IMG/VR virus record: IMGVR_UViG_3300032291_003679
Span: 94,022 to 158,021 of that record
Reading direction: 5' to 3' (one strand)
Length of the DNA stretch: 64,000 nucleotides
Source: a virus
The translations under genes and the position numbers were made by a program. The stretch's first letter is position 1, and every line of letters starts with the position of its first letter. Of the stretch, positions 1 through 64,000 are shown piece by piece. Under the pieces are notes generated by a model. That model saw only the letters and a list, made by a program, of their open reading frames with translations. It was not told the DNA's origin and made no database searches.

Positions 1-3000
1 ACCATTGACTGCAGTTCACTACCCGAGAATCGTGGCTCGTTACCCTTACTTGGGGTCCACACCGAACCCCTGTTCTGCGTGGCCGCTTCTAGGGTGTACG
101 CCAGGTCGGTAGCTTCGATTATTTTGTTGCGATTTTCTCTGGTATTAAGTTTTGGAAAACTCTTGTCGATAAATTCGTAAAGAGCCTCGTAGACGGCGTA
201 TTTTGGCCTCTTCATCTCCGTGTCGAACCTCTCGCCAGTATCAGATTCTTTCCATACCGATTTTGCGTCTGGAAGAACTCCATTGCGAATCATTTGAGCA
301 ATTGTTGCAGTAGGAATTCCTTTTCTTCTCCACGCATCATTGATTCCGATGGAATCCGTTCCAAAGGCTGATGAAAGTCGCTCCTGTAGACCCTTCTTCC
401 ATTCTTTTCTATCAATTCCAAGATAATCAAGAAGCGAATCAAGGTCGAAGTCTTCTATCGCGGTCTTGTCATCTCTGATTATTTCCCCAGAATCATCTAT
501 AGAGCCTTCTTCTGGCAGAAGCATGTCAAAAGATTCACCATAAAGGTCTATCTCTGCCTCAGAATCTCCTCTTGTTGCACTGTCTGGATAAAAACGGCCC
601 GAGGCTCTAAATTTAGATGTTTCACTTACTTCTCCAAGTTGAACATATTCCTCAGGGGTCATTGATTGATTTTCTTCAACATCAAACCAATATGGGAACG
701 CATCTTTGCCAAACGTTTCAATAATGAATCTGTCACGCATATTTGCGCGGCCAGCATTTTCAGATGCCAAATCAATTTGCGAAATGTCTTCTATGATGTC
801 GCCCTCTGGGGACTGCACTACTTTTTTGGCTTCATTTGCAGAAACTGGAGCAAAGTATCTCCACGCTGAAAGCTCTTTCTGCTTACCGAGTTCAGCAATC
901 AAGAGGCGCACAGCGTCGTGGTTGATTCCAGCATCTGGTTCTCTCATCTTTGCTGCGTTAGCAGGGCTCAACCCAAGCATCTTAGAGATTTCATCCCTTG
1001 TTGCTGGTCGTGACTGTGTCCACCTGATTGTCGAACCGTCTTCGGTATTAAAATTTTCTCTTGAAGTAAATTCTGTTGGGATTCTTATCGTGTCAGCAAG
1101 CTTGTCAATAGAGAGCATCCACGTTTCGGCCGACGGATTCTCGTTTTTGTTGTTGTCACTAATTTTGCCAATACGCACACGTTCTTGACGTGCTTTCATC
1201 GCTTTGCCAACGTTCTGCATTGCGCCGCGAGTGCGTGATTGACGCACCGGCACTGAAAGCGAGTCGTCATCTATGTCAATCGCTATGCCGCGCTTACGTA
1301 CGCCGTCCCATGCCTGCATGGCGAACTGAAGTGCTTGTCTGTTTTTGCTGGAGTTTGGGTCTCCGTTTATTCTCAATCCGGCGAGCTGTTGTGCGCTTAG
1401 GCTACCTCCGTAGATATTGCTTCCAGAAATTTTTCTGCTTCTACGTGTCAGGCGTCTGCTTCCATCGGTGGTTGCTCCACTAGACAGTGTCATTCCTAGA
1501 ACGTCGTCGATGTCACCTTCGTCAACTACTTCATCATCGTCGTCACCTTCTGGAAGTACGAAATCGTCTTCTCCAGGTTTTCCATCTTCACCGAATTCGT
1601 AATCTTCTTCATCAATTTCAGTAATGATGCCTTCAACTTCTTCAGAATCACCATCATCATCAACTGGTACAGGAACCACAATAACTTCGTCGTCTTTTTC
1701 ATCAGTAGGACGAGCTGGGAATCCATTTTCCAGTTCTGAAAGCGACATGGCATTAATTGCCTTGTACCAATCTGGAAGAGGAATCCCGTCCTTATCACCG
1801 AAGGCTCCTCTATCAAGCTCTGGTGGGATATGCCCATCTACAACAGCTTGCTTCATTGCATCACGTATTGCTTTTGTTCGCTCGTCATGCAAGTAATAAA
1901 AGAAACCAGCATTGCCTGGGTCTAACATTTCTTTTGCGCGGGAGAATGCAACATGGACTAGGTTTCCCTCTTCCATGAAGCCAATACCAGCTTCGCCTTG
2001 CGCCAAGTTGCTTGGAAGATTCTGGGACGGGTCTCCCATGTCTTCTGCTACTGCGACGAATCGAGACTCACGACCCTTAGAGAGCTGCATTGTTGTGATT
2101 TCAACATCTCCGCCCCCAGTCTTGGCCGCATCGCGCACTGCTTGAGCAATTTGTGCAAGTATCTCAGTGCTTTCTTCTAGGGTTTCACCTTTAATAACAA
2201 AACCGTCATAATGGCGACGCCCAGCCTGTCCTTCAATTCTAAAGCCACGCTCAGCTTCCTGCATTACTTCAATTTTGTCCTGAAGTCCAAGCTGAATGAT
2301 TGCTTTTTCAAGGTCCCTGCGGTATCTGCCGTTGTTTGAGCCGCGACCTCCTGGTGGAGTATTTACCTTTTGACTTCCGTCTGGCCTGTCTATTGGTCGA
2401 CCGGTGTCCACGCCGTCGCCGGTTATTATTATTCGACCAGTTGCTTTTCCTGGGGATTTGTCACTACCCCCTTCAATTTCAAGAGCAGCATAAACAGCTT
2501 GCTTAAACGTGTCGTCAACGTTGGGAATAATGAAAAGCTTTTCTCTCTGTGTTGATTTAGCTTTCCATGCGGACTTTTGTCTTCCGGCTATTTCTCTTAT
2601 TTGGTCAACACCAACATTCCAGTTATCGAGTTCCATCGTCTTGCGTTCTGGAATTAAAACTGCTGGGATTATGTCAATTTTTTCCTTGCCCTTGGCTTTG
2701 CCTTTTTCGTGAACCCCTTTAACGACGGTTCCCTGAAGGAGTTCTAGCATTCCCTTTGTGCCAAGAGCTTTGCCTGTTGGGTCATTCTTGGGTGGCTTCA
2801 TTATCAAGTTATAAGCAGAACGTGCTTGCTGATATCTTGCTTGACTAAGAGCCTTTTGTAGCGCGCCAGTTGTCCAGACGTTGCCTAGCCACCCAGATGC
2901 CTGTGGTTTACCGAATCGTGCAACATAATCTCGCTGCTGTTGTGGTGTTCGGTTAATAAAATCAAGATGCTTCGTAAAGGTAACTAGCTGCTCCCACTTG

Positions 3001-6000
3001 GATGCTGGAATAATTACTTCCGGCAACTTTGGCATGCCGCGTTCGTCTTTCTTAACAGCCCTGCTGTTAATGACGATATTAATAAACTTAAGAGCTTCGT
3101 TGATTATTTCGGCATTTGTTCTACACAAAATCATCGTCGGCAGATTTCCCTTGTCGGCCTCTTCGTATCTGTCGACTATTCTTCCTTCCTTTGGCGCGTA
3201 AAGTTTATCTCTTAATTCCTTAAGGGCTTTATCTTGCTCTCTTCTGCTTAGGGATGAAATATTTAGCTTCTCCGTGGGGGAAGAATATTTTTTCTCAATT
3301 TTAGCAATCAGGAGCTCTCGGGTTGCATCATCAAGTTCTTCAACAGGGAAATTTCCGCGTCTGTCTTCTTTTGGTAACAATGGGTCAAACTGTCTATTAA
3401 TGACCGTTTGTGCCTGACCCTTAACATGCTTCCATGCAACTGGTTGTGGAACCCCTTGCTTCGTTAGATGCAGGTTCTGTCCACCCAAAACAAGGTTTGT
3501 CGCATGACCGATAACTCCGCCGTATCTAAATGACTCAGTAATGCTCTGCGCATACTCCGGCTGTAGTGACTCAAGAATATTTTTTGAATCACGGAATGCG
3601 TAAACTGCTTGCCTGTCGTCGCCAACAATTATAATTGGAAGTTTATCCCTATTTCTATCAAGGACAGTTTCCAGAACTTCGTTAGTATCTTGCGATTCGT
3701 CAACCATAAAGGCACCGAGAGGATTCTCTGGTGTCGCTACTTTTTTGCGTAAAGTTGCTCTGGACGTTTTCCCGGCCTTGTCCGAAATCGTCGTAACAAT
3801 CCACTCTTCTCCATCGGCAACATACGTATCGCCTTCACTAAGAGATGACGGAATGGCGACTTTTGCTCTTGTCTGATTGCTTGAATGGGTAATTAAGCCT
3901 GGGTCTGTTCTTAGGTCTGGGTCCGTCAGCATCCAAAGTTTTGCTATTAGTTCCATTGATGGCATAACGTTAGAGTCACCATCTGAAATTTGGTCAACTA
4001 TCGACTGGACCGAATCAATCCATAGCTTTGGAATTGCGCTTTCCGGCAAAATGCTATCTACTCCGCCGGGCTTTTTCCCATGGCCGCGCGGCGTATCTAA
4101 GTCTTCTATGGCCTTTTTGGGCTGCATAAAATGTTGGGCAGTAACTTTTTCTTCTTTCGAAAGCCCCCATCTTCTGAGGGCGTTGGCAAGAAGGTCACCC
4201 ATTTCAGAAAACTCTACGAACTCACCGTTTGGAAGTTCGAATCCATCAACTTCTACTTCAACTTTTGTTTTTTTGCCTTTTTCATTAAGGACTGGCTTGC
4301 CTGTCGTGTCTACGACAGTTACCATCTTTTTTTTCTTTTTTTGGTTTGGCCACTTGTTTATTTCAAGATGTTTTACAAAATCTTCACCCGACTCAAGCAC
4401 TACCCATCCCAATGCCTCTAGGCCTGGGTCTTCGCCTACAAATGTTTCTATTGTTCCATCAAAAGTTTCCCTGACAAAGTTTTTACCAATCATCTTTTCG
4501 ACGTCTGGTGTTTCTTCTTCGCTTTTCCACTTCGGATTACGTCGCATGGACTTTTTGCTATCGCGGGATTTGTTTAGCATTACCAGCTTCCGGCGCATAC
4601 CTTTTCCATACCTGGCGTCACCTTGGCCAAGGCGTAGCGACCACTGCCACAATTTGTCCGTTGTTGCAATACCAGTGTTTTTGGGGAATTCAACTTCAGC
4701 TTCTAATTGGTTTTTAGTGTTAAACACCGTGTAGAAAATGTTGCCAGTTTTATTAGCTTTTGCTAAGTCTGCTACCGTTTCTTCAATCTTGTCTGCTGGT
4801 ATTTTGCTGAAATCAACACCGTAAGTATCTGACAGATACGCTAATTGTTCAGCCCTGCGGACATCGCCTTCTGGCCAGAGTTCAAACTCTCTCTGAAGGG
4901 CCCACGCAATGCTCTTTAGTGTTGTTGTTTTGCCCGTTCCTGCACCAGCAAGAACGCTGAAAACTGCTGGATTTCTTTTATGTATAAGCGACATTGCTAC
5001 AGCTATGATGTCACGCTGTTCGTTAGTTGGTTCGTCCTTAAGGGCGAACGCAAGCCCAAGAGAGACTTTCTCGTCTATCCGTTCAATGTCTGCGACACCT
5101 TTTTGTTTGCCCTTTGGTGTTCCACTAATCGGGCCATCTTGTTTGCCGCTAGCTAACGCACCAGACGGAGTTATAACAACGCCGTCCTTGTTTTTGGCTG
5201 GGAGCCCTTCGAGTGACCGAGCGAGTTCTCTTTCGGAAGGGCTTGATGGAACAAAATCGTCAAAAGCTTCGGAGTCAAGAAGGTCTTCTAGCGGTCCTAC
5301 TATTGTCGTTGTCGGTTTGATTGGTTCAATGTCTTCGTATCCTGCAAGCATTGGCACTTCATACCATGAGTCCTCTTTGCCCTTGCGCTCATCGTCAGGG
5401 ATGCCGGCAAGACGACGCATTGTTGCCGAACGGTTAAGCAAGTAGTCGTTTGCTTGCTGAGCCTGAACGATTGCTCTATGAATTGCGAGAGGGTCTGAAC
5501 GTAGCTTCTTTAGCCAGCTATTTAGGTACAAAAGATGGTCTTCGCGTACTGTTGGCTCCAGACCCATTGACCCCATTGCGAATGCTGAACCTATTTCTGC
5601 AATCAATTCTTCGAATGCGTACTGGTCATCGCCGAATTCACGGCCCAGAGTTCTGTTTAGTCTTGTTGGGTGAGATGTCCAGTGAATTGTCTCATGCATT
5701 GCCGTCCCATAGAATGCGAGGGCATTCTCAAACTGTTCAAATGCTGGCATGTGAATCTTGTCAGTGGATGGACGATAAAAGGCTTGCTGGCCTTTTGATT
5801 CGACAAATGCTGGACCTATTTCTTGGATTACGTTTTCAATATCCTGCAACCGCTGCTCTTGGTTGATGTCAGTATCTTCAACTTCGTAATACTTGTTAGG
5901 AAGATTAGAAACATCATCAACGTTGTATACGGTTTGAACAACGTAATAGCGACCCATCTGGATTGCTTGTCCATCAGCGTTTATTACAGTTCTGCCATCA

Positions 6001-8918
6001 CGTGGCACAAGAATAGAAACGCCGCGAGCACTAGCTCCAGGCTTTAATTTTCCGCCTAGTTTTTCCCATTGCGTTCTGCCTGCCCATCTGTTTGTTTTGT
6101 AGCCGCGACTTTGCGCAGTAAGCAAAAGGGCTAGCTGATTCATGCCCTGGTAAACACGATTTTTAGTTGGGTTACGCGCAAAGATTTCCGGGTTGCGCCA
6201 CGGCATCTTCCATTGTTTTGTTTTGTCAGGGTTATCAATTAAGTCTTGCAGGACTTCGATAATCTCCTCGGCCATTCTCTTGTACATTTCCGCAAGGATT
6301 GGAGAGTCTTCTGGTATTTCTGCTTTATCTGGAAGTTTTCCGGATGAAAGTGCAGCACTAATTGGGCCGTCAAATTTTCTTATCTCGTTGTTGGTTCTCT
6401 TGTTTTTTGACTTATTTAGATATTTTGCGTAACCGCTAGAAAGCTTTTGCTCAGGGTCGTCTGGTATTGCTACGAACTCTGGCTTTCGGCCGCGGGCAAG
6501 TTCGAGGTTCTCTCTATCCTGGTCTTGCTGCATGATGGACGTGACAAGGTCCCTATCAGGAGGGATGCGAACGAACCCTGGCTTTCGGCCGCGGGCAAGC
6601 GGAGTGCTTCTGTCGATGACTTCTGGCTTCTCGTCTGGTATCTCTACAAATTCTGGCTTTCGGCCTTGGGAAAGACGCGTATTTCTATCGAGAACCTGTG
6701 GTTGCTTCGGCTTTTTCTTAGGCTTATCTGCCTCCGCTATTTCGTCTTCAGCCATCTTCTCGACACGATTCATATACTTGTCAAGGTCAGCAATAGCCTT
6801 CTTTAGCTTCTTTATCTGGTCAGCGTCAGTAGCGCCGTCCAGCACTCCCTGTAGTTCGTCTCTTTGAGATTCTGCGGCACCGTATTTTTCGGCTGAATCA
6901 ACATCTGGGTCGTCTATTCGCGGAAGGTCTAGCGGGATTTTCCCTGAAGATAGACGCTCGGTCCGAGCAATAGTTTCTGATTCTGGCTTAGAAAGCTGAC
7001 GGGGTGACGGCTTTGGGTTACGAATTGAGCCAGGACCATCTGGAGTTGGGTCCGGAGTAGCAAGTGGGACGCCACGAAGGAATAGACCTTCACCGACGAC
7101 TCCGTTGAGGTTTGCGTCACGAGCTGTGAATGGGTCAAAGTCTTCTGCCCCGATTGAGGTAAAGAACCTTCCACGTGAACGACCGCCTCCAATGTTAGGA
7201 CGGTCGATTAGGCGACTGCCGATAGCGCGTCCGAGGCGGTAACCAGCCGCCTTCCACTCTATGTCATTCTCACCTAGAGATTTTTTTTTTAGATTATCAA
7301 CAGCCGTATCGATGGCTTCAATCAGCTCAAAGCTGACACCAGAGGTGATGACGATGCCGTTGACATCCACAAAGGAGTCGACATTGTGATAGTCAAAGAT
7401 TGGGTCTAGAGCTTGTTTTACTTGAAAGGCAAACTGAGGCACCACTGGAAGCAAGTATGGCTTCTGGTCGAAATTGTCATCTTTTGTTGAGCCAAACTCG
7501 CTGAGAAGCTTAAACTTACGACGCTTCTTGCGGCGTCTCCCAACAACTCCACGGAGTGCTGCAACTGCAAGTTCTCCTGGATACTTTACTTCCAGGTCAG
7601 CAATGTAGTCCTCTTCGTTGAATTCTTCGTCAAGTTCATAAGTCTTCTTAGATGCTGTGTCGCCGGTGACTACTCCCTTGGGAATTACGGCAAATCTGCA
7701 CTTGCCTTCTGGCTCGACATCCATGGCGATTATCTTGCAAGAATTTCCACCTTGGTAGAAGACGCAGTTTGCGCACTTAACGCCAATTGCAGCAACTGGG
7801 TTTTCAGCTGCAGGCTTATAGCCAGCCCAAACGCCGTCAGAATCCTCGTTGAAACGACCGTGGCGCTTAACAATCTTAAGAAGAGCATCTCTTAAGTCTG
7901 TTTCTTCTTGGTCGAGATTGTTTTTGTCAAACTCTGGCTGATTTCTTTCATCATCCATGTCTTCGTATTGGACGGGGGGCAGAGGAACCATACGGTTGCC
8001 GTTTTCTCCAGGCTTAATAGCAATTGGCATCGCCGGCATTTGTGATGGGCGAATCACTCTTTGTGGCTCATTTGCAGGGACACCAGGTGCCAGCATTGGC
8101 ATATTCTGCATTGGCGCAACTGGCTTGCGTGCTGGCATCACCACAATCTGCTGTGGTGGACCAAACATGTAGCGTCCGCGGTTCCCACTAAATCCGCACT
8201 TGTAGCGACCGACTTCACCATTGTCCATTCTGCGGGCAAATGTAATTTCGTCGTCGTTTACGTCCATCAGTGAAACTTTTGCACCAAGGATTGTAGCTAG
8301 TTGCTTTTCTATTTCAGCCTTGTCGATGGCGTCTTCGTCGTCTTCCATCATCGCCATCATGACGCCACTGGCGTTGTCGTCAGACTTAACTGAAATTGTT
8401 CCAGTAAGTTGATTTGCTCCATGTAAAACGGGCGAGACCTCGTAAAGTTCAAGTTCGTAAATAACGTTTGCTTGAGACTTTTGGTCAAACTGGGCCCGAA
8501 GGGTCTTGTATCCGATTGACCATTCCTGCTCTTCTCCAAAGAAAGCAACCATGGCAAAAGCTTCCCGACCTTTTTCTGAATTAAGGTTGAATTGCACACG
8601 GGCGAACAGGCCACCAATGCCAGCCATTTTCATCTTAAGTGGCAAGCGATTGTCCGTATTTGGAACTTCGTAAATCTCTAGAACTTTACCGATTGGGTCA
8701 TTCCAGCTATGTCCCCAGACAACTCGTGGCTTACGGCGTTGGAGGCTCTTGGCGAATGCTCCACTTGCAACAATGTCACCAACGGAGTCTTTGTTACCAA
8801 TACCAGCAACGAAACACTCAACTATGCCCTGAGCCTCATCAAGGTTGATGTTTCCGCCCTTCGAAGAGAGCGAGTTACCAAGCGAAGTTGACTTGTATTC
8901 GAATAGTTCAGATGGCAT
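1..8918 (-). CDS. Giant prohead-protease-fused polyvalent protein (>=2972 aa, runs off the left edge): HK97-type protease + HiPIP-like domain + ArdC-like ssDNA-binding/zincin module + SF1 (UvrD-like) helicase + unknown domain
   Basis: ATG at 8918 (MPSELFEYKS...) with GAAGGG upstream. Hand translation found no in-frame stop down to position 3, consistent with its absence from the ORF track. The frame is maintained across the A10 run at 7281-7290 (CTA AAA AAA AAA TCT). Confidence 0.85.
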   Translation of the reverse strand, partial: MPSELFEYKSTSLGNSLSSKGGNINLDEAQGIVECFVAGIGNKDSVGDIVASGAFAKSLQRRKPRVVWGHSWNDPIGKVLEIYEVPNTDNRLPLKMKMAGIGGLFARVQFNLNSEKGREAFAMVAFFGEEQEWSIGYKTLRAQFDQKSQANVIYELELYEVSPVLHGANQLTGTISVKSDDNASGVMMAMMEDDEDAIDKAEIEKQLATILGAKVSLMDVNDDEITFARRMDNGEVGRYKCGFSGNRGRYMFGPPQQIVVMPARKPVAPMQNMPMLAPGVPANEPQRVIRPSQMPAMPIAIKPGENGNRMVPLPPVQYEDMDDERNQPEFDKNNLDQEETDLRDALLKIVKRHGRFNEDSDGVWAGYKPAAENPVAAIGVKCANCVFYQGGNSCKIIAMDVEPEGKCRFAVIPKGVVTGDTASKKTYELDEEFNEEDYIADLEVKYPGELAVAALRGVVGRRRKKRRKFKLLSEFGSTKDDNFDQKPYLLPVVPQFAFQVKQALDPIFDYHNVDSFVDVNGIVITSGVSFELIEAIDTAVDNLKKKSLGENDIEWKAAGYRLGRAIGSRLIDRPNIGGGRSRGRFFTSIGAEDFDPFTARDANLNGVVGEGLFLRGVPLATPDPTPDGPGSIRNPKPSPRQLSKPESETIARTERLSSGKIPLDLPRIDDPDVDSAEKYGAAESQRDELQGVLDGATDADQIKKLKKAIADLDKYMNRVEKMAEDEIAEADKPKKKPKQPQVLDRNTRLSQGRKPEFVEIPDEKPEVIDRSTPLARGRKPGFVRIPPDRDLVTSIMQQDQDRENLELARGRKPEFVAIPDDPEQKLSSGYAKYLNKSKNKRTNNEIRKFDGPISAALSSGKLPDKAEIPEDSPILAEMYKRMAEEIIEVLQDLIDNPDKTKQWKMPWRNPEIFARNPTKNRVYQGMNQLALLLTAQSRGYKTNRWAGRTQWEKLGGKLKPGASARGVSILVPRDGRTVINADGQAIQMGRYYVVQTVYNVDDVSNLPNKYYEVEDTDINQEQRLQDIENVIQEIGPAFVESKGQQAFYRPSTDKIHMPAFEQFENALAFYGTAMHETIHWTSHPTRLNRTLGREFGDDQYAFEELIAEIGSAFAMGSMGLEPTVREDHLLYLNSWLKKLRSDPLAIHRAIVQAQQANDYLLNRSATMRRLAGIPDDERKGKEDSWYEVPMLAGYEDIEPIKPTTTIVGPLEDLLDSEAFDDFVPSSPSERELARSLEGLPAKNKDGVVITPSGALASGKQDGPISGTPKGKQKGVADIERIDEKVSLGLAFALKDEPTNEQRDIIAVAMSLIHKRNPAVFSVLAGAGTGKTTTLKSIAWALQREFELWPEGDVRRAEQLAYLSDTYGVDFSKIPADKIEETVADLAKANKTGNIFYTVFNTKNQLEAEVEFPKNTGIATTDKLWQWSLRLGQGDARYGKGMRRKLVMLNKSRDSKKSMRRNPKWKSEEETPDVEKMIGKNFVRETFDGTIETFVGEDPGLEALGWVVLESGEDFVKHLEINKWPNQKKKKKMVTVVDTTGKPVLNEKGKKTKVEVEVDGFELPNGEFVEFSEMGDLLANALRRWGLSKEEKVTAQHFMQPKKAIEDLDTPRGHGKKPGGVDSILPESAIPKLWIDSVQSIVDQISDGDSNVMPSMELIAKLWMLTDPDLRTDPGLITHSSNQTRAKVAIPSSLSEGDTYVADGEEWIVTTISDKAGKTSRATLRKKVATPENPLGAFMVDESQDTNEVLETVLDRNRDKLPIIIVGDDRQAVYAFRDSKNILESLQPEYAQSITESFRYGGVIGHATNLVLGGQNLHLTKQGVPQPVAWKHVKGQAQTVINRQFDPLLPKEDRRGNFPVEELDDATRELLIAKIEKKYSSPTEKLNISSLSRREQDKALKELRDKLYAPKEGRIVDRYEEADKGNLPTMILCRTNAEIINEALKFINIVINSRAVKKDERGMPKLPEVIIPASKWEQLVTFTKHLDFINRTPQQQRDYVARFGKPQASGWLGNVWTTGALQKALSQARYQQARSAYNLIMKPPKNDPTGKALGTKGMLELLQGTVVKGVHEKGKAKGKEKIDIIPAVLIPERKTMELDNWNVGVDQIREIAGRQKSAWKAKSTQREKLFIIPNVDDTFKQAVYAALEIEGGSDKSPGKATGRIIITGDGVDTGRPIDRPDGSQKVNTPPGGRGSNNGRYRRDLEKAIIQLGLQDKIEVMQEAERGFRIEGQAGRRHYDGFVIKGETLEESTEILAQIAQAVRDAAKTGGGDVEITTMQLSKGRESRFVAVAEDMGDPSQNLPSNLAQGEAGIGFMEEGNLVHVAFSRAKEMLDPGNAGFFYYLHDERTKAIRDAMKQAVVDGHIPPELDRGAFGDKDGIPLPDWYKAINAMSLSELENGFPARPTDEKDDEVIVVPVPVDDDGDSEEVEGIITEIDEEDYEFGEDGKPGEDDFVLPEGDDDDEVVDEGDIDDVLGMTLSSGATTDGSRRLTRRSRKISGSNIYGGSLSAQQLAGLRINGDPNSSKNRQALQFAMQAWDGVRKRGIAIDIDDDSLSVPVRQSRTRGAMQNVGKAMKARQERVRIGKISDNNKNENPSAETWMLSIDKLADTIRIPTEFTSRENFNTEDGSTIRWTQSRPATRDEISKMLGLSPANAAKMREPDAGINHDAVRLLIAELGKQKELSAWRYFAPVSANEAKKVVQSPEGDIIEDISQIDLASENAGRANMRDRFIIETFGKDAFPYWFDVEENQSMTPEEYVQLGEVSETSKFRASGRFYPDSATRGDSEAEIDLYGESFDMLLPEEGSIDDSGEIIRDDKTAIEDFDLDSLLDYLGIDRKEWKKGLQERLSSAFGTDSIGINDAWRRKGIPTATIAQMIRNGVLPDAKSVWKESDTGERFDTEMKRPKYAVYEALYEFIDKSFPKLNTRENRNKIIEATDLAYTLEAATQNRGSVWTPSKGNEPRFSGSELQSM
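1925..5040 (-). other. Superfamily 1 (UvrD/Rep-like) helicase domain with large insertions, within the giant ORF
   Basis: Q motif TNEQ; Walker A AGAGTGKT (about 4926-4950); DESQD (3687-3701); VGDDRQAVYAFR; TESFR; ILCRTN; TMQLSKGRE; LVHVAFSRAK. Confidence 0.9.
5430..6295 (-). other. ArdC-like module (ssDNA-binding N-domain + zincin metallopeptidase) within the giant ORF
   Basis: WKMPWRNP...ARNPTKNRVYQGMNQLALLL...RWAGRTQW, then AFYRPSTDKIHMP...FYGTAMHETIHWT (HExxH at 5682-5696)...RLNR...YAFEELIAEIGSAF...YLNSWLKKL. Confidence 0.88.
6462..6690 (-). repeat. Three copies of the peptide repeat L[SA][QR]GRKP[EG]FVxIP[DP] in the giant ORF linker
   Basis: DNA repeat ctggctttcggccgcgggcaag at about 6479-6500 and 6578-6599, plus a variant ctggctttcggccttggg at about 6653-6670. 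Confidence 0.85.
7281..7290 (-). other. A10 homopolymer, a candidate slippage/frameshift site between the protease part and the cargo part
   Basis: Ten T on the + strand. The -1 frame stops at 7270-7272 (TGA) and the +1 frame stops at 7274-7276 (TAG). Confidence 0.5.
7690..7830 (-). other. HiPIP-like 4-Cys domain within the giant ORF
   Basis: AGYKPAAENPVAAIGVKCANCVFYQGGNSCKIIAMDVEPEGKCRF: C-x2-C-x8-C-x12-C with an upstream Tyr, as in small HiPIPs. Confidence 0.6.
8385..8860 (-). other. HK97-family prohead (maturation) protease domain of the giant ORF
   Basis: GNKDSVGDIVASGAFAKSL, catalytic His in VVWGHSW, catalytic Ser in EWSIGY, ELYEVSPVLHGAN; lies directly downstream of the portal. Confidence 0.92.
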
Positions 8919-8950
8919 GCAATAGACCCTTCAAGTTGTGTCTATTGAAG

Positions 8951-8986
8951 ATAATAAGCGATTGGGAAGTCTGTTTGGTGTAACTA
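8951..8986 (-). promoter_or_regulatory. Putative phage promoter TAG-TTACAC-N21-TATTAT for the protease polyprotein
   Basis: Same motif and 21-nt spacing as the sites upstream of the sheath and tail-chaperone genes. Confidence 0.55.
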
Positions 8987-9049
8987 TTACTTAAGATTTC
9001 AGTATAAAGAAACTATTCTATTGTTGGCGTTAATTTACTGAAACTGCAC

Positions 9050-11155
9050 TTAAACAGTCTGCCCAAAACCCCAAGCCGCCCTGGTTTCCCGCTCCGCGAA
9101 AGAGTCTTGTTGATGAGCGAAAAACTCCGTAAACATCTCTACAAGTCCGTCTCGGAAGAAAGAGAATCTCTTTTCCTCGTCCGCATACTCAAAAGATTTG
9201 AGCATTAGTGAATTTATTTCACTGAAGTGTGACTCGTTAATCTTTTTGATTCTTGCAACATGAGCATCAATCATTGCTCGAACATCTTTTGCGGGCAGTG
9301 CCTTTACTCTGAGGCCCTTCTCCGATGCTTCGTTCACTCGTGACTCAAACGAGTCATTGATAATTGAAGAAATAACCGGCCTGATGTCTTCATCAAATTG
9401 CTTGTTCCATGTGTCTATGGACAGAACCGATTCGATGTCAAGAGTTCCATGCATTAGTGCTTTTTTGGACTTTAGTCCGCTTGCTTTTTCAAGAACTACC
9501 CGCTGCTGGCGCTCCATGACTCTTTCTACTCCGCGTGAGAGAATGTTGGTCCAACGCTCAATCGATTGTTCATTTCTATCGACTGATTCTTTTTCTGAAT
9601 CATCAGACTTTGTCTCAATCTCAGATTCTGGGGATGAAGCGACCGTTGTTGGTGCTGGAGGCATTGCTGTCTGCGGTATCCCGCCGAAAGCCTCTGGTGG
9701 AACAGTTGTTTGCGCAAGCTGTCCTTCTGCTGCTGTCTCGGCAAGAGCACCAGCCATTGTGTTCGTATCGAGCGGCATGACTTCTCCGCCTGGAGGAATA
9801 GGTGCTGGGGCACCTGGAGGCATTCCTGGCATACCTGGGGGCATTCCTGGCATTCCTGGCATTCCTGGCATTCCTGGCATTCCTGGTGCTCCTGGAATCT
9901 GTGTTTGTCCCTCTTCCATCTTCTTTTTGGTATTGGCGATAGGAATGAGGTTTGGATTTTGCAGCAGAGAGTCAGCAAGGTCTGCTTCTACTTCTTTGCG
10001 TGAAGAACCCATTCTGTATTCGTTTGCGCTGATAAGACCAGACTGGAACTCTTGGAGAAGGTATTTGTCTCTCTCTTGCTTATAAAGCATAAGGATTGGC
10101 ACTTCGGACGTATCAAAATCTAAATAGAATTTTTCATCAAGTTCGTCAAGGCCACGAGCCAATGGCTCTAGGTGAGGAAGCATTGTCTCCATCCAGAAAA
10201 CACGAATTTCTTCAGCTGCGTTACTAAATGTTCTTCCTGCAGCATTTCCGATAACTGATTCCGGGACACCGAAGGATGAAAGAATTTCTTCTTTTGTTAT
10301 CTGTCGCATCTGAATATATGCAGCATCACGCGGGTTCGCGGAAGTATCAACAAAATCCACCCCATCGTCTGCTGCAATAACCGTCGTATGGCCTGCTTTT
10401 GCAAGATTTCCACGGAATCTGCTTCTTAGCTCTTCCTTGTCGTCCTCGTCAATTGCGCCCCTAACGACCAAAAGTCCACCAGGGCGGCCATCGTTTAGGA
10501 GGTAGTTGCGGTTATAAAGTTTGGCTAGGTTTTCAATTTCAATTGCTACGCCAGCTGCCTCTAGGGGTGTTAGAGACAGGTATGGGTCAAGTGGATGAGG
10601 TCTTCTTATCCAGCAAACATCTTCTGGCTTGAGAATTCTTTTTTCTCCATATGGCATCTGCACTTCATAGCCAGATACAAAAGTTTTAGGGTCGGGGATT
10701 GGGGCTGTTGATTGGGGCGGAAGAAGGTTGAGCGCGATGATGCGACCATCTCGCCCAAATATTTTCTCAATAAATGCGCCGCGAGTTCCAAGAAGCAACT
10801 GGGCAGAAAGCCTGTATCTGAATATAAAGGAGTTTTCTCCAACATTTGCTTTATTATTCAGAAGCTCCAGAAGGGTTGAGCGATTTGCTTCTCTACCTAC
10901 AACTATTTCGCCCTTATTTGAGTTGTTTTTTCTGAGAATTATTGGAAGTCGCGCTTGGTTGCCAGCGATTGCATCAATACACCTGTTAACCCAGGTGATT
11001 TTTGACATTCCTTCACGGTAGGCGCGCTCAATATCCCAAGAGTCACGGTATGCCTTCCCAGCAAGAGATGGGTTAATGGAGATAGGCGCTCCATACCCAA
11101 CGTCCTTTCTGGACTGGGAATTTATGTTTTTGTTTTGAGGTGCGTTCCAAGCCAT
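9050..11155 (-). CDS. HK97-family portal protein with a Pro/Gly/Met linker and a C-terminal MuF-like helical extension
   Basis: WVNRCIDAIA, QLLLGTRGAFIE, LSLTPLEAA, NDGRPGGLL, EILSSFGVPESVIG, TFSNAAEE; position between terminase and protease. Confidence 0.92.
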   Translation of the reverse strand: MAWNAPQNKNINSQSRKDVGYGAPISINPSLAGKAYRDSWDIERAYREGMSKITWVNRCIDAIAGNQARLPIILRKNNSNKGEIVVGREANRSTLLELLNNKANVGENSFIFRYRLSAQLLLGTRGAFIEKIFGRDGRIIALNLLPPQSTAPIPDPKTFVSGYEVQMPYGEKRILKPEDVCWIRRPHPLDPYLSLTPLEAAGVAIEIENLAKLYNRNYLLNDGRPGGLLVVRGAIDEDDKEELRSRFRGNLAKAGHTTVIAADDGVDFVDTSANPRDAAYIQMRQITKEEILSSFGVPESVIGNAAGRTFSNAAEEIRVFWMETMLPHLEPLARGLDELDEKFYLDFDTSEVPILMLYKQERDKYLLQEFQSGLISANEYRMGSSRKEVEADLADSLLQNPNLIPIANTKKKMEEGQTQIPGAPGMPGMPGMPGMPGMPPGMPGMPPGAPAPIPPGGEVMPLDTNTMAGALAETAAEGQLAQTTVPPEAFGGIPQTAMPPAPTTVASSPESEIETKSDDSEKESVDRNEQSIERWTNILSRGVERVMERQQRVVLEKASGLKSKKALMHGTLDIESVLSIDTWNKQFDEDIRPVISSIINDSFESRVNEASEKGLRVKALPAKDVRAMIDAHVARIKKINESHFSEINSLMLKSFEYADEEKRFSFFRDGLVEMFTEFFAHQQDSFAERETRAAWGFGQTV
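9840..9884. repeat. Five tandem 9-mers GGCATTCCT encoding (PGM)n in the portal linker
   Basis: Direct reading of the sequence. Confidence 0.95.
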
Positions 11156-11162
11156 GCGTTAT

Positions 11163-11429
11163 CTACTCAGAACCCAACAAGAAACCGAAAAGTCCACAAG
11201 AGACACCAGCGACCACCCAACCGGCAGGGAAAAATATCATTCCTGCTCCAATACTAGTAAATATTATAAAGCAAAGCATTAATACATTTGCGAAAGTTCT
11301 ACGATTAGCCCTAATTTGAAGCCATCTGCGGAAAACCCGAATTTTTAAAGTTAACCGAGCCGGAAGCGTCTTGATGGTCTTTTTAAATTTGCGGCGTCTG
11401 TTTTTTGTTTCTGCTTGCGCTGGGGGCAT
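11163..11429 (-). CDS. Small membrane protein upstream of the portal
   Basis: Basic N-terminus and two hydrophobic segments; TACTGT 7 nt before the ATG (leaderless). Confidence 0.7.
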   Translation of the reverse strand: MPPAQAETKNRRRKFKKTIKTLPARLTLKIRVFRRWLQIRANRRTFANVLMLCFIIFTSIGAGMIFFPAGWVVAGVSCGLFGFLLGSE

Positions 11430-11497
11430 GTAAGATACAGTAGCGCATAAGTTGGCTCTCGCGCACTAAGAGCCTTATCGATTGGTATTTATAGTTT

Positions 11498-12811
11498 ATG
11501 GCTGGAAAAGCTAACTGGGAAGAAGTCCTTGAATACCTCAGCCCCAAAATGCCTTCATTTTGTCCGGAGGAGCCATCTATAAACCAAAAAGTTTTCTTGA
11601 GAACCAATTCACTTGAGGGACTATTTGGTGGGGCTGCCGGTGGAGGCAAGTCCAGTGCTCTTTTGATGGCTGCACTGCAATACGTAGATGTCCCAGGGTA
11701 CTCTGCAATCCTTTTCCGTAGGACATTTGCGGACCTTTCGCTCCCTGGAGCTCTGATGGACCGCTTTAAGTCATGGATGAGCAACTACGACGATGTCCAC
11801 TGGAACAACAACACATTCGTTGCCACCTTCCCATCCGGTGCGCGTATTTCTTTCGGATACTTAAATAACGTTAATGACTATCTCCGCTACAAAGGTTCCG
11901 AATTTCAGTTCATAGGAATGGATGAGGTCACGGAAATCCGTGAATCTGACTACAGATACCTGTTCTCCCGTCTCCGCCGTCCTGCAAGCGGACCAATCGC
12001 CCAAGTCCCACTCAGAATGAGGGCTGCGTCAAACCCTGCCCCCAACTGGGTGCGTCAGCGCTTTATCGTGGAAGGCAAGGAGACTGGAAGGGTGTTTGTC
12101 CCATCTACGCTAAAAGACAACCCTGGAATTGACGCTGACTCATACCGACAGGCTCTGTCAGCCCTTGACCCAGTGGAAAGAAGAAGACTTGAAGAGGGCG
12201 ACTGGTGGTCAACCACCCTGGGCAGCCTGTTTGAGCGGGAATCTTTCATAATTATTGACGCCGACGAGATACCACTTATAACCAACTCAGCGAGAGTTGT
12301 CAGGTTCTGGGACCTTGCAGCCACCGAGCCTCACGCTGGCAACCCTGACCCTGACTGGACGGTTGGGACGCTCATGCTGTTTGACGGGGGGGTTTCCTAC
12401 ATTCTTGATGTTAGGAAGGCGCGCGTAAAAGGAGAAAAAGTAGAGCAATTAATCTCCGAGACCGCCGAAGATGACGGATACGGGGTTTCAATTAGAATGG
12501 AACAAGAACCCGGTTCTTCCGGAAAGGCCTTGGTTGACCAGTACGCCAGATACGTCGTTCCTGGGTATGACTTTGGCGCAATGAGGCCGACCGGAGACAA
12601 GGTGACAAGGGCTAGGCCGTTCGCCGCTGCTGCCGCCAACGGAAACGTTCGCCTGGTTCGTGCCCCTTGGCTCACTGACTGGCTGGACGAATTTTCTTCA
12701 TTTCCAGAAGCCGCGAACCACGACGACCAGGTTGACTCCGCTGTTGGAGCTTTTACTTTTTTGACTGGTTTGGGGTTGCCTCAACGCAAACGTGCTTCTA
12801 TAATTTTCTAA
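11498..12811 (+). CDS. terL: Terminase large subunit
   Basis: Walker A GGAAGGGKS, Walker B FIGMDE, ASNP, RNase-H-like nuclease motifs FWDLAA, DPDWT and HDDQVDS. Confidence 0.95.
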   Translation: MAGKANWEEVLEYLSPKMPSFCPEEPSINQKVFLRTNSLEGLFGGAAGGGKSSALLMAALQYVDVPGYSAILFRRTFADLSLPGALMDRFKSWMSNYDDVHWNNNTFVATFPSGARISFGYLNNVNDYLRYKGSEFQFIGMDEVTEIRESDYRYLFSRLRRPASGPIAQVPLRMRAASNPAPNWVRQRFIVEGKETGRVFVPSTLKDNPGIDADSYRQALSALDPVERRRLEEGDWWSTTLGSLFERESFIIIDADEIPLITNSARVVRFWDLAATEPHAGNPDPDWTVGTLMLFDGGVSYILDVRKARVKGEKVEQLISETAEDDGYGVSIRMEQEPGSSGKALVDQYARYVVPGYDFGAMRPTGDKVTRARPFAAAAANGNVRLVRAPWLTDWLDEFSSFPEAANHDDQVDSAVGAFTFLTGLGLPQRKRASIIF

Positions 12812-12848
12812 ACCATCACCAAACTAGACTTACAAAGAGGTACTACTA

Positions 12849-13343
12849 ATGAGCTTGGGTAGAATCCAAGAACTCCGTTCCGCCATCATGGAACTAGACA
12901 AAGATATTTCTTCTTTCCTAAAGGAAGCGCCAAGTGCAGAAGAAGCCGGTACAGCTCTCGCTGAGCTGAACTTTTTAAAGCGAGACATTTCTCTCGTTTA
13001 CGACATATTCGCTGGAGCTCTTTCAGAAATTATGGGACCAGTAGAATCGTTGCATCTTTCAGATGGAACAACTATTGAAAAGAAGTCTTCCTATGACCGA
13101 AAAGGCTGGAAGCATGCAGACCTCGGTTCTGCGGTCGCAGAACGCCTCGTAAAGATGTCTATCGACATGGACACGGGGGAAGTAACCAAGTCTCCGAAAG
13201 AAATAGCACAAGAGATGCTTTCATATTGTGCTCCTTCTTATTGGAGAATCAAAGAACTTAACAAAATTGGCTTGAATGCAGATAACTTCAGTGAAGTTGG
13301 AGAACTCAAGACCAGCATCATCGTCCGTAAACCAAAGTCATAA
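12849..13343 (+). CDS. Hypothetical protein (recombination module)
   Basis: Clean ORF with AGAGG RBS, adjacent to the Rad52-like gene. Confidence 0.7.
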   Translation: MSLGRIQELRSAIMELDKDISSFLKEAPSAEEAGTALAELNFLKRDISLVYDIFAGALSEIMGPVESLHLSDGTTIEKKSSYDRKGWKHADLGSAVAERLVKMSIDMDTGEVTKSPKEIAQEMLSYCAPSYWRIKELNKIGLNADNFSEVGELKTSIIVRKPKS

Positions 13344-13357
13344 ATCGAGGAGAGAAC

Positions 13358-14038
13358 ATGACACAGAACAGCCAAGACATTGCCCGCCAGCTCGCAGAGC
13401 CATTTCCAGAAGAAATGGAAAAGACTCTCGTCAAGAGTGGCGTTTCTCTTATTTACCTTCCAATTAGCGAAGTGATTAATCGACTTAACAAAGTTCTCGG
13501 TGTAGAGAACTGGTCTTTTGAAATCATCTCAGTACGTCGTGACGAGGTGGACGTTGACGAAATAATCGCGCACGTTTCACTGTCTGCTGAAATCGATGGC
13601 AAATCTATTGTTAAGCATGGATTTGGTGGCCAGACAGTCAAGCGCCAAAGAAAAGACAACAAGCCTGTCGACCTTGGCAACGACTTCAAGGGAGCAGTAT
13701 CTGACGCCCTCAAGAAAGCCGCTCAACAGTTAGGCATCGGTCTATATCTTGCTCGGTCTGCAGACGCGATGGATGCCGAGGACGCAATTCATTCTGCTCC
13801 ACAGCAACCCGAGCAACCATCGGAGATTGACGAAAGATGGAACAACTTTGTATCTGTTACAAAAACACTCACACAAGAGCAAAAAGACTCTTTGAACGAT
13901 TTTTGGGCAAAGCATTCTGGCGGCAAACCAAAGCCAACACGTGCCACAGCAACAGAAGATGACATTGATGTCCTTGTTGTTGAAGCAATGCGACTTTCGT
14001 TCGGTGCAACTCTTGTAGAGCCAACAGATGGCAAGTGA
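13358..14038 (+). CDS. Rad52/Rad22-family (Sak-like) ssDNA annealing protein
   Basis: LAEPFP...YLPISEVINRLNKVLGVENWSF...KGAVSDALKKAAQQLGIGLYL. Confidence 0.85.
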   Translation: MTQNSQDIARQLAEPFPEEMEKTLVKSGVSLIYLPISEVINRLNKVLGVENWSFEIISVRRDEVDVDEIIAHVSLSAEIDGKSIVKHGFGGQTVKRQRKDNKPVDLGNDFKGAVSDALKKAAQQLGIGLYLARSADAMDAEDAIHSAPQQPEQPSEIDERWNNFVSVTKTLTQEQKDSLNDFWAKHSGGKPKPTRATATEDDIDVLVVEAMRLSFGATLVEPTDGK

Positions 14039-14810
14039 TGAGCCAGTGGTTCTTGTAGCCCCAGATAGGCTTTCGCCGTCTTCCATATCAACGTTTCAGC
14101 AATGTCCACTGAAGTTTAAATTCAGCAAAATTGACGGACTTCGTGATGCCCCAACAGAAGCAACAATGCTGGGAAATTTCGTTCATGAGATTCTAGAAGT
14201 AATGTATGCACTTCCTGCTGAACAGCGGACGCAGGACACGGCCCGCGCTTTGGCTCGTGACTTGTGGTCTTCTAAGTGGGAGGAACAGGTCACAACGCTG
14301 ATTCACACAGAGAAAGAATTAAAACTCTTCAGATGGACGGCATGGTGGTGTGTAGAGAATCTATGGAACCTTGAGGAACCCAAAGAAGTCGAACCTTATT
14401 CGATAGAAGAGCATGTAGAGGGAGAGATTTCTGGGATTAAGCTTCACGGCTTCATAGACAGATTGCACTTCTCTGACGGAGTAGCAAAGGTGTCTGACTA
14501 CAAGACAGGCAAGACACCTAAAAAGAACTACATCGATGACAAGTTCTTTCAGTTAATTATCTACACTCAGCTTTTAGAGAGCGCCGGGATTAATGCGGAC
14601 AAAATTGAAGTCGAGCTTCTTTACCTGAAAGACGGAGTCAGGTTCGCAAAAGAAATTACAAAAGAAGATGTGGCCAAGGTCGCATCCGTGATTGCTGAAG
14701 TAAGAGAAGGCATAGAGAAGAGATGCGAGGAAGGGTATTTTGAGCCGAACAAGTCAATCTTATGCAACTGGTGCGGATTCAAGTCAATTTGTCCAGCATG
14801 GCAAAAGTAA
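14028..14810 (+). CDS. RecB/AddB/Cas4-like PD-(D/E)XK exonuclease with Fe-S staple cysteines
   Basis: LSPSSISTFQQCP, GNFVHEILE, GFIDRL, DYKTGK, QLIIY, CNWCGFKSICP. Confidence 0.88.
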   Translation: MASDEPVVLVAPDRLSPSSISTFQQCPLKFKFSKIDGLRDAPTEATMLGNFVHEILEVMYALPAEQRTQDTARALARDLWSSKWEEQVTTLIHTEKELKLFRWTAWWCVENLWNLEEPKEVEPYSIEEHVEGEISGIKLHGFIDRLHFSDGVAKVSDYKTGKTPKKNYIDDKFFQLIIYTQLLESAGINADKIEVELLYLKDGVRFAKEITKEDVAKVASVIAEVREGIEKRCEEGYFEPNKSILCNWCGFKSICPAWQK

Positions 14811-14820
14811 GGGTTCATCT

Positions 14821-15336
14821 GTGAGCCCTAAATGGAATGATGACATCTTCGCACGTACAGTTGCAGAAGAGGTAAAGAATAAAGTTACCCCTATTGAAAG
14901 AGATGAGCTACGTCGCCCAGAGAACTGGGACAGATGGAAGCGCGCTCTTGTTGCTTTGTCGGATAATCTGCAAAACCAGATTGAGCTAATTGAAGAAGAC
15001 AACGAGTCGGACCAAAGACGCTATTCTTCGCTTGGGTCAAAAGGCAATAAGTTGACAACTGAAACTCGTCGCTACTATGACGAGAAAGCAACCAAGATTA
15101 AAAGATTCAAATATCACGTAGACAGAAGACTTGATGAGGTCTGCGTAATGATTGAAACTGGAGAGGCCACACAGAGTGACGGATGGAAAGAGGTCGACTT
15201 TTACCGTAGAGCGATAATTGCGCACCGCAACATGCTCCGAGACTTTGACCTAGAGGATACAGCGATTGACCGCTCCCTCTGGGATTGCCTTGACGGTAAA
15301 TGGACCTTTGATTCTATTAACAACGACAACTTGTGA
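14821..15336 (+). CDS. Hypothetical coiled-coil protein
   Basis: ORF in the operon; probable GTG start at 14821 after AAGGG (the track extends it to 14740). Confidence 0.65.
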   Translation: MSPKWNDDIFARTVAEEVKNKVTPIERDELRRPENWDRWKRALVALSDNLQNQIELIEEDNESDQRRYSSLGSKGNKLTTETRRYYDEKATKIKRFKYHVDRRLDEVCVMIETGEATQSDGWKEVDFYRRAIIAHRNMLRDFDLEDTAIDRSLWDCLDGKWTFDSINNDNL

Positions 15337-15353
15337 TGTAGTCTTGCGCTTAG

Positions 15354-15707
15354 ATGGAGCGTAAAAAACCAATTAAGCGGACACCAATTAAGCGTAGTTC
15401 AGCGCCAATAGCGAAGCGCAGCAAAAAAACCGAGAAAGCTTATGTTGAGCGTCGTAAAATAGTTGCTGAGATGCTCGCCGAGTTCCCGCTTTGTTTTGCT
15501 TGTCCAATATTTGCAAAACACGACGGCTTGTCAACGTTTATTCATAAGAACAGTGTTGACATTCATGAACTAATAAGAAGGTCACAGGGTGGCTCTATTT
15601 TGGACAGAGATAATCTTGTTTCAGTCTGTAGACAATGCCATACGCGAATAGGAAATGAGCCATCTTTGGCTTTTTCACTAGGACTCGCAAAACATTCTTG
15701 GGATTGA
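15354..15707 (+). CDS. HNH endonuclease
   Basis: CFAC...DIHELIRRSQGG...NLVSVCRQCH; basic N-terminus. Confidence 0.8.
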   Translation: MERKKPIKRTPIKRSSAPIAKRSKKTEKAYVERRKIVAEMLAEFPLCFACPIFAKHDGLSTFIHKNSVDIHELIRRSQGGSILDRDNLVSVCRQCHTRIGNEPSLAFSLGLAKHSWD

Positions 15708-15756
15708 GTGTATTATTTAATCATTCCTAGATATCGCTACCTGGGGACAGTATAGG

Positions 15757-15806
15757 TACAAGGGCGGGCAGGCGCATAATTTGACGACTGCCCGCCTTTG
15801 TATTTG
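15757..15806 (+). terminator. Strong hairpin, terminator-like
   Basis: TACAAGGGCGGGCAG-N16-CTGCCCGCCTTTGTA followed by TTT. Confidence 0.6.
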
Positions 15807-15821
15807 CTATAGTCACTGCTT

Positions 15822-16349
15822 GTGAATATTCTTGGGTTAGACCTATCTTTGACGTCTACCGGGTATTCATTTCATGGGAATACTGGAATATTTTCAACGA
15901 AAGCCAAAGGACCAGAGAGGCTTTCTACGATAAACAAACTCGTATTGCAGTTTTGTCTTGACAACGGTGTTGAGTGCGTTGTCATTGAGGGCTACTCATT
16001 TGCTTCACGAAACTCACAGGCCCACAGCATTGGTGAACTTGGAGGATGTATACGCATGACCTTGTGGGAGTGCAATATTCCGTACATCGAGGTCCCACCA
16101 AGATGTAGGGCAAAATTTGCTACAGGCAAGGGGAATGCTGGCAAAACAGAGGTCATATCGTCCATCTCATCAAAGACTGGCCTTGTGTTCTCTGGTGCTG
16201 GAGCAGATGATGAATGTGATGCGTGGGTTCTTGAGCAGATGGGCCTTACTTATCTTGGAGAGTCGACACAATCTTGGACAAAAGAGCAACTTGAGGCTTT
16301 AACGAAAGTAGACTGGTCGCAAATAGACACAATGAGGGGAACCGCTTAA
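15822..16349 (+). CDS. RuvC-like Holliday junction resolvase
   Basis: ILGLDLSLTSTG, VVIEGYSF, IGELGG, KFATGKGNAGKTEV, DDECDA. Confidence 0.88.
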   Translation: MNILGLDLSLTSTGYSFHGNTGIFSTKAKGPERLSTINKLVLQFCLDNGVECVVIEGYSFASRNSQAHSIGELGGCIRMTLWECNIPYIEVPPRCRAKFATGKGNAGKTEVISSISSKTGLVFSGAGADDECDAWVLEQMGLTYLGESTQSWTKEQLEALTKVDWSQIDTMRGTA

Positions 16350-16685
16350 ATGAGAACCACACCGATTAGCCAGGTAGATATTGAGCAAGAATTACTACGC
16401 TTGATGGATACCTTAGAAAATGAAACAGAGCAATTTGAGTCACTATCTATGGATATGGCAAAAAAAGAAGCTGTCTATAAAGCAAACTGGGCTCGTGAAT
16501 ACTTATCAGCTAAGGGCTCTATTAAAGAGCGTGAAGCTTGGGCTGACTACAAACTTGACCAAGAATTGTTTGAGTACAAGTGTGCTGAAGCTCTTGTAAA
16601 GGCAAAAAGAGAAAAACTTCTTTCTGTTCGCTCATCGATGGACGCAATAAGAACACTAAACGCAAACGTAAGAACGCAGGTATAG
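16350..16685 (+). CDS. Small helical protein, possibly a UvsY-like recombination mediator
   Basis: Coiled-coil pattern and recombination context; the family call is tentative. Confidence 0.5.
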   Translation: MRTTPISQVDIEQELLRLMDTLENETEQFESLSMDMAKKEAVYKANWAREYLSAKGSIKEREAWADYKLDQELFEYKCAEALVKAKREKLLSVRSSMDAIRTLNANVRTQV

Positions 16686-16687
16686 AG

Positions 16688-17566
16688 ATGCCTAATGGGA
16701 TACATGAATCACTACTTCAGCTGGCTGTGGATGTTGACATCCTTGTCCCACTAGACAACAACCCGCGTCGTGGCGATGTTGCCGCAATCATGTCCTCATA
16801 CAAAGAGTTTGGGCAGATTAAGCCAATCGTAATAAGACCAAATGATGACGGAACAGCAACAGTCATAGCAGGAAACCACCAACTGCAGGCTGCTAAGAAT
16901 CTTGGATGGGACAAGATTGCTGCCGTACCTTATGAGGTTGACGGAGAACGGGCTATCGCCTTTGCAATTGCCGACAACAGAACAATGGAGCTTGGTTATA
17001 CGGAGCCGGAACTTCTCAACGAAGTAATTCTTGAATTAGCTGATGTCTATCCAGAACTAATGACTGGTCTTGGGTGGGACGAATTCTCAACGGCAGAAAT
17101 TGAACAGAAAGTTATTCGTCAAGATAACCGAATAGTTGAACCGGGTGCTGGATTTATAGCCCCTGTTATGTCCGGCAATTCAGGCAATGGATTTACTTCA
17201 GGGGAAGCAAGATTTGACAGATACGAAGACTATGAAGAAAATGACGAAGAATACAACGCTCCATCTGCTGAACGACCAGGTTTGGATAGAAATGCTGTTT
17301 CGGTCACGCAAACAGAAGACGGCAAGCAGAGAATAGGCATAATGCCAGGGATGGACCAAAATGATGCTGTCATCCGTGGGTCTACAACCGTGGCTCCAGG
17401 TTCTGCGCCTCAGGCTGTTGTCCAATATACGCTAGTCTTTGATAACACCGCACAGCAGGCTAGGTGGTATGAATTCGTCAAGTGGCTTCGCTCAGACCCA
17501 GCCGTAGTCGGAACTACTACAGCAGAAAAATTAATCGACTTCATCAATCAACACATAGAGATTTAA
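16688..17566 (+). CDS. ParB/Srx N-terminal domain protein
   Basis: NNPRRGD, FGQIKPIVI, VIAGNHQLQAAKNLGW, AIADNRT. Confidence 0.85.
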   Translation: MPNGIHESLLQLAVDVDILVPLDNNPRRGDVAAIMSSYKEFGQIKPIVIRPNDDGTATVIAGNHQLQAAKNLGWDKIAAVPYEVDGERAIAFAIADNRTMELGYTEPELLNEVILELADVYPELMTGLGWDEFSTAEIEQKVIRQDNRIVEPGAGFIAPVMSGNSGNGFTSGEARFDRYEDYEENDEEYNAPSAERPGLDRNAVSVTQTEDGKQRIGIMPGMDQNDAVIRGSTTVAPGSAPQAVVQYTLVFDNTAQQARWYEFVKWLRSDPAVVGTTTAEKLIDFINQHIEI

Positions 17567-17567
17567 C

Positions 17568-17768
17568 ATGGACCCAATAGAACAAAAATGCAGATACCTT
17601 CTTGGCAGAGGACGCATTTCAGCAAATGAATGTGCCGAGGTTTTGAATGTTCTTGATATAAGAATTTCAGAAGCCACGCACTGGAAAGAAATAGCCGAAA
17701 AAGCGCTAAATGAAAACAATGAACTGAGAGCTGAAGTAGCACGCTTGAGTCAAATAGCGCGGTACTAA
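17568..17768 (+). CDS. Small hypothetical coiled-coil protein
   Basis: Fills the gap exactly, with 1-nt spacing on both sides. Confidence 0.6.
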   Translation: MDPIEQKCRYLLGRGRISANECAEVLNVLDIRISEATHWKEIAEKALNENNELRAEVARLSQIARY

Positions 17769-17769
17769 A

Positions 17770-18909
17770 GTGACCCGTCAACGTCTATTCCTAGACATGA
17801 GTTGCGTAGAAGCTGCTCGCCAAAGAATTCGCCACGTTTATGACACATTCGATACTGTCTGTGTTCAGTTTTCTGGTGGTAAAGACTCTACGGCGGTCCT
17901 TTTGCTTGCCAAAGAAGTGCACGAAGAAAGGGGCCTCGGTCCTGTAAAGGTTATTTTCCGTGACGAAGAGATGGTTAGCCCTGTGGTGGCGGACTATGTC
18001 GAGCGAGTAAGAAATTATGACTGGGTCGACATGGAATGGTATTGCCTTCCGTATCCGGCAGAAATATGGGTGCTCGGCTACAGAATAACTACATTGCTTT
18101 GGAGCCAGGAGCGCTTTGAGCAAGACAGATGGATACGCCCAATGCCATCGTGGGCAATAAGCGGAAAACATTTTGGACTGAGCCACAGTGTTTCCTTGCC
18201 TGAGCAAACTGACTACTACACAATGCAAGGGAAGAAGGGAAACGTTGCCTTCCTCACCGGAGTACGAGCAAGTGAATCAATGGTTCGCTATAGGTCGATA
18301 GTTCAGAAACTTCACGAGAACTACATAAATACTCCATACAAACTAAAAAAGGGAATACCTCTTAAGTTTGCAAAAGTAATTTACGACTGGAACACAAATG
18401 ATGTGTTTAAGTTCATCATTGAAGAGCATGGCGCTGAATATTGTGAGTACTACGACCTTGCCGCCCTAACTGGAAGCAATACAAGAGTTGGAATACCACT
18501 GCATGCTACGGCAATTAGAAGAATCGGTGACGTTATAGCAACTGAGCCAGAGTTTTATGACAGACTTTTTGAATGCTTCCCGTACATTGACGCACAGCGC
18601 AGACTGTGGCCTGAATTTGACTCAGAACAATTAATCGAAAGCTATGCCCGTTTTGGTTTTGATGGCGCATCAAGTTTTATAGACGAGTATCTGGTTGGGG
18701 ATAGGCGCAAGACCGAAGCAAAAGCATATGTTTCTAAATTCAGAAAAAAACACCTGACCGACCCTCATGGGTATCCAGTTAGTTGGTTAATCAGAAACCT
18801 AATGCTCAATGATATTGACGTAAACTCACCGACGCCAGTGGGGCCAAAAACAAAAGCTCACGCAGTTAGGGCTGTGGAGATGGAAAGAGCCGACATCTAT
18901 GAATATTAA
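17770..18909 (+). CDS. PAPS-reductase-family PP-loop protein (IbrA-like)
   Basis: FSGGKDS, FRDEE, WYCLP, TGVRASESMVR, IYDWNTNDVF. Confidence 0.85.
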   Translation: MTRQRLFLDMSCVEAARQRIRHVYDTFDTVCVQFSGGKDSTAVLLLAKEVHEERGLGPVKVIFRDEEMVSPVVADYVERVRNYDWVDMEWYCLPYPAEIWVLGYRITTLLWSQERFEQDRWIRPMPSWAISGKHFGLSHSVSLPEQTDYYTMQGKKGNVAFLTGVRASESMVRYRSIVQKLHENYINTPYKLKKGIPLKFAKVIYDWNTNDVFKFIIEEHGAEYCEYYDLAALTGSNTRVGIPLHATAIRRIGDVIATEPEFYDRLFECFPYIDAQRRLWPEFDSEQLIESYARFGFDGASSFIDEYLVGDRRKTEAKAYVSKFRKKHLTDPHGYPVSWLIRNLMLNDIDVNSPTPVGPKTKAHAVRAVEMERADIYEY

Positions 18910-19456
18910 TATTGAGTACGTAGACCCATCGGTCTTGTCAGTTCCTGAATGGAAAGCGACATATACGCTTCGGCCAGAGATGTTAGTTATTTCAGCATCG
19001 CTTTCCCAGTTTGGCTTTATCCAACCAATTCATGTGCGAAAAGCAACGGGGGAGATTATTGACGGTTCAGAAAGATTCCTATTAGCAACAAGCATCCCGC
19101 AGATACTAAGAAAAAGCTCTGGGTTGATTCCCGTTGTCTTTCACGACGTAGACCACATTGACGCAATGCTTATGCACTTGAGACTAAATAGAGGACATTC
19201 TCAAGTAATTGCTCAAAAAACCTCAAACATTGTCAGGGCAGTTAAGCGTTCTGGAAAGTATGGAGTGTCTGATTTTGAAGACATGCTGTGCATGAGGTCT
19301 GAGGAATTGTCAATAATGCTTGACGGAAGCCTGCTGAAAACACGCAAATTAAAGGAACACAACTACGCCAGGGCATGGATTCCTATTGAGGCACCGCCGG
19401 GTTCCGTAGGAGAAGAATCTTTTTCCATAGAAAGACCTCCTAATCCTGACAGATAA
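18899..19456 (+). CDS. ParB-like protein (IbrB-like), degenerate
   Basis: FGFIQPIHV, IIDGSERF, RLNRGH; overlaps the IbrA-like gene. Confidence 0.75.
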   Translation: MNINIEYVDPSVLSVPEWKATYTLRPEMLVISASLSQFGFIQPIHVRKATGEIIDGSERFLLATSIPQILRKSSGLIPVVFHDVDHIDAMLMHLRLNRGHSQVIAQKTSNIVRAVKRSGKYGVSDFEDMLCMRSEELSIMLDGSLLKTRKLKEHNYARAWIPIEAPPGSVGEESFSIERPPNPDR

Positions 19457-19502
19457 ATAAAACTCTTTTCTGGTATATTTATAAAAAGACTAGAGGAGCA
19501 TT

Positions 19503-20285
19503 ATGCCCGGAGTACGCTACGGCCCAGACATTTCAGACGACGCTGCCTTCATTCTTGATTCTGTTAAAGAGTTGCAGGCAAAATTGCGTAAAGGTTTGAC
19601 CCTAAGCAAGGACCGCAAGGGCAAAGCTGGTGAAGCTACTAAGCTTGCGCAGTACAAGAAACTTGCAAAAGATATCTTCGGCGTAAGCGAAAAAGATTTT
19701 GATAGAGGAAGATTTGGAGACCTTGCCACTATGGCAACATATGGTGGCTCTAAGTCTCGAAGCAAACTTGCAAAGAGCTGGAGAACTGGTGGACAGATGA
19801 AGAAGTCTGTTACCCAGGAATTTGTCGACAGAGGCGTACCTGGTGGAAGAAGAGCTGGAAGTACTAAAACTCCAGACACAGCATGGTACCTTGGACGAAC
19901 CAGACCGAAGAAGTTCAGAGAAGTTGAAGGCCGAATTCAGCGCCGTTTAAACCGCAACGGGACATCTTACAATGGCGTAAGCGTGCCTCCACGAGGTGCT
20001 AAGCCAGACAATTTCCTCGCTGCAGTGGACTCTTTGAATATCACTCGTGCGCGAGGAAAGACAAACACGCCAGCTACCAGCGATATAGCTAACAGACCTC
20101 TCGGAGTAAGCAGAGGCGCAAGACCCGGAAGTTCAATCCGCCCTCCTTTGCCAAAAAGCGCTATAGCCGCAGAAAAGCGCAGAAGAGCACAGTCAGGTAC
20201 AAAGAAAGCGCGAGAGCTTGCCGGCAAGGGTAAAGGTAAAAGCGGCGGAAAGCCGAAGACACCAAAGAAGCCTAAGAAGGCATAA
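19503..20285 (+). CDS. Highly basic K/R/G/P-rich protein
   Basis: GAGGAG RBS, upstream TGgTATATT; composition. Confidence 0.75.
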   Translation: MPGVRYGPDISDDAAFILDSVKELQAKLRKGLTLSKDRKGKAGEATKLAQYKKLAKDIFGVSEKDFDRGRFGDLATMATYGGSKSRSKLAKSWRTGGQMKKSVTQEFVDRGVPGGRRAGSTKTPDTAWYLGRTRPKKFREVEGRIQRRLNRNGTSYNGVSVPPRGAKPDNFLAAVDSLNITRARGKTNTPATSDIANRPLGVSRGARPGSSIRPPLPKSAIAAEKRRRAQSGTKKARELAGKGKGKSGGKPKTPKKPKKA

Positions 20286-20289
20286 AAGA

Positions 20290-20703
20290 CTACCTCTCGG
20301 TAATCTTTAACATCTTCTTCTCGTGTAGCCCGAATCCAGAGTCGAGCTCAATAGGGTCGATTATGTCCTCATAAAAGATGTGCCCATCCATGCCTGAATC
20401 TTCTTTTATTAAGAAGTCCTTTACTGAAGCATGTGGTTCAAAAACAGCAACGTAACGGCCGTTTTCGTCTTTCCCAACAATGTCTATATTTGTAGAGGAA
20501 AACGCAGCAACTGTTACTCTCCACAGAAAATCGGTGAACTCTTCGAGCTCTTCGCCGTCCATGTCTCCTTGCTCTTCTTCAAAATAGAAAAACAACACTT
20601 CAAGGGCGTTTCTCAGGACATCTACGTTGGCTGCCCTTTTGTCTTCAGGATTAGAAAAAAAGTTTACTAAAATCTGTTCTTGAATATTGTTTTTTGTTGT
20701 CAT
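20290..20703 (-). CDS. Acidic hypothetical protein (paralog of the downstream-coordinate neighbour)
   Basis: Shares the DIVG..E.G.YVA.F.P motif with 20700-21002. Confidence 0.7.
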   Translation of the reverse strand: MTTKNNIQEQILVNFFSNPEDKRAANVDVLRNALEVLFFYFEEEQGDMDGEELEEFTDFLWRVTVAAFSSTNIDIVGKDENGRYVAVFEPHASVKDFLIKEDSGMDGHIFYEDIIDPIELDSGFGLHEKKMLKITER

Positions 20704-21002
20704 TGCATATTTCTTTCTTTACCGAAGTGTTCCAGTGACTTATAAGGCTTAAATCTAGCGACATAATCACCTTCTGAGTTCGTACCGACGATATCCATAC
20801 CTGCAACGGCCATAAGAACTGTTGCTATTCCAAAAGAGTCATCAATCAGTTCATCCACCTCTGACTCGCTCATTGGCTCGTCGTCTGCCATGAATACGAC
20901 AAAAAGTATTCTGGCAACCCTTTCCAAGATTTCTCTATTTGCATCAACCTTTTCTTGTTGAGAAAATTTAATAGTTGGAGCAAATAACTGTTCAGATGAC
21001 AT
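20700..21002 (-). CDS. Acidic hypothetical protein (paralog of 20290-20703)
   Basis: ATG at 21002 with TAAATT 6 nt upstream; ATGA overlap with the next gene. Confidence 0.7.
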   Translation of the reverse strand: MSSEQLFAPTIKFSQQEKVDANREILERVARILFVVFMADDEPMSESEVDELIDDSFGIATVLMAVAGMDIVGTNSEGDYVARFKPYKSLEHFGKERNMQ

Positions 21003-21121
21003 AACCAAAATTTACACCCTATTGGTGTCTGGGTCAATGCTCGTCTCCCCCTGCAGACATACTTGGTGTTAGAATTTGATACCGCATTTATTTGCGAAAT
21101 CGCTTTATCACTGGAGTAGCC

Positions 21122-21766
21122 ATGATTGTCTCGGTCAACGACATTAAGACATATATGGACATCAAGCTAAATCCCCGTCAAGAGGATGCAGCAGAAATGA
21201 TTCTTGCTGGCCTGCAGAGCGAGCTAGAAGCATTCCTCAGAAGGCCCATCGAAGTATCTGAATTCGAAGAAGAGCATCGTCTCGACGCCGCTCATACGGG
21301 CGTTCCAATGGGGTCATTCTTGACCGCCAACGACAATACATACAACTCCTCCTTCACGACCAGCCCACGGAACGACATGACCACATGGGCAAGTCCGCCA
21401 CCAGCTATTTATTTTAGAAACACACCAATTGTTTCTATCTCTGAAGTAAAAGTAAAACCATTATTTGGAGAAGAAAAAATTCTCGTTGAAGAAAATGACT
21501 ACATCCCTCGTAAATACGGAATTGACTACTACTACGGATACACGGACGACTTGATTACGGTTACCTATACAGCAGGGCTAGACGGCACAACAATACCGGC
21601 AATGAAGCTAATGATTCTTCGTGCCGCATCCCGTGAAATGCAAAACATGCACGATGACGTTGTTGCGGTAAAAGACCTAAACACACGAAATACAGGGCCG
21701 GCCGTAACAGGCTTTCTTGATACTGAACTTTCAAGCCTTCGCAAGTACAGAAGGATTCAGGCGTAG
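21122..21766 (+). CDS. Head-tail connector/adaptor protein
   Basis: VSVNDIKTYM...ELEAFLRRPI...ITVTYTAG...IPAMKLMILRAAS...LRKYR; GGAG RBS before ATG 21122. Confidence 0.75.
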   Translation: MIVSVNDIKTYMDIKLNPRQEDAAEMILAGLQSELEAFLRRPIEVSEFEEEHRLDAAHTGVPMGSFLTANDNTYNSSFTTSPRNDMTTWASPPPAIYFRNTPIVSISEVKVKPLFGEEKILVEENDYIPRKYGIDYYYGYTDDLITVTYTAGLDGTTIPAMKLMILRAASREMQNMHDDVVAVKDLNTRNTGPAVTGFLDTELSSLRKYRRIQA

Positions 21767-21772
21767 CAAAAA

Positions 21773-22270
21773 ATGGCTAATCGCAGTGTAGTAGTCGTAG
21801 TAGACGCCAAATGGGATGGGGATGACGCTCAAGACAGGCTGAAAAACATGAAGGATAGGGCCACAAATATGAGCCCTGTCCTTACTTGGGCCGGTAAATA
21901 TTTAGAGCGTGCTTACTCAAAAAACTTCACCACCATGGGCTCGTTGTCGGCAAAAGCGATGCTTAAGGGAGCGTGGCCCCCTCTTGATAACGAGTACGCT
22001 TCATGGAAGGCAACAAAAGTTCCTGGTGCTACTCCATTGATATTCAGTGGAAAACTGTTCAGAAGTGTTTCAAGCATGAACTCTAGTCCCAAAAACGCTC
22101 TCAGCGACATGTCGGCCACCTTCGTTATAGATAGCCCAATTGCAAAGTTCCACCAATACGGAACTCAAGACATGCCATCTCGTAAAATACTTTTTGTACC
22201 AAGAGACTTTGACAGGGATATAAATAAAAAAGCAACGCAGTACATCGTTAACGGAAGCAAGCTGACATGA
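21773..22270 (+). CDS. Virion morphogenesis / neck protein (Mu gpG/P2 gpS-like)
   Basis: WPPL..EYASWK, LIFSGKLFRSV, IAKFHQYGT..MPSRKIL. Confidence 0.78.
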   Translation: MANRSVVVVVDAKWDGDDAQDRLKNMKDRATNMSPVLTWAGKYLERAYSKNFTTMGSLSAKAMLKGAWPPLDNEYASWKATKVPGATPLIFSGKLFRSVSSMNSSPKNALSDMSATFVIDSPIAKFHQYGTQDMPSRKILFVPRDFDRDINKKATQYIVNGSKLT

Positions 22271-22875
22271 CCCCGTTAATGAATGGTTCGCATGCAGCAA
22301 AAAAGTATGTCAATGACTACCTGTCTCGTGACATACCAATCAGGCTTATCCGCTACAGAAATGGCTGGAACCTGGATAGCACGGATTTGCCAGACCCAGG
22401 CCAGTACATCGCCTACGAGCCCCTAGCGATAGATGAGTGGCCTTCAATCATTACGGTCGCTCTATCGATGAACGGTCTTGAGCGGATTGGCTACGATAGC
22501 GCCGACCCTCTATACCGAGTTAGCTACAGCATGAGAACATACGTGTGGGTTAGAGACGAAGGCAACGAAGCCACCACTTTAATGCGAGATAGATTGACGA
22601 CGGTGGTCAGAAGCGCATTGCTTGATTATCCGTGCCTAAAAGCTTTCGATGCAAGAACTTCGTTTAGGGCCGTTATCGCCGAGAATACTTTGCGTGAAGA
22701 ATATTCCGACATAACTTTACTAAAAGGCGACAGAATGATGGCCGGTGCTTACCTCGCCTACACGCTAGAGATGGACGAAGTAGTCACAAGAGAACCGCTT
22801 GGAATTGTTTCCGAGATAGAGATAGAAGCAAGAACTGCTGGCACAAACGAAGAAATGCCTTCTCTTGATGATTAA
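22267..22875 (+). CDS. Putative tail terminator/completion protein
   Basis: Position between the neck gene and the sheath; size. Confidence 0.55.
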   Translation: MTPLMNGSHAAKKYVNDYLSRDIPIRLIRYRNGWNLDSTDLPDPGQYIAYEPLAIDEWPSIITVALSMNGLERIGYDSADPLYRVSYSMRTYVWVRDEGNEATTLMRDRLTTVVRSALLDYPCLKAFDARTSFRAVIAENTLREEYSDITLLKGDRMMAGAYLAYTLEMDEVVTREPLGIVSEIEIEARTAGTNEEMPSLDD

Positions 22876-22901
22876 ACAGCTACTTTTAAAAGTTCAATTC
22901 A

Positions 22902-22937
22902 TAGTTGCACAAAATAATAGAATCCCGTCTGTACAAT
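22902..22937 (+). promoter_or_regulatory. Putative phage promoter TAG-TTGCAC-N21-TACAAT for the sheath/tube genes
   Basis: Motif shared with 8951-8986 and 24959-24994. Confidence 0.6.
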
Positions 22938-22980
22938 TGACCATACAAACGGGATTCCCTATTCGAAACAGTGAGGTCCT

Positions 22981-24438
22981 ATGCCTGGCGTAGTCATTTC
23001 AACTTCAGTTAGAACCGGCCCATCAACGGCTACAGTTCGTGAGTCATCACAGCTGTTCATTGTTGGCCTCACCGAGCGCGGCCCATCCGATGAGCCAGTG
23101 CTTGTAGAGAGCCTTGCCGAATTTGAGGACGTTTTTGGCGGATATCAGTCATATTCATACACACACCCAACTCTCGAGACATTCTTCGAGGAGGGTGGAA
23201 CTCGCGCATACGTTGCTCGTGCCGTTGGTGCTTCAGCAACAGTCGGAGAGTTAACGCTTCAAAATGGTGGCGACGACGTCATCACGCTGACAGCTAACGG
23301 TGCCGGCGCATGGAGCGCAGACGTTGAGGTTGCAGTAACGCACCCAACAGCCTCGACTTTCAAAATTGACATCTACTACGGTGGTGGCTCTCCAAAGTAT
23401 ACGACTGGAAGCGTTTCGAGCGCATCTCAGGCTGTAGGACGAATCAACCTAAGCGCAATAGCTTCACGGTATGTCACAGCGTCTGTTGATGATGCAGAAC
23501 TGATTCCATCAGTCATTGCTGCTACAGCATTGTCAGCAGGAGACGATAATTACGAGCTTGTTGATGCCGACACATACGAAGCACAGCTTGAACTTTTCAA
23601 CGATGCTCTTGGCTCCGGCGCAGTTATCTGTGCCGAAGATTCAAGCAACGCAATGGGCTCTTCACTTATCGCGCACTGCAATACATACAGCAGAGTTGCT
23701 CTCCTGTTTGCAAACGAGACTGCAACGGCATCCGAGGTGAAGGCAAAAGCACTTACACTTCAGGCCGAAGACCACCCTGAGCATGCAGCCCTTTATTACC
23801 CATGGGTAGAGGTTCCAACCGGAACCCCTGGCGTAACACGCGTTATTCCGCCTGTCGGTTATGTCGCTGGCAAGCGCTCGGTCGCTCACAACCAAACAGG
23901 ACCACATCTTCCTGCAGCAGGCCTTTTGTCTGCATCGAAGTTTGTAGTTGGTATCAAGTCCGACATCAACAAGACCGTTGGTGACAACTTGGACGAGAAC
24001 TACGTGAATGCTCTGAGAGTTATTCAAAACACAATCAGAGTTTATGGTGCACGTTCACTGTCTTCCGATACAGACAACTTCCGCTACATTACGCAGCAGG
24101 ACGTTGTTAACACAATCGTGACAGAGTGCTACCGTTCGATAGAAGATGTGGTTTTCAGCTCAATCGATGGTCGAAACACGATTTTCGCCAACATCGAGTC
24201 ACGACTAATTTCAATCTTGTCGGTTATGCGTAATATTGGGGCACTGTACCCAGCATTCGATGCAAATGGACGCCAGCTTGACAATGGGTACATCGTGAAG
24301 TGTGATTCTTCCATGAACCCAACATCACAGTTGGCAGACGGTCTGGTCAAGGCAAAGGTTGGCGTTCGCGTCAGCAGCGTCGGGGACAGAATCGAAATCG
24401 ACATCGTCAAGTCAAACCTCACTTCAACAGTGGTTTAA
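22981..24438 (+). CDS. Contractile tail sheath protein
   Basis: MPGVVI, GLTERGP, FEDVFGG, FFEEGGTRAYVAR, AALYYPWV, PPVGYVAG, VYGARSL. Confidence 0.93.
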   Translation: MPGVVISTSVRTGPSTATVRESSQLFIVGLTERGPSDEPVLVESLAEFEDVFGGYQSYSYTHPTLETFFEEGGTRAYVARAVGASATVGELTLQNGGDDVITLTANGAGAWSADVEVAVTHPTASTFKIDIYYGGGSPKYTTGSVSSASQAVGRINLSAIASRYVTASVDDAELIPSVIAATALSAGDDNYELVDADTYEAQLELFNDALGSGAVICAEDSSNAMGSSLIAHCNTYSRVALLFANETATASEVKAKALTLQAEDHPEHAALYYPWVEVPTGTPGVTRVIPPVGYVAGKRSVAHNQTGPHLPAAGLLSASKFVVGIKSDINKTVGDNLDENYVNALRVIQNTIRVYGARSLSSDTDNFRYITQQDVVNTIVTECYRSIEDVVFSSIDGRNTIFANIESRLISILSVMRNIGALYPAFDANGRQLDNGYIVKCDSSMNPTSQLADGLVKAKVGVRVSSVGDRIEIDIVKSNLTSTVV

Positions 24439-24454
24439 TCGGAGGAAGTAACCA

Positions 24455-24952
24455 ATGGCAAAAGTAGCGCAGAGACAAGTACTTGCAACAATAGTTCCAA
24501 GCACTTTTACCAATAACGCCAAGCAACAAACCAACGTTCAGGTTAACCTCCCGCGTTGGAACGAGTTCCGCTTCGCGCAGGTCTCAGGCGGTGAAATCAC
24601 TGCATCTGTTGAAAAGATTTATGAAGGTGGCAAGTCACGACCAACAGTGTTGTGTGCACCCTCCGAAATCGGCGACATTACCCTGACAGCCCACTACGAT
24701 GACGACATGAATTCAGCGGAAACTGCTGCTGGAATTGGTGCAAAAATCAAGGGCCTCCGCAAGTATGTCGGTACGGCTTACTACAACATCACAGTGTCTG
24801 TTTACGACTGCGACATCAAGGACCCAACAAACGACCGCGTTTACACAAATGCGCTCTTGGTTGGAATGACGGAGCCAGAAGGCGACTCGTCTTCGGGTGC
24901 TCCTGCAACATTCGCCCTTACATTCGCAATTTCAGACGTCGACGCCCAATAA
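24455..24952 (+). CDS. Tail tube protein
   Basis: Follows the sheath; FAQVSGGEI, IYEGG, GDITLT, GDSSS...FALTF. Confidence 0.8.
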   Translation: MAKVAQRQVLATIVPSTFTNNAKQQTNVQVNLPRWNEFRFAQVSGGEITASVEKIYEGGKSRPTVLCAPSEIGDITLTAHYDDDMNSAETAAGIGAKIKGLRKYVGTAYYNITVSVYDCDIKDPTNDRVYTNALLVGMTEPEGDSSSGAPATFALTFAISDVDAQ

Positions 24953-24958
24953 ATCGCC

Positions 24959-24994
24959 TAGTTGCATTTTTGGCTAGCCATAATGTGCTAGTTT
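24959..24994 (+). promoter_or_regulatory. Putative phage promoter TAG-TTGCAT-N21-TAGTTT, leaderless start at 25002
   Basis: Extended -10 TGcTAGTTT 7 nt before the ATG, no SD. Confidence 0.6.
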
Positions 24995-25001
24995 CTGCAC
25001 T

Positions 25002-25553
25002 ATGAGCGAAAATGCATTGTACGTAAGCGAAGATTCCGATGACGCAAAGGGTGGCAAAAAGTCACCTCAGCGTGACCTGACAGCATCAAGCGTTAAGGAA
25101 GAGACACAACTCGACCGCCTACGCTCTATTGTTAAGAAAAAGGTTGAGCGTCCGGTAGTCCACATTCAGGTCCCAGAACGCCCTGGTGTTAGCGTCATAA
25201 TTAGCCCAAACATCACTCAGTCACAGATGAAAAACTGGCGTAAGAATGCTGGCGAAGACTCAAGAAACGGTCTTGACCCAACAAAGTTTGCTTGCCTTGT
25301 TATTGGCCATTCAACTGTTGGTATCTGCATGGATGACGTTGAGATTTTTGACGAAAATGGCAATAATCTTAATTTTGCCCACCCGCTTATTCTTGAAATG
25401 ACAGAGACAACACGTCCAGTCCCCGATGCAGTTCGGGCACTTTTCGGTGTTGACCCCCACGTTGAGTCAGCTGCTCTCGCAATTCTTGATGCGGCCGGAT
25501 ATTCAGATACGGTTGCCGCAGTGGACCCTACGAAGGAGTCTTCGACGAACTAG
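25002..25553 (+). CDS. Tail assembly chaperone (gpG-like)
   Basis: Between tube and tape measure; ends ...VDPTKESSTN. Confidence 0.75.
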   Translation: MSENALYVSEDSDDAKGGKKSPQRDLTASSVKEETQLDRLRSIVKKKVERPVVHIQVPERPGVSVIISPNITQSQMKNWRKNAGEDSRNGLDPTKFACLVIGHSTVGICMDDVEIFDENGNNLNFAHPLILEMTETTRPVPDAVRALFGVDPHVESAALAILDAAGYSDTVAAVDPTKESSTN

Positions 25554-25726
25554 TCGTAGATTCCACAGTCGCATCAGCAGCAAGGCTCGGAGAGCTTTTT
25601 CACGTAAACCCATTAGAAATAATGGATGTAGACGAAACTGACTGGTTGCTACTATTGGCCTGTGCTAAAGTTATAGGCAACGACCGCGAAGAGCAAGAGC
25701 GAAAGTCGAAGACTCAGGGCATATAG
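25526..25726 (+). CDS. Tail chaperone -1 frameshift extension (gpT-like)
   Basis: The -1 frame is open 25490-25726 (PYEGVFDELVVDSTVASAARLGELFHVNPLEIMDVDETDWLLLLACAKVI...) with no start codon near its 5' end. Confidence 0.65.
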   Translation, partial: PYEGVFDELVVDSTVASAARLGELFHVNPLEIMDVDETDWLLLLACAKVIGNDREEQERKSKTQGI

Positions 25727-25780
25727 TCCATAGCTCGGCAGCCTTACACTCACGTGACTTAAAAATCACTCGGAGTAGGA

Positions 25781-28700
25781 ATGGCAGACGAAAACGTCGA
25801 CATTAAGATTAGGTTTGACGCCAAAACGGCGGACCTTAATCGTGCCATCGCAAAACTTGCTGTACTAGAAAAACAAGTAAAGAAGCTCTCCAGCGGTAGA
25901 GAAGAAGCGTTTGCGCGACGAACAACAAACACCCTTAGCAATGTAACCAAGGGCTGGAAGCGTAGTTTTGACTTCATAGATGCCGGTGCAAAAATGGCCG
26001 GTAAGGGACTCACCAAGTTTCTTGGATTAGCCATAAAGGGTGTAGTCGTAGAAATGGGGCTCCTGGCTGCAGCAATGGTTGGCGTCCACGCACTGTTTGT
26101 CGCTGGCCAATTTATAATGAAGGCGTACCGAGGGGCAATGCAAATGCTGGCGGCAGGCGCAGCTGGTGTAACAGTCGCTATGGCTGCTGCGTCTGCAGCA
26201 ATCCGTGAGCAGCAGGCTGCAATATTTGCCTATAGAGGCAAGGGTGCTCCGGCTTTTGGTTCAGCAATGAACCAGACCCGCATGGGGATGCGCAACCTTC
26301 AAAGCGATGCAAGTTTAGCGACTTTAGGTGTCGAGGCATTAAATAAGGCCTACGGCAATATGTCGAAGTCAATGAATACTGCCCAGATAAATAAAAGCGG
26401 CGGTGCAATAAAAGCATTGATGGATTTTGGCTCCGCTGGTCAAGACCCTGCAAAAGGACTAGAACAGGTATCGATAGTAATAGCATCTTTGTCTGATAAG
26501 AAAAAGGGAATTTCAGATGTCATAACAGAGGCCAAAAAGCTTGGCCCAGAGATGGAGCAGGCCCTAAAAAAAGCCAACGTTAAGACAAAGAAGCAATTTC
26601 AAGAATTGCTCATGTCTGGGGAGCTTGCTAAAAGCGGTGGCGTTACGGGCCAGTTTGATGCCGTAAATGGCACCCTAATTAGTCAACTAAAAGGATACTT
26701 CACTCGCCTGCGTGGTGAGTTTGCAGACTTTGGTGACCAGTTCCTAGAACCGCTAAAGGAAGCTTTCGACCGAGTCTTTGGAACAATCAGACGTGACTTA
26801 CAGCGCGTAATGGGCGCTATCATGTTCAGCTTTGGCACCCAGGGTGTTATTGATAATTTTTCAAGTGCTATAGAAAAAGCATCTAACTGGCTCGTAAAAA
26901 TGATTCGCGAATATCTGCCTGGAGCTATAGGCATGTTCGACAGAATCGGTGATTGGTTTACTAGATTTAAGCGCGGGTGGAACCTTGTACTTGACCAAAC
27001 CAGACCGCTCATAGACGGTGCTCGCGTTCTTTACAAAGCATTTGAGCCAGTTTGGGACGCGCTGAAGCGTGGGGCAGACAACTTAACCCTGTTTCGCGAA
27101 CTGCTTATACAAAACCAAGACAATGTTCAAGAATTTGGTGAACGTATTGGGAAACTGATTGATTCACTTTCTAAGTTCTTCATGAACATGAAGAAAATGT
27201 TTATGGATATGCTTCCGTTCCTTAACGACCTTGTCTCTGGCCTGACGACAGTGTTTGACATGATTTCCAAGATATTTACTTCCGGCGCAGGCAAAGGTCT
27301 AGCTGGAGCGCTTGCCCCTCTTATGGGGTTTTCTATTTTGGGAAGAGCTCTTTCTGGAGTAAAGGGACGCCTAATGCCGAACGTTGGCGCAATGTCCGCA
27401 CAGCAAATGAATGTAACGGCAAACAACGTTTCTATCGCCAACCCAGTTGGTCCAGTGGCGGGGTCGCGAACAATGTTTGGCGGTGGACCACTTTTTTCTG
27501 GGGCACCTGGCAGCTATCCGTCTGGACCATCTGGGACACCTGGAGCAACATCATCTGCAGGAACAGCAACAGCAGCAGGTAGTGCAGCGCTTGCTGCTCT
27601 CTCGTCGGGCAAAACTTCTGGTGGAAACTTTTTAAAGATGCCAAGCGGAGGAGCAGTAAGCAAACTTGCAGACAATCCACGCAACACACTTAGATACAAC
27701 ATGCTCACTGGAAGCAGGATGACGGTTCGCGGGAGCGATATAAATCAACGAGAAAAAGAACGGTTTACTCAACGCCAACAATTGGGACGTGGCCTTGGCT
27801 ATTACATGTTCGGTCAAGCTTCTAACCCATACGCGAAAATGGAAGGAGATGCAGCAGCTCGTGCCTCCGCCCGCTTTGAGGCAACACAGGGGCTGCAGAG
27901 CCTGTCTATGGACGAGCTACATAAAGTAGCGGTAGATAAACATGGAATTACTGGGTTGACCGATAAGACATCACGTACAGACGTAATTGCACGAATACAA
28001 GGTTCTGCTGGGTATAAAGATGAAGATTACGCCGGAATGAGGAAGGTAGGACTCGGAGAGGCGATTAAAAACACGAGAGGAAGAATGCGCTTTGCCGCTA
28101 CGGGGGTAATGGATAGGGCACAGTATGCAGGAAGACGTGTTTCTGGGGCATACCAAGGAGCCATGGCTTACTTTAATTCTGGTGCATTTAATCCTGAAAC
28201 AGGTGAATATTACGACCTTAAAGATGCTCGTGACAAAATAGATGAGCGGTTCCAGAAAACCAAAGATGAAGCTGGTGGCAGTAAAAGAAAACTTCTTAGA
28301 GGAAGAATAGATAGGGCAAGAGATTCAAACAGGCTTAACAGAACGTATGGAAAATTTGGCAACGCATACAATGTGAAGTTTGCTAAAAGCGCCAGCGGAC
28401 GTATGGGTGCAGGCATGGGTCTTGGTCTAATGAGCCAAGTCGCTCCAGAAGAAATGCGTGGAGCAATGGCGCTGGGTGCAACTGTTGGACAAATCGACCC
28501 ACGTTTGGGAATTGCTGTTGCCGGAATAGGCGGAGCCATGAAGGCTCAGGGAGCAATGAAGGGTGCCCTCTCTGGCGCTGCTGGTGGAGCTGCTTTAGGC
28601 GGAATGCTTGGACCGCATGGAGCAGCAATCGGTGCCGGAATCGGTCTTGTTGTTGGCGGCATTATGGGTGCCGTTAATAAGGGAAAACAGCAGCTAAAAG

Positions 28701-30586
28701 AAGCCAGGGAAACTGTACACAAGAGTCTTGGCGAGTTTTACATGGCTAGCCTGAAGTCGTCAGGCGAACAGTTTGAAAAAAACCGTAAGATTCTTGAATC
28801 CGGCGGGAGCCTCGAAGGCAAATCTGGAGCTATGCAGGGAGCTGGAGCCAAATTTGCAGCCGCACAAGGGAAGGTGCGCACTTCAATACTTTCAGCCATA
28901 GAAGCAGGGGGCGGAGGGTATGGAAGCGGTGGCGACAGGGAATTCTATGACCCCAAAAAAATACTTGACGAATATTACAAAACTGAAGAGGGAAGCAAAG
29001 TATCTACTGAGGATAGAAAGAAACAAAAAAAACGTGCCACAAATACGGTTCGTGAACTTCTTAAAGCAACCGACCCAGCAGTGCAGACGCAGCTCAAGGA
29101 AATTGACAAAGTCAACAACGACAGAATAGCTGCCCTTTCCCGCGCAACAGGAAAGAGTGGAGCAGAGTTAGAGCAATTAGCAAAAAGTATGGGCGTGGAC
29201 CTATATGACGCAACGGTCCAATATGACGAACTTCTTGGGAAATTTACTGCGAATCTCAGGAAAAACAAGGAGCAATTAAATGCCGCTCTTACTGATACCT
29301 TTCTATCTGGAGCTAATCCTTTTACGAAAAAACGAGAAGCAGGAGAAGCGCAGTATGCGCTAAACCAAAACTTTAGACAACTTGGCGACATTCTTCGTGG
29401 CGGCGGCACTAAAGCAGAAAAAATGGGTGCTGTCGACTCCAGTATGGAGCAAGCATTCAGTCAGATACTAACGGTTGCTGGTGGCGATGCTTTTAAGGCA
29501 TACGACATATATAACAGAATGTTTATGTCTGGTGCAGACCAGGGAATATTTGCTCAAGGTGCAGAATTTGAAGGCCAATCAGAACATTTCCTCGGAAATG
29601 CAACATTTAATGAATCTTCTAGATTAATTACAGAGGGAGTTAACTCTGAAGCAGCAACGCAAATTCGTGGCTATCTCGCAGAGAAGAACATGAGCGTTGA
29701 CACTGGATTGCTAGAAGCGTCTCTAAACAAGATGACACCAGACCAGCAACGGAGTCTTCTTTATGACCTCAAAACAATGGATGAGGACACAAGTGTTCCA
29801 AAAGCTGGCGAGACAAACGACCTAAAAAAGGCCCTTAAGAGAAAAACAGGGGGCGGAATAGAGCAGGTCTTGGCTACCGCCTATGGCCTTGAGGGAATAG
29901 CAATTACTGGTGAAAAAACTGAGAGCCTGGACAAGATAGCAACAGCCGCCACAGACTTCTCTACCGCTGCAGACGGTCTCAAAACAGCAGTCGAAACATT
30001 CAATACCAACATGACTGGATTCTTCGACGCCCCTCTCGGTAATGCACCGGAATGGTGGAAAAAAGGACTGAAAGTTACCGGCGAAGGTGATGACATGCGC
30101 CTCATGCCAGACGCAGACACATCTACTCCTCGTGCAGGACAAGTTGGCGATACTGCCACAAGCAAGCTTTCTCAAACAATGTCCCGTCATGCTGCGATGA
30201 ACGGTCAGCTAACAGGTAAAAGAACAGTTACATCGAGCCTGCGAAACTATGCGCTTGGTTCACCAAGTTCCGACCACGCAACTGGTTCAGCATATGACCT
30301 CACTGGACAAAATCTTGGACAATACGCCAAGCTTGTTCATGCCAACGGTGGGTTTGCTGAGTTCCATGGAAGCATGGCGAATAGGCATCTACACGTAGTC
30401 CCAGGCCCAGGAGTTGGGGATACCAGCACCTCCCGGCCAATTTCATCCGTAACTACCGGCGGTGGGGGAACAACGAATTACTATTCAATCGAGATAAATG
30501 GTGGAAATGCCTCTCCAGAAGCAATCGCAAACATGGTAATGGCAAAACTAAAAGACCAGGAACGCTCAAACAGGGAGCGCAGATAA
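25781..30586 (+). CDS. Tape measure protein with a C-terminal M15-like (LAS) peptidase domain
   Basis: 1601 aa, A/G-rich helical, follows the chaperone; VTSSLR...SDHATGSAYDL...HLHV near the C-terminus. Confidence 0.9.
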   Translation: MADENVDIKIRFDAKTADLNRAIAKLAVLEKQVKKLSSGREEAFARRTTNTLSNVTKGWKRSFDFIDAGAKMAGKGLTKFLGLAIKGVVVEMGLLAAAMVGVHALFVAGQFIMKAYRGAMQMLAAGAAGVTVAMAAASAAIREQQAAIFAYRGKGAPAFGSAMNQTRMGMRNLQSDASLATLGVEALNKAYGNMSKSMNTAQINKSGGAIKALMDFGSAGQDPAKGLEQVSIVIASLSDKKKGISDVITEAKKLGPEMEQALKKANVKTKKQFQELLMSGELAKSGGVTGQFDAVNGTLISQLKGYFTRLRGEFADFGDQFLEPLKEAFDRVFGTIRRDLQRVMGAIMFSFGTQGVIDNFSSAIEKASNWLVKMIREYLPGAIGMFDRIGDWFTRFKRGWNLVLDQTRPLIDGARVLYKAFEPVWDALKRGADNLTLFRELLIQNQDNVQEFGERIGKLIDSLSKFFMNMKKMFMDMLPFLNDLVSGLTTVFDMISKIFTSGAGKGLAGALAPLMGFSILGRALSGVKGRLMPNVGAMSAQQMNVTANNVSIANPVGPVAGSRTMFGGGPLFSGAPGSYPSGPSGTPGATSSAGTATAAGSAALAALSSGKTSGGNFLKMPSGGAVSKLADNPRNTLRYNMLTGSRMTVRGSDINQREKERFTQRQQLGRGLGYYMFGQASNPYAKMEGDAAARASARFEATQGLQSLSMDELHKVAVDKHGITGLTDKTSRTDVIARIQGSAGYKDEDYAGMRKVGLGEAIKNTRGRMRFAATGVMDRAQYAGRRVSGAYQGAMAYFNSGAFNPETGEYYDLKDARDKIDERFQKTKDEAGGSKRKLLRGRIDRARDSNRLNRTYGKFGNAYNVKFAKSASGRMGAGMGLGLMSQVAPEEMRGAMALGATVGQIDPRLGIAVAGIGGAMKAQGAMKGALSGAAGGAALGGMLGPHGAAIGAGIGLVVGGIMGAVNKGKQQLKEARETVHKSLGEFYMASLKSSGEQFEKNRKILESGGSLEGKSGAMQGAGAKFAAAQGKVRTSILSAIEAGGGGYGSGGDREFYDPKKILDEYYKTEEGSKVSTEDRKKQKKRATNTVRELLKATDPAVQTQLKEIDKVNNDRIAALSRATGKSGAELEQLAKSMGVDLYDATVQYDELLGKFTANLRKNKEQLNAALTDTFLSGANPFTKKREAGEAQYALNQNFRQLGDILRGGGTKAEKMGAVDSSMEQAFSQILTVAGGDAFKAYDIYNRMFMSGADQGIFAQGAEFEGQSEHFLGNATFNESSRLITEGVNSEAATQIRGYLAEKNMSVDTGLLEASLNKMTPDQQRSLLYDLKTMDEDTSVPKAGETNDLKKALKRKTGGGIEQVLATAYGLEGIAITGEKTESLDKIATAATDFSTAADGLKTAVETFNTNMTGFFDAPLGNAPEWWKKGLKVTGEGDDMRLMPDADTSTPRAGQVGDTATSKLSQTMSRHAAMNGQLTGKRTVTSSLRNYALGSPSSDHATGSAYDLTGQNLGQYAKLVHANGGFAEFHGSMANRHLHVVPGPGVGDTSTSRPISSVTTGGGGTTNYYSIEINGGNASPEAIANMVMAKLKDQERSNRERR

Positions 30587-32091
30587 TGGCAGTTGGAAAT
30601 ATTGTTTACGTTACGGTTGGGTATACGCAGGGGGACAATGCGAGCGTCCGCAAAGGATACCCGATAAGGCGTAAATATAAACAAACAGAGAATACTCAAT
30701 CTCCAAAATTCCCATCTTCGTACACTGAAGTATCTAATCAGTTGTACTGGTTCCCATTCACGTCACTTGGGGCATCAGACGAAAACTATATACCGTACAC
30801 AATCGGCGATGAATATGGGTGGTCCGACGACCAAGCAAAACGTGCACCACAAATACCGTACACCAACCCACGCACGACAAAATATGATGAGTTTCCTACT
30901 GGGCATAAAATAGTCTATGGCGGTTCTATATACGTAGCAACACGACACACATTTGATTGGTCTGAAACAAAATTCGATGTATCCATAAACCCATACAAAA
31001 CCGCACGTGTACATAAGTGGCGTAGATTTACTGATACGTCGGACACCTGGACTCAGTACTGGTACCACCCGCTGCTTCGGAAGTTCTACACACTTGCGGA
31101 AACAGACGCACTCCAGGAGTTGCCAGACTTTAATGAACCGACGCAGTCCAGGTGGGATAGGTTTGTTGGAGATTCAAAGGACATGAATCTAAATAATTTT
31201 ACATTTGCGCAGATACGTGAGCTTGTTTCCACTGGGTCTGCTCTCGCTACTGCAACTTCTGCTGTTCAGTCCCTCGAGCAGCTATCAATGGCTGCACTCT
31301 CGGCCGCGCAGCGTGACGGTACTAACGTAAGGACCTCCACGGCACAAATGTCCGGAACGTTTGTTATCAATAGTCAGGCTGGCGGACAAAACGGTCAAGG
31401 AGTTCTTCTGCCTGACAATCTTCCTAAAATGATTCAACGGATGGCTACTGGCACGTCGGGCGTAAAAACAATACTTGACACATATGTTTTTAACCTCAGG
31501 CCAAACAATATTTCATACTCCAACATTGGGATTACATGGACAGAAGTTGACAGGGTAAATAACTTCCCACTTGTCGACTATAGAAATAATAAACTGATGA
31601 AGATAACCTTCGAGTTTGTTGTTGAAGCTCAAGCACAAGGCGTTTCCAGTCTTTACGAATCTTGCGAAGAACGCATACGCCAAGTCCAACGCATGGCAAA
31701 TCGCCCAGAACTGATTGTGTTTACAAACTTTGACTCACTATTCGGCGAGGCTGTTTTTAGCCAAACCTCTACGGCAACTTATCGTGAATGGGCAATCGTT
31801 GATATGTCTATCAACTCCATACAGCGCACACCAGTTGGACCAGATACCGTCCAGGGAGCAATAAGTAGAGCAACAATAAGTATGACAGTTCAAGAGGTGA
31901 GACTTACGCCTGACCAGGTCATATTTATGCCAAAACTTAAAAAAACTCCAGCCGTACCGAACACTCCAACACCTGGTGGGGACCCCGAGCCATGCATCGA
32001 GTACGCAACCGATGCAGCTGGTTCTGCTTTAACAGGCGTAAAATACAGCCCGTGTTGGTATAAGAACCGTGGCTTGCCGGTTCCGAGTTAG
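30586..32091 (+). CDS. Baseplate/tube-initiator-like protein
   Basis: Follows the tape measure; tube-like C-domain (FNLRPNNISY...LMKITFEFVV...ATISMTVQE). Confidence 0.6.
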   Translation: MAVGNIVYVTVGYTQGDNASVRKGYPIRRKYKQTENTQSPKFPSSYTEVSNQLYWFPFTSLGASDENYIPYTIGDEYGWSDDQAKRAPQIPYTNPRTTKYDEFPTGHKIVYGGSIYVATRHTFDWSETKFDVSINPYKTARVHKWRRFTDTSDTWTQYWYHPLLRKFYTLAETDALQELPDFNEPTQSRWDRFVGDSKDMNLNNFTFAQIRELVSTGSALATATSAVQSLEQLSMAALSAAQRDGTNVRTSTAQMSGTFVINSQAGGQNGQGVLLPDNLPKMIQRMATGTSGVKTILDTYVFNLRPNNISYSNIGITWTEVDRVNNFPLVDYRNNKLMKITFEFVVEAQAQGVSSLYESCEERIRQVQRMANRPELIVFTNFDSLFGEAVFSQTSTATYREWAIVDMSINSIQRTPVGPDTVQGAISRATISMTVQEVRLTPDQVIFMPKLKKTPAVPNTPTPGGDPEPCIEYATDAAGSALTGVKYSPCWYKNRGLPVPS

Positions 32092-32093
32092 TT

Positions 32094-33818
32094 ATGTCTT
32101 CAAAACTGTTTCTTCCATCACGAGTAGACACATACCGCGACAGCCAGAGTGTTACAAACTTTCGTGGACCATTTGAGAAAAAAATTATTATTGCATCTCT
32201 GCCAGATAATTTACAAGCAGACATATCTACACACGTTACACAGGCAAGCGTTAGTTACTCTATGTCATTAGCGTCGGAATTGTCTTTTGACGTAATAGAC
32301 GTTAATTTGCTCATGTCTAGAAATAATTATTTCATACTAGGTCGTGATGTAATATACGAAACACAGACTCTTGGGCGTGTTGATTCATACACAGGAGAAG
32401 TAAGACCTGTGCAACAACTTTTTGAAATAGCAGACGTAACCGTTTCGCAGGGACCAGGCGGAAGTGCATTGTACTCAGTTAAGTGTTACACAAAAGCAAT
32501 ACAGCAGATGAAGCGCGATAAAAAGCCTGGCGCTATAAAAGGAAACGGTAGCCAATACATACGCAATGCTGCTCGCAAATATGGACTAGATGTTTACTGG
32601 GAAGAGACATCAAAAGCAAAAACCATATCTCAGTCAAGTGGTTCAAAACAAACAGAATCACTTTGGGAAGTCATGCTGAGACTTGCTGACGATGCAAAAT
32701 TTGTTTTATTTGAAGTTGATGGAATTATTGTATTTGCATCAGAAAAATTTCTTATGCATAAATGGGGAACAAACATTAGATATGTTGAAAAAACTACAAT
32801 TGACAAGAAAACAAAAAAGAAAAAGAAGAAAAAACTGGTACGCAGGTTTATTCCACTGCAATGGCCAAACGGTGGAGATGATTATATTGGCACACCAGGA
32901 TACTTTAGGCTCGTAGAACGCCCAACATTTCGTAAGTCCGCAAACGACCCGTATGCGGCTGAGGGTAGCTGCATGGTCGAGCGATTTAATGCCACGCAAA
33001 TACGTCCAGGCATGACGGCTTATGTAGGTATGGTGCCCAACATGTCTGGGTACTACTTGGTTGATTCAGTTTCTTTCAACGAAATGGTCCCCGACCCTGT
33101 AAGTGTGTCTTTTAGGACGCTCACACGTGATGAAGAAAAAGAAAAAATAAAACTTCTTCCAATAGGAACAAAATATCAACAGACTGCAGTAATAGGTCAG
33201 CCAATAAGAACAACTGCCGATACTGCAAAAATAGAAAAAGGAAACCCAATTTCTAGGCCAGCAGCAGACAAGCGAATCACTGGCGAAAACCTTCCGACAG
33301 CGGAATTTAGATATAGATATCCATTGATGGAGTATGCGAACATATCACGAACCTACGCTGCCTATTTGGGGAAAATGGAAGACAGCACAAACTCCAGAAA
33401 CACGGTCTTAATTACTGGAAACATTGACTTATGGGAAAGACCAGTATTGCTTGTTAAAAACAATGCCGGAACTCAAACATTGGGCTACCAGACGTTATTT
33501 TCAATTACCCACGTGGTTGAGTCTGGCTCGGAATTTAGAGCCATACTTCTTCCCAGTATCTACACCGAAAATGGTCAGCCCGTCATAAAAACAGAGGCTC
33601 AAATAATAGAAAAATACAACAACGCCGGTGGGTACTCGGGAACAGCTAAACACCTTGGTGTTATAGCTGGACCAACATTTAATGAAGCAGTTTTGAACGC
33701 GAGGGATTATGGAATTCTACTTTCCCTTCAAAGTGACTTAGTTACGAGCAAGCGTTTCCCAGGATTCAACTTGTCAACACTTGTTGCAACCCCCGGCTCT
33801 TTGGATAGTCAGTGGTGA
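32094..33818 (+). CDS. Baseplate hub (gpD/gp27-like) protein
   Basis: ASELSFDVID, ESLWEVMLRLADDAKFVLFE, IRPGMT, GYYLVDSVSF. Confidence 0.7.
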   Translation: MSSKLFLPSRVDTYRDSQSVTNFRGPFEKKIIIASLPDNLQADISTHVTQASVSYSMSLASELSFDVIDVNLLMSRNNYFILGRDVIYETQTLGRVDSYTGEVRPVQQLFEIADVTVSQGPGGSALYSVKCYTKAIQQMKRDKKPGAIKGNGSQYIRNAARKYGLDVYWEETSKAKTISQSSGSKQTESLWEVMLRLADDAKFVLFEVDGIIVFASEKFLMHKWGTNIRYVEKTTIDKKTKKKKKKKLVRRFIPLQWPNGGDDYIGTPGYFRLVERPTFRKSANDPYAAEGSCMVERFNATQIRPGMTAYVGMVPNMSGYYLVDSVSFNEMVPDPVSVSFRTLTRDEEKEKIKLLPIGTKYQQTAVIGQPIRTTADTAKIEKGNPISRPAADKRITGENLPTAEFRYRYPLMEYANISRTYAAYLGKMEDSTNSRNTVLITGNIDLWERPVLLVKNNAGTQTLGYQTLFSITHVVESGSEFRAILLPSIYTENGQPVIKTEAQIIEKYNNAGGYSGTAKHLGVIAGPTFNEAVLNARDYGILLSLQSDLVTSKRFPGFNLSTLVATPGSLDSQW

Positions 33819-33862
33819 ATAATGACTCTTAACACATTTAAAATAGTAGTAAAGTTGTAATT

Positions 33863-34747
33863 ATGCGCCCAGACATAGTCAATAGAGATAAGTCATCATC
33901 GCACCCCCTGAAGCCAGGGAGGTTCTATATGGGCATAGTCAAGTCTGTTGACTCTCGTGGGGCAGCGACTATTCACGTATCTGAGCTTGGCTCATCCTAC
34001 GATAAAGTTGTACCACTAAATACAACAAACCTTAACCATGTTGCGGTTGGCGATGTTGTTAAATGTACATTTTCTGACGAGTTTTTTACTGAGCTTATTG
34101 TTCTTGGTGTATCCAATATCAAAGAAGTTCCAGAAGTAAGTTCTTTCGCCCCAACCATTTCATCTCCCGTTTCTGGTCAAGTTATTAAATACAACGGCAC
34201 GAGCTGGATAAACGAATCAGAAGAGGGGTTTGCTTACAAGGTCGGAGACACTGGACCGGGTGGTGGCATTATCTTCTTTGTTGACCGTTTTGACGAGTAT
34301 GCAGGGTTTACTTATCTTGAAGTAGCCCCAGTCAGTACTCAGGTTCTAAGAGTTTGGGCTACAGATACAGACCCAGGACCAGGAATTGGCAATCAGCAGA
34401 CCGGAGTTTCTGGTGCTGATTCAAGGGCACTTGGTGATGGTTACCAGAACACCTTAGACATAGTTGCTCAAGCAGGCAATGTTGCCGCAACTTGTGCTGC
34501 TGCGTATTGTGCTGACCTAACTTCGGGTGGTCAATCAGACTGGTATCTCCCAAGTATTTCAGAATTACAACTAGTTCGCAATGTTGTGTACAATCAACTG
34601 GGCGTTGGCGGTTTCCTCAATTCCTCGTATTGGAGTTCAACCGAGAACACTGCGAGCAACGCTTGGTACTACACTTTTCATACAGAACTTTTAGACACGC
34701 TAAGCAAGACGCAAAACCAATACGTTCGCCCAGTGAGAAGGTTCTAA
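33863..34747 (+). CDS. Baseplate spike (gpV-like) fused to a DUF1566/Lcl C-type-lectin-like domain
   Basis: N-terminal OB-like GIVKSVD...VGDVVKCTF; C-terminal YKVGDTGPGGGIIF, DWYLPSISEL, YWSSTE, VRPVRRF. Confidence 0.7.
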   Translation: MRPDIVNRDKSSSHPLKPGRFYMGIVKSVDSRGAATIHVSELGSSYDKVVPLNTTNLNHVAVGDVVKCTFSDEFFTELIVLGVSNIKEVPEVSSFAPTISSPVSGQVIKYNGTSWINESEEGFAYKVGDTGPGGGIIFFVDRFDEYAGFTYLEVAPVSTQVLRVWATDTDPGPGIGNQQTGVSGADSRALGDGYQNTLDIVAQAGNVAATCAAAYCADLTSGGQSDWYLPSISELQLVRNVVYNQLGVGGFLNSSYWSSTENTASNAWYYTFHTELLDTLSKTQNQYVRPVRRF

Positions 34748-35049
34748 TGGATTCCATCGTTTTCCCAATTCAATTTGACAGTACTGGCATAAAAAAACAT
34801 CAAGACGGCACAACTGACTATTATTCACAGCTTTTGTCGATATGCATGCTTACCGAGCCAGGAACACACCCGATGAGTCCTCAGTTTGGAGCCTACGACC
34901 CATCTTTCCGCGTTATAGATAAAAGCATATTTGTCTTGAATGCGTCTCAGTTTGTTCCAGAAGTAACAATAACGAATATTGACATATCCGAAAAAGATTC
35001 TAAAGACGGGACAATGAAAGTTGCCGTCTCTTTTGACATAAACATATAG
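34747..35049 (+). CDS. Baseplate wedge gp25/gpW-like protein
   Basis: FPIQF...LTEPGTHPMSPQFG; the ATG overlaps the previous stop (the track start at 34630 is probably too long). Confidence 0.75.
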   Translation: MDSIVFPIQFDSTGIKKHQDGTTDYYSQLLSICMLTEPGTHPMSPQFGAYDPSFRVIDKSIFVLNASQFVPEVTITNIDISEKDSKDGTMKVAVSFDINI

Positions 35050-35059
35050 AGGTTCCACA

Positions 35060-36517
35060 ATGCCAGCAGATTTTTCAGAATATGTAGACCTTTCGATATT
35101 CGACAAAGAACCAGGAGATATTTACCGAGACTCTATTGAGCTTGCTCGGTTATCGCTTCCTGACTTCAATTTGCGCGTTGGCACGCCAGAAGATGCGATT
35201 TTTCAGGCCGCAGCATACGTAAGCGCACTTAACATTAATGCAATCAACCGACTGCCAGACAGGCTTATGGCAGGAATAGTGTCAATGTTGGGTTATCAGC
35301 GGCAAGAAGCAATACCAGCCGAAGTAGACGTAGAGATAACTGTTGGCTCCTACGATGGTGGGACAATCCCTGTTGGAACAGTTTTTGTATACGACTCCAT
35401 ATTTGAAGACGAAGTACAGCAGTATGCTTTTCAGTTGACATCATCATTAACTATCCCTGCGACCAACGAAAACACTTTCCCGTCTGAAATAGCTACCATT
35501 ACTGCAATTGAGGCTGGAGTAATGCCCCCCTTGACAGCTGGGATAGAGTTATCAGCAATCTCTTCAGGTACTGACATAATTTCCGTAGTCGTTGCTAGTA
35601 ATGCCAATTTTGCCAACGGTCTTAATGCAGATATGGATAATGAGTACCTATCCAAAGCCACAACATATTTGCGTTCTCTTGCTTCTGCACTAGTTAGGCC
35701 TTCACAGGTCGATGCATATTTGTTAACAAACTATCCTGGCATTATTTCTCGCGCTAAAACGTTTGACTTAACAAACGGCGACTCAGATGGTGGGAATATT
35801 ACAAACAAACGCACAAGCGGTGTTATTAAAACATTCCTAGATTCGACTTTAGCAACAATAGAAACAGAAGCTCCACATCTTTTTGTAGTGGGCGACGTTG
35901 TTGAGTTAGATATTTTTAATTCATCTGTAAGTGCAACGTTCAATGGGGAACATACAGTAACCAATGCCAGCGATACAACTTTTAGTTTCATAAAAGTCGC
36001 TGGAAACTCTGCAAGCACTGTAGTGACTGGTTCGGCATATGCAGGCCAGGACGTATCGGGGTATGTCGCAGTAGTGGCGTATGGGAATAACACCGAGCTT
36101 ACTTCACCTCAAAAAATCGATATTTTAAGTGAGGTTCGCGCAAAGTCGGTTGCTGGACTTACGATTGACATAATCGACCCAACGTTAGTGACGCTTGAAA
36201 TAAATGGCTCCATAACTCTCGACCAACAGTATGAGCAGACAGCGCTACAACAAACAATTGAAGATGCTCTTATTGAGTTCCTTAGTCCGTCAAATTTTTC
36301 TCTTTCTTTTGACAGAATAAGACAAAGCCAAGTGATATCTCTAATTAGCAATATACCTGGCGTTGTTTATGTTGCGTCCCTGTCTCTTTTGCCGACCGGA
36401 AGCGGATGGCTTCCGCAACACGACAACGACCTTCTATTTAGGGACAAAGGCTCCCTGCCTATACTGTCTCTCGACGACATTGACTTCACCTACACATCTA
36501 TAGACGTGGAGGGGTAG
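35060..36517 (+). CDS. Baseplate J-like wedge protein
   Basis: TIPVGTVF, ITAIEAG, NGLNADMDNEYL, ISLISNIPGVVYV. Confidence 0.82.
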   Translation: MPADFSEYVDLSIFDKEPGDIYRDSIELARLSLPDFNLRVGTPEDAIFQAAAYVSALNINAINRLPDRLMAGIVSMLGYQRQEAIPAEVDVEITVGSYDGGTIPVGTVFVYDSIFEDEVQQYAFQLTSSLTIPATNENTFPSEIATITAIEAGVMPPLTAGIELSAISSGTDIISVVVASNANFANGLNADMDNEYLSKATTYLRSLASALVRPSQVDAYLLTNYPGIISRAKTFDLTNGDSDGGNITNKRTSGVIKTFLDSTLATIETEAPHLFVVGDVVELDIFNSSVSATFNGEHTVTNASDTTFSFIKVAGNSASTVVTGSAYAGQDVSGYVAVVAYGNNTELTSPQKIDILSEVRAKSVAGLTIDIIDPTLVTLEINGSITLDQQYEQTALQQTIEDALIEFLSPSNFSLSFDRIRQSQVISLISNIPGVVYVASLSLLPTGSGWLPQHDNDLLFRDKGSLPILSLDDIDFTYTSIDVEG

Positions 36518-36518
36518 T

Positions 36519-37730
36519 GTGGCTAGAACTGTAAACTTACTATCCGACGGCAATGCGCTTCTCAGGTTTTCTTCATCTGATGGTGCAAACATAGGTATTT
36601 CATCTGTCTCCTACGATTGGGAGGCTGATAACGCGACACTTTTCATTTCTGGAAATGATTTTATTGTCAATACTAGGTATGTTCTTGTCGCGGCCCCAAA
36701 CGATAGCGACGACATCGTAATCCGCCTTCCGGCAATGCCGCTAAATATTGCAGACAATGGTCGGGTCCTTTCTGCAAACATGAGATTAAAAGTAAATTCA
36801 CCTGTTATTGTCGACGCTCTTTTATATATTGATTCAGCATCAGCATCATATTCTGCGGTCTCGCAGTCTTATACGAGCGGCTTGTATAGCGCTGTCCATA
36901 CAAACCAAGTGTCGGTTCCGGACGACAGCAACGTTCATACTGCGACAATTGAAATAACTGTTTCTGGACACTCAACAAATCCAGTTCACATGACAATGCC
37001 GCACATTATTCACGATATGGCAATTTTTGAAAACCCGTTTGTTCGACGTTCTAGAACATTTTTGCCAGATTTTTATTTCGAAATAGATTCTGCTCAGACT
37101 CAACCATCGTACCCATTTTTCAGGCTAGTTGATATTCTCACATCTGCCGCTGGGGAGACGGTGCTTGAGCACGACAGGATGTATGGTGTTGAAGTTGGGC
37201 AAGTACAGCTTCCGGAACAAACTGCAGAATATTGGGCAAGAAGCACATTGGTATCACCACGTTCAGTCCGCGATAACTATATTCCATGGCTTGCGCAGTT
37301 TACCGGTGGACCATTGCGTCAAAATATACAAAAACCAGATGGCTCATTGTTTTTCACAAACGAGGGAACAAGACGCGACTTTGTAGAGTGGCAATTAACT
37401 GGCGGTTACTACGGTCGTTCTGCTGGCTCAAGAGAAGCAATGACTGAGGCTGCAAAGCAATTGCTTCTTTACACAAAAGATGGTTCGCAAAGTACTTTTT
37501 CGGTAGCAGTAACCCCTCGCTACTTGGGTGACCCGTTTGCCGTGCGCGTCCAAACTCTCACAAACGAGACCCCAGACGCAGGCGACGGGGAAGAAAGCAA
37601 CCTTGTAAAGCAGTCTGTTTCTTGGGCTAAACCTATGGGGTATACAGTTGTTCATCAAACTGTTGACGAATTCTTTTTCTCGTTTGACGACCCCACCTTG
37701 GGTCTTCTGGATTCCATGAGGTTTGGATAA
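36519..37730 (+). CDS. Baseplate wedge (gpI-like) protein
   Basis: FLPDFY, YIPWLAQFTG, AGSREAM, WAKPMG. Confidence 0.7.
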   Translation: MARTVNLLSDGNALLRFSSSDGANIGISSVSYDWEADNATLFISGNDFIVNTRYVLVAAPNDSDDIVIRLPAMPLNIADNGRVLSANMRLKVNSPVIVDALLYIDSASASYSAVSQSYTSGLYSAVHTNQVSVPDDSNVHTATIEITVSGHSTNPVHMTMPHIIHDMAIFENPFVRRSRTFLPDFYFEIDSAQTQPSYPFFRLVDILTSAAGETVLEHDRMYGVEVGQVQLPEQTAEYWARSTLVSPRSVRDNYIPWLAQFTGGPLRQNIQKPDGSLFFTNEGTRRDFVEWQLTGGYYGRSAGSREAMTEAAKQLLLYTKDGSQSTFSVAVTPRYLGDPFAVRVQTLTNETPDAGDGEESNLVKQSVSWAKPMGYTVVHQTVDEFFFSFDDPTLGLLDSMRFG

Positions 37731-37769
37731 AATGATAAAATCAACTATTAACAATTCAGGAGAAATATA

Positions 37770-38789
37770 ATGGCTGGCTCAGGAGTAAGACTGTTCGTCT
37801 CTGGCGAAATCGCGTATGCCGCTGACGTAAACACATATCTAATGGACCAGGTGATTAGCCGTTTCCCAAACGCGGCAGCTAGAAACGCTGCATTTGGTAA
37901 CGGCATCCCTGTATCGCAACCGGGTGGTGACGGTAAACCTCAGATTTCAGAAGGTCGTTTTTGTTACTTAGACGACATTAATGAAGTTCAATTTTACGAC
38001 GGTGCTACATGGCAGTCTGCATCGCAGTTCACTGTTGGTGACGGGACAATCACAGAAGCAAAACTTGCAGCTAACTCGGTCACATCTGACAAGATTGCTC
38101 CAGGAACAATTATTGCTTCAGACGTTGGTAATAACACGATTACAGAAGCCAAGCTGACTACTTCGGTAGCCGGAAATGGTCTTTCTGGAGGAAACGGAAC
38201 CGCGCTTGCCGTAAATGTTGACAACTCAACCGTGGAGCTGAATTCCGATGCTCTCCGAGTAAAAGACCTTGGAATAACCACTGGAAAACTTGACGACGGT
38301 GCTGTTACGTCTGCAAAACTTGACACAAATATTTCTATCGACGGAGAGGTATCTGTTGGTACGGACCTAACCGTAACTGGAACATCTTTCATAGCTGAAA
38401 TAATTGAAAAAGTGCATTCTGTTGGGGCGGTGTCCGGAACAGAAAATATAGATATTTTGACGGCGGGAATTCACTTTTTTGACGTTTCTAGCACTTCTTC
38501 ATTTGTTTTGAATTTTACTGGAGACGGTACAGCCAACTCTTTTCATAACATGACTTCAGTTGGTCAGTCTATTACTGGAGTAATTCTTGTAACTTCTGGC
38601 TCAACAACATGTAGGCCAACTTCGATACAAATTGACGGCAATACGATTACTGGCGTCAAGTGGTTTGGTGGTGTTTCCTTCCCTGACGGAAGCGGTGGAG
38701 GCGCGGTCGATTCGTACACGATTACAATCATAAAGACTGCAGCAACTCCAACTTACGTTGTGTTAGCAAGTCAATCAAAGTTCTCATAA
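37770..38789 (+). CDS. Tail fibre protein
   Basis: FVSGEIAYAADVNTYLMDQ N-domain; ITEAKL/VTSAKL repeats; C-terminal beta domain. Confidence 0.7.
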   Translation: MAGSGVRLFVSGEIAYAADVNTYLMDQVISRFPNAAARNAAFGNGIPVSQPGGDGKPQISEGRFCYLDDINEVQFYDGATWQSASQFTVGDGTITEAKLAANSVTSDKIAPGTIIASDVGNNTITEAKLTTSVAGNGLSGGNGTALAVNVDNSTVELNSDALRVKDLGITTGKLDDGAVTSAKLDTNISIDGEVSVGTDLTVTGTSFIAEIIEKVHSVGAVSGTENIDILTAGIHFFDVSSTSSFVLNFTGDGTANSFHNMTSVGQSITGVILVTSGSTTCRPTSIQIDGNTITGVKWFGGVSFPDGSGGGAVDSYTITIIKTAATPTYVVLASQSKFS

Positions 38790-38798
38790 GGAGAATCA

Positions 38799-40550
38799 AT
38801 GCCTTTTCTTGGTGGACGCGCTTCGGCTTCTAGAGGATTTTTTGGTGGTGGCTCAACGCCAACCCCTCCAACAAGCCTGTCTTCAATCGAAGGTAATCAG
38901 CAGCTGACGATATCGTTCACTGCTCCATCTTTTAATGGTGGATTGACGATTGGAAACTACGAATACGCACTTTCGACCAACAGTGGTTCATCGTACGGCG
39001 CATGGACCGCTCTTTCCCCGGTAGATACTTCTTCACCGATTGTAATAAGTGGACTAACCAACGGACAGGCATATCACGTAAAGCTCAGGGCAATAAATGC
39101 TCTTGGCGGAGGTCAGGAATCAGACCCACTATCAACGAACACAACTCCATTTACGGTACCGAGCGCGCCTGTTATTTCGGTAGCTAGACAAGCCTCGCAA
39201 ACGCTACGCATAACTCTCGCTACTGCAGCCCCAGGAAACGGCAGAACCGTAACGGGTTATGAATACAGAATAAAAAGCAGTGGTTCATACGGTTCATACA
39301 TAGCACTATCTGGTACGACCGGCCCATGGGACATTGGAAGCTTGTCTAACGGAACTTCATATACGGTTCAAGTTAGAGGTGTAAATGTCGGGGGAAGTGG
39401 ACTGGGCTCTAATGAACCATCTGCAATACCATTTACGGTGCCAGACCAGGTTGGTACTCCAACATCCTCTTCAGGGGATAGAAGATTCACAATCACATGG
39501 AGTGCTCCAGGAAATGGTGGAAACGGAATCAGTGCCTATAGAGCTCAGTATTCAACAAACGGTGGGGCTAGCTGGACAGGTGATGCAACTCCGACAACAA
39601 CTCCAACAAGCCACACTTTCACTGTAGAAAACGGAAGCTCCTACATAGGTAGAGTGCAGGCAATTAACGCTGCTGGAAACGGAGCGTACTCGGCTGCTTC
39701 ATCTGCCAGTACGCCAACATTTGCTGCGCCGGGTGTGTCAGCAGAAAATCTTTCTGGATACGGAGTTAAGGAGCCAAGAAGCAATTCATCATGGTACAAA
39801 GGTCCATTTAGGGTCTACTTCTCTCCAACGGCATGCGAAAACTACAGAGACACATATGTAACTATTACTGACGCATACGGTCAAAGCAACACAGAAGGTC
39901 CATATACTTCTTCTGCCGCAAATCAGTACGTTGACTTTTCTACTGTAGATACGTATTATGGCTCAGCAGACATAGGCTTAAGTCAGTATTACACGGTGAC
40001 GGTAACTACGTACAATACTGCCAACCACGGAGTTTCAGCTTCAATAGGCCACACAACACGGTCGGCAAATACAGTCTCCTTCGACGACTCTGATACTTGG
40101 GAAACAGGTCCAATTCTCGTAACTGGCGGCAGCATGGCTCGTGAATATTATGACTGGTATGCCACTATAGATGAAAGCGTTAGGACTGCAGATGTTTACG
40201 CACGGGCTAGTCAAGCAAGCCCAACAATTAACACAGTAAGCACTAACAGAAACCCGAGCTTGTGGCTGTCGTCAGCAACTTCATCTACTGGAAGCGGTGG
40301 AGACACCGTGTCCCTGTATAGCCTTACCAATCTTCGTGCAAGTGCTAATAACGTGTGGAGGACTCAAGAATGGAACCATACTAATCTAAACACTGGCTTT
40401 AATACAACAGGAACCGGCGGCTCAAGTAATTATGCCCAGAGATACTCAATAGCGGGTGACGGCGACACCGCTGGAACATGGCCAGCAGGTCAACAAATAA
40501 ACACTTACTTGAAAGTAAACTACGTAATACGCATGTATTACTATATATGA
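38799..40550 (+). CDS. Fibronectin type III repeat virion protein
   Basis: Three FN3-like units (LTISFTAP..NGG...YEY...ISGLTNGQAYHVKLRAIN). Confidence 0.82.
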   Translation: MPFLGGRASASRGFFGGGSTPTPPTSLSSIEGNQQLTISFTAPSFNGGLTIGNYEYALSTNSGSSYGAWTALSPVDTSSPIVISGLTNGQAYHVKLRAINALGGGQESDPLSTNTTPFTVPSAPVISVARQASQTLRITLATAAPGNGRTVTGYEYRIKSSGSYGSYIALSGTTGPWDIGSLSNGTSYTVQVRGVNVGGSGLGSNEPSAIPFTVPDQVGTPTSSSGDRRFTITWSAPGNGGNGISAYRAQYSTNGGASWTGDATPTTTPTSHTFTVENGSSYIGRVQAINAAGNGAYSAASSASTPTFAAPGVSAENLSGYGVKEPRSNSSWYKGPFRVYFSPTACENYRDTYVTITDAYGQSNTEGPYTSSAANQYVDFSTVDTYYGSADIGLSQYYTVTVTTYNTANHGVSASIGHTTRSANTVSFDDSDTWETGPILVTGGSMAREYYDWYATIDESVRTADVYARASQASPTINTVSTNRNPSLWLSSATSSTGSGGDTVSLYSLTNLRASANNVWRTQEWNHTNLNTGFNTTGTGGSSNYAQRYSIAGDGDTAGTWPAGQQINTYLKVNYVIRMYYYI

Positions 40551-40563
40551 TAGGTTTCGTAAA

Positions 40564-40884
40564 ATGATGAAAAAACAACACTATACAACAGTACCTGTAA
40601 AGATATCTGACCCAGACGCTTTCGTGGACTCAGAATTTTCTTTCGTTGCCGTTCGTGATGGAATTTCCATTGCAAATATTTTCAAATTCGGAGATGTAGT
40701 AGGTGATTCTCGGCCTGTAAACATACCTGATTATGAAACTTTCGTATCTTTATTTGCTGGTGATGTTCAGTTCGTGAACCATTCACCCGTTCCGGCTGGC
40801 ACCGAATGGAATGGTGAGTCATTTGTTCTGCCAGATTATGAAGGATTTGAACTTTTGGGCACAATTGAGAATGAACCTCAATGA
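40564..40884 (+). CDS. Small fibre-associated hypothetical protein
   Basis: PAGTEWNGESF motif; leaderless start. Confidence 0.6.
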   Translation: MMKKQHYTTVPVKISDPDAFVDSEFSFVAVRDGISIANIFKFGDVVGDSRPVNIPDYETFVSLFAGDVQFVNHSPVPAGTEWNGESFVLPDYEGFELLGTIENEPQ

Positions 40885-41117
40885 GAAGTGAATTTGGTAA
40901 AAATCGCAAAGCTAGCCCTTTGGACTTTTTCCGCAAATCTACAGAATATGCAGAAAAATCAGTCGAGGATGCAAGATACAAAATATGCACAGAATGCCCT
41001 AGCTTCGTAGCAATATCTCGCCAGTGCGCAAAGTGTGGTTGCTTTATGCATTTAAAAACAAAACTTGCCCACGCTGAATGCCCAATTGGCAAGTGGGGCC
41101 CGGTTCTAACAGATTAA
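40881..41117 (+). CDS. Small Cys-rich protein (DUF6171-like)
   Basis: RYKICTECP...CAKCGCFM..KT.L....CPIGKW. Confidence 0.7.
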   Translation: MRSEFGKNRKASPLDFFRKSTEYAEKSVEDARYKICTECPSFVAISRQCAKCGCFMHLKTKLAHAECPIGKWGPVLTD

Positions 41118-42175
41118 CTGTTTAGTTCGTACCAACCTTTTCCCCACAGGCTTTGCAAGCGGGTAAAGTATTTTTCATACATCAGGCCAACAGCGTCTAA
41201 ACCGTATCTGTCTTTTGCATACTTGCTAATTGAAGCCCTATCAAGAGACTTCACATCTTCTGCTGCATTGACAAACTCTTGAAGAGTGTGGCACCTAAAC
41301 CCGGTAACACCATCAATGACAGTTTCCGTAAAAGCTCCCCAGTCTGTAGAGATAACTGGAGAACCACAGGCCATGGCTTCTACAGCAACGGTTCCAAAAG
41401 GCTCAACATAGATAGTTGGAGTGAATGTCGCTATTGCCCCACCCATTAGTTTCGCGCGCTGTTCGGTTCCAACAACACCAACGTACTCTCCGTATTCAGG
41501 TGGAACGCCTTGACCGGCAATTACCAACCGCTTGCCTAGATGTTTGCAAACATCGACGGCAATTTGGTAACCCTTGCGCTCAATTAGGCGTCCAATGTAA
41601 AGATAGTAGTCGTCTGGTTCTTCTTGCAGCGGGAAGTTTTCAACCTCTATATAGCTCGGAATTACCGTGTCGTAGAACTTTCCGTCGAGAGCGTGAGGGT
41701 CAGTTACTTTTGAGCCATAGCAGGAGTGCATCCAAGCGTATGATTCAAAAACCTTGTATGGAGCAAATGAGCCACCGTAGCCAATTCCAAACTCTACGCT
41801 TAGTTCCTCGGGAAAAGCATCAGCGATGGGCTTAGAGGCGTAACCAGCAATAAGACAAATAAAGTCTTTATGTTCTAAGCGGTTTCTAATTCCGTAAATC
41901 ACATTGGCGTTGAAATTTTTCCAGTGAGGAAGATTCCAGTCGAAAGATGCAGCAGAATAGTGATTGTCTCCTACAGCCTTTAAACGCTGTTCTTCGCTAA
42001 TACATACAATGTGGTCATCGCACGGCGCTTCATTGAACTCGCCACCGTAGAGAAATACGGTATGCCCGAGGTTCTTCATCATGATGCAGAACTTACGAAC
42101 CTTTTCCGTGTAGGCGCAAGCCGTAAAATCTTCAGTTGTGTTTGTGTGAGGCAGGCTTACGACATGAAATCTCAT
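41114..42175 (-). CDS. GT4-family glycosyltransferase
   Basis: YIGRLIERKG, EPFGTVAVEAMACGSPVI. Confidence 0.9.
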   Translation of the reverse strand: MRFHVVSLPHTNTTEDFTACAYTEKVRKFCIMMKNLGHTVFLYGGEFNEAPCDDHIVCISEEQRLKAVGDNHYSAASFDWNLPHWKNFNANVIYGIRNRLEHKDFICLIAGYASKPIADAFPEELSVEFGIGYGGSFAPYKVFESYAWMHSCYGSKVTDPHALDGKFYDTVIPSYIEVENFPLQEEPDDYYLYIGRLIERKGYQIAVDVCKHLGKRLVIAGQGVPPEYGEYVGVVGTEQRAKLMGGAIATFTPTIYVEPFGTVAVEAMACGSPVISTDWGAFTETVIDGVTGFRCHTLQEFVNAAEDVKSLDRASISKYAKDRYGLDAVGLMYEKYFTRLQSLWGKGWYELNS

Positions 42176-42463
42176 TTAAAACCACCAGAAATGTTTAAGA
42201 ATTGAAAGACTGGCCAGAACTACCCACGCCACGTTGAAAAGAATGATTGTTGGCAGCGTCTTACGAGTCGAGGTCCAGATTAGAGCAACGCTTGAAATAA
42301 TTGCGAAAATATATAGCCACCAGAACTGTTTTCCTAAAAGAAGACCAGGAAAGATGATTGCAATCTTTGTGGAAAAACCCCATGCTTCTACCGTGTTGAC
42401 GCTATTCCAATACTTGCGACTAGACATAGTTTTGATTGCATCGATGATTTTTCTAAAAAACAT
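42176..42463 (-). CDS. Small multi-pass membrane protein
   Basis: Three hydrophobic segments; AGGAG RBS before ATG 42463. Confidence 0.7.
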   Translation of the reverse strand: MFFRKIIDAIKTMSSRKYWNSVNTVEAWGFSTKIAIIFPGLLLGKQFWWLYIFAIISSVALIWTSTRKTLPTIILFNVAWVVLASLSILKHFWWF

Positions 42464-42470
42464 TTTTCTC

Positions 42471-43007
42471 CTAAATGTAAGACATGTAGTCACGGCCTTT
42501 TTCCGCAAAAAAAAGCTGAATGCTATAACGTCTGACGGGCGCTGCCGCAGAAATCATAGATACATGATGTGGGATTTGACCCTTGGCAACCACCGCAGTA
42601 TTGAACTCTGGAATATGGCCCTTCAGGTTTCCGTCTTCTAGATACATAAATAGACCACCCCAGTTTTTATCCCAAAACTCATTAAGATAAATAGAGACAT
42701 TGATTGGGGTGTAGTCTTCGTGCCAGCCGATTTGAGAATGGATAGGCATTGAAAAAAACATCGGGAACGGAATGTACAGATTCATAGTCTCTACTTCCGG
42801 AATAAATAAACCTATTTCCCGTCTGAGTTTTTCCTCAAACTGGGAAAGACTTGCCATCATTATCGAAGCAGAGCCAGCAACAATATCCTGATTCCACATC
42901 GTATTTTCTCTCCAGATATAATCATCTGCATTTTGTACGATGTATTCATGCATTTCGTTCATTAACTCAAAAGACAAAACGTTCTGGTGTTTTTCAACTG
43001 TTCCCAT
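42471..43007 (-). CDS. 2OG-Fe(II) oxygenase (prolyl-hydroxylase-like)
   Basis: WHED, IYLNEFWDKNWGG, PEFN, HHVS, RYSIQ. Confidence 0.85.
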   Translation of the reverse strand: MGTVEKHQNVLSFELMNEMHEYIVQNADDYIWRENTMWNQDIVAGSASIMMASLSQFEEKLRREIGLFIPEVETMNLYIPFPMFFSMPIHSQIGWHEDYTPINVSIYLNEFWDKNWGGLFMYLEDGNLKGHIPEFNTAVVAKGQIPHHVSMISAAAPVRRYSIQLFFAEKGRDYMSYI

Positions 43008-43677
43008 CAATGCTCCATATGTGTGGCTTTACGTGGCTCAAACGAATTGTAGTGTCAAAATGACACTCAATGCCAGCGCGTCTGGCTCTCATGAATAGTG
43101 CAGAATCTTCACTCGTATTGACTTCCGTTTTTTTTGTAATAGGGTTTATTTCTGTAGTATTAGCAAAATATGGAAATTCTATTTCCCCAAAGACGCCTCT
43201 TTTCATACAGCAAAAACCAAGACCGCTTGAATAAATTTTTACGTATTCTGGCAAAGAAGCAAGTTCATCGACATAAAAATGCTGAGGAACGGGGTCGTCC
43301 CAGTTGAGCGCATCATGACAAGTTTCTGTGGCGTCAGCGGCAAATTGTTTCATAACGCTTAAACGTCCATCAGGGCTAATCATGTAGGCACCAACAGTAA
43401 TTTGATGCGGTGAATTAATAATTTTACAAAAGTCTTCAACGGTCCAAAATATGTCGCTGTCTATCCACAAAAGCCTGTCGTGAGGTTCGCGTGACATTCG
43501 AAGACCCTCTACCATTAATTCTCTAAGTTGACCAACATGGGAACCAGAGTGATGACAGAGACCAACACTAATATTTGCACGAGCAGCGTACGCCATTGTT
43601 CGATGCAAGCTAACCACATACTGGGGAGTGAATGACTGCGCTGGCGTCATAATGATGACACGCTTAACATTACTCAT
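42994..43677 (-). CDS. GT2-like (GT-A fold) glycosyltransferase
   Basis: LLWIDSDI, GLGFCCM, SEDSALF, LSHVK. Confidence 0.75.
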   Translation of the reverse strand: MSNVKRVIIMTPAQSFTPQYVVSLHRTMAYAARANISVGLCHHSGSHVGQLRELMVEGLRMSREPHDRLLWIDSDIFWTVEDFCKIINSPHQITVGAYMISPDGRLSVMKQFAADATETCHDALNWDDPVPQHFYVDELASLPEYVKIYSSGLGFCCMKRGVFGEIEFPYFANTTEINPITKKTEVNTSEDSALFMRARRAGIECHFDTTIRLSHVKPHIWSIDGNS

Positions 43678-43687
43678 CGCCAGAAAC

Positions 43688-44407
43688 TTAAGCCTCGGGG
43701 GTTACAAATGAAGAGTCATCAAAAACGTTAACAACGGGCGTTTTAATGTTTTCATTTTGAATTGGAGTAAGCGAGCAGTTTATAAACTGACTAATAATCC
43801 ATTTATCGTTTGATAATGGAACCATTCCTTGATGTGGATATAGCCATGTCGTTGGAAAAATAACCACTTTGCCAATCTCTGCCTCGGTAATGAGGCCATG
43901 TTCTGGGAACGACGTCCCACCACCTTCTTTTACCGTATTGAGATAAACAATTACGGCAAGAATGCGCGCGGTGTTGGTGCCATCATCGATTGGGAACCAA
44001 GGCTGCGCATCGCAGTGTCTTCTGTAGAAGCCAACATTTCTTTCGTACCGTTGAATCCTAAAACCTGTGCAGTGAAGTCCGGGTGCGGACCACAGGTCCT
44101 GGTAATGCTCAATATAGTCAGCTACACAACTCCATACATCGTTATTGAATTCTTCACAGATGCTTGAGTAAATTCTGAAGTATTTAAGGTCTGGGGTGTA
44201 CTGCTCTGCATTCATAAACGAAGTATCCATGCAGTTTTTCATTAATGGGTTATACCCACCAATAGTTGGACCAAGTTCAAAAAGAGTGTTGAAATCCTCT
44301 GTTAAACACGAAACCAACTGAGCACATTTGTCTGCGTCCAAAGCATTCTTGTATTCAGCAATAGCAATGTCTTTGCCGAGCGGAAATGATGCATTTATCT
44401 GTCCCAT
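43688..44407 (-). CDS. 2OG-Fe(II) oxygenase
   Basis: RHCD, RILAVIVYLN, GGGTSF, FPTTWLYPHQG, KWII. Confidence 0.88.
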   Translation of the reverse strand: MGQINASFPLGKDIAIAEYKNALDADKCAQLVSCLTEDFNTLFELGPTIGGYNPLMKNCMDTSFMNAEQYTPDLKYFRIYSSICEEFNNDVWSCVADYIEHYQDLWSAPGLHCTGFRIQRYERNVGFYRRHCDAQPWFPIDDGTNTARILAVIVYLNTVKEGGGTSFPEHGLITEAEIGKVVIFPTTWLYPHQGMVPLSNDKWIISQFINCSLTPIQNENIKTPVVNVFDDSSFVTPEA

Positions 44408-45180
44408 CTACGCTGTTCCCTTCTGTATTTACCTTTTCGTTTAAAACTAGGCACCCACGGACCGCCAAACCCTAAACCTTCGTGCGCATGAAATAAACCT
44501 TCATCCCCGAAAATTAATGAATTGGCATTGTCTTTACGTTTGAAAATAATCAGCTGGGCAATCGGTGTCCCCTGAGCAATGTGAAATGGCTTGTCTGTTA
44601 AGACGTTAAGAACTACATTGACCGTATGGTAATAATCAGTATTGACGACGCCTGCGACTACGTCAAATTCTGGTCTCGGATTGACAAGCGAAGAAGTAAT
44701 CATGACAGAATAGCCCTTGGCGGTCCTGACGTTCCAAGGAGACACAAGTTTTAAATAGTTTGCGCCTTGAACACTTTTATCACGACGCTCAGTAAAAGGA
44801 CATGCGCCAGTCTGATTGAAACCAAAAGGTTCTATTTTCCCAGCCCGTCCATTTGGGTCTGGTTGCGTTACGTTGAACTCAGCATCAAAATAATGACCGT
44901 CCAGAGATGGCCTAACGCGAATATCTGCCCACAAAGGAAGGGTTATTCCCGTTTCTGCTACATCCGAAACTCCAGGACAATATTTAAGATTCTTGTCTTC
45001 ATCAAGCCGGTGAGTCCACCATTCTTTAAAGTTTCTATTCAGAATTGGTCTAGTCACATCTGTAACAACCATGCCATTGCGCTCCGGCATAAAAAGAACT
45101 TCATTTGGTTTTAGTTTTGGAACGTCGCGAGGGCTATTGCCAGAAATAAAAGAAATACCTTTATCTTTTGAAGACTTCAT
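44395..45180 (-). CDS. DUF6065-like protein
   Basis: KYCPG..D...G, KLVSPW...T.KGYS, GVVNTDYY, GTPIAQLI; AAAGGA RBS before ATG 45180. Confidence 0.6.
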   Translation of the reverse strand: MKSSKDKGISFISGNSPRDVPKLKPNEVLFMPERNGMVVTDVTRPILNRNFKEWWTHRLDEDKNLKYCPGVSDVAETGITLPLWADIRVRPSLDGHYFDAEFNVTQPDPNGRAGKIEPFGFNQTGACPFTERRDKSVQGANYLKLVSPWNVRTAKGYSVMITSSLVNPRPEFDVVAGVVNTDYYHTVNVVLNVLTDKPFHIAQGTPIAQLIIFKRKDNANSLIFGDEGLFHAHEGLGFGGPWVPSFKRKGKYRREQRRWDR

Positions 45181-46651
45181 GATGTTTCCTTTCACTTCGG
45201 CTCTGCAGGAACGAATTCCTAAAATTGTCAAGCTCTTTCTTTGAAGAGTCTATCGTTCCGTATTCACTCAGCATACGTGCAGAAATGTCCTTACTTACAA
45301 GTCCTTGACCTTGGGCAACATGCCACAGGTGGGCCACCTGAAACAGTTCGTAGCCATTTGCTCCATATGGGTCATTCCGAGAAGGACTGCGTTCTTTCCA
45401 CAAAGCCAGCAATTCCTCAAGCATCGGCGGTTTTTCCATGTCCGCAGCGTCTCGCCAGAATTGGGTATCCCGCCTGTCGGAAACATAGTGCAAAGCAATC
45501 ATTGAAACAAGATTTTCATGAAAGTCATTCATTATTTCGTTGTATCTTTTTGGAGAAGCGGTATGCCACGGTTCATATGAGCCCAAAAAGGTACAAAGAA
45601 GACGAGCCTGTTGAATAGCGGTAGATATGGATGTTGCTTCCAGTGGTTCAATAAAGGAACTGGCCAAACCAACAGCAACACAGTTTTTGTGCCACTGCGT
45701 CTTTAAGTACCCTGAATCGTAATGAATAAACCGTGGTGACTCAATCGTATAGCCGGTTGCTTCTTGCAACTCGTTTATTACGCTTTCCTCGTCTATGTGT
45801 TTTGAAGAATATACATACCCGTTACCGCGACGTTCTTGTGTCGGTATTTCCCATATCCATCCTGCAGATGCTGCCCGAGCCCGTGTATATGGTCTGATTT
45901 CACCACTTGGGTCAGGTGGGGTTGGGAATGGCGATGCCGAATCAACTAAAAGGTATTTTGAATATGAAGACCATTCGGTGTTTCCTATTTCGCTCATTAG
46001 CACACGATAAAAACCACTTGCGTCAATCCAGAAATCAGCAAAGTGCTCGCCGTTTTGAAGTTCTACTGATTTAATAAATCCGTTTTCGGAATCAGTGTTA
46101 ACTTTCGTAACAATGTCATCCACAAAAGATATTCCACGGTTTTTGCACAAAGAATGAAAATACGAGTTTAATTTAAAAGTGTCAAAATGAAATTGGTTTG
46201 TCGATGAATGGGGGGACAAGCTGTCACTAATGTCGTTGCCGTTTTCGTCAACTTTAAAAGGGACAGGAATATAGTTTTCTATAAATCTAGGGTTTGTCAA
46301 AGAGTTGGTTAGTAGCTTCCCGTTTACGTTAATCCAGTCATACAAAGGAACTGTATCGTGATGAAATCCATACGAGTTTACGCTGTGGAAATATTGAGGA
46401 GTATGGGTCGACCAGCCCTCAAAATAAATCCCATATTTATGGGTTGCTCCTGCTTCATCAACCAACTCATCAATGTCAATATCGCACATCTCACAAAAAA
46501 GACGCCAATGTTCTGTTGAACCTTCACCGACACCAATAATTCCAAGTTTTGATGACTCAATGATTGTCACGTCAGATTTTGGTAATCGTTTTTTTATAAC
46601 GATTGCGGCTATCAACCCCGCAGTTCCACCGCCAACAATTGAAATTTTCAC
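45161..46651 (-). CDS. Flavin-dependent (tryptophan-halogenase family) halogenase
   Basis: GGGTAG, GVGEGS, catalytic-position Lys in ATHKYGI, WIWEIP (WxWxIP), FIEPLEATSI. Confidence 0.92.
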   Translation of the reverse strand: MKISIVGGGTAGLIAAIVIKKRLPKSDVTIIESSKLGIIGVGEGSTEHWRLFCEMCDIDIDELVDEAGATHKYGIYFEGWSTHTPQYFHSVNSYGFHHDTVPLYDWINVNGKLLTNSLTNPRFIENYIPVPFKVDENGNDISDSLSPHSSTNQFHFDTFKLNSYFHSLCKNRGISFVDDIVTKVNTDSENGFIKSVELQNGEHFADFWIDASGFYRVLMSEIGNTEWSSYSKYLLVDSASPFPTPPDPSGEIRPYTRARAASAGWIWEIPTQERRGNGYVYSSKHIDEESVINELQEATGYTIESPRFIHYDSGYLKTQWHKNCVAVGLASSFIEPLEATSISTAIQQARLLCTFLGSYEPWHTASPKRYNEIMNDFHENLVSMIALHYVSDRRDTQFWRDAADMEKPPMLEELLALWKERSPSRNDPYGANGYELFQVAHLWHVAQGQGLVSKDISARMLSEYGTIDSSKKELDNFRNSFLQSRSERKHHEVFKR

Positions 46652-46652
46652 G

Positions 46653-47267
46653 TTACCTAAACCACGTTACAAAAGAATACTTGATGTCGTAAGAATTTTC
46701 TTTTATTGGAAGGGCGGCATGCTTGTAAAGATAGTTAGAAGGGAAAAGAACAAACGAGCCAGCTTGGCATGGAACAGTCAAATCCAAGTGTTCAAAGTAA
46801 AGTTCACCACCTTCGAAGTCGTCATTGAACCACCCAACCAAACTTAATTGACGCTGATTTTCAGGGTGGTAATCAATGTGTGGCCTATACTCTGCGCCGC
46901 TAGGGTATTTTAGAACCCTATAACCTTCATCCGCTTGCAGCTCAAGGTCGTAATCGTTACGGTATTGATAAACGCATGCATTGATTTTTTCAAAAGAATC
47001 CAACCATTTTTTGTGAAGGTCGAAAAGCCTGTGATGCTCCTGAACGGAATCAAGCATTATAGGACTTAGTTCCATCTGGTTGGATTGCCTGTAATCAGAA
47101 ATGATGCCGCTTCCTGTTGGGGAAACTTCCCACATTAGGTATGGCCAATCCTGTGCGGATTCTTTTTCAATTTCATCAATAATGCCAGTGGGGTCAAATA
47201 TATTTTTATGAAGAACAACACCTGGGGCAAGTATTTCTTTTTCATATTCAAAACTGTTTTCAGTCAT
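46653..47267 (-). CDS. 2OG-Fe(II) oxygenase
   Basis: PHID, FNDDFEGGELYF, FPSNYLYKH, KYSFVTW. Confidence 0.88.
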   Translation of the reverse strand: MTENSFEYEKEILAPGVVLHKNIFDPTGIIDEIEKESAQDWPYLMWEVSPTGSGIISDYRQSNQMELSPIMLDSVQEHHRLFDLHKKWLDSFEKINACVYQYRNDYDLELQADEGYRVLKYPSGAEYRPHIDYHPENQRQLSLVGWFNDDFEGGELYFEHLDLTVPCQAGSFVLFPSNYLYKHAALPIKENSYDIKYSFVTWFR

Positions 47268-47712
47268 TATTTTCTCGTTCTATTACTTTAAACTCATTTA
47301 TCCAGAGATACTGCTCGTCATCTTTCCACAATACGAAAGATAATTCCGATTCAGAACCCATTCTTACATTAAACTCAGCATAATGTCGTTCAAGAACTGA
47401 CGGAATCAACATTAAGTGCCCGTTTGGTTCTTGAATTATATGACGAAATAAAGTAAAACGAAAGCCAGCAGTTAAGTCAACAAATTCGTTAACATAACTA
47501 AACTTAAAATATTCTTTAGAAATAGGCTGAGGTGGCGTCAACTGACAAAAATGCTCAATTGGGATTGACAAAGGGATAGGTTTAGACCTGTCGAACTTCA
47601 AACTCTTTGTCCGCTCGTTGTCCCCAACTAAAACAGGGACAAGATGCAGCCGAGAGAGCTTCTTGGCCTCTTCTAAATAGCTCTCATCTGGGCAATAGAT
47701 AACTCTGTCCAT
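47260..47712 (-). CDS. Hypothetical protein
   Basis: ORF in the operon; TAACAT 8 nt before the ATG. Confidence 0.65.
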   Translation of the reverse strand: MDRVIYCPDESYLEEAKKLSRLHLVPVLVGDNERTKSLKFDRSKPIPLSIPIEHFCQLTPPQPISKEYFKFSYVNEFVDLTAGFRFTLFRHIIQEPNGHLMLIPSVLERHYAEFNVRMGSESELSFVLWKDDEQYLWINEFKVIERENND

Positions 47713-47723
47713 GGACAGGCATG

Positions 47724-47960
47724 TTACTCTAGTTCAGAGAGAAGTGCACACACGTTCATATATTGAGCACGGCATTTTTCAATTACATCCTTCAAGCCGG
47801 TTTCATACCCTGAAAAATCAGTAGTGTCGATATCGACGCTAAATGGGTCTTCAAATCCCATCTGAATCAAAGCCATAACAATCTGTGTTTCAAGATTGTT
47901 TTTTGCGCCACCAAGCGAAACTTTTCTTGCATCTGATGTCATGTTGTTTAAGTTTGCCAC
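47724..47960 (-). CDS. Small acidic hypothetical protein
   Basis: AGGAG RBS, GTG start. Confidence 0.65.
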   Translation of the reverse strand: MANLNNMTSDARKVSLGGAKNNLETQIVMALIQMGFEDPFSVDIDTTDFSGYETGLKDVIEKCRAQYMNVCALLSELE

Positions 47961-47968
47961 GGTTTCTC

Positions 47969-49645
47969 CTATGAATTAATTATAATTTTTGTGCTTGACT
48001 GCAAAGCCTGTGTCAGTCCAGAAGTATCAGTAATGATAATTATACCGCCTTCTCTGCCCTGGGTTCCGGCATTGCCAGCCGCTCCGGCATTGCCAGCCGC
48101 TCCATTATTCCCAGCGTTTCCTGGATTTCCTGCAAGACCCTTTGGTCCGTTTGTTCCAGGATTACCAGCGTTGCCCGCTACACCAGCATTGCCAGCTGCT
48201 CCAGCGGTGCCTCCAGCAATATGATGCTGGTGAGCTGTGTGAGATGCGTTGGAGTTTGCGTAATGGAAAGTATTTGGGTTGTGACCACTTACATAATTAT
48301 ATGAATGATGGTGCCCTAATCCAATTAAAAAGTGGGCAACGTTTGCTGGCACAGAACCACGTGGCCACACCCTGTTTGCTGCAGCGCCAGTATAATGGAA
48401 GGCGTGAGAGCTCCCGCGGTGCGAATGTCGAGGGAAGTGCCCAGAGTTTGATTCGTTGGCAGGGCGACCTGGCGTGCCTCCAAATGTTCTCATGTGTCCA
48501 TAACCGTTGAGTGCCCCATCGAATGCGTGCGCCACGGCGTGGTTTGGGTTCGAACCAGCAGGGTGGCCATAGTTGTGAAAACCCGAGTCGTGAGCATGAA
48601 CATACGTGTCACCGCTACCACCAGCATTTCCAGCAGCCCCAGGGTTTGCTACACCAGGATTGCCAGCCGTGGCTCCAGTGCCATTAGTTCCATCAGCACC
48701 TGCGTTACCAGCATTAGCCCCAGTGCCTGCGCTCCCTGCATTTCCAGCAACTCCATTTGTACCAGATTGCCCGACGCTGATAATTGTTCCAGAACCAGAA
48801 ATTGTTTTTGCAACAATCAAAACAATCGGACCGCCTACACCTCCTACGCCGTTGGAACCAGCATTTCCAGCATTTCCAGCATTTCCCGCAGTCCCACCAG
48901 CGCCGTTGGTGCCAGCATTGCCTGGGTTGCCTGCAGCGCCGGCTGAACCGCCATGTCCTGTGCCGTTAGTGCCCGCATTGCCATTGTTGGCAACATGATG
49001 AGGGCTGTGCCAGTTGTAGTAAACACCAGAACCGCCATGAGCATAGTGCCAGTGACCAGGCAACCCAGTAGTTCCACCTGCTGTTGCGCCACTTCCTCCG
49101 TGACCACCAGTCCCTGCGCTTCCTGCTGCGCCTGCCCCCCCAGCCGTCGCTCCAGTTCCTGCGTTTCCTGCTGCTCCTACTCCCCCTGAACCTCCGGAAG
49201 TCGCACCAGTACCATCTGCTCCTTTATCTCCACCACTGAACTGGCGAACTATTCCTGCATTGTCTACAAAATATCCGGTAATCGCAGTTTCTAAATTGTG
49301 AAGAACACTCAGCGGCAAAGGGTTACTGGAAGTCTGGCTGATGCTGTATGTTGCAACCGAAGAAGCCTGGCCTGCGACAGTTCCGGTGTTTATGGGTGTT
49401 GTGTAACCCACAGAAGCACCTATTGTGCCATTGTTTACGAGTTCTCCCTTAACAAAAACACGGAATCCGTTAGTAATAAAAGTACAGCTGCTGTTAATGG
49501 TCAACGAGTTGTAGTACATGTCTCGCGTGATTACGGTAGGAGTACCAGTGTTGGACACAACTACGTTCCCATCGCTACCGTTACCATAAACGGAGTCATT
49601 ACCTATTCTTTGTTCGTATACCTTATTAAATTTTTCAATATACAT
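47969..49645 (-). CDS. Gly-rich (G-X-X repeat) virion/adhesin-like protein with two His-rich loops
   Basis: (GNA/GAA/GTN)n tracts flanking His/aromatic-rich inserts. Confidence 0.8.
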   Translation of the reverse strand: MYIEKFNKVYEQRIGNDSVYGNGSDGNVVVSNTGTPTVITRDMYYNSLTINSSCTFITNGFRVFVKGELVNNGTIGASVGYTTPINTGTVAGQASSVATYSISQTSSNPLPLSVLHNLETAITGYFVDNAGIVRQFSGGDKGADGTGATSGGSGGVGAAGNAGTGATAGGAGAAGSAGTGGHGGSGATAGGTTGLPGHWHYAHGGSGVYYNWHSPHHVANNGNAGTNGTGHGGSAGAAGNPGNAGTNGAGGTAGNAGNAGNAGSNGVGGVGGPIVLIVAKTISGSGTIISVGQSGTNGVAGNAGSAGTGANAGNAGADGTNGTGATAGNPGVANPGAAGNAGGSGDTYVHAHDSGFHNYGHPAGSNPNHAVAHAFDGALNGYGHMRTFGGTPGRPANESNSGHFPRHSHRGSSHAFHYTGAAANRVWPRGSVPANVAHFLIGLGHHHSYNYVSGHNPNTFHYANSNASHTAHQHHIAGGTAGAAGNAGVAGNAGNPGTNGPKGLAGNPGNAGNNGAAGNAGAAGNAGTQGREGGIIIITDTSGLTQALQSSTKIIINS

Positions 49646-49647
49646 TG

Positions 49648-50367
49648 TTACACCAACTGCATGTAGTTGACGGTTCCAGGATTTTGGCCAGTTACGTTAG
49701 TCGTGACAGATGCAGGCAACGCCACAGCACTTGATATTAGTAGGACAACTCCACCTCCAGCAGGAGCTGTGGCTGGAGCTTGTATGTAAGCAGTGCCGCT
49801 TACAGGGCCAGCTATATATCTAGCCGCAAGGATTACGACTCCACCACCAGCCTGCCCGCTTCCGCCCGCTCCGCCTCTTAAAAATGTCGGCCCTCCAGAA
49901 GCAGTGACAGAATAGCCTTGAATTGCTTGGCGAGGAATGCTCCAATATTGTGTTCCGCCAAGAGCAGCCGTCGGTACTGTCGCCGTGAACCCAGTTGCAG
50001 AACCGCCAAGAGAATGAGTCACGGCAGTGCTCACTGCTCCTCCTTGTTGAATTGAGCCAGCAGTTGAAAAACCCGTAGTAAAGCCAATCGTTGCGTCGTT
50101 TCCAGCAAAGGTTAAAATATTTTTAACAAATATTCTGTATCCGTTTGGTGCTAAGCGAACGCTTGTATTTAGCGTCAGATTGTTAAAAAACATATCTCTT
50201 GTCATTGTGTAGACACTCGCTGATGGAGCCATGCTCAAAACAGTCGTGGACCCATCAAGAACAGCATCGCCATCCATGCCTGTTCCGTAAACAGGGTCGG
50301 CGGAATCAAGAAACTGCGCCATAGAATCTGGCACGTTCATTCTTGTGATGCTGGTAAATCTTCTCAT
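49648..50367 (-). CDS. Paralog of 47969-49645 lacking the repeats and loops
   Basis: Shared VYG.G.DG, TRDM..N.LT.N, NG.R.FVK and GG.VV/I.L motifs. Confidence 0.75.
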   Translation of the reverse strand: MRRFTSITRMNVPDSMAQFLDSADPVYGTGMDGDAVLDGSTTVLSMAPSASVYTMTRDMFFNNLTLNTSVRLAPNGYRIFVKNILTFAGNDATIGFTTGFSTAGSIQQGGAVSTAVTHSLGGSATGFTATVPTAALGGTQYWSIPRQAIQGYSVTASGGPTFLRGGAGGSGQAGGGVVILAARYIAGPVSGTAYIQAPATAPAGGGVVLLISSAVALPASVTTNVTGQNPGTVNYMQLV

Positions 50368-50369
50368 AG

Positions 50370-50708
50370 TTATGGAATCGTTTTTACACCAGTAATCAAA
50401 ATGTTGACTACATCGTCCGAAGATGCTGATGCCCAGAGTTTGTCTCCGGCAGGAACAAATATATCCGAGGCAATCATCATTGTTTCATTTGCAGCAAGAG
50501 CCATTGAGTTGAATATTCTGTTTGATGAAGTTGTTGAAGTATCTGCCGAGCCAGTTATTGAAAAGTGCACAGTGACAGAAGAAGAATGGGTATTACACAA
50601 AACCAACTGCGTGATAACAAGCGTTTCTCCGGTGCCTACTTGATATAAAACTTCTTCAGTTGCATCTATTGGAGTGAAAACGATTCGTGCGACTTCGACT
50701 GTTGCCAT
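50370..50708 (-). CDS. Small beta-rich virion protein
   Basis: LYQV..GET.VI..L.LCN...GDKL.A.AS...VNILITG; structural context. Confidence 0.6.
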   Translation of the reverse strand: MATVEVARIVFTPIDATEEVLYQVGTGETLVITQLVLCNTHSSSVTVHFSITGSADTSTTSSNRIFNSMALAANETMMIASDIFVPAGDKLWASASSDDVVNILITGVKTIP

Positions 50709-50716
50709 GATTTTAC

Positions 50717-54484
<3,768 letters not shown>

Positions 54485-54497
54485 TCAGGGCAATTTT

Positions 54498-54701
54498 TTA
54501 CTTTTCTGAAGCTCCAGAACCCTTGCCGAAAGCAGTGTCGTTTGGATTCAAGTAGCGCATGATTACAGGAAGCGCAGCTGCCCAAAGAGCATTAAGCGAC
54601 AACTTCCAGTCTTGTGTTGCGACCCATGTAGATACGCCAGCGCCAATGACGCTTCGTCCATAGGAAGCCAATAGTGCTTTGTGTGCTGCTGTCAATTTCA
54701 T
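54498..54701 (-). CDS. Putative holin
   Basis: 67 aa, two hydrophobic segments, SYGRSV...LPVIMRYLNPNDTAFG. Confidence 0.65.
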   Translation of the reverse strand: MKLTAAHKALLASYGRSVIGAGVSTWVATQDWKLSLNALWAAALPVIMRYLNPNDTAFGKGSGASEK

Positions 54702-54710
54702 TGGTTTCTC

Positions 54711-56021
54711 CTAACCTGTTACTACGATTGTGTAATCGTTTGCACCAATTGATGCACCGTTGAGGACAACGGAAACAGTGTTTCCATTTACGCGAGTTAC
54801 ATCACCAAAAACAGTTGCATTATTGGCGGCAACTTCATAAATCTGAACAATAACATCAGTTGTTCCAAAGTTGTGAGTCACTGTTGTGGTTGATGTTGTT
54901 CCCGATGAAGCAGCACAGCCTTGCTTTGCAATTCTTGCAAGAACAGGAGTACTTGTTGTCAGACCAGAAGCAGATGTTTCTGCAAGATTTGTACGAGCGG
55001 TAGCGGCTGTTGAGGCGCCTGTACCACCGTCTACAACTGCAACATCTGTGCCGTTCCAAACACCAGTAGTGATTGTTCCGAGAGTCGTAATTGTGTTTTG
55101 ACCAGCGTACGTGGAAGCAATGTCGATAGCGTTAGCCGAGACAGAAATACGGTCAGCTGTGCCAACAGCGTTGACTGTTGCGCCGTCTTTTGTAAGACCG
55201 TCACCTGCAATTACTGCTCCAGCACCAGAAAACTGAACCCAGTTCATTGCATCGGTACCAACAGTAATTGGACCGTTGCTTGAAACTACGAAGCCAGAAT
55301 CTGCGTTTACAGTTCCTTCCTCAACGAAAGTAAAAGTTCCACCAGACACTGTTCCTGTATCTGCAGTGCCGTTTGCGTCAGTTGCGCGGACGGCTGGGCC
55401 AGAAGACTGAACAACGTAGATACCGTTTTGTGATGCTGTCCCTTGGTTCTTAACAAGAACGCGGTCACCAGCAACAAGGGTTACTGTGGTGTCGATTGTG
55501 TCGCCGGCCTCAAGTTCGGTCGAAAGGTTGACTGCGGCAGTAGTAGCGGCACGAACTGACTGCTTAACATCAAGACCCTGACGGGCTGCGTCTACATAAC
55601 CCTTGGTAGCGGCGTGGGCAGGGTCAGTAGGGGTAGCAACCTTGATGTTGCCGCTTGCGTCCCTTATGACCAGCTTGCTTGCCGTAGCCTCTGAAGTTGC
55701 ATCAGCTAGCTTGCTGAAGTCGGAAGCAGAAAGTAGACCAGCGCTTGCGGAAGTTGCAAGATTTGGCGTGATGGTTATTGAACCGTTTGATTCGTTGATA
55801 GTGAGAGAGGTTGATTGGCTACCGGTAGATGTAACACCGGAAATCATCTTTCGCCATGCTGATGCCGTGGCGTCCCACACCTTGATGACGCCTTCACCGC
55901 TATGGAAAAACATTCGGCCGTCGAAGTTGCCAGTATTCGGGTCTGTACCAAGCACTTCAAAAGTGGCATTAACCAGCTGATTCTGGTTCAGGTCAATATT
56001 TGTAAGAAATTTTTGTGCCAT
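54711..56021 (-). CDS. Virion fibre/decoration protein
   Basis: AATKGYVD..QGLDVKQSVRAAT, DRVLVKNQ....NGIYVV, C-terminal THNFG domain. Confidence 0.7.
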   Translation of the reverse strand: MAQKFLTNIDLNQNQLVNATFEVLGTDPNTGNFDGRMFFHSGEGVIKVWDATASAWRKMISGVTSTGSQSTSLTINESNGSITITPNLATSASAGLLSASDFSKLADATSEATASKLVIRDASGNIKVATPTDPAHAATKGYVDAARQGLDVKQSVRAATTAAVNLSTELEAGDTIDTTVTLVAGDRVLVKNQGTASQNGIYVVQSSGPAVRATDANGTADTGTVSGGTFTFVEEGTVNADSGFVVSSNGPITVGTDAMNWVQFSGAGAVIAGDGLTKDGATVNAVGTADRISVSANAIDIASTYAGQNTITTLGTITTGVWNGTDVAVVDGGTGASTAATARTNLAETSASGLTTSTPVLARIAKQGCAASSGTTSTTTVTHNFGTTDVIVQIYEVAANNATVFGDVTRVNGNTVSVVLNGASIGANDYTIVVTG

Positions 56022-56034
56022 CTGGCCCTCGCTT

Positions 56035-56352
56035 TTAGGTTAAATACGCGTATCCTGAAAAAGGGACTGTAAATAAAACTTTTATTTGAGTGTCGCTATC
56101 ATATTGTACTTCACCAATAACAACAGTTCCCGCAGAATCAACAACCATTATCGAAGGCCTTCCACCCAAGCTGTGGGTTATTGTCCACACCGATGCAGCA
56201 ACCCCTTGGTTGTGTACGTATCTTCTTGTGTTCCCGCCGCTTGTAGATAAACGGACAACAACCTGATTGGGGGCGTCCTGATTTACTAAAACCTTGTTGG
56301 CCGTATCTTCGTTTACGATTACGTTATTTGGAACGCTATTGCTATCGCTCAC
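56035..56352 (-). CDS. Small virion protein (THSLG domain)
   Basis: YVHNQ..A..VWTITHSLG..PS..VVDSAG...FSGYAYL. Confidence 0.65.
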   Translation of the reverse strand: MSDSNSVPNNVIVNEDTANKVLVNQDAPNQVVVRLSTSGGNTRRYVHNQGVAASVWTITHSLGGRPSIMVVDSAGTVVIGEVQYDSDTQIKVLFTVPFSGYAYLT

Positions 56353-56732
56353 CTGGTTACCTCTGGGCTGAGGTTAAAAATTCCTTGTAGAATTCTTGAC
56401 ACAATATTTCCAGAACTGATTATCTCCAGGTCATATACTCCGCTCGTAGACACGGAAGCGGTTACGTTTGCTGGGGCAAATATCAATATCTTATTGACAT
56501 CTCCAGCTATTGGGTTTATGGTCAAACCACCATTGGCTGTCGTCAGCTCAAGAAGAAAACTTGGTGAGTCAATAGTTCTTCTTACTTGCATTCGCGCTGT
56601 GTAGCCTGCCAGGCTAAATGGCACAAAAGTATTGCCTGTAGGGTCTTCCTCTAAATCGGGTTGTTCGATTTCCAGGGTACGCGTAAAAGTGGAACCCTGC
56701 TGACACGTGATGTTGTAGTTGCCAGCCAACAT
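56349..56732 (-). CDS. Virion structural protein (BppU-N-like)
   Basis: YNITCQQGSTF, LAGYTARMQVR, GVYDLEI, SPEVTR; GGAGG upstream of ATG 56732. Confidence 0.65.
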   Translation of the reverse strand: MLAGNYNITCQQGSTFTRTLEIEQPDLEEDPTGNTFVPFSLAGYTARMQVRRTIDSPSFLLELTTANGGLTINPIAGDVNKILIFAPANVTASVSTSGVYDLEIISSGNIVSRILQGIFNLSPEVTR

Positions 56733-56842
56733 TGCGAAGAATGCCTCCAGAGTAAACAGGTTCACAAAGATTGTAGATTACGCAGGGCCTTTGTTGGCCC
56801 AAGTATTTAGTGCACTTTTTCAATTATTCGTTTATCTCTTTA

Positions 56843-56871
56843 TTGATGTCGACGAATTTCTTTAATAGTCT
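56843..56871 (+). promoter_or_regulatory. Housekeeping-sigma-like promoter TTGATG-N17-TAGTCT for the glycosylation cluster
   Basis: Canonical 17-nt spacing upstream of ATG 56885. Confidence 0.45.
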
Positions 56872-56884
56872 GAAAGTGATTTTT

Positions 56885-57976
56885 ATGAAAAAACCGCAAA
56901 AGCCAACTATCGCTTTTTTGACCCACGACTGGGCATGGGGTACCGAACCACTGCAGCCAAATGGGTGTTGCTGGTATCGGTGCAAACTACCTTCAGACCA
57001 GCTAAACAAGCGTGGCTGGTTTACTGCTGTCGGCTTCCCTGGGTTTAATGAAAAGCGCGGCTTCGGAATGCTCGTAGACGATGGGCGAGCAGTCCACGGG
57101 TGGGACATAATTGTATTAAAACTGTTGATGCAGAAAGAGATACTTGAGTCAATACCAAAAGCTCAAGCGATGGGGCAAAAAATAGTTGTTGATATTGACG
57201 ACTGGTTTGATGGCCTTTCTAAGTCAAATAGGGCATTTGAAGCTACAGACCCTAAAAACAACCCAGACTCTAATCGAGAGATTTATGCTCAAATAATTAT
57301 GGCTGCAGATGCGATAATTACCTCAACGCCTTTTCTTTTTGAGTACTACGGAAAAAAGCGCGACAACGTGTTTATGGTTAGAAACGGAATAGATACTGAC
57401 CGGTGGAAAAAAAAGCAATTTAAGACAAATAGAAAATTGAGGATTGGATGGGTTGGGGCTACGCACTGGCGCTCAAACGACCTTGAGCAACTTTCTTCAT
57501 TTATGGGGAAATACGTAAAACAAAAAAATCTTATGTTCCATCACTCTGGACATAATCCAAATGCTCCTGATGCACATGAACTACTCGGAATACAGAAAGA
57601 ACTTTCACAAGTTACAGGAATGGCTCCCATACTTGACTACCCTCAACTTTTGACACCAATTGATATTGGGATAATCCCGCTAAACAACATTGAATTCAAT
57701 CACGCTAAATCTTTTATTAAGGGATTGGAATACGCAGCAGCCGGTGTCCCCTTTGTGTCTTCATATTCTCCCGAATATCAATATTTAGCGGATAATGGTA
57801 TAGGTCGAGTTGCGAAGAATGAAAAAGAATGGATTTATCATCTGGATGAATTGCTTAATCCTCAAAAACGCCTAGATGAAATAAATGAAAATTACTCACT
57901 TCTGCACAAATTCTCAATGGATGCTCGTGGTGACGACTGGGATGCAACGATGCGGTTCATTAAGGACAATGTTTAG
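56885..57976 (+). CDS. GT-B fold glycosyltransferase
   Basis: WYRCKLP, VVDIDD, IGWVG, DIGIIPL...FNHAKSFIKGLEYAAAGVPFV. Confidence 0.85.
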   Translation: MKKPQKPTIAFLTHDWAWGTEPLQPNGCCWYRCKLPSDQLNKRGWFTAVGFPGFNEKRGFGMLVDDGRAVHGWDIIVLKLLMQKEILESIPKAQAMGQKIVVDIDDWFDGLSKSNRAFEATDPKNNPDSNREIYAQIIMAADAIITSTPFLFEYYGKKRDNVFMVRNGIDTDRWKKKQFKTNRKLRIGWVGATHWRSNDLEQLSSFMGKYVKQKNLMFHHSGHNPNAPDAHELLGIQKELSQVTGMAPILDYPQLLTPIDIGIIPLNNIEFNHAKSFIKGLEYAAAGVPFVSSYSPEYQYLADNGIGRVAKNEKEWIYHLDELLNPQKRLDEINENYSLLHKFSMDARGDDWDATMRFIKDNV

Positions 57977-57978
57977 TC

Positions 57979-58632
57979 ATGCAAGACATTCAGTGGACTT
58001 TTGGAATAGTCACAGGATTTGAGGACTATCAAAGACTTAATGACATACTCGATTCAATAAGAGGACTCTCGATTCCAGAATACGAAATTATTCTCATTGG
58101 TGGGGAAAATAATGGCTGCACTCCATCTGCCGAGGATGTTCGAATAATTGATTTTGATGAATCTCAAAAACCTAGATGGATAACGAGAAAAAAGAATATT
58201 CTTGTTAATGAAGCAAAATACGAAAATGTTGTGTTAATGCACGATTATCACGTCTTTGATAAAGACTGGTACTTGAACTTCAAATCTTTTGGTACAGACT
58301 GGGAAATATGCTCATGTCCTCAGTATTTAATTACTGGGGACAGAAACCCCATGGACTGGTCGCTATGGGACAAGCCAAATCATGGCAGGGCATGGTCGCT
58401 TGATTACGACGACTGGTCTCAGACACAGTACATGTATATATCTGGTGGATTTTTCATTGTCAAAAAACATGTACTAATAGAGGAACCGTTAGACGAATCG
58501 CGAGGCTGGAACGAAGAAGAAGACGTTGAATGGTCTATGCGGGTACGCAACAAATACGTGATGAAGTGCAATGGTAAAAGCATTGTTAGACACAACAAAT
58601 GGCATAGACATGCAGGTCCGGAGCCTCAATGA
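57979..58632 (+). CDS. GT2-like glycosyltransferase
   Basis: YEIILIG, KKNIL..EAKYE, MHDY, EEDVEWS. Confidence 0.75.
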   Translation: MQDIQWTFGIVTGFEDYQRLNDILDSIRGLSIPEYEIILIGGENNGCTPSAEDVRIIDFDESQKPRWITRKKNILVNEAKYENVVLMHDYHVFDKDWYLNFKSFGTDWEICSCPQYLITGDRNPMDWSLWDKPNHGRAWSLDYDDWSQTQYMYISGGFFIVKKHVLIEEPLDESRGWNEEEDVEWSMRVRNKYVMKCNGKSIVRHNKWHRHAGPEPQ

Positions 58633-60002
58633 AAAGTCAGAAACTCGTAATATTCGACCTAGACGGTGTGCTAATAGATTCGCGTGATGTTCATTACGAA
58701 TCACTTAATCAGGCGCTTTCTCTTGTTGGTCAAGAATTTGTAATATCTCGCAGCGAGCACTTATCTACTTTTGATGGGCTTGGGACAACCAAGAAGCTGG
58801 AAATGCTCAGCTCGATGAAAGGACTCCCAAGGGATAAACATTCAGAGATATGGGAAGATAAACAAAAAGCGACAATAGACATACTTGGTCTACTTCCAAA
58901 AAACGCGAATGCAATAGACATTATGCAGACGCTAAAAGCAGATGGTTGGAAAATTGCTGTTGCCAGCAATGCTATACGCGAAACAGTAATCACCGCGCTT
59001 AACGCAATTGGCGTTCTACATATGGTGAGTCACATTATGAGCAATGAAGACGTAAAACATCATAAGCCTCATCCAGAAATGTACTGGCAGTGCATGATTA
59101 ACTGTAGCGCAACTCCCTCTTCGACGATAATTGTTGAAGATTCACACATAGGTAGAGAGGGCGCAACTGCATCCGGCGCGCATCTCTTTGCAATAAAAGA
59201 CTCGTATAACCTAGATAAAGAGAGACTATTACGCATGGCATCAGAAATAAACGCAAGCCAAAGAACAAACGTCGCATGGAAAAACGAAAAAATGAACGTT
59301 CTGATTCCAATGGCAGGAGCTGGTTCTAGGTTCTCTCAAGCTGGATACACGTTTCCGAAACCACTTATTGAGGTTCACGGAAAGCCAATGATTCAGATGG
59401 TTGTAGAAAACCTCAACATCGACGCTCGTTTTATATTTTTGGTGCAAAAAGAACATTACGAAAAATACAACTTAAAGCAAGTTTTGAGCATTATTAAACC
59501 GGGTTGTGAAATAGTCATTGTTGACGGGATGACAGAAGGTGCTGCCTGCACAACGCTGCTTGCTTCCGGATTGATAGACAATGAAAACCCTCTCCTTATG
59601 GCAAACTCAGACCAGTTGGTTGAATGGAACAGCAACGAATGTCTTTATGCTTTTGATGCGGACGAAATAGACGGCGGAATCCTAACCTTTAAGGCAACCC
59701 ACCCCAAATGGTCGTACGCCAAAATGGGCGAAGATGGCTTTGTTGAAGAAGTCGCTGAGAAAAACCCAATCTCAGACAACGCCACAGTAGGCATCTACTA
59801 CTGGAAGCATGGTTCTGATTATGTTAAATACGCAAATCAGATGATTGAAAAAGACATAAGAACGAATAACGAGTTCTATGTCTGTCCGGTATTCAACGAG
59901 GCCATTCAAGATGGCAAAAAGATACGCATTAAAGAAGTTTCCGAAATGTGGGGAATCGGAACACCCGAAGACCTTAACTACTACCTGGAGAATTGCAAAT
60001 GA
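58629..60002 (+). CDS. HAD phosphatase fused to a sugar nucleotidyltransferase
   Basis: FDLDGVL, KPHPE, VEDS; then IPMAGAGSRF...PKPLI, EKNPIS, GTPEDL. Confidence 0.9.
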   Translation: MKSQKLVIFDLDGVLIDSRDVHYESLNQALSLVGQEFVISRSEHLSTFDGLGTTKKLEMLSSMKGLPRDKHSEIWEDKQKATIDILGLLPKNANAIDIMQTLKADGWKIAVASNAIRETVITALNAIGVLHMVSHIMSNEDVKHHKPHPEMYWQCMINCSATPSSTIIVEDSHIGREGATASGAHLFAIKDSYNLDKERLLRMASEINASQRTNVAWKNEKMNVLIPMAGAGSRFSQAGYTFPKPLIEVHGKPMIQMVVENLNIDARFIFLVQKEHYEKYNLKQVLSIIKPGCEIVIVDGMTEGAACTTLLASGLIDNENPLLMANSDQLVEWNSNECLYAFDADEIDGGILTFKATHPKWSYAKMGEDGFVEEVAEKNPISDNATVGIYYWKHGSDYVKYANQMIEKDIRTNNEFYVCPVFNEAIQDGKKIRIKEVSEMWGIGTPEDLNYYLENCK

Positions 60003-60706
60003 GCAAAAACAAAAATGACTACCTTGCGATGCAAAACTCGTATTATGACGAGTATGCAAGCCAGTGGTCGCTAGATTTTAGAGACCCCGTCGTTGGCTCT
60101 TATGATGCTCACAACAACTGGCCCGACTATGACGCAGTTTTGTTTAAAGATTTTGATACAAACGGCTTAGTTGCTCTTGAGTATGGCTGTGGTCCAGGAA
60201 GAAATCTTGTGAAGTTTTCTAACCGTTTTGCAAGAATCGACGGAGTCGATATATCCGACGTAAACATTAATAAAGCAAAGATAAACCTTGAGCACAACGG
60301 CATCTCTGGTTCAAACCTTTATGTCACGAGTGGTGACAATTTGTCAATGATAGAAGACGACACCTATGATGTTGTTTTCGCCGTTATTTGCTTTCAGCAC
60401 ATCTGCTCTCACGAAATTAGATTCAGCATTCTCAAAGACATATATCGAGTCTTGAAGCCAGGCGGAAAGCTCTGCTTCCAGATGGGTTATGGAGGAAAAG
60501 AAGGAATCCCTACTGCTGGATACTTTGATGACGTATTTGATGCAGCAAGTACCAATGGCCACGCCGATGTAAGCATCACAGATGAGTCAGATATACAAAA
60601 AGACCTAACCGAGAAGATTGGGTATATCAATTACAAGTCCGACATCAGAGAAACTGGACCTGGGGACAATCATAGAAACTGGATATGGGTTCAGGTTGAA
60701 AAATGA
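59999..60706 (+). CDS. Class I SAM-dependent methyltransferase
   Basis: LEYGCGPG, GVDIS, YDVV, RVLKPGG; ATGA overlap. Confidence 0.9.
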   Translation: MSKNKNDYLAMQNSYYDEYASQWSLDFRDPVVGSYDAHNNWPDYDAVLFKDFDTNGLVALEYGCGPGRNLVKFSNRFARIDGVDISDVNINKAKINLEHNGISGSNLYVTSGDNLSMIEDDTYDVVFAVICFQHICSHEIRFSILKDIYRVLKPGGKLCFQMGYGGKEGIPTAGYFDDVFDAASTNGHADVSITDESDIQKDLTEKIGYINYKSDIRETGPGDNHRNWIWVQVEK

Positions 60707-61977
60707 TTTACATATCGCACAGAGGAAATATAGATGGCGTAAATCCGAGCCTAGAAAATAGTCCATCATATTTAGAAACCGCAATTGAAAAAGGTTTTGA
60801 TGTTGAAGTTGACTTATGGGTTAATGAGTCTGGAATTTTTTTAGGTCATGATGGCCCTGAATACCAAGTGCCACAAGAATGGCTCACAGATAGAAAATCT
60901 CAAATATGGGTTCACTGTAAAAATTCTGATGCGTTAAGTTTTTCGCTGAGAAACGATTTGCATTGTTTTTTTCACGATACTGACGACTACACAATTACTA
61001 GTAAAGGATACGTATGGGCTTATCCTGGCAAAAAACATAGTTCGGACAGGTGCATAAATGTACTCCCCGAAAAGACGTCATTAGATATGCCTGATGGGTG
61101 GGAAGTTAATTACTACGGAGTTTGCTCCGACTTTGTTCAGAAACTAAAGGAGCCTAAGTTGAAAATACAAGATTCACCAATCTTAAAACCAATTGACTAT
61201 AACAAGCATTTTGTTATTGGAACGCCTCTTGTTGGGTGGAAGTGCGATGCAAAAGAACACTTAGAATGGTTGAAAAACAAAAAAGAAATCACTGAGCGTT
61301 TCCCAAATGTTAAATGGTTTTCTGCGTTTGAATTAGACCAACGAGGCCTGGAGCCTTTTAAAGATGTAATTGAAGAACTAAAAGAAGTAAACGGAGACTA
61401 CTGGACCTATTCCATAAATGACATGCAAACATCTGTCACCTCTGGTAATAGATGGATTCGAATAGAGACAGGAAGAAATTTAATTAGAGAATTTGCCCAG
61501 CGACACAGAATAACAAGCGGTCACCACTGGGGAGAAGACTGTACTGAAATTAATTACGGTGTCACAAATTATTCTGCGATTCTTTATGTTGACTCAGATA
61601 TTTCAATAACTGCAGATGTTATTGAAAAGATGCTGGAAGTAGACAGACCGCTGGTTGGAGCTGATGTTCCTTCTTATGGTCTTTCCGGAAGTATCATCAT
61701 GGATAGTCCAAGAATAGAAGAACACTGGACAACCGCTGGGTGCCTTTTGGTTAATGCCCCAGCTTTCTATGATTTGCCCTGGTACCACAACTCATATTTA
61801 AATCTCAGTGACGACCCAACATTCCAGTCAATGGCAGAAAGGCTGCTTCGCCGAGAAGGTGTGAATAATTTAGACACCCCATACGGTATGACTTGGGTCA
61901 GAAAAGACGTGCAAGCCTTGCATCATGGAAACTTAGTTCCGGTTGAGCAGAGAAACATTTCAAAGAGAATCATTTAA
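60703..61977 (+). CDS. GDPD/PLC-like phosphodiesterase domain fused to a GT-A-like domain
   Basis: ISHRGN, ENSP, DVEVD, LGHD, VHCKN, GVCSD; then YVDSD, SDDP. Confidence 0.78.
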   Translation: MIYISHRGNIDGVNPSLENSPSYLETAIEKGFDVEVDLWVNESGIFLGHDGPEYQVPQEWLTDRKSQIWVHCKNSDALSFSLRNDLHCFFHDTDDYTITSKGYVWAYPGKKHSSDRCINVLPEKTSLDMPDGWEVNYYGVCSDFVQKLKEPKLKIQDSPILKPIDYNKHFVIGTPLVGWKCDAKEHLEWLKNKKEITERFPNVKWFSAFELDQRGLEPFKDVIEELKEVNGDYWTYSINDMQTSVTSGNRWIRIETGRNLIREFAQRHRITSGHHWGEDCTEINYGVTNYSAILYVDSDISITADVIEKMLEVDRPLVGADVPSYGLSGSIIMDSPRIEEHWTTAGCLLVNAPAFYDLPWYHNSYLNLSDDPTFQSMAERLLRREGVNNLDTPYGMTWVRKDVQALHHGNLVPVEQRNISKRII

Positions 61978-62029
61978 TAAGCACTCAATAAAATAAGGTA
62001 CAATCTTCACTGGAGAGTCAGTGGGGAAA

Positions 62030-64000
62030 ATGGGCATAAATGTATATTTGCGCGCATTAAAAAGTGCCAAATCAAGAATAAGGTTCAGGAAAAGCTCCTG
62101 GATTGCTTTGCCTGCTCTTTTCCTGGCATTTGGCGGAACCCTTAATGGTGCAGCGCTTGCGTCCCAGGAGCCGGGATTAACGGTAACTGTTTACAACAAT
62201 TTCGGCTATAACGGCAGCCCACCCCTCCCAGCAGTTTCCGGAAGACCAGTTGCCGGAGAGACGACAGTATCAAGGGTTGAGCAAGACTTTGACCAGTCGC
62301 CACCATTTGGGCTCTATGAAGACTTTATTGTTCGGTATGAAGGCTATGTAACCTCTCCGGTTTCTGGTTCTTTTAGATTTTGGCCTCAAGCAGACGACGG
62401 CACTCAGCTCTATATAGATGACATTCGCGTTCAAAACGATTGGCGAGACAAGGGAGGCGGAGGAGCATTTTCATCTTATGTTGATTTTGAAGCCGGTGTT
62501 TCTAAGAAGTTTGAAATGTGGTTTTATGAAAACGGCGGAGGAGCATGGACGACTCTTTATTGGGACATAAATGGCGGATGGGAAGTAGTTCCAGATAGTG
62601 CTTTTACAAAACAAGTAGTTCCAACAACCACAACAACTACAACAGTTGCCCCGTACCTGAACGCTCCACAAAATCTTGAAGTTACATCCACGAATGAAAG
62701 CAAGGTTTATTTATCATGGGACGCACCAGAACAATCAAATACGGAGGTTGAGCGTTATGCTGTTTTCTATTCTTGTGATAATTGGAGTAGTGGTTTTGGG
62801 ATTGCTAGCCTAACCACTAGTGCTGTTGTTGAGGGCCTGGACCCTGAGCAGTCTTGTCAGTTTAAGGTCCGGGCCGACAACGACTCAATACCTACCTACT
62901 CTGGCTGGAGTAATGAAGTTAACGGCGTAACGCTACCTACCACTACCACTACTAGTACAACTACGACCACTACCACTACGAGTACAATTGTTGAACAGGA
63001 GGTTCCCGAATGGACTACGACGACTGTATTGACCCCGCCTGCGACTGTCACGCCGAATGAGCCGGTAGATGAGACACCCCCGAGCGCGAGTTATCCCGAA
63101 GGTGATGGACCCGCCGCCTCGATACCACAATATGCCCCAGAACAAGAGACAACAACACAAACGGACGAACCGCCGATAGTAGTTCCGGAACAAGTACAAG
63201 ACACTGCTGACATTGCCGTAGAAGACATTTTTGATGGACCAATGTCTAATGCAGGAATTGCCAATGCAGTTGATGACTTGATAGCGGATGCAGAAACACC
63301 AACACAACTAACTGCTGTTGTTAATTCGCTTCTTGACCAAGAACTCTCAGACACTCAGTTTGCTACCGTTATTGAATCAGTTTTTGATGGACCTATGTCT
63401 AACGAGAACTTTGCCGCTGCAGTAGACGCAGTATTTGAAGACCCAACTAAACTTTCAGATGCGCAATTTGAAGACGCAGTTACGGCGGTCTTTGATGGCC
63501 CATTGTCTAATGCTCAATTTGAAGACGCAGTAGAAACGGTCTTTGAAGATACAAACTCTCTCAGCAACGAACAGTTTGACGCAGCAGTACAGGCAGTCTT
63601 TGACGAACCACTTACTACGGAACAATTCAGCGAAGCCCTTGATGCTGTGTTTGACGAACCACTTACCGATGAGAAGTTTGACGCCATTGTTGATGCTGTT
63701 TTGGATGCACCTCTTTCTGGTGAACAGTTTGAAGAACTGGTTGGAGTCTTGGAATCCGACACTGTTACCGAAGAACAGGTTGCAGCAGCAGTTGATTCAG
63801 TTATTGAAAACGGAGTTACCGAAGAACAAGCAACAGACCTTGCCACCAGCGAAAAAGTCTTGGAGAGCATCGACGGCGACCAAGCAACAGAAATCTTTGA
63901 CGCTGTTGACATTGGCGCAGTAACGCCAGAAGAAGCAGCACAACTTGTTGAAGCAGTGCAGGAGGCACCAACCGAGGTCAGAGAAGCAATGGAATCTGAA
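62030..64000 (+). CDS. Secreted/surface protein: signal peptide, PA14 domain, Thr-rich linkers, FN3 and acidic helical repeats (partial, runs off the right edge)
   Basis: Not in the track. Hand translation: ...WIALPALFLAFGG...ALA-SQ; ADDGTQLYID, FYENGGGA (PA14); PTTTTTT; APQNL...LSWDAP...FKVRA (FN3). An alternative in-frame GTG start lies at 62021. Confidence 0.85.
   Translation, partial: MGINVYLRALKSAKSRIRFRKSSWIALPALFLAFGGTLNGAALASQEPGLTVTVYNNFGYNGSPPLPAVSGRPVAGETTVSRVEQDFDQSPPFGLYEDFIVRYEGYVTSPVSGSFRFWPQADDGTQLYIDDIRVQNDWRDKGGGGAFSSYVDFEAGVSKKFEMWFYENGGGAWTTLYWDINGGWEVVPDSAFTKQVVPTTTTTTTVAPYLNAPQNLEVTSTNESKVYLSWDAPEQSNTEVERYAVFYSCDNWSSGFGIASLTTSAVVEGLDPEQSCQFKVRADNDSIPTYSGWSNEVNGVTLPTTTTTSTTTTTTTTSTIVEQEVPEWTTTTVLTPPATVTPNEPVDETPPSASYPEGDGPAASIPQYAPEQETTTQTDEPPIVVPEQVQDTADIAVEDIFDGPMSNAGIANAVDDLIADAETPTQLTAVVNSLLDQELSDTQFATVIESVFDGPMSNENFAAAVDAVFEDPTKLSDAQFEDAVTAVFDGPLSNAQFEDAVETVFEDTNSLSNEQFDAAVQAVFDEPLTTEQFSEALDAVFDEPLTDEKFDAIVDAVLDAPLSGEQFEELVGVLESDTVTEEQVAAAVDSVIENGVTEEQATDLATSEKVLESIDGDQATEIFDAVDIGAVTPEEAAQLVEAVQEAPTEVREAMESE
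63200..63790 (+). repeat. About 17-19-aa acidic repeats (AVxAVFDxPLSxxQF)
   Basis: Hand translation; DNA repeats tttgatggacc and tttgacgaaccacttac. Confidence 0.8.

Follow-up and report, generated by a model that had tools for sequence, protein, structure and literature searches.

A prohead protease fused to a variable cargo chain across a candidate slippery site in uncultured tailed phages

Introduction

Does a tailed phage encode its prohead maturation protease as the head of a giant polyprotein, and if so, what might such a chain be for? The question is raised by a locus in a 158,021-bp DTR virus record from an uncultured lake phage, of which a stretch of 64,000 nucleotides (the window) was analysed here. 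A first-pass annotation of the window proposed that a single minus-strand frame carries an HK97-type protease followed by a HiPIP-like domain, an ArdC unit, a UvrD-type helicase and a further domain, and that the chain is loaded into the prohead and processes itself there. Giant proteins that combine effector domains are known as polyvalent proteins; they have been predicted to enter the virion and to be delivered along with the DNA, and autoproteolysis has been put forward for them (Iyer, Burroughs, Anand, de Souza and Aravind 2017, PMC5512222). In this work, we present evidence that the protease-cargo fusion is real and conserved, and we discuss how it might be expressed, processed and used.

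Results

A single frame of 3020 residues next to the portal gene

In the ORF listing of the window, positions 3 to 8918 of the minus strand form one frame without a stop (2972 aa, 3' end open). When the frame was translated beyond the window, as the first-pass annotation had suggested, it continued for 48 more residues and then stopped, giving an ORF of 3020 aa and 337 kDa in the full genome. The unbroken frame from 8918 past the window edge is thus confirmed; as for its size, put at more than 2970 residues, the frame does leave the window but the protein is not far larger than that figure.

1..8918, minus strand: protease-led polyprotein gene, its last 48 codons and stop lying past the left window edge
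9050..11155, minus strand: portal protein, immediately upstream of the polyprotein gene on the same strand
11498..12811, plus strand: large terminase subunit (TerL), divergently transcribed

The polyprotein gene is flanked by portal and scaffold-like genes in the late head module. An acidic region and a C-terminal "DGSFPI..DLxNAI..GRAKDKE" domain are encoded by a distinct gene of 523 aa that follows the polyprotein gene; the 523-aa, 2391-aa and 171-aa downstream proteins gave zero matches to Pfam or PHROGs. Domains were called by a Pfam profile search with curated cut-offs, with which PHROGs agreed, and their order along the ORF is S78 prohead protease, ArdC-N/MPTase unit, SF1 helicase and C-terminal domain. 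The profiles that the first-pass annotation had named for this search were indeed recovered: Peptidase_S78, ArdcN and MPTase-PolyVal scored above their cut-offs, and UvrD-helicase/AAA_19 was also matched.

The N-terminal protease module

7281..8918, minus strand: conserved N-terminal module, aa 1-546, 60.5 kDa (delimited by homologue identity, alignment and AF2 model)
8394..8825, minus strand: Peptidase_S78 (HK97-type prohead protease) domain, aa 32-175 (Pfam, PHROGs, alignment)
7698..7775, minus strand: four-Cys motif C382-x2-C-x8-C-x12-C407, aa 382-407, with a weak, sub-threshold resemblance to HiPIP

The module is made up of the S78 protease and three small domains, and its final helix stops at residue 546 in the AF2 model. 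Peptidase_S78 (PF04586) was matched with 44.2 bits in the ORF (cut-off 21) and with 49.8 bits in a six-frame search of the genome, and the PHROG head maturation protease with an E-value of 4.6e-27. Residues H70, S134 and H166 are present without exception in 35 aligned sequences; the HK97 protease motifs reported in the frame hold under both profile and alignment. The six-frame profile search of the complete genome gave no second S78 match, and residues 185-335 and 430-660 of the polyprotein had no matches in Pfam or PHROGs. The four-Cys stretch was considered as a HiPIP domain and this identity was rejected: PF01355 reached 15.5 bits against a cut-off of 22 (E 0.02, profile positions 22-52 of 66), and HiPIP was absent among the solved-structure sequence matches of the stretch. 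With its four Cys residues, aa 382-407 may form a metal site.

The capsid protein has an N-terminal extension of about 170 aa (delta region). A complex prediction of this region and of the scaffold-like protein against module residues 470-546 scored 0.00, which carries no weight either way.

The cargo units

5157..6338, minus strand: ArdC unit, aa 861-1254 (ArdcN 877-968, MPTase-PolyVal 1027-1149, HETIH at 1075)
1488..5144, minus strand: SF1 (UvrD-like) helicase unit, aa 1259-2477 (motifs I, II, III, V and VI, with large insertions)
1..1475, minus strand: conserved C-terminal domain, aa 2482-3020, always the terminal unit in the LSSG lineage

The description of a complete ArdC-like unit with an intact HExxH was accurate. 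ArdcN (PF08401) was matched at aa 877-968 with 62 bits (cut-off 22.6) and MPTase-PolyVal (PF18818) at aa 1027-1149 with 137 bits (cut-off 27.5), the zincin HExxH being HETIH at 1075; the unit is 32-33% identical to phiCbK-type ArdC-like proteins across about 290 aa. By family, it would be an anti-restriction unit. The helicase is matched by UvrD-helicase/AAA_19 at aa 1723-1779 (PF00580, 42 bits, partial; PF13245, 33 bits) and by a PHROG DNA helicase (E 1.5e-25), and the UvrD motif series can be read directly as GAGTGKT at 1325, DESQD at 1740, GDDRQ..YAFR at 1766, SKGRE at 2280 and VAFSRA at 2323, that is, motifs I, II, III, V and VI, as had been claimed. The C-terminal domain was modelled confidently (pLDDT 86), and the model had no clear match in the PDB with Foldseek (best E 0.8), in a wide VIA-align search (best Z 4.7, on a small helical subdomain only), in the ESM Atlas (TM 0.27 or less) or in BFVD (best E 0.1). 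Judged by its domain content, the cargo is a kit of the polyvalent-protein type, with swappable units.

Conservation of the fusion

The N-terminal 560 aa are common to 283 metagenomic homologues of 1661-5285 aa, in which the cargo is variable; identity over aa 1-560 is 48-98% among the 120 homologues listed. Clustering at 50% identity with E<1e-30 gave 243 clusters, with lengths of 180-5358 aa, and the S78 domain is N-terminal in every one of them and is the sole domain present in all polyproteins compared. The cargo of homologues differs, with sigma70_r4, pentapeptide, DEAD, HTH, KTSC and DUF2958 among its units. One distant relative has complete synteny, comprising TerL, portal, polyprotein, scaffold-like gene and giant gene. 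Because more than 280 metagenomic homologues have the same N-terminal module ahead of variable cargo, the fusion is neither an artefact nor a chance event. The fusion of protease and cargo directly after the portal gene, the core of the first-pass annotation, is therefore real and conserved, and the comparison of domain strings that it had called for gives a shared module with variable cargo behind it.

In a tblastn search of 50,697 deposited phage-genome records, the fusion was found in none, and only stand-alone ArdC proteins and proteases of about 420-485 aa were recovered. We found no published description of a protease-led cargo polyprotein. The clade is a large group of uncultured tailed phages that are probably actinophages.

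A candidate slippery A-run at the junction of module and cargo

7281..7290, minus strand: A10 run (CTA AAA AAA AAA, codons 544-546), candidate site of transcriptional slippage or frameshifting
7270..7276, minus strand: stops in both shifted frames after the A10 run (TAG 7276-7274, TGA 7272-7270)

With nine A residues the reading would end in KKNL at TAG 7276-7274, and with eleven in KKKISR at TGA 7272-7270. The run is exactly ten residues long in the window and at 14 other loci from many metagenomes despite diverged flanks; at all those loci the codon before it ends in A and the stops in both shifted frames are kept. It is the longest homopolymer in the 158-kb genome, in which AAAAAAAAA encodes one of the 37 KKK triplets, the one at the A10 site alone. 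Run lengths were read on assembled DNA contigs rather than raw reads, a level at which read heterogeneity is not visible; the run is spanned without indels by contigs X5 and X6, from two independent studies, and by X2, from another sample of the source study. An assembly artefact or a frameshift error as the source of the fusion was rejected on the basis of the 283 homologues, the conservation of the A10 run and these indel-free independent contigs.

Relatives with other run lengths have split ORFs, namely an A9 clade (TTA AAA AAA AAG) and an A7 clade (GGT GGT TCA AAA AAA followed by a stop). In all 20 split loci (20 of 20) the cargo lies in the -1 frame, with an overlap of 34-109 nt. The transframe products are colinear with the fused proteins, the cargo homology resuming at the slip site, and no conserved start with an SD sequence was found for the cargo ORFs of these split relatives. 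The first-pass annotation had considered that length variants with an independent start for the cargo would speak against the fusion: the variants exist as split ORFs, but their cargo is start-less.

The sequences A_AAA_AAG and A_AAA_AAA and A-runs longer than seven are established slippery sites (PMC3711429, PMC5009743). Predicted RNA structure downstream of four junctions had z-scores of -0.44, -1.28, 0.01 and -1.97, not consistently significant. Transcriptional slippage does not need a stimulatory RNA structure.

The A-run had also been flagged as a possible error that would undo the fusion; instead, it looks like a conserved recoding site. As the run is invariant, is followed by stops in the shifted frames and corresponds in other clades to slippery junctions with start-less -1 cargo, both a protease module of about 60 kDa and the 337-kDa fusion are probably produced. 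Since split relatives have a start-less cargo whose homology is picked up again at the slip site, it is most likely that the run sets the ratio of the short module to the long fusion.

A lineage-specific tetrapeptide between modules

6942..6953, minus strand: LSSG site 1, aa 656-659
6432..6443, minus strand: LSSG site 2, aa 826-829
6339..6350, minus strand: LSSG site 3, aa 857-860, directly ahead of the ArdC unit
5145..5156, minus strand: LASG, aa 1255-1258, at the ArdC/helicase border (LSSG here in most relatives)
1476..1487, minus strand: LSSG site 4, aa 2478-2481, before the C-terminal domain
25781..30586, plus strand: 1601-aa protein in the tape-measure position, after sheath, tube and chaperone

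Proteome-wide, LSSG was observed 22 times against 1.6 expected and is confined to four of 191 ORFs: the polyprotein, two other giant proteins and the tape-measure protein, which has it at aa 36 (25886-25897) and aa 607 (27599-27610). In 121 homologues it is the most repeated tetrapeptide (959 occurrences), forming islands with 90-100% conservation within variable linkers, with basic flanking residues. Other lineages have GLAS, GFAS, LGSR or GMRS in its place in the same protein classes. In homologous protein classes, genome G001 has GFAS 21 times (0.8 expected) and genome G002 has LGSR 22 times (1.0 expected), while in L008 GLAS occurs 15 times in the polyprotein, three times in the next giant protein and not at all in 18 other genes. 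In each genome, the local version of the motif stands on both sides of the ArdC unit, whose place in the chain differs, and homologues without a profile match to MPTase still have 6-9 LSSG.

The generic form, hydrophobic-x-Ser-[G/R/S], may represent a cleavage site. The capsid delta region is the canonical prohead-protease substrate, and the lineage motif was searched for at a conserved position in this region of the capsid protein and not found. A conserved inter-module motif fits the self-processing polyprotein of the first-pass annotation, but cutting of everything within the prohead by the protease would be too simple a picture, because the tape measure and two giant proteins carry the motif and the capsid delta region does not. 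As the tape measure bears the motif and lies outside the prohead, cutting, if real, could also take place elsewhere than in the capsid or through an enzyme other than S78. The covariation of motif and lineage by itself cannot name the cutting enzyme.

Discussion

According to these data, the locus suggests a Gag/Gag-Pol-like strategy in which a bare protease and a protease-cargo chain are made and the chain is then cut up. Standard decoding of the A10 run would give the 337-kDa fusion, whereas one A lost or gained in the mRNA, or a ribosomal shift, would lead to a stop within 2-3 codons and to the bare module of about 60 kDa. The module may enter the prohead as HK97-type proteases do, the fused fraction taking the cargo along, which resembles Gag/Gag-Pol and also herpesvirus pUL26 with its abundant partner pUL26.5. 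The chain would then be cut at the inter-module motif, here LSSG, with the S78 protease itself as the most likely cutter. The enzymes so released could be ejected with the genome and be active before any phage gene is expressed. The giant proteins marked by the motif and the tape measure are those expected to exit the virion with the DNA; if the four-residue code does mark the set of ejected proteins, this "ejectome" could be read straight from sequence.

Capsid packaging, cleavage and ejection of the chain are what we infer from these features, and as a whole, with two products, prohead loading, processing at the motif and delivery, this is the explanation towards which we lean, with modest confidence. 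It must be taken into account that chains of 337 kDa, if numerous in a head, would take up room needed by the DNA, and that activity is lost in C-terminally extended assemblins (PMC4498786). The wider proposition, a clade of probable actinophages combining Gag/Gag-Pol-like recoding, a head-loaded swappable string and a lineage-specific cleavage code on its ejected proteins, falls for us slightly on the doubtful side of even.

The motif in the tape-measure protein, outside the capsid, and its absence from the capsid protein would suit a polyprotein that acts in the cytoplasm, the fusion being an expression strategy by which the protease frees itself and the enzymes late, only the module enters proheads and the enzymes work in the producing cell. 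We consider this unlikely, as anti-restriction of the ArdC type is, from what is known of the family, wanted when DNA enters and not late, the gene sits in the late head module between portal and scaffold-like genes, dosing by recoding makes best sense as assembly stoichiometry, and the cargo repertoire is that of polyvalent proteins predicted to be packaged (Iyer et al. 2017, PMC5512222). It is slightly less likely again that the chain is packaged intact, the motifs serving as flexible-linker, docking or ejection signals. Precedents are the N4 virion RNA polymerase of about 3500 aa, which is packaged unprocessed (PMC5512222), and P1 DarB, packaged at 250 kDa, and the motif is on every protein that is expected to travel through the tail, tape measure included. 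However, a strict tetrapeptide with basic flanks in variable linkers is what one expects of a viral protease site, and the motif brackets domains precisely and shifts with lineage while keeping its hydrophobic-x-Ser core, resembling assemblin sites with their small P1 and upstream hydrophobic residue.

If the motifs are cleaved, candidates for the cutter also include the MPTase zincin and other proteases of phage or host. Autoprocessing of polyvalent proteins by MPTase was proposed by Iyer et al. (PMC5512222), and the distribution of the motif, on the tape measure and not on the capsid protein, also points away from S78. Nevertheless, the 6-9 LSSG of homologues without an MPTase match argue against this zincin, with an MPTase supplied in trans still compatible, and S78 is the one domain found in all polyproteins; we rank a different cutter marginally below intact packaging. 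Finally, homopolymers are prone to sequencing and replication errors, and our evidence comes from assembled contigs and not raw reads, so the A10 run might be functionless, a tolerated homopolymer or a length error, with a single product that is fused or split. The unchanging length of the run, which holds for the window and for 14 loci of many metagenomes despite diverged flanks, the conserved stops in both shifted frames, the avoidance of AAA AAA AAA elsewhere in the genome and the classical -1 heptamers with start-less cargo ORFs at the same junction in sister clades make this very improbable.

Tailed phages load proteins into heads through short targeting peptides, as in T4 and P1, or through MuF/portal fusions. 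If the preferred explanation is true, fusion to the maturation protease would be a third route, with the dose set by a slippery site. A code in the sequence would tell which proteins are processed and probably injected, and hundreds of uncharacterised modules from lake and soil phages could be listed as candidate counter-defence factors of the first minute. Control of stoichiometry by recoding, known for tail chaperones and capsid decorations, would reach extensions of up to about 4800 residues. Moreover, such phages would offer a natural chassis for bringing large enzymes into bacteria, and tailed phages, herpesviruses (pUL26) and retroviruses would show a close mechanistic parallel.

Among known systems, polyvalent proteins likewise join unrelated domains (ArdC-N, MPTase, helicases) in one giant chain and have portal and terminase neighbours, and the present ORF has S78, ArdcN, MPTase and SF1 helicase together beside portal and TerL. 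Assemblin-like peptidases are rare in polyvalent proteins and "always at the C termini" (PMC5512222), whereas the present family invariably has its protease at the N-terminal head; neither a recoding junction nor a lineage-specific inter-domain motif shared with virion proteins is described there. Packaged and processed ejection proteins have precedents in T4 IPs and Alt, SPN3US and P1 DarB (250 kDa, about 40 copies per virion). In T4, SPN3US and the P1 Dar system, proteins including anti-restriction ones are loaded into proheads and ejected with the DNA; in the first two, the prohead protease also trims them, at a motif specific to each phage. Unlike here, those are separate proteins with short N-terminal targeting peptides, with no protease fusion, multi-enzyme chain or slippery junction.

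The nearest cultured relatives of the S78 domain are GMA6-type capsid maturation proteases of Gordonia, Brevibacterium and Microbacterium phages (42-44% identity), and the GMA6-type phages are also the nearest cultured relatives of the portal. The C-terminal "DGSFPI" domain of those proteases recurs in this genome; however, they combine protease, acidic linker and C-terminal domain in one protein of about 420-485 aa, whereas here the acidic region and that domain form the separate 523-aa gene after the polyprotein. The junction itself resembles those of dnaX tau/gamma and lambda gpG/gpGT in yielding two products at a set ratio from A_AAA_AAG or A9-A10 with a shifted-frame stop just after, but proteins and biology are different, and here the extension reaches up to about 4800 aa, and whether it is read in frame or after a shift varies by clade.

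Herpesvirus pUL26 has an N-terminal protease and sites with small P1, YLQA|T and VQA|S (PMC4498786). With pUL26/pUL26.5 the present system would share an N-terminal protease, from the same superfamily, on a longer chain, self-release at an R-site with small P1, a rare long and an abundant short form from one locus, and activation through crowding in the capsid. In herpesviruses, however, the C-terminal partner is a scaffold by which the protease is brought in, and nested in-frame transcripts give rise to the two forms; in the present chain the partner consists of 2500 aa of enzymes, and the scaffold-like protein is encoded by a separate downstream gene. Retroviral and totiviral Gag/Gag-Pol are expressed by -1 frameshifting (PMC5009743), and there too the short-to-long ratio is governed by a slippery junction, the fusion brings enzymes into the particle and a protease in the chain cuts it. 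The differences are that this is a dsDNA tailed phage, known here from sequence alone, that the prohead protease module, instead of the coat protein, would act as carrier, and that in the window it is the short form that needs a shift, the fusion being read in frame.

A protease-led polyprotein and its relatives

The first-pass annotation had read one uninterrupted minus-strand frame from position 8918, with HK97 protease motifs, an ArdC unit with an HExxH and a UvrD motif series. The ORF listing bears out the frame: window 1-8918 (minus strand) is a single frame, 2972 codons long and still open at the window edge, and in the source record, a 158,021-bp virus genome with direct terminal repeats (G000; the window is its positions 94022-158021), the ORF has 3020 codons, its stop lying 48 codons outside that edge. 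The domains were recovered in a Pfam profile search with the Pfam cut-offs, PHROGs agreed, and helicase motifs I, II, III, V and VI are legible in the polyprotein sequence itself.

aa 32-175, minus strand: Peptidase_S78, above the Pfam cut-off
aa 877-968, minus strand: ArdcN, above the Pfam cut-off
aa 1027-1149, minus strand: MPTase-PolyVal, with HETIH at 1075, above the Pfam cut-off
aa 1723-1779, minus strand: UvrD/AAA_19, above the Pfam cut-off

The observation of a protease-led multi-domain ORF is thus confirmed. A HiPIP-like domain was not borne out, as the four-Cys stretch at aa 382-407 scores only below threshold with PF01355. G000 has no second S78 domain, and H70, S134 and H166 are invariant among the aligned homologues of this one.

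The protease-cargo fusion is genuine, and many relatives share it. With the proteins limited to 1661-5285 aa, a word-indexed search returned 283 homologues of aa 1-560, with 48-98% identity over almost the full length; the Pfam content behind the module differs among them (ArdC/MPTase, UvrD, DEAD, sigma70 region 4, pentapeptide repeats, HTH). An exhaustive search gave 243 clusters at 50% identity (E<1e-30), with lengths from ~180 to 5358 aa, and S78 is N-terminal in every one; a distant relative (L008) shows full synteny with the polyprotein locus. The C-terminal ~540 aa are likewise conserved and are always the final unit in the LSSG lineage, despite middles differing by 1800 aa. The model of this domain is confident (pLDDT 86), and no fold match was found in four structure libraries.

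The A-run at the module-cargo junction

Ten A's at 7281-7290 make up codons 544-546 (KKK) and the final base of the preceding codon, and in an AF2 model of the module the last helix ends at residue 546. The run is the longest homopolymer in G000 and the only one of at least ten bases; its KKK stands alone among 37 Lys-Lys-Lys triplets in being encoded as AAAAAAAAA, with AAA accounting for 54% of Lys codons. Comparison of the junction over 73 related IMG/VR loci revealed four states:

State 1: in-frame A10; the window and 14 loci, the run always exactly ten
State 2: 'TTA AAA AAA AAG'; three loci from three metagenomes, split ORFs
State 3: 'GGT GGT TCA AAA AAA' with a stop at once or soon after; split ORFs
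State 4: in-frame fusion without an A-run

The flanks of state 1 vary, even in the preceding amino acid (CTA, TTA, GTA, ATA), and both shifted frames meet a stop in 2-7 codons; in the window, the product would end in ..KKNL-stop if read with A9 and in ..KKKISR-stop if read with A11. In state 2 the module ORF stops seven codons on and an LSSG-rich cargo ORF of >3400 aa continues in the -1 frame, which is also the frame of the state 3 cargo (up to 3340 aa) and of all 20 of 20 split loci. According to the alignment, transframe products of split loci are colinear with the fused proteins right across the junction. A conserved start and ribosome-binding site were sought in the cargo ORFs of split loci and none was found; in the A9-type cargo ORF the first candidate start is a TTG 186 nt downstream. 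In a quick tree each junction state keeps to its own clade and is stably inherited; the A7 clade is monophyletic, and the A9 pair may or may not nest inside the A10 clade.

The possibility, raised in the first-pass annotation, that the A10 run is an error was not sustained. The run is exactly ten in the window and in 14 other loci, and in a check of its length on assembled contigs, those of two independent studies and of another sample of the source study cross it without indels, with 14-61 substitutions nearby. A_AAA_AAG, A_AAA_AAA and A-runs longer than seven are textbook sites of -1 frameshifting or transcriptional slippage, dnaX being an example of slippage with A9 or A10 (PMC3711429, PMC5009743). 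The A-run looks like a conserved recoding site. From the comparison among clades, every run-bearing lineage would make an ~60-kDa module alongside a fusion of module and cargo, and the junction state would decide which of them is the default.

The segment from the slip site to the first LSSG, aa 547-655 (window 6954-7280, minus strand), contains motifs kept in every lineage, whether fused or split: K-x-L-G-R-x-[LI]-G and a D-x-D-x-D/N-G-x-V-x-E-G loop, which resembles a calcium-binding site. In the LSSG lineage this segment also has 'AIGSRLIDRP', similar to the LGSR/FASR motif type, which could be a release site of the protease module.

A lineage-specific motif between units

The tetrapeptide LSSG occurs 22 times in the 191 ORFs of G000, against 1.6 expected, and is confined to four proteins:

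Polyprotein, aa 656, 826, 857 and 2478: LSSG
L002:979-8154 = G000 85000-92175, minus strand: 2391-aa protein, five LSSG
L005:2545-12984 = G000 58545-68984, minus strand: 3479-aa protein with a DnaQ/RNase_T-like exonuclease domain, 11 LSSG
Window 25781-30586, plus strand: protein at the tape-measure position, LSSG at aa 36 and 607

LSSG is the commonest repeated tetrapeptide in 121 homologues (959 copies), with the consensus [R/K/G/S]-LSSG-[R/K/A]. In a 16-sequence alignment its sites are islands of 90-100% conservation amid linkers of 0-30%, and the LASG at 1255 in G000 is LSSG in most relatives. These sites split the chain into the module with its tail (1-655), two short variable pieces, then the ArdC and helicase units and lastly the C-terminal domain; homologues without an MPTase match still have 6-9 LSSG.

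Other lineages have their own repeated motifs (GLAS, (D)GFAS(R), (P)LGSR(S), GMRS, FSSG), of the generic form hydrophobic-x-Ser-[G/R/S]. In unbiased proteome-wide counts of two other complete related genomes, GFAS was observed 21 times against 0.8 expected (G001) and LGSR 22 times against 1.0 (G002), likewise in the polyprotein and other giant proteins, among them the homologues of the G000 giants. GFAS is also in the tape measure at a homologous position: the sites matching those of G000 are GLASR (~aa 50) and GFAS (aa 632) in G001 and LASR (~aa 42) in G002. L008, of the GLAS type, has 15 copies in the polyprotein, three in the next giant protein and none in 18 other genes. In each genome the ArdC unit is flanked by that genome's own motif, despite differing chain positions, and DUF2958 in G001 is bracketed in an ArdC-like manner. 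The lineage motif was sought in the delta region of the capsid protein and is absent there.

The pattern looks like a protease recognition code. It recalls the assemblin sites YLQA/T and VQA/S, cut after A, in its small P1 residue and hydrophobic residue upstream (PMC4498786), and cutting by S78 at the motif is a well-motivated proposal from sequence, with the caveat that the capsid delta region lacks it. Since the giants of 2391 and 3479 aa have no protease of their own, they would be trans substrates. The tape-measure sites suggest that one enzyme may process both this protein and the head cargo; because the tape measure bears the motif, cutting may also take place outside the capsid and may be due to an enzyme other than S78.

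Gene neighbourhood and likely host

The polyprotein gene comes straight after that of the portal, and the large terminase gene runs divergently. The gene set is that of a myovirus: sheath, tube and chaperone, and after them, in the tape-measure position, a protein of 1601 aa. The same-strand genes after the polyprotein encode the 523-aa and then the 2391-aa protein, neither with a family match in Pfam or PHROGs; another 13.5 kb on is the HK97-fold capsid protein (454 aa, PF05065).

L002:8169-9740 = G000 92190-93761, minus strand: scaffold-like 523-aa protein
L005:15836-16177 = G000 71836-72177, minus strand: WhiB-family transcription factor (PF02467, E 3e-16)

The 523-aa protein has two Cys clusters, a very acidic stretch, a beta-rich domain and a C-terminal 'DGSYPI..DLRNAI..GRAKDKE' domain, also present at the C termini of Microbacterium and Bacteroides phage proteins. 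Both G001 and G002 conserve it, and G001 has an extra copy of the C-terminal domain at 83544-84479. Over its last ~70 aa the 523-aa protein matches the C-terminal end of the ~485-aa 'capsid maturation protease' found in Gordonia phage GMA6 and its kin, the nearest cultured relatives of both the S78 domain and the portal. In GMA6 the protease, an acidic linker and a 'DGSFPI..DLxNAI..GRAKDKE' domain are all within one protein, whereas in G000 the acidic stretch and C-terminal domain form a separate scaffold-like gene. The WhiB gene, a portal and a protease of actinophage type and the occurrence of the locus in lake and freshwater metagenomes together point to a freshwater actinobacterium as host.

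Other features were observed in the genome. The portal (window 9050-11155, minus strand) has P-G-M-P / M-P-G-M repeats in at least three copies, with up to five in relatives' portals; few tetrapeptides in the proteome are more over-represented. Beside the terminase gene, window 13358-18909 (plus strand) is a recombination and early block, syntenic in L008, with an Erf/Rad52-like annealing protein, a Cas4/PD-(D/E)XK exonuclease, a ParB-like nuclease and a PAPS-reductase-like protein. GATG (78 copies), TGPT (30) and GPTG (35) are strongly over-represented in the G000 proteome, which indicates a putative collagen-like Gly-X-Y repeat protein, probably a fibre.

Comparison with known systems

Of the interpretation first given to this locus, the fusion stands as real, conserved and widespread; the A-run, taken there as a possible error, is better read as a putative recoding site, and the motif is not limited to the polyprotein, since it reaches into other giants and the tape measure. 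Packaging and ejection of the cargo chain are well motivated as a proposal. A full-text literature search returned nothing on protease-led chains, LSSG or a frameshift at a prohead-protease gene.

Polyvalent proteins share the concept of a single packaged chain with many effector domains; in that account assemblin-like peptidases are rare and confined to C termini, and there is no description of a recoding junction or of a motif code in common (Iyer et al. 2017, PMC5512222). The T4 internal proteins and Alt, the SPN3US ejection proteins and P1 DarB illustrate that large anti-restriction proteins get loaded, and in T4 and SPN3US they are trimmed by the prohead protease. However, those systems use short targeting peptides on separate proteins, as opposed to the protease fusion described here. 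The polyprotein belongs with the polyvalent and ejection proteins, with a proposed mode of loading and dosing so far undescribed, and its closest functional parallels are Gag/Gag-Pol and herpesvirus pUL26/pUL26.5.

Follow-up and report, generated by a model that had tools for sequence, protein, structure and literature searches.

The closest described relatives of the locus reported here are the polyvalent proteins (Iyer, Burroughs, Anand, de Souza and Aravind 2017, PMC5512222), giant chains of conflict domains such as ArdC-N, the zincin MPTase and helicases, found in late or virion gene settings and predicted to enter the host alongside the DNA and to be split into units. Their processing is assigned to the MPTase; no junction peptide is named, the word 'linker' is absent from the text, and an assemblin-like peptidase tends, not strictly, to be C-terminal. 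Short cleavage codes are described for the prohead proteases T4 gp21 (L/I-x-E; substrates IPI-III and Alt) and gp245 of phiKZ and SPN3US (A-x-E), the last of which acts on head and ejection proteins, with A-X-E at P3-P1 preceding the cut (PMC10052503). The consensus is set mainly by P3 and P1, the packaged substrates enter the host by ejection, and the cuts mostly remove N-terminal propeptides of single proteins, with Glu at P1. The phage P1 protease Pro cuts the head-packaged anti-restriction protein DarA during head assembly (PMC12810830), and the N-terminal capsid protease of herpesvirus pUL26 cuts its own chain at the R and M sites (PMC4498786). RNA virus polyproteins (3C/3CL, NS3) follow the same logic of one protease and a short joint code, with unrelated enzymes and genomes, and serve here as an analogy only.

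The 3020-residue giant described here joins ArdC-N, MPTase-PolyVal, a UvrD-type helicase and an S78 prohead protease in one ORF, and thus at least two unrelated conflict or effector domains. It resembles the polyvalent proteins in its chain of conflict domains and its late or virion gene setting, and differs from them in a four-residue code, LSSG, that is common to several proteins of one genome, and in the place of its protease, which is N-terminal in 73/73 homologues retaining that end. With T4, phiKZ and SPN3US it shares a capsid protease of the same fold class and a consensus common to several virion proteins, LSSG being present in four; in contrast to those systems, its sites separate whole modules, the P1 residue would be Ser, one substrate begins with the protease itself, and carriers are not confined to the head, with conserved sites in a tail-module protein at the tape-measure position. 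The P1 Dar system offers a packaged anti-restriction protein and a prohead protease, but each Dar protein has its own gene, and the system is not described as having a repeated junction motif (PMC12810830). Herpesvirus pUL26 likewise places an N-terminal capsid protease on one chain with downstream parts, although these consist of scaffold alone; that chain has two sites and no cargo enzymes, and other proteins are without sites. Our literature search found no paper joining LSSG with phage and protease in a relevant sense, and a search for a published S78 consensus was unproductive.

Modules and joints of the 3020-residue protein

The window is the whole 64,000-nucleotide stretch analysed, taken from the complete 158,021 bp genome of an uncultured phage, and the giant ORF extends 144 nt beyond its start (Table 1). 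The PF04586 match of the S78 domain scored 44.2 bits against a cut-off of 21, and a six-frame search of the genome returned it as a single copy at 49.8 bits. Residues H70, S134, E160 and H166 are invariant or near-invariant among 73 and 30 aligned homologues; H70 and S134 are the presumed catalytic His and Ser of the S78 family. The mid region contains a small alpha+beta domain, a four-Cys cluster and a basic patch. Modelling of aa 190-660 (mean pLDDT 56.5) gave no scaffold-like fold, and the best structural matches, cystatin, NTF2 and VirB8-like cones (Z ≤6.8), are uninformative; the region may have a scaffold or anchoring role. Downstream, the zincin retains an intact HExxH, and an ESM Atlas search with the C-terminal domain gave no usable match.

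Table 1. Features of the protease-headed giant and of the tape-measure-position protein, in window coordinates
Feature	Position	Strand	Remarks
Giant gene, 3020 aa	1-8918	-	Start codon 8918; last 48 codons before window start; genome 93877-102939
S78 (HK97-type) prohead serine protease domain, aa 26-190	8349-8843	-	Pfam PF04586 at 3e-11; phrog_80
Mid region, aa 191-655	6954-8348	-	Conserved; always attached to protease
LSSG site A, aa 656	6942-6953	-	First joint after protease-mid module; position kept in relatives; pLDDT <50
Local repeat with LSQG (6663-6674) and LARG (6588-6599, 6489-6500)	6489-6674	-	Doubtful sites
LSSG site B, aa 826	6432-6443	-	LSSG in most close relatives, a few lost
LSSG site C, aa 857	6339-6350	-	20 aa upstream of ArdC-N domain
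ArdC-N + zincin MPTase-PolyVal cassette, aa 877-1168	5415-6290	-	PF08401 7.5e-17, PF18818 3.8e-40; phrog_7245
LASG site D, aa 1255	5145-5156	-	Joint before helicase; pLDDT <50
UvrD/SF1-type helicase module, ~aa 1290-2340, then acidic tail	1899-5051	-	PF00580, PF13245; phrog_1967
LSSG site E, aa 2478	1476-1487	-	Joint between acidic tail and C-terminal domain
C-terminal conserved domain, aa 2481-3020	1-1475	-	Conserved in homologues; without family match
Portal gene	9050-11155		phrog_2662
Tape-measure-position protein, 1601 aa	25781-30586	+	Downstream of sheath gene; Gly-zipper
LSSG copies in 1601-aa protein	25886-25897 (aa 36), 27599-27610 (aa 607)	+	Translation

The original prediction placed all copies of the motif in linkers, which mostly agrees with an AlphaFold2 model of aa 601-1300: aa 749 and 774 share the low pLDDT (<50) of sites A and D, and sites B and C are coil but reach pLDDT 67-79, their blocks forming an N-terminal extension of the ArdC module. 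The companion remark that none had been noticed inside the folded domains overlooked LAQG at 1995-2006 (aa 2305), which fits the loose pattern originally proposed and lies within the stretch matched to helicase families. Two further near-matches were rejected as sites, LSSK at aa 17, in a variable, gapped stretch that is not conserved, and LSSA at aa 2848, inside the stretch aligned as the C-terminal domain.

Enrichment, placement and in-step change of the motif

All motif coordinates given beforehand translate, on the minus strand, to the peptides claimed, and the four LSSG copies of the giant are written in four different codon strings, in agreement with the view that conservation is at the protein level. 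A greedy ORF call on the genome yielded 194 proteins (49,277 aa), in which LSSG occurs 22 times against 1.55 expected (Poisson 3e-18). All 22 copies fall in four proteins longer than 1500 aa, where 0.33 would be expected and where none of 2000 shuffles produced more than three; the remaining 190 proteins contain none (1.24 expected). The carriers are the 3020-aa protease fusion, two further giants (3479 and 2391 aa) and, at the tape-measure position, the 1601-aa protein. An earlier rough estimate of about 0.1 chance LSSG per 3000 aa was sound, composition giving 0.06 for the 3020-aa ORF, and the proteome-wide enrichment that had been put forward as a check is borne out by these counts. It had been expected, in addition, that carriers would be confined to proteins inside the virion head, and the tail-module position of the 1601-aa protein contradicts this.

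The pattern L-[SA]-[SQR]-G, as first proposed, survives in its LSSG and LASG forms and fails in the others. In the other 190 proteins it occurs at background (five copies where 5.1 are expected), which leaves LSSG and LASG as the only forms with signal. The LSQG and LARG copies are doubtful because they belong to a young local repeat and their third residue is not Ser, the one position unchanged in every lineage's version. This repeat, L-x-x-G-R-K-P-E-F-V-x-I-P-D, has three copies here and one each in 4/21 aligned relatives (P0002, P0003, P0012 and P0017), and is found nowhere else.

Across 80 homologues, only five of 523 LSSG copies lie inside aligned conserved domains, compared with 300 expected, and most homologues carry 3-17 copies each against ~0.1 expected. 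All five sites (A to E) hold their positions in relatives, and A, C, D and E are aligned across collinear ones. The S-G pair is invariant at site C (23 aligned sequences), where some relatives have FSSG or LASG, and again at site D, where many have LSSG and the F clade F[AS]SG; judged by this aligned column, the LASG of site D is a genuine LSSG variant. Site E reads LSSG in nearly all collinear relatives and FSSG in the F clade. A site stands 7-32 aa upstream of ArdC in most homologues, and the ArdC-zincin cassette has one close upstream wherever it is placed in the chain, from ~aa 720 to aa 3237; some sites stand in pairs, 7-30 aa from each other. Conservation in homologue linkers, the other check suggested at the outset, was found at the joints before ArdC, the helicase and the last domain, all kept in position.

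Related lineages carry versions of their own (FSSG, GLAS, GFAS, GMAS and GLRS), with the third-place Ser invariant in each. In the genome of P0035, the protease giant has four copies of F[SA]SG and the giant after it four of FSSG; in that of P0075, R-x-G-L-A-S occurs 15 times in one giant, three times in the next and not at all in 11 other genes. (In IMG/VR, P0075 was matched through its N-terminal 220 aa, the whole-protein query being without match.) In tape-measure homologues a near relative of the motif, G-[L/F/M]-x-S, stands at roughly the two positions used in the 1601-aa protein, most clearly in one lineage with GMRS and GLRS there and eight copies of GLRS in its protease giant. The giants, though encoded apart, and the tape-measure homologue switch version together, which points to a reader that is specific to the lineage and acts in trans. 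A motif that is conserved at the protein level, placed at joints, held in position and shared in trans has the look expected of the recognition site of a phage-encoded reader, an interpretation that these alignments support.

The tape-measure label of the 1601-aa protein rests on gene position and the Gly-zipper; the two small ORFs between it and the sheath gene are without family match, and BLASTP against the tape measure of Gordonia phage Chidiebere was not significant. Of the 120 matches listed for it, most retain both sites as [LFM][SA]SG, down to ~40% identity. In Pfam, PHROGs and NCBIfam, the only match for either of the other two giants was a DEDD exonuclease in the 3479-aa protein (aa 760-1000), and sequence searches with both against the PDB returned none.

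Candidate readers of the motif

At the module joints of the four giants, LSSG most probably tells a phage protease where to cut. Its form is [L/F/M]-[S/A]-S-G, usually [R/K/S]-L-S-S-G-[R/K/A], and we see about an even chance that it directs processing in trans by a protease that the phage encodes, the N-terminal S78 domain of the polyprotein being the likeliest. The protease-mid module (aa 1-655) would then carry a cargo chain of ArdC-N with zincin, SF1 helicase and C-terminal domain, and cutting at the joints would release products of ~658, 170, 31, 398, 1223 and 540 aa; the signal also marks both other giants (3479 and 2391 aa) and two places in the 1601-aa protein. The position of the gene in the head module suggests that the cargo may be packaged, and it may then be delivered to the host with the DNA. 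If the enzyme behaves like other capsid proteases of the same fold, P3 would be the hydrophobic residue and P1 the invariant Ser, with a Ser-Gly scissile bond. The herpesvirus consensus of Welch et al. 1991, reportedly (V/L/I)-X-A↓S, resembles L-S-S↓G in its hydrophobic P3 and small P1.

Motif class follows the S78 tree (support 99 for the F clade and 97 for the G clade), an agreement that is equally expected from shared descent of whole genomes. A complex prediction of the S78 domain (aa 1-200) with the linker at aa 636-680 scored 0.00 and carries no weight either way. Several observations count against S78 as the reader. The mid region attached to it yielded no fold of scaffold type. The usual substrates of a prohead protease, namely the capsid protein (which aligns from residue 8), the portal and the adjoining 523-aa protein, lack the motif; and the tape-measure carrier would lie beyond a capsid-confined protease, tape-measure proteins being assembled outside the head, where such an enzyme should not reach.

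The latter two observations fit an enzyme acting outside the prohead, and a host protease or an unrecognised phage enzyme is the best placed of the alternatives, although we consider it unlikely. For around 87% of phage protein families no function is known, and a protease could have escaped recognition. Against it, each phage lineage shows in-step change of the motif, and the F and G classes match the tree of the phage's own protease, so that a host enzyme would need to change specificity as often as lineages change motif; searches of the genome for ClpP, S49 and Trypsin_2 domains gave no match. An S77 search also returned nothing, but its own control was without match, so it carries no weight.

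Next comes the zincin MPTase-PolyVal of the same polyprotein, for which an autoprocessing role was proposed by Iyer et al. 2017 (PMC5512222). As a soluble enzyme not confined to the capsid, acting in the cytoplasm or after injection, it could reach the tail protein, and it may be the reader in the LSSG clade, where every homologue keeping the S78 head also has PF18818. Overall, we consider this reading unlikely as well. The zincin is a movable cassette, flanked by sites and shifting along the chain like any other cargo; GFAS lineages occur both with and without it; and P0082 and P0083, polyvalent proteins with the zincin and without S78, show no enriched motif. PF18818 was, moreover, not found in ten contigs whose giants carry the G-[L/F/M]-x-S version, all incomplete, among them G001 (88% complete) and G007 (91% complete), though a diverged zincin in those ten could escape the profile.

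Third, and improbable as well, the motif may not be cut at all, serving instead as a docking or sorting tag for capsid loading or portal-tail passage, or as a Ser-modification site for a phage enzyme. The invariance of the third-place Ser in all versions suits this reading, and a phage-encoded modifying or binding partner would likewise produce in-step change across proteins. Up to 17 copies per protein, exactly at joints, are nevertheless far beyond the needs of targeting, a capsid-loading tag would not be expected to recur in a tail protein, and the close site pairs would give tiny spacer peptides, which suits cutting more than docking, so that a sorting tag fits the data less well than cleavage. 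Chance, low complexity or a DNA-level repeat does account for LSQG and the two LARG copies, which stem from a young local duplication and of which the LARG pair shares an identical codon string, but for LSSG and LASG it is refuted and keeps a negligible probability, given the Poisson value, the differing LSSG codons, the lack of any Tandem Repeats Finder result at 6300-7000 and the diverged flanks of 466 unique sites across relatives.

A putative polyprotein strategy in a family of uncultured phages

Returning to cleavage by the S78 protease, a broader and more tentative proposal, to which we give rather less than even confidence, is that this phage family follows a polyprotein strategy akin to the one used by RNA viruses. 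The chain of cargo would begin with the capsid protease, and the four-residue code would be retuned in each lineage, so that any enzyme cassette placed between two joints would come free on cutting; maturation of the tail tape measure would depend on this protease too, so that a single enzyme would link tail assembly to head cargo. Should the motif prove to be cut, it would offer a simple rule for predicting, from sequence, the mature, host-injected proteins of hundreds of uncultured phages, and an explanation of cassette swapping among anti-defence enzymes (ArdC, helicases, nucleases and sigma-like domains). Cutting would also provide a defined recognition site for S78-type proteases, and with it a portable protease and site pair of possible use as a tool, as well as a test of which enzyme processes the polyvalent proteins of Iyer et al. 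and which cuts tape-measure proteins.

The portal gene lies directly upstream of the giant gene, and this order is the same in L007, L009, L010 and many IMG/VR loci. In a 676-aa head-module protein, RLASGR at aa 209 was discarded as a site, since it is not kept in G-clade homologues. A megablast search found no close cultured relative; the capsid protein and terminase share 42-47% identity with those of Gordonia and Brevibacterium phages. In Gordonia phage Chidiebere the head-module genes are separate and without the LSSG code, its enriched peptide being a known tail-fibre repeat. The phage analysed here belongs to a family of uncultured contractile-tailed phages with >570 relatives in IMG/VR.

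Four LSSG-bearing proteins of one genome

The 3020-aa giant is encoded by a minus-strand ORF that runs beyond the start of the window; the 158,021-bp IMG/VR record to which it belongs is complete and has direct terminal repeats. Immediately upstream is the portal gene, with the large terminase farther on and the capsid protein ~14 kb downstream; the tail is contractile, since a tail sheath gene is present. Besides the domains tabulated below, aa 191–655 (the mid region) and aa 2481–3020 are conserved and match no family in Pfam or PHROGs. The mid region contains a four-Cys cluster (C-x2-C ... C ... C), near-invariant across relatives, that likely forms a metal-binding mini-domain adjoining the protease.

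All eight motif positions put forward in the original prediction translate as it gave them, and the four LSSG copies (aa 656, 826, 857 and 2478), described there as differing in codon use, are written in four codon strings. Composition predicts 0.06 LSSG for a 3020-aa protein. Genome-wide (194 ORFs called), 22 LSSG were observed against 1.55 expected (Poisson 3e-18), all confined to four proteins, with none in the other 190; 2000 shuffles of these four giants yielded at most 3. The only four-residue words ranking above LSSG in enrichment were collagen-like triplet repeats. Such triplets (G-A-T-G / G-P-T-G) fill a 1245-aa and a 558-aa protein (85 and 16 matching words, respectively) in the highest-G+C stretch, and both are probably fibres. 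In the 3479-aa giant, a DEDD/RNase T-type exonuclease (aa 760–1000) lies between two sites; its approximately ten other inter-site modules matched no family.

Features of the LSSG-bearing proteins and of other genes discussed
Feature	Location	Strand	LSSG copies	Source
3479-aa protein	genome 58545–68984 (outside window)	-	11	
2391-aa protein			5	
3020-aa protein (S78-headed giant)	start at window 8918	-	4	
S78 (HK97-type) prohead protease	aa 26–190	-		Pfam + PHROGs
Four-Cys cluster	aa 409–435, window ~7610–7700	-		
L-x-x-G-R-K-P-E-F-V-x-I-P-D repeat	window 6489–6674	-		
ArdC-N + zincin MPTase-PolyVal	aa 877–1168	-		Pfam + PHROGs
UvrD/SF1 helicase	~aa 1290–2340	-		Pfam + PHROGs
LAQG	aa 2305, window 1995–2006	-		
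1601-aa protein	window 25781–30586		2	
Portal	window 9050–11155	-		
558-aa collagen-like protein	window 47969–49645	-		
1245-aa collagen-like protein	window 50717–54454	-		
676-aa head-module protein	genome 81831–83861 (outside window)	-		

Joints and their lineage versions

Protein search yielded 82 metagenomic homologues of 1.8–5 kaa, most with an S78 domain at the start, and 59 of the 73 with a full S78 carried at least three LSSG (up to 17, against ~0.1 expected each). Only 5 of 523 LSSG fell inside segments aligned to five conserved domains, where 300 would be expected from the 57% of residues these segments occupy. The consensus over 466 unique sites was [R/K/S]-L-S-S-G-[R/K/A], with polar, disorder-type flanks. 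Among relatives, the place of the ArdC–zincin cassette varies between ~aa 720 and aa 3237, and most of these relatives have a site 7–32 aa upstream of it. Sites at aa 656, 857, 1255 and 2478 occupy aligned columns in collinear relatives, most of which also keep the one at aa 826. Modelling of aa 601–1300 with AlphaFold2 placed sites 656, 749, 774 and 1255 at pLDDT <50, and 826 and 857 in coil at pLDDT 67–79.

The broader pattern L[SA][SQR]G, originally proposed as the signal, survived only in part. LASG at aa 1255 is a true variant, since many relatives read LSSG there. LSQG and LARG are doubtful as sites: they lie within a repeat (L-x-x-G-R-K-P-E-F-V-x-I-P-D) whose third residue is never Ser, present in three copies here, one each in four relatives and none in the rest. 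A relative 96% identical and 58 aa shorter (P0002) has a single copy, marking the repeat as a very recent expansion in a linker. The pattern is too loose and adds noise, because it also matches LAQG within the helicase family match, probably not a site, and outside the giants occurs no more often than chance predicts (5 matches, 5.1 expected).

Protease-headed giants lacking LSSG were enriched for FSSG, GLAS, GFAS or GMAS, and IMG/VR relatives for GFSS or GLRS, all sharing the core [L/F/M]-[S/A/R]-S. In one genome (that of P0035), the protease giant and the 2483-aa giant following it each contain four copies of F[SA]SG; another (that of P0075) has R-x-G-L-A-S 15 times in the protease giant, three times in the next and never in 11 other genes. 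The 1601-aa protein, in tape-measure position, carries [L/F/M][S/A]SG at aa 36 and ~aa 565–610 in most of the 120 homologues listed. In five genomes of the G clade, whose joints read G-[L/F/M]-x-S, its homologue has a related word at about these two places: GMRS and GLRS in the GLRS lineage, GLAS and GFAS in the GFAS lineage, and GMSS, at the second place only, in the GMAS lineage. Because a short peptide is retuned jointly in separately encoded proteins, these sequences point to a phage-encoded reader. In a 676-aa head-module protein, R-L-A-S-G-R at aa 209 fits the extended consensus but is not conserved in the G-clade homologues.

Candidate reader and predicted products

The genome encodes one S78 and one zincin; ClpP, S49 and Trypsin_2 were not found in it. 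From sequence comparisons we favour S78 as candidate reader, because zincin was not found in some G-clade contigs and is movable, whereas S78 is fixed at the N-terminus and has near-invariant residues. PF18818 had no match in ten contigs with G-clade motifs in their giants, among them the 132-kb G001, 88% complete, and the 136-kb G007, 91% complete; some GFAS lineages have zincin and others do not, and zincin is itself a site-flanked, movable cassette. S78 is N-terminal in 73 of 73 homologues keeping it, with H70, S134 and H166 near-invariant. The F (FSSG-type) and G clades each form a single group on the S78-domain tree (support 99 and 97), a pattern that common ancestry would also produce. 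Against S78, no site occurs in the capsid protein, the portal or nearby head proteins, zincin is always present within the LSSG clade, and tape measures are assembled outside the head.

Cleavage by the favoured S78 would fall just before Gly, with a hydrophobic residue at P3 and Ser at P1, with which the herpesvirus assemblin rule agrees; the analogy is to SPN3US gp245, which has A-X-E at P3–P1. Cuts after L-x-S would release aa 1–658 (protease and mid region), 659–828, 829–859, 860–1257 (ArdC and zincin), 1258–2480 (helicase) and 2481–3020; the family-wide median inter-site fragment is 200 aa. From gene position we infer that such cargo may be loaded into the capsid and injected into the host, with DarA of P1, cut by the protease Pro, and polyvalent proteins as precedents. 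S78 proteases, polyvalent proteins and the prohead-protease codes of T4 and phiKZ-like phages are already known; in the literature searched we found no description of a protease heading a cargo chain, a lineage-retuned, Ser-based four-residue joint code, or one joint code across several giants and a tape measure.

In one IMG/VR relative (L140:9959-20613) the protease–mid module is a separate 474-aa ORF, overlapping by 37 nt, in a different frame, a 3090-aa ORF enriched for STRS (10 copies); a split gene, a frameshift from sequencing or a programmed frameshift could account for this arrangement. The portal contains four P-G-M-P repeats (up to seven in relatives), and one relative's portal weakly matches Pfam Collagen.
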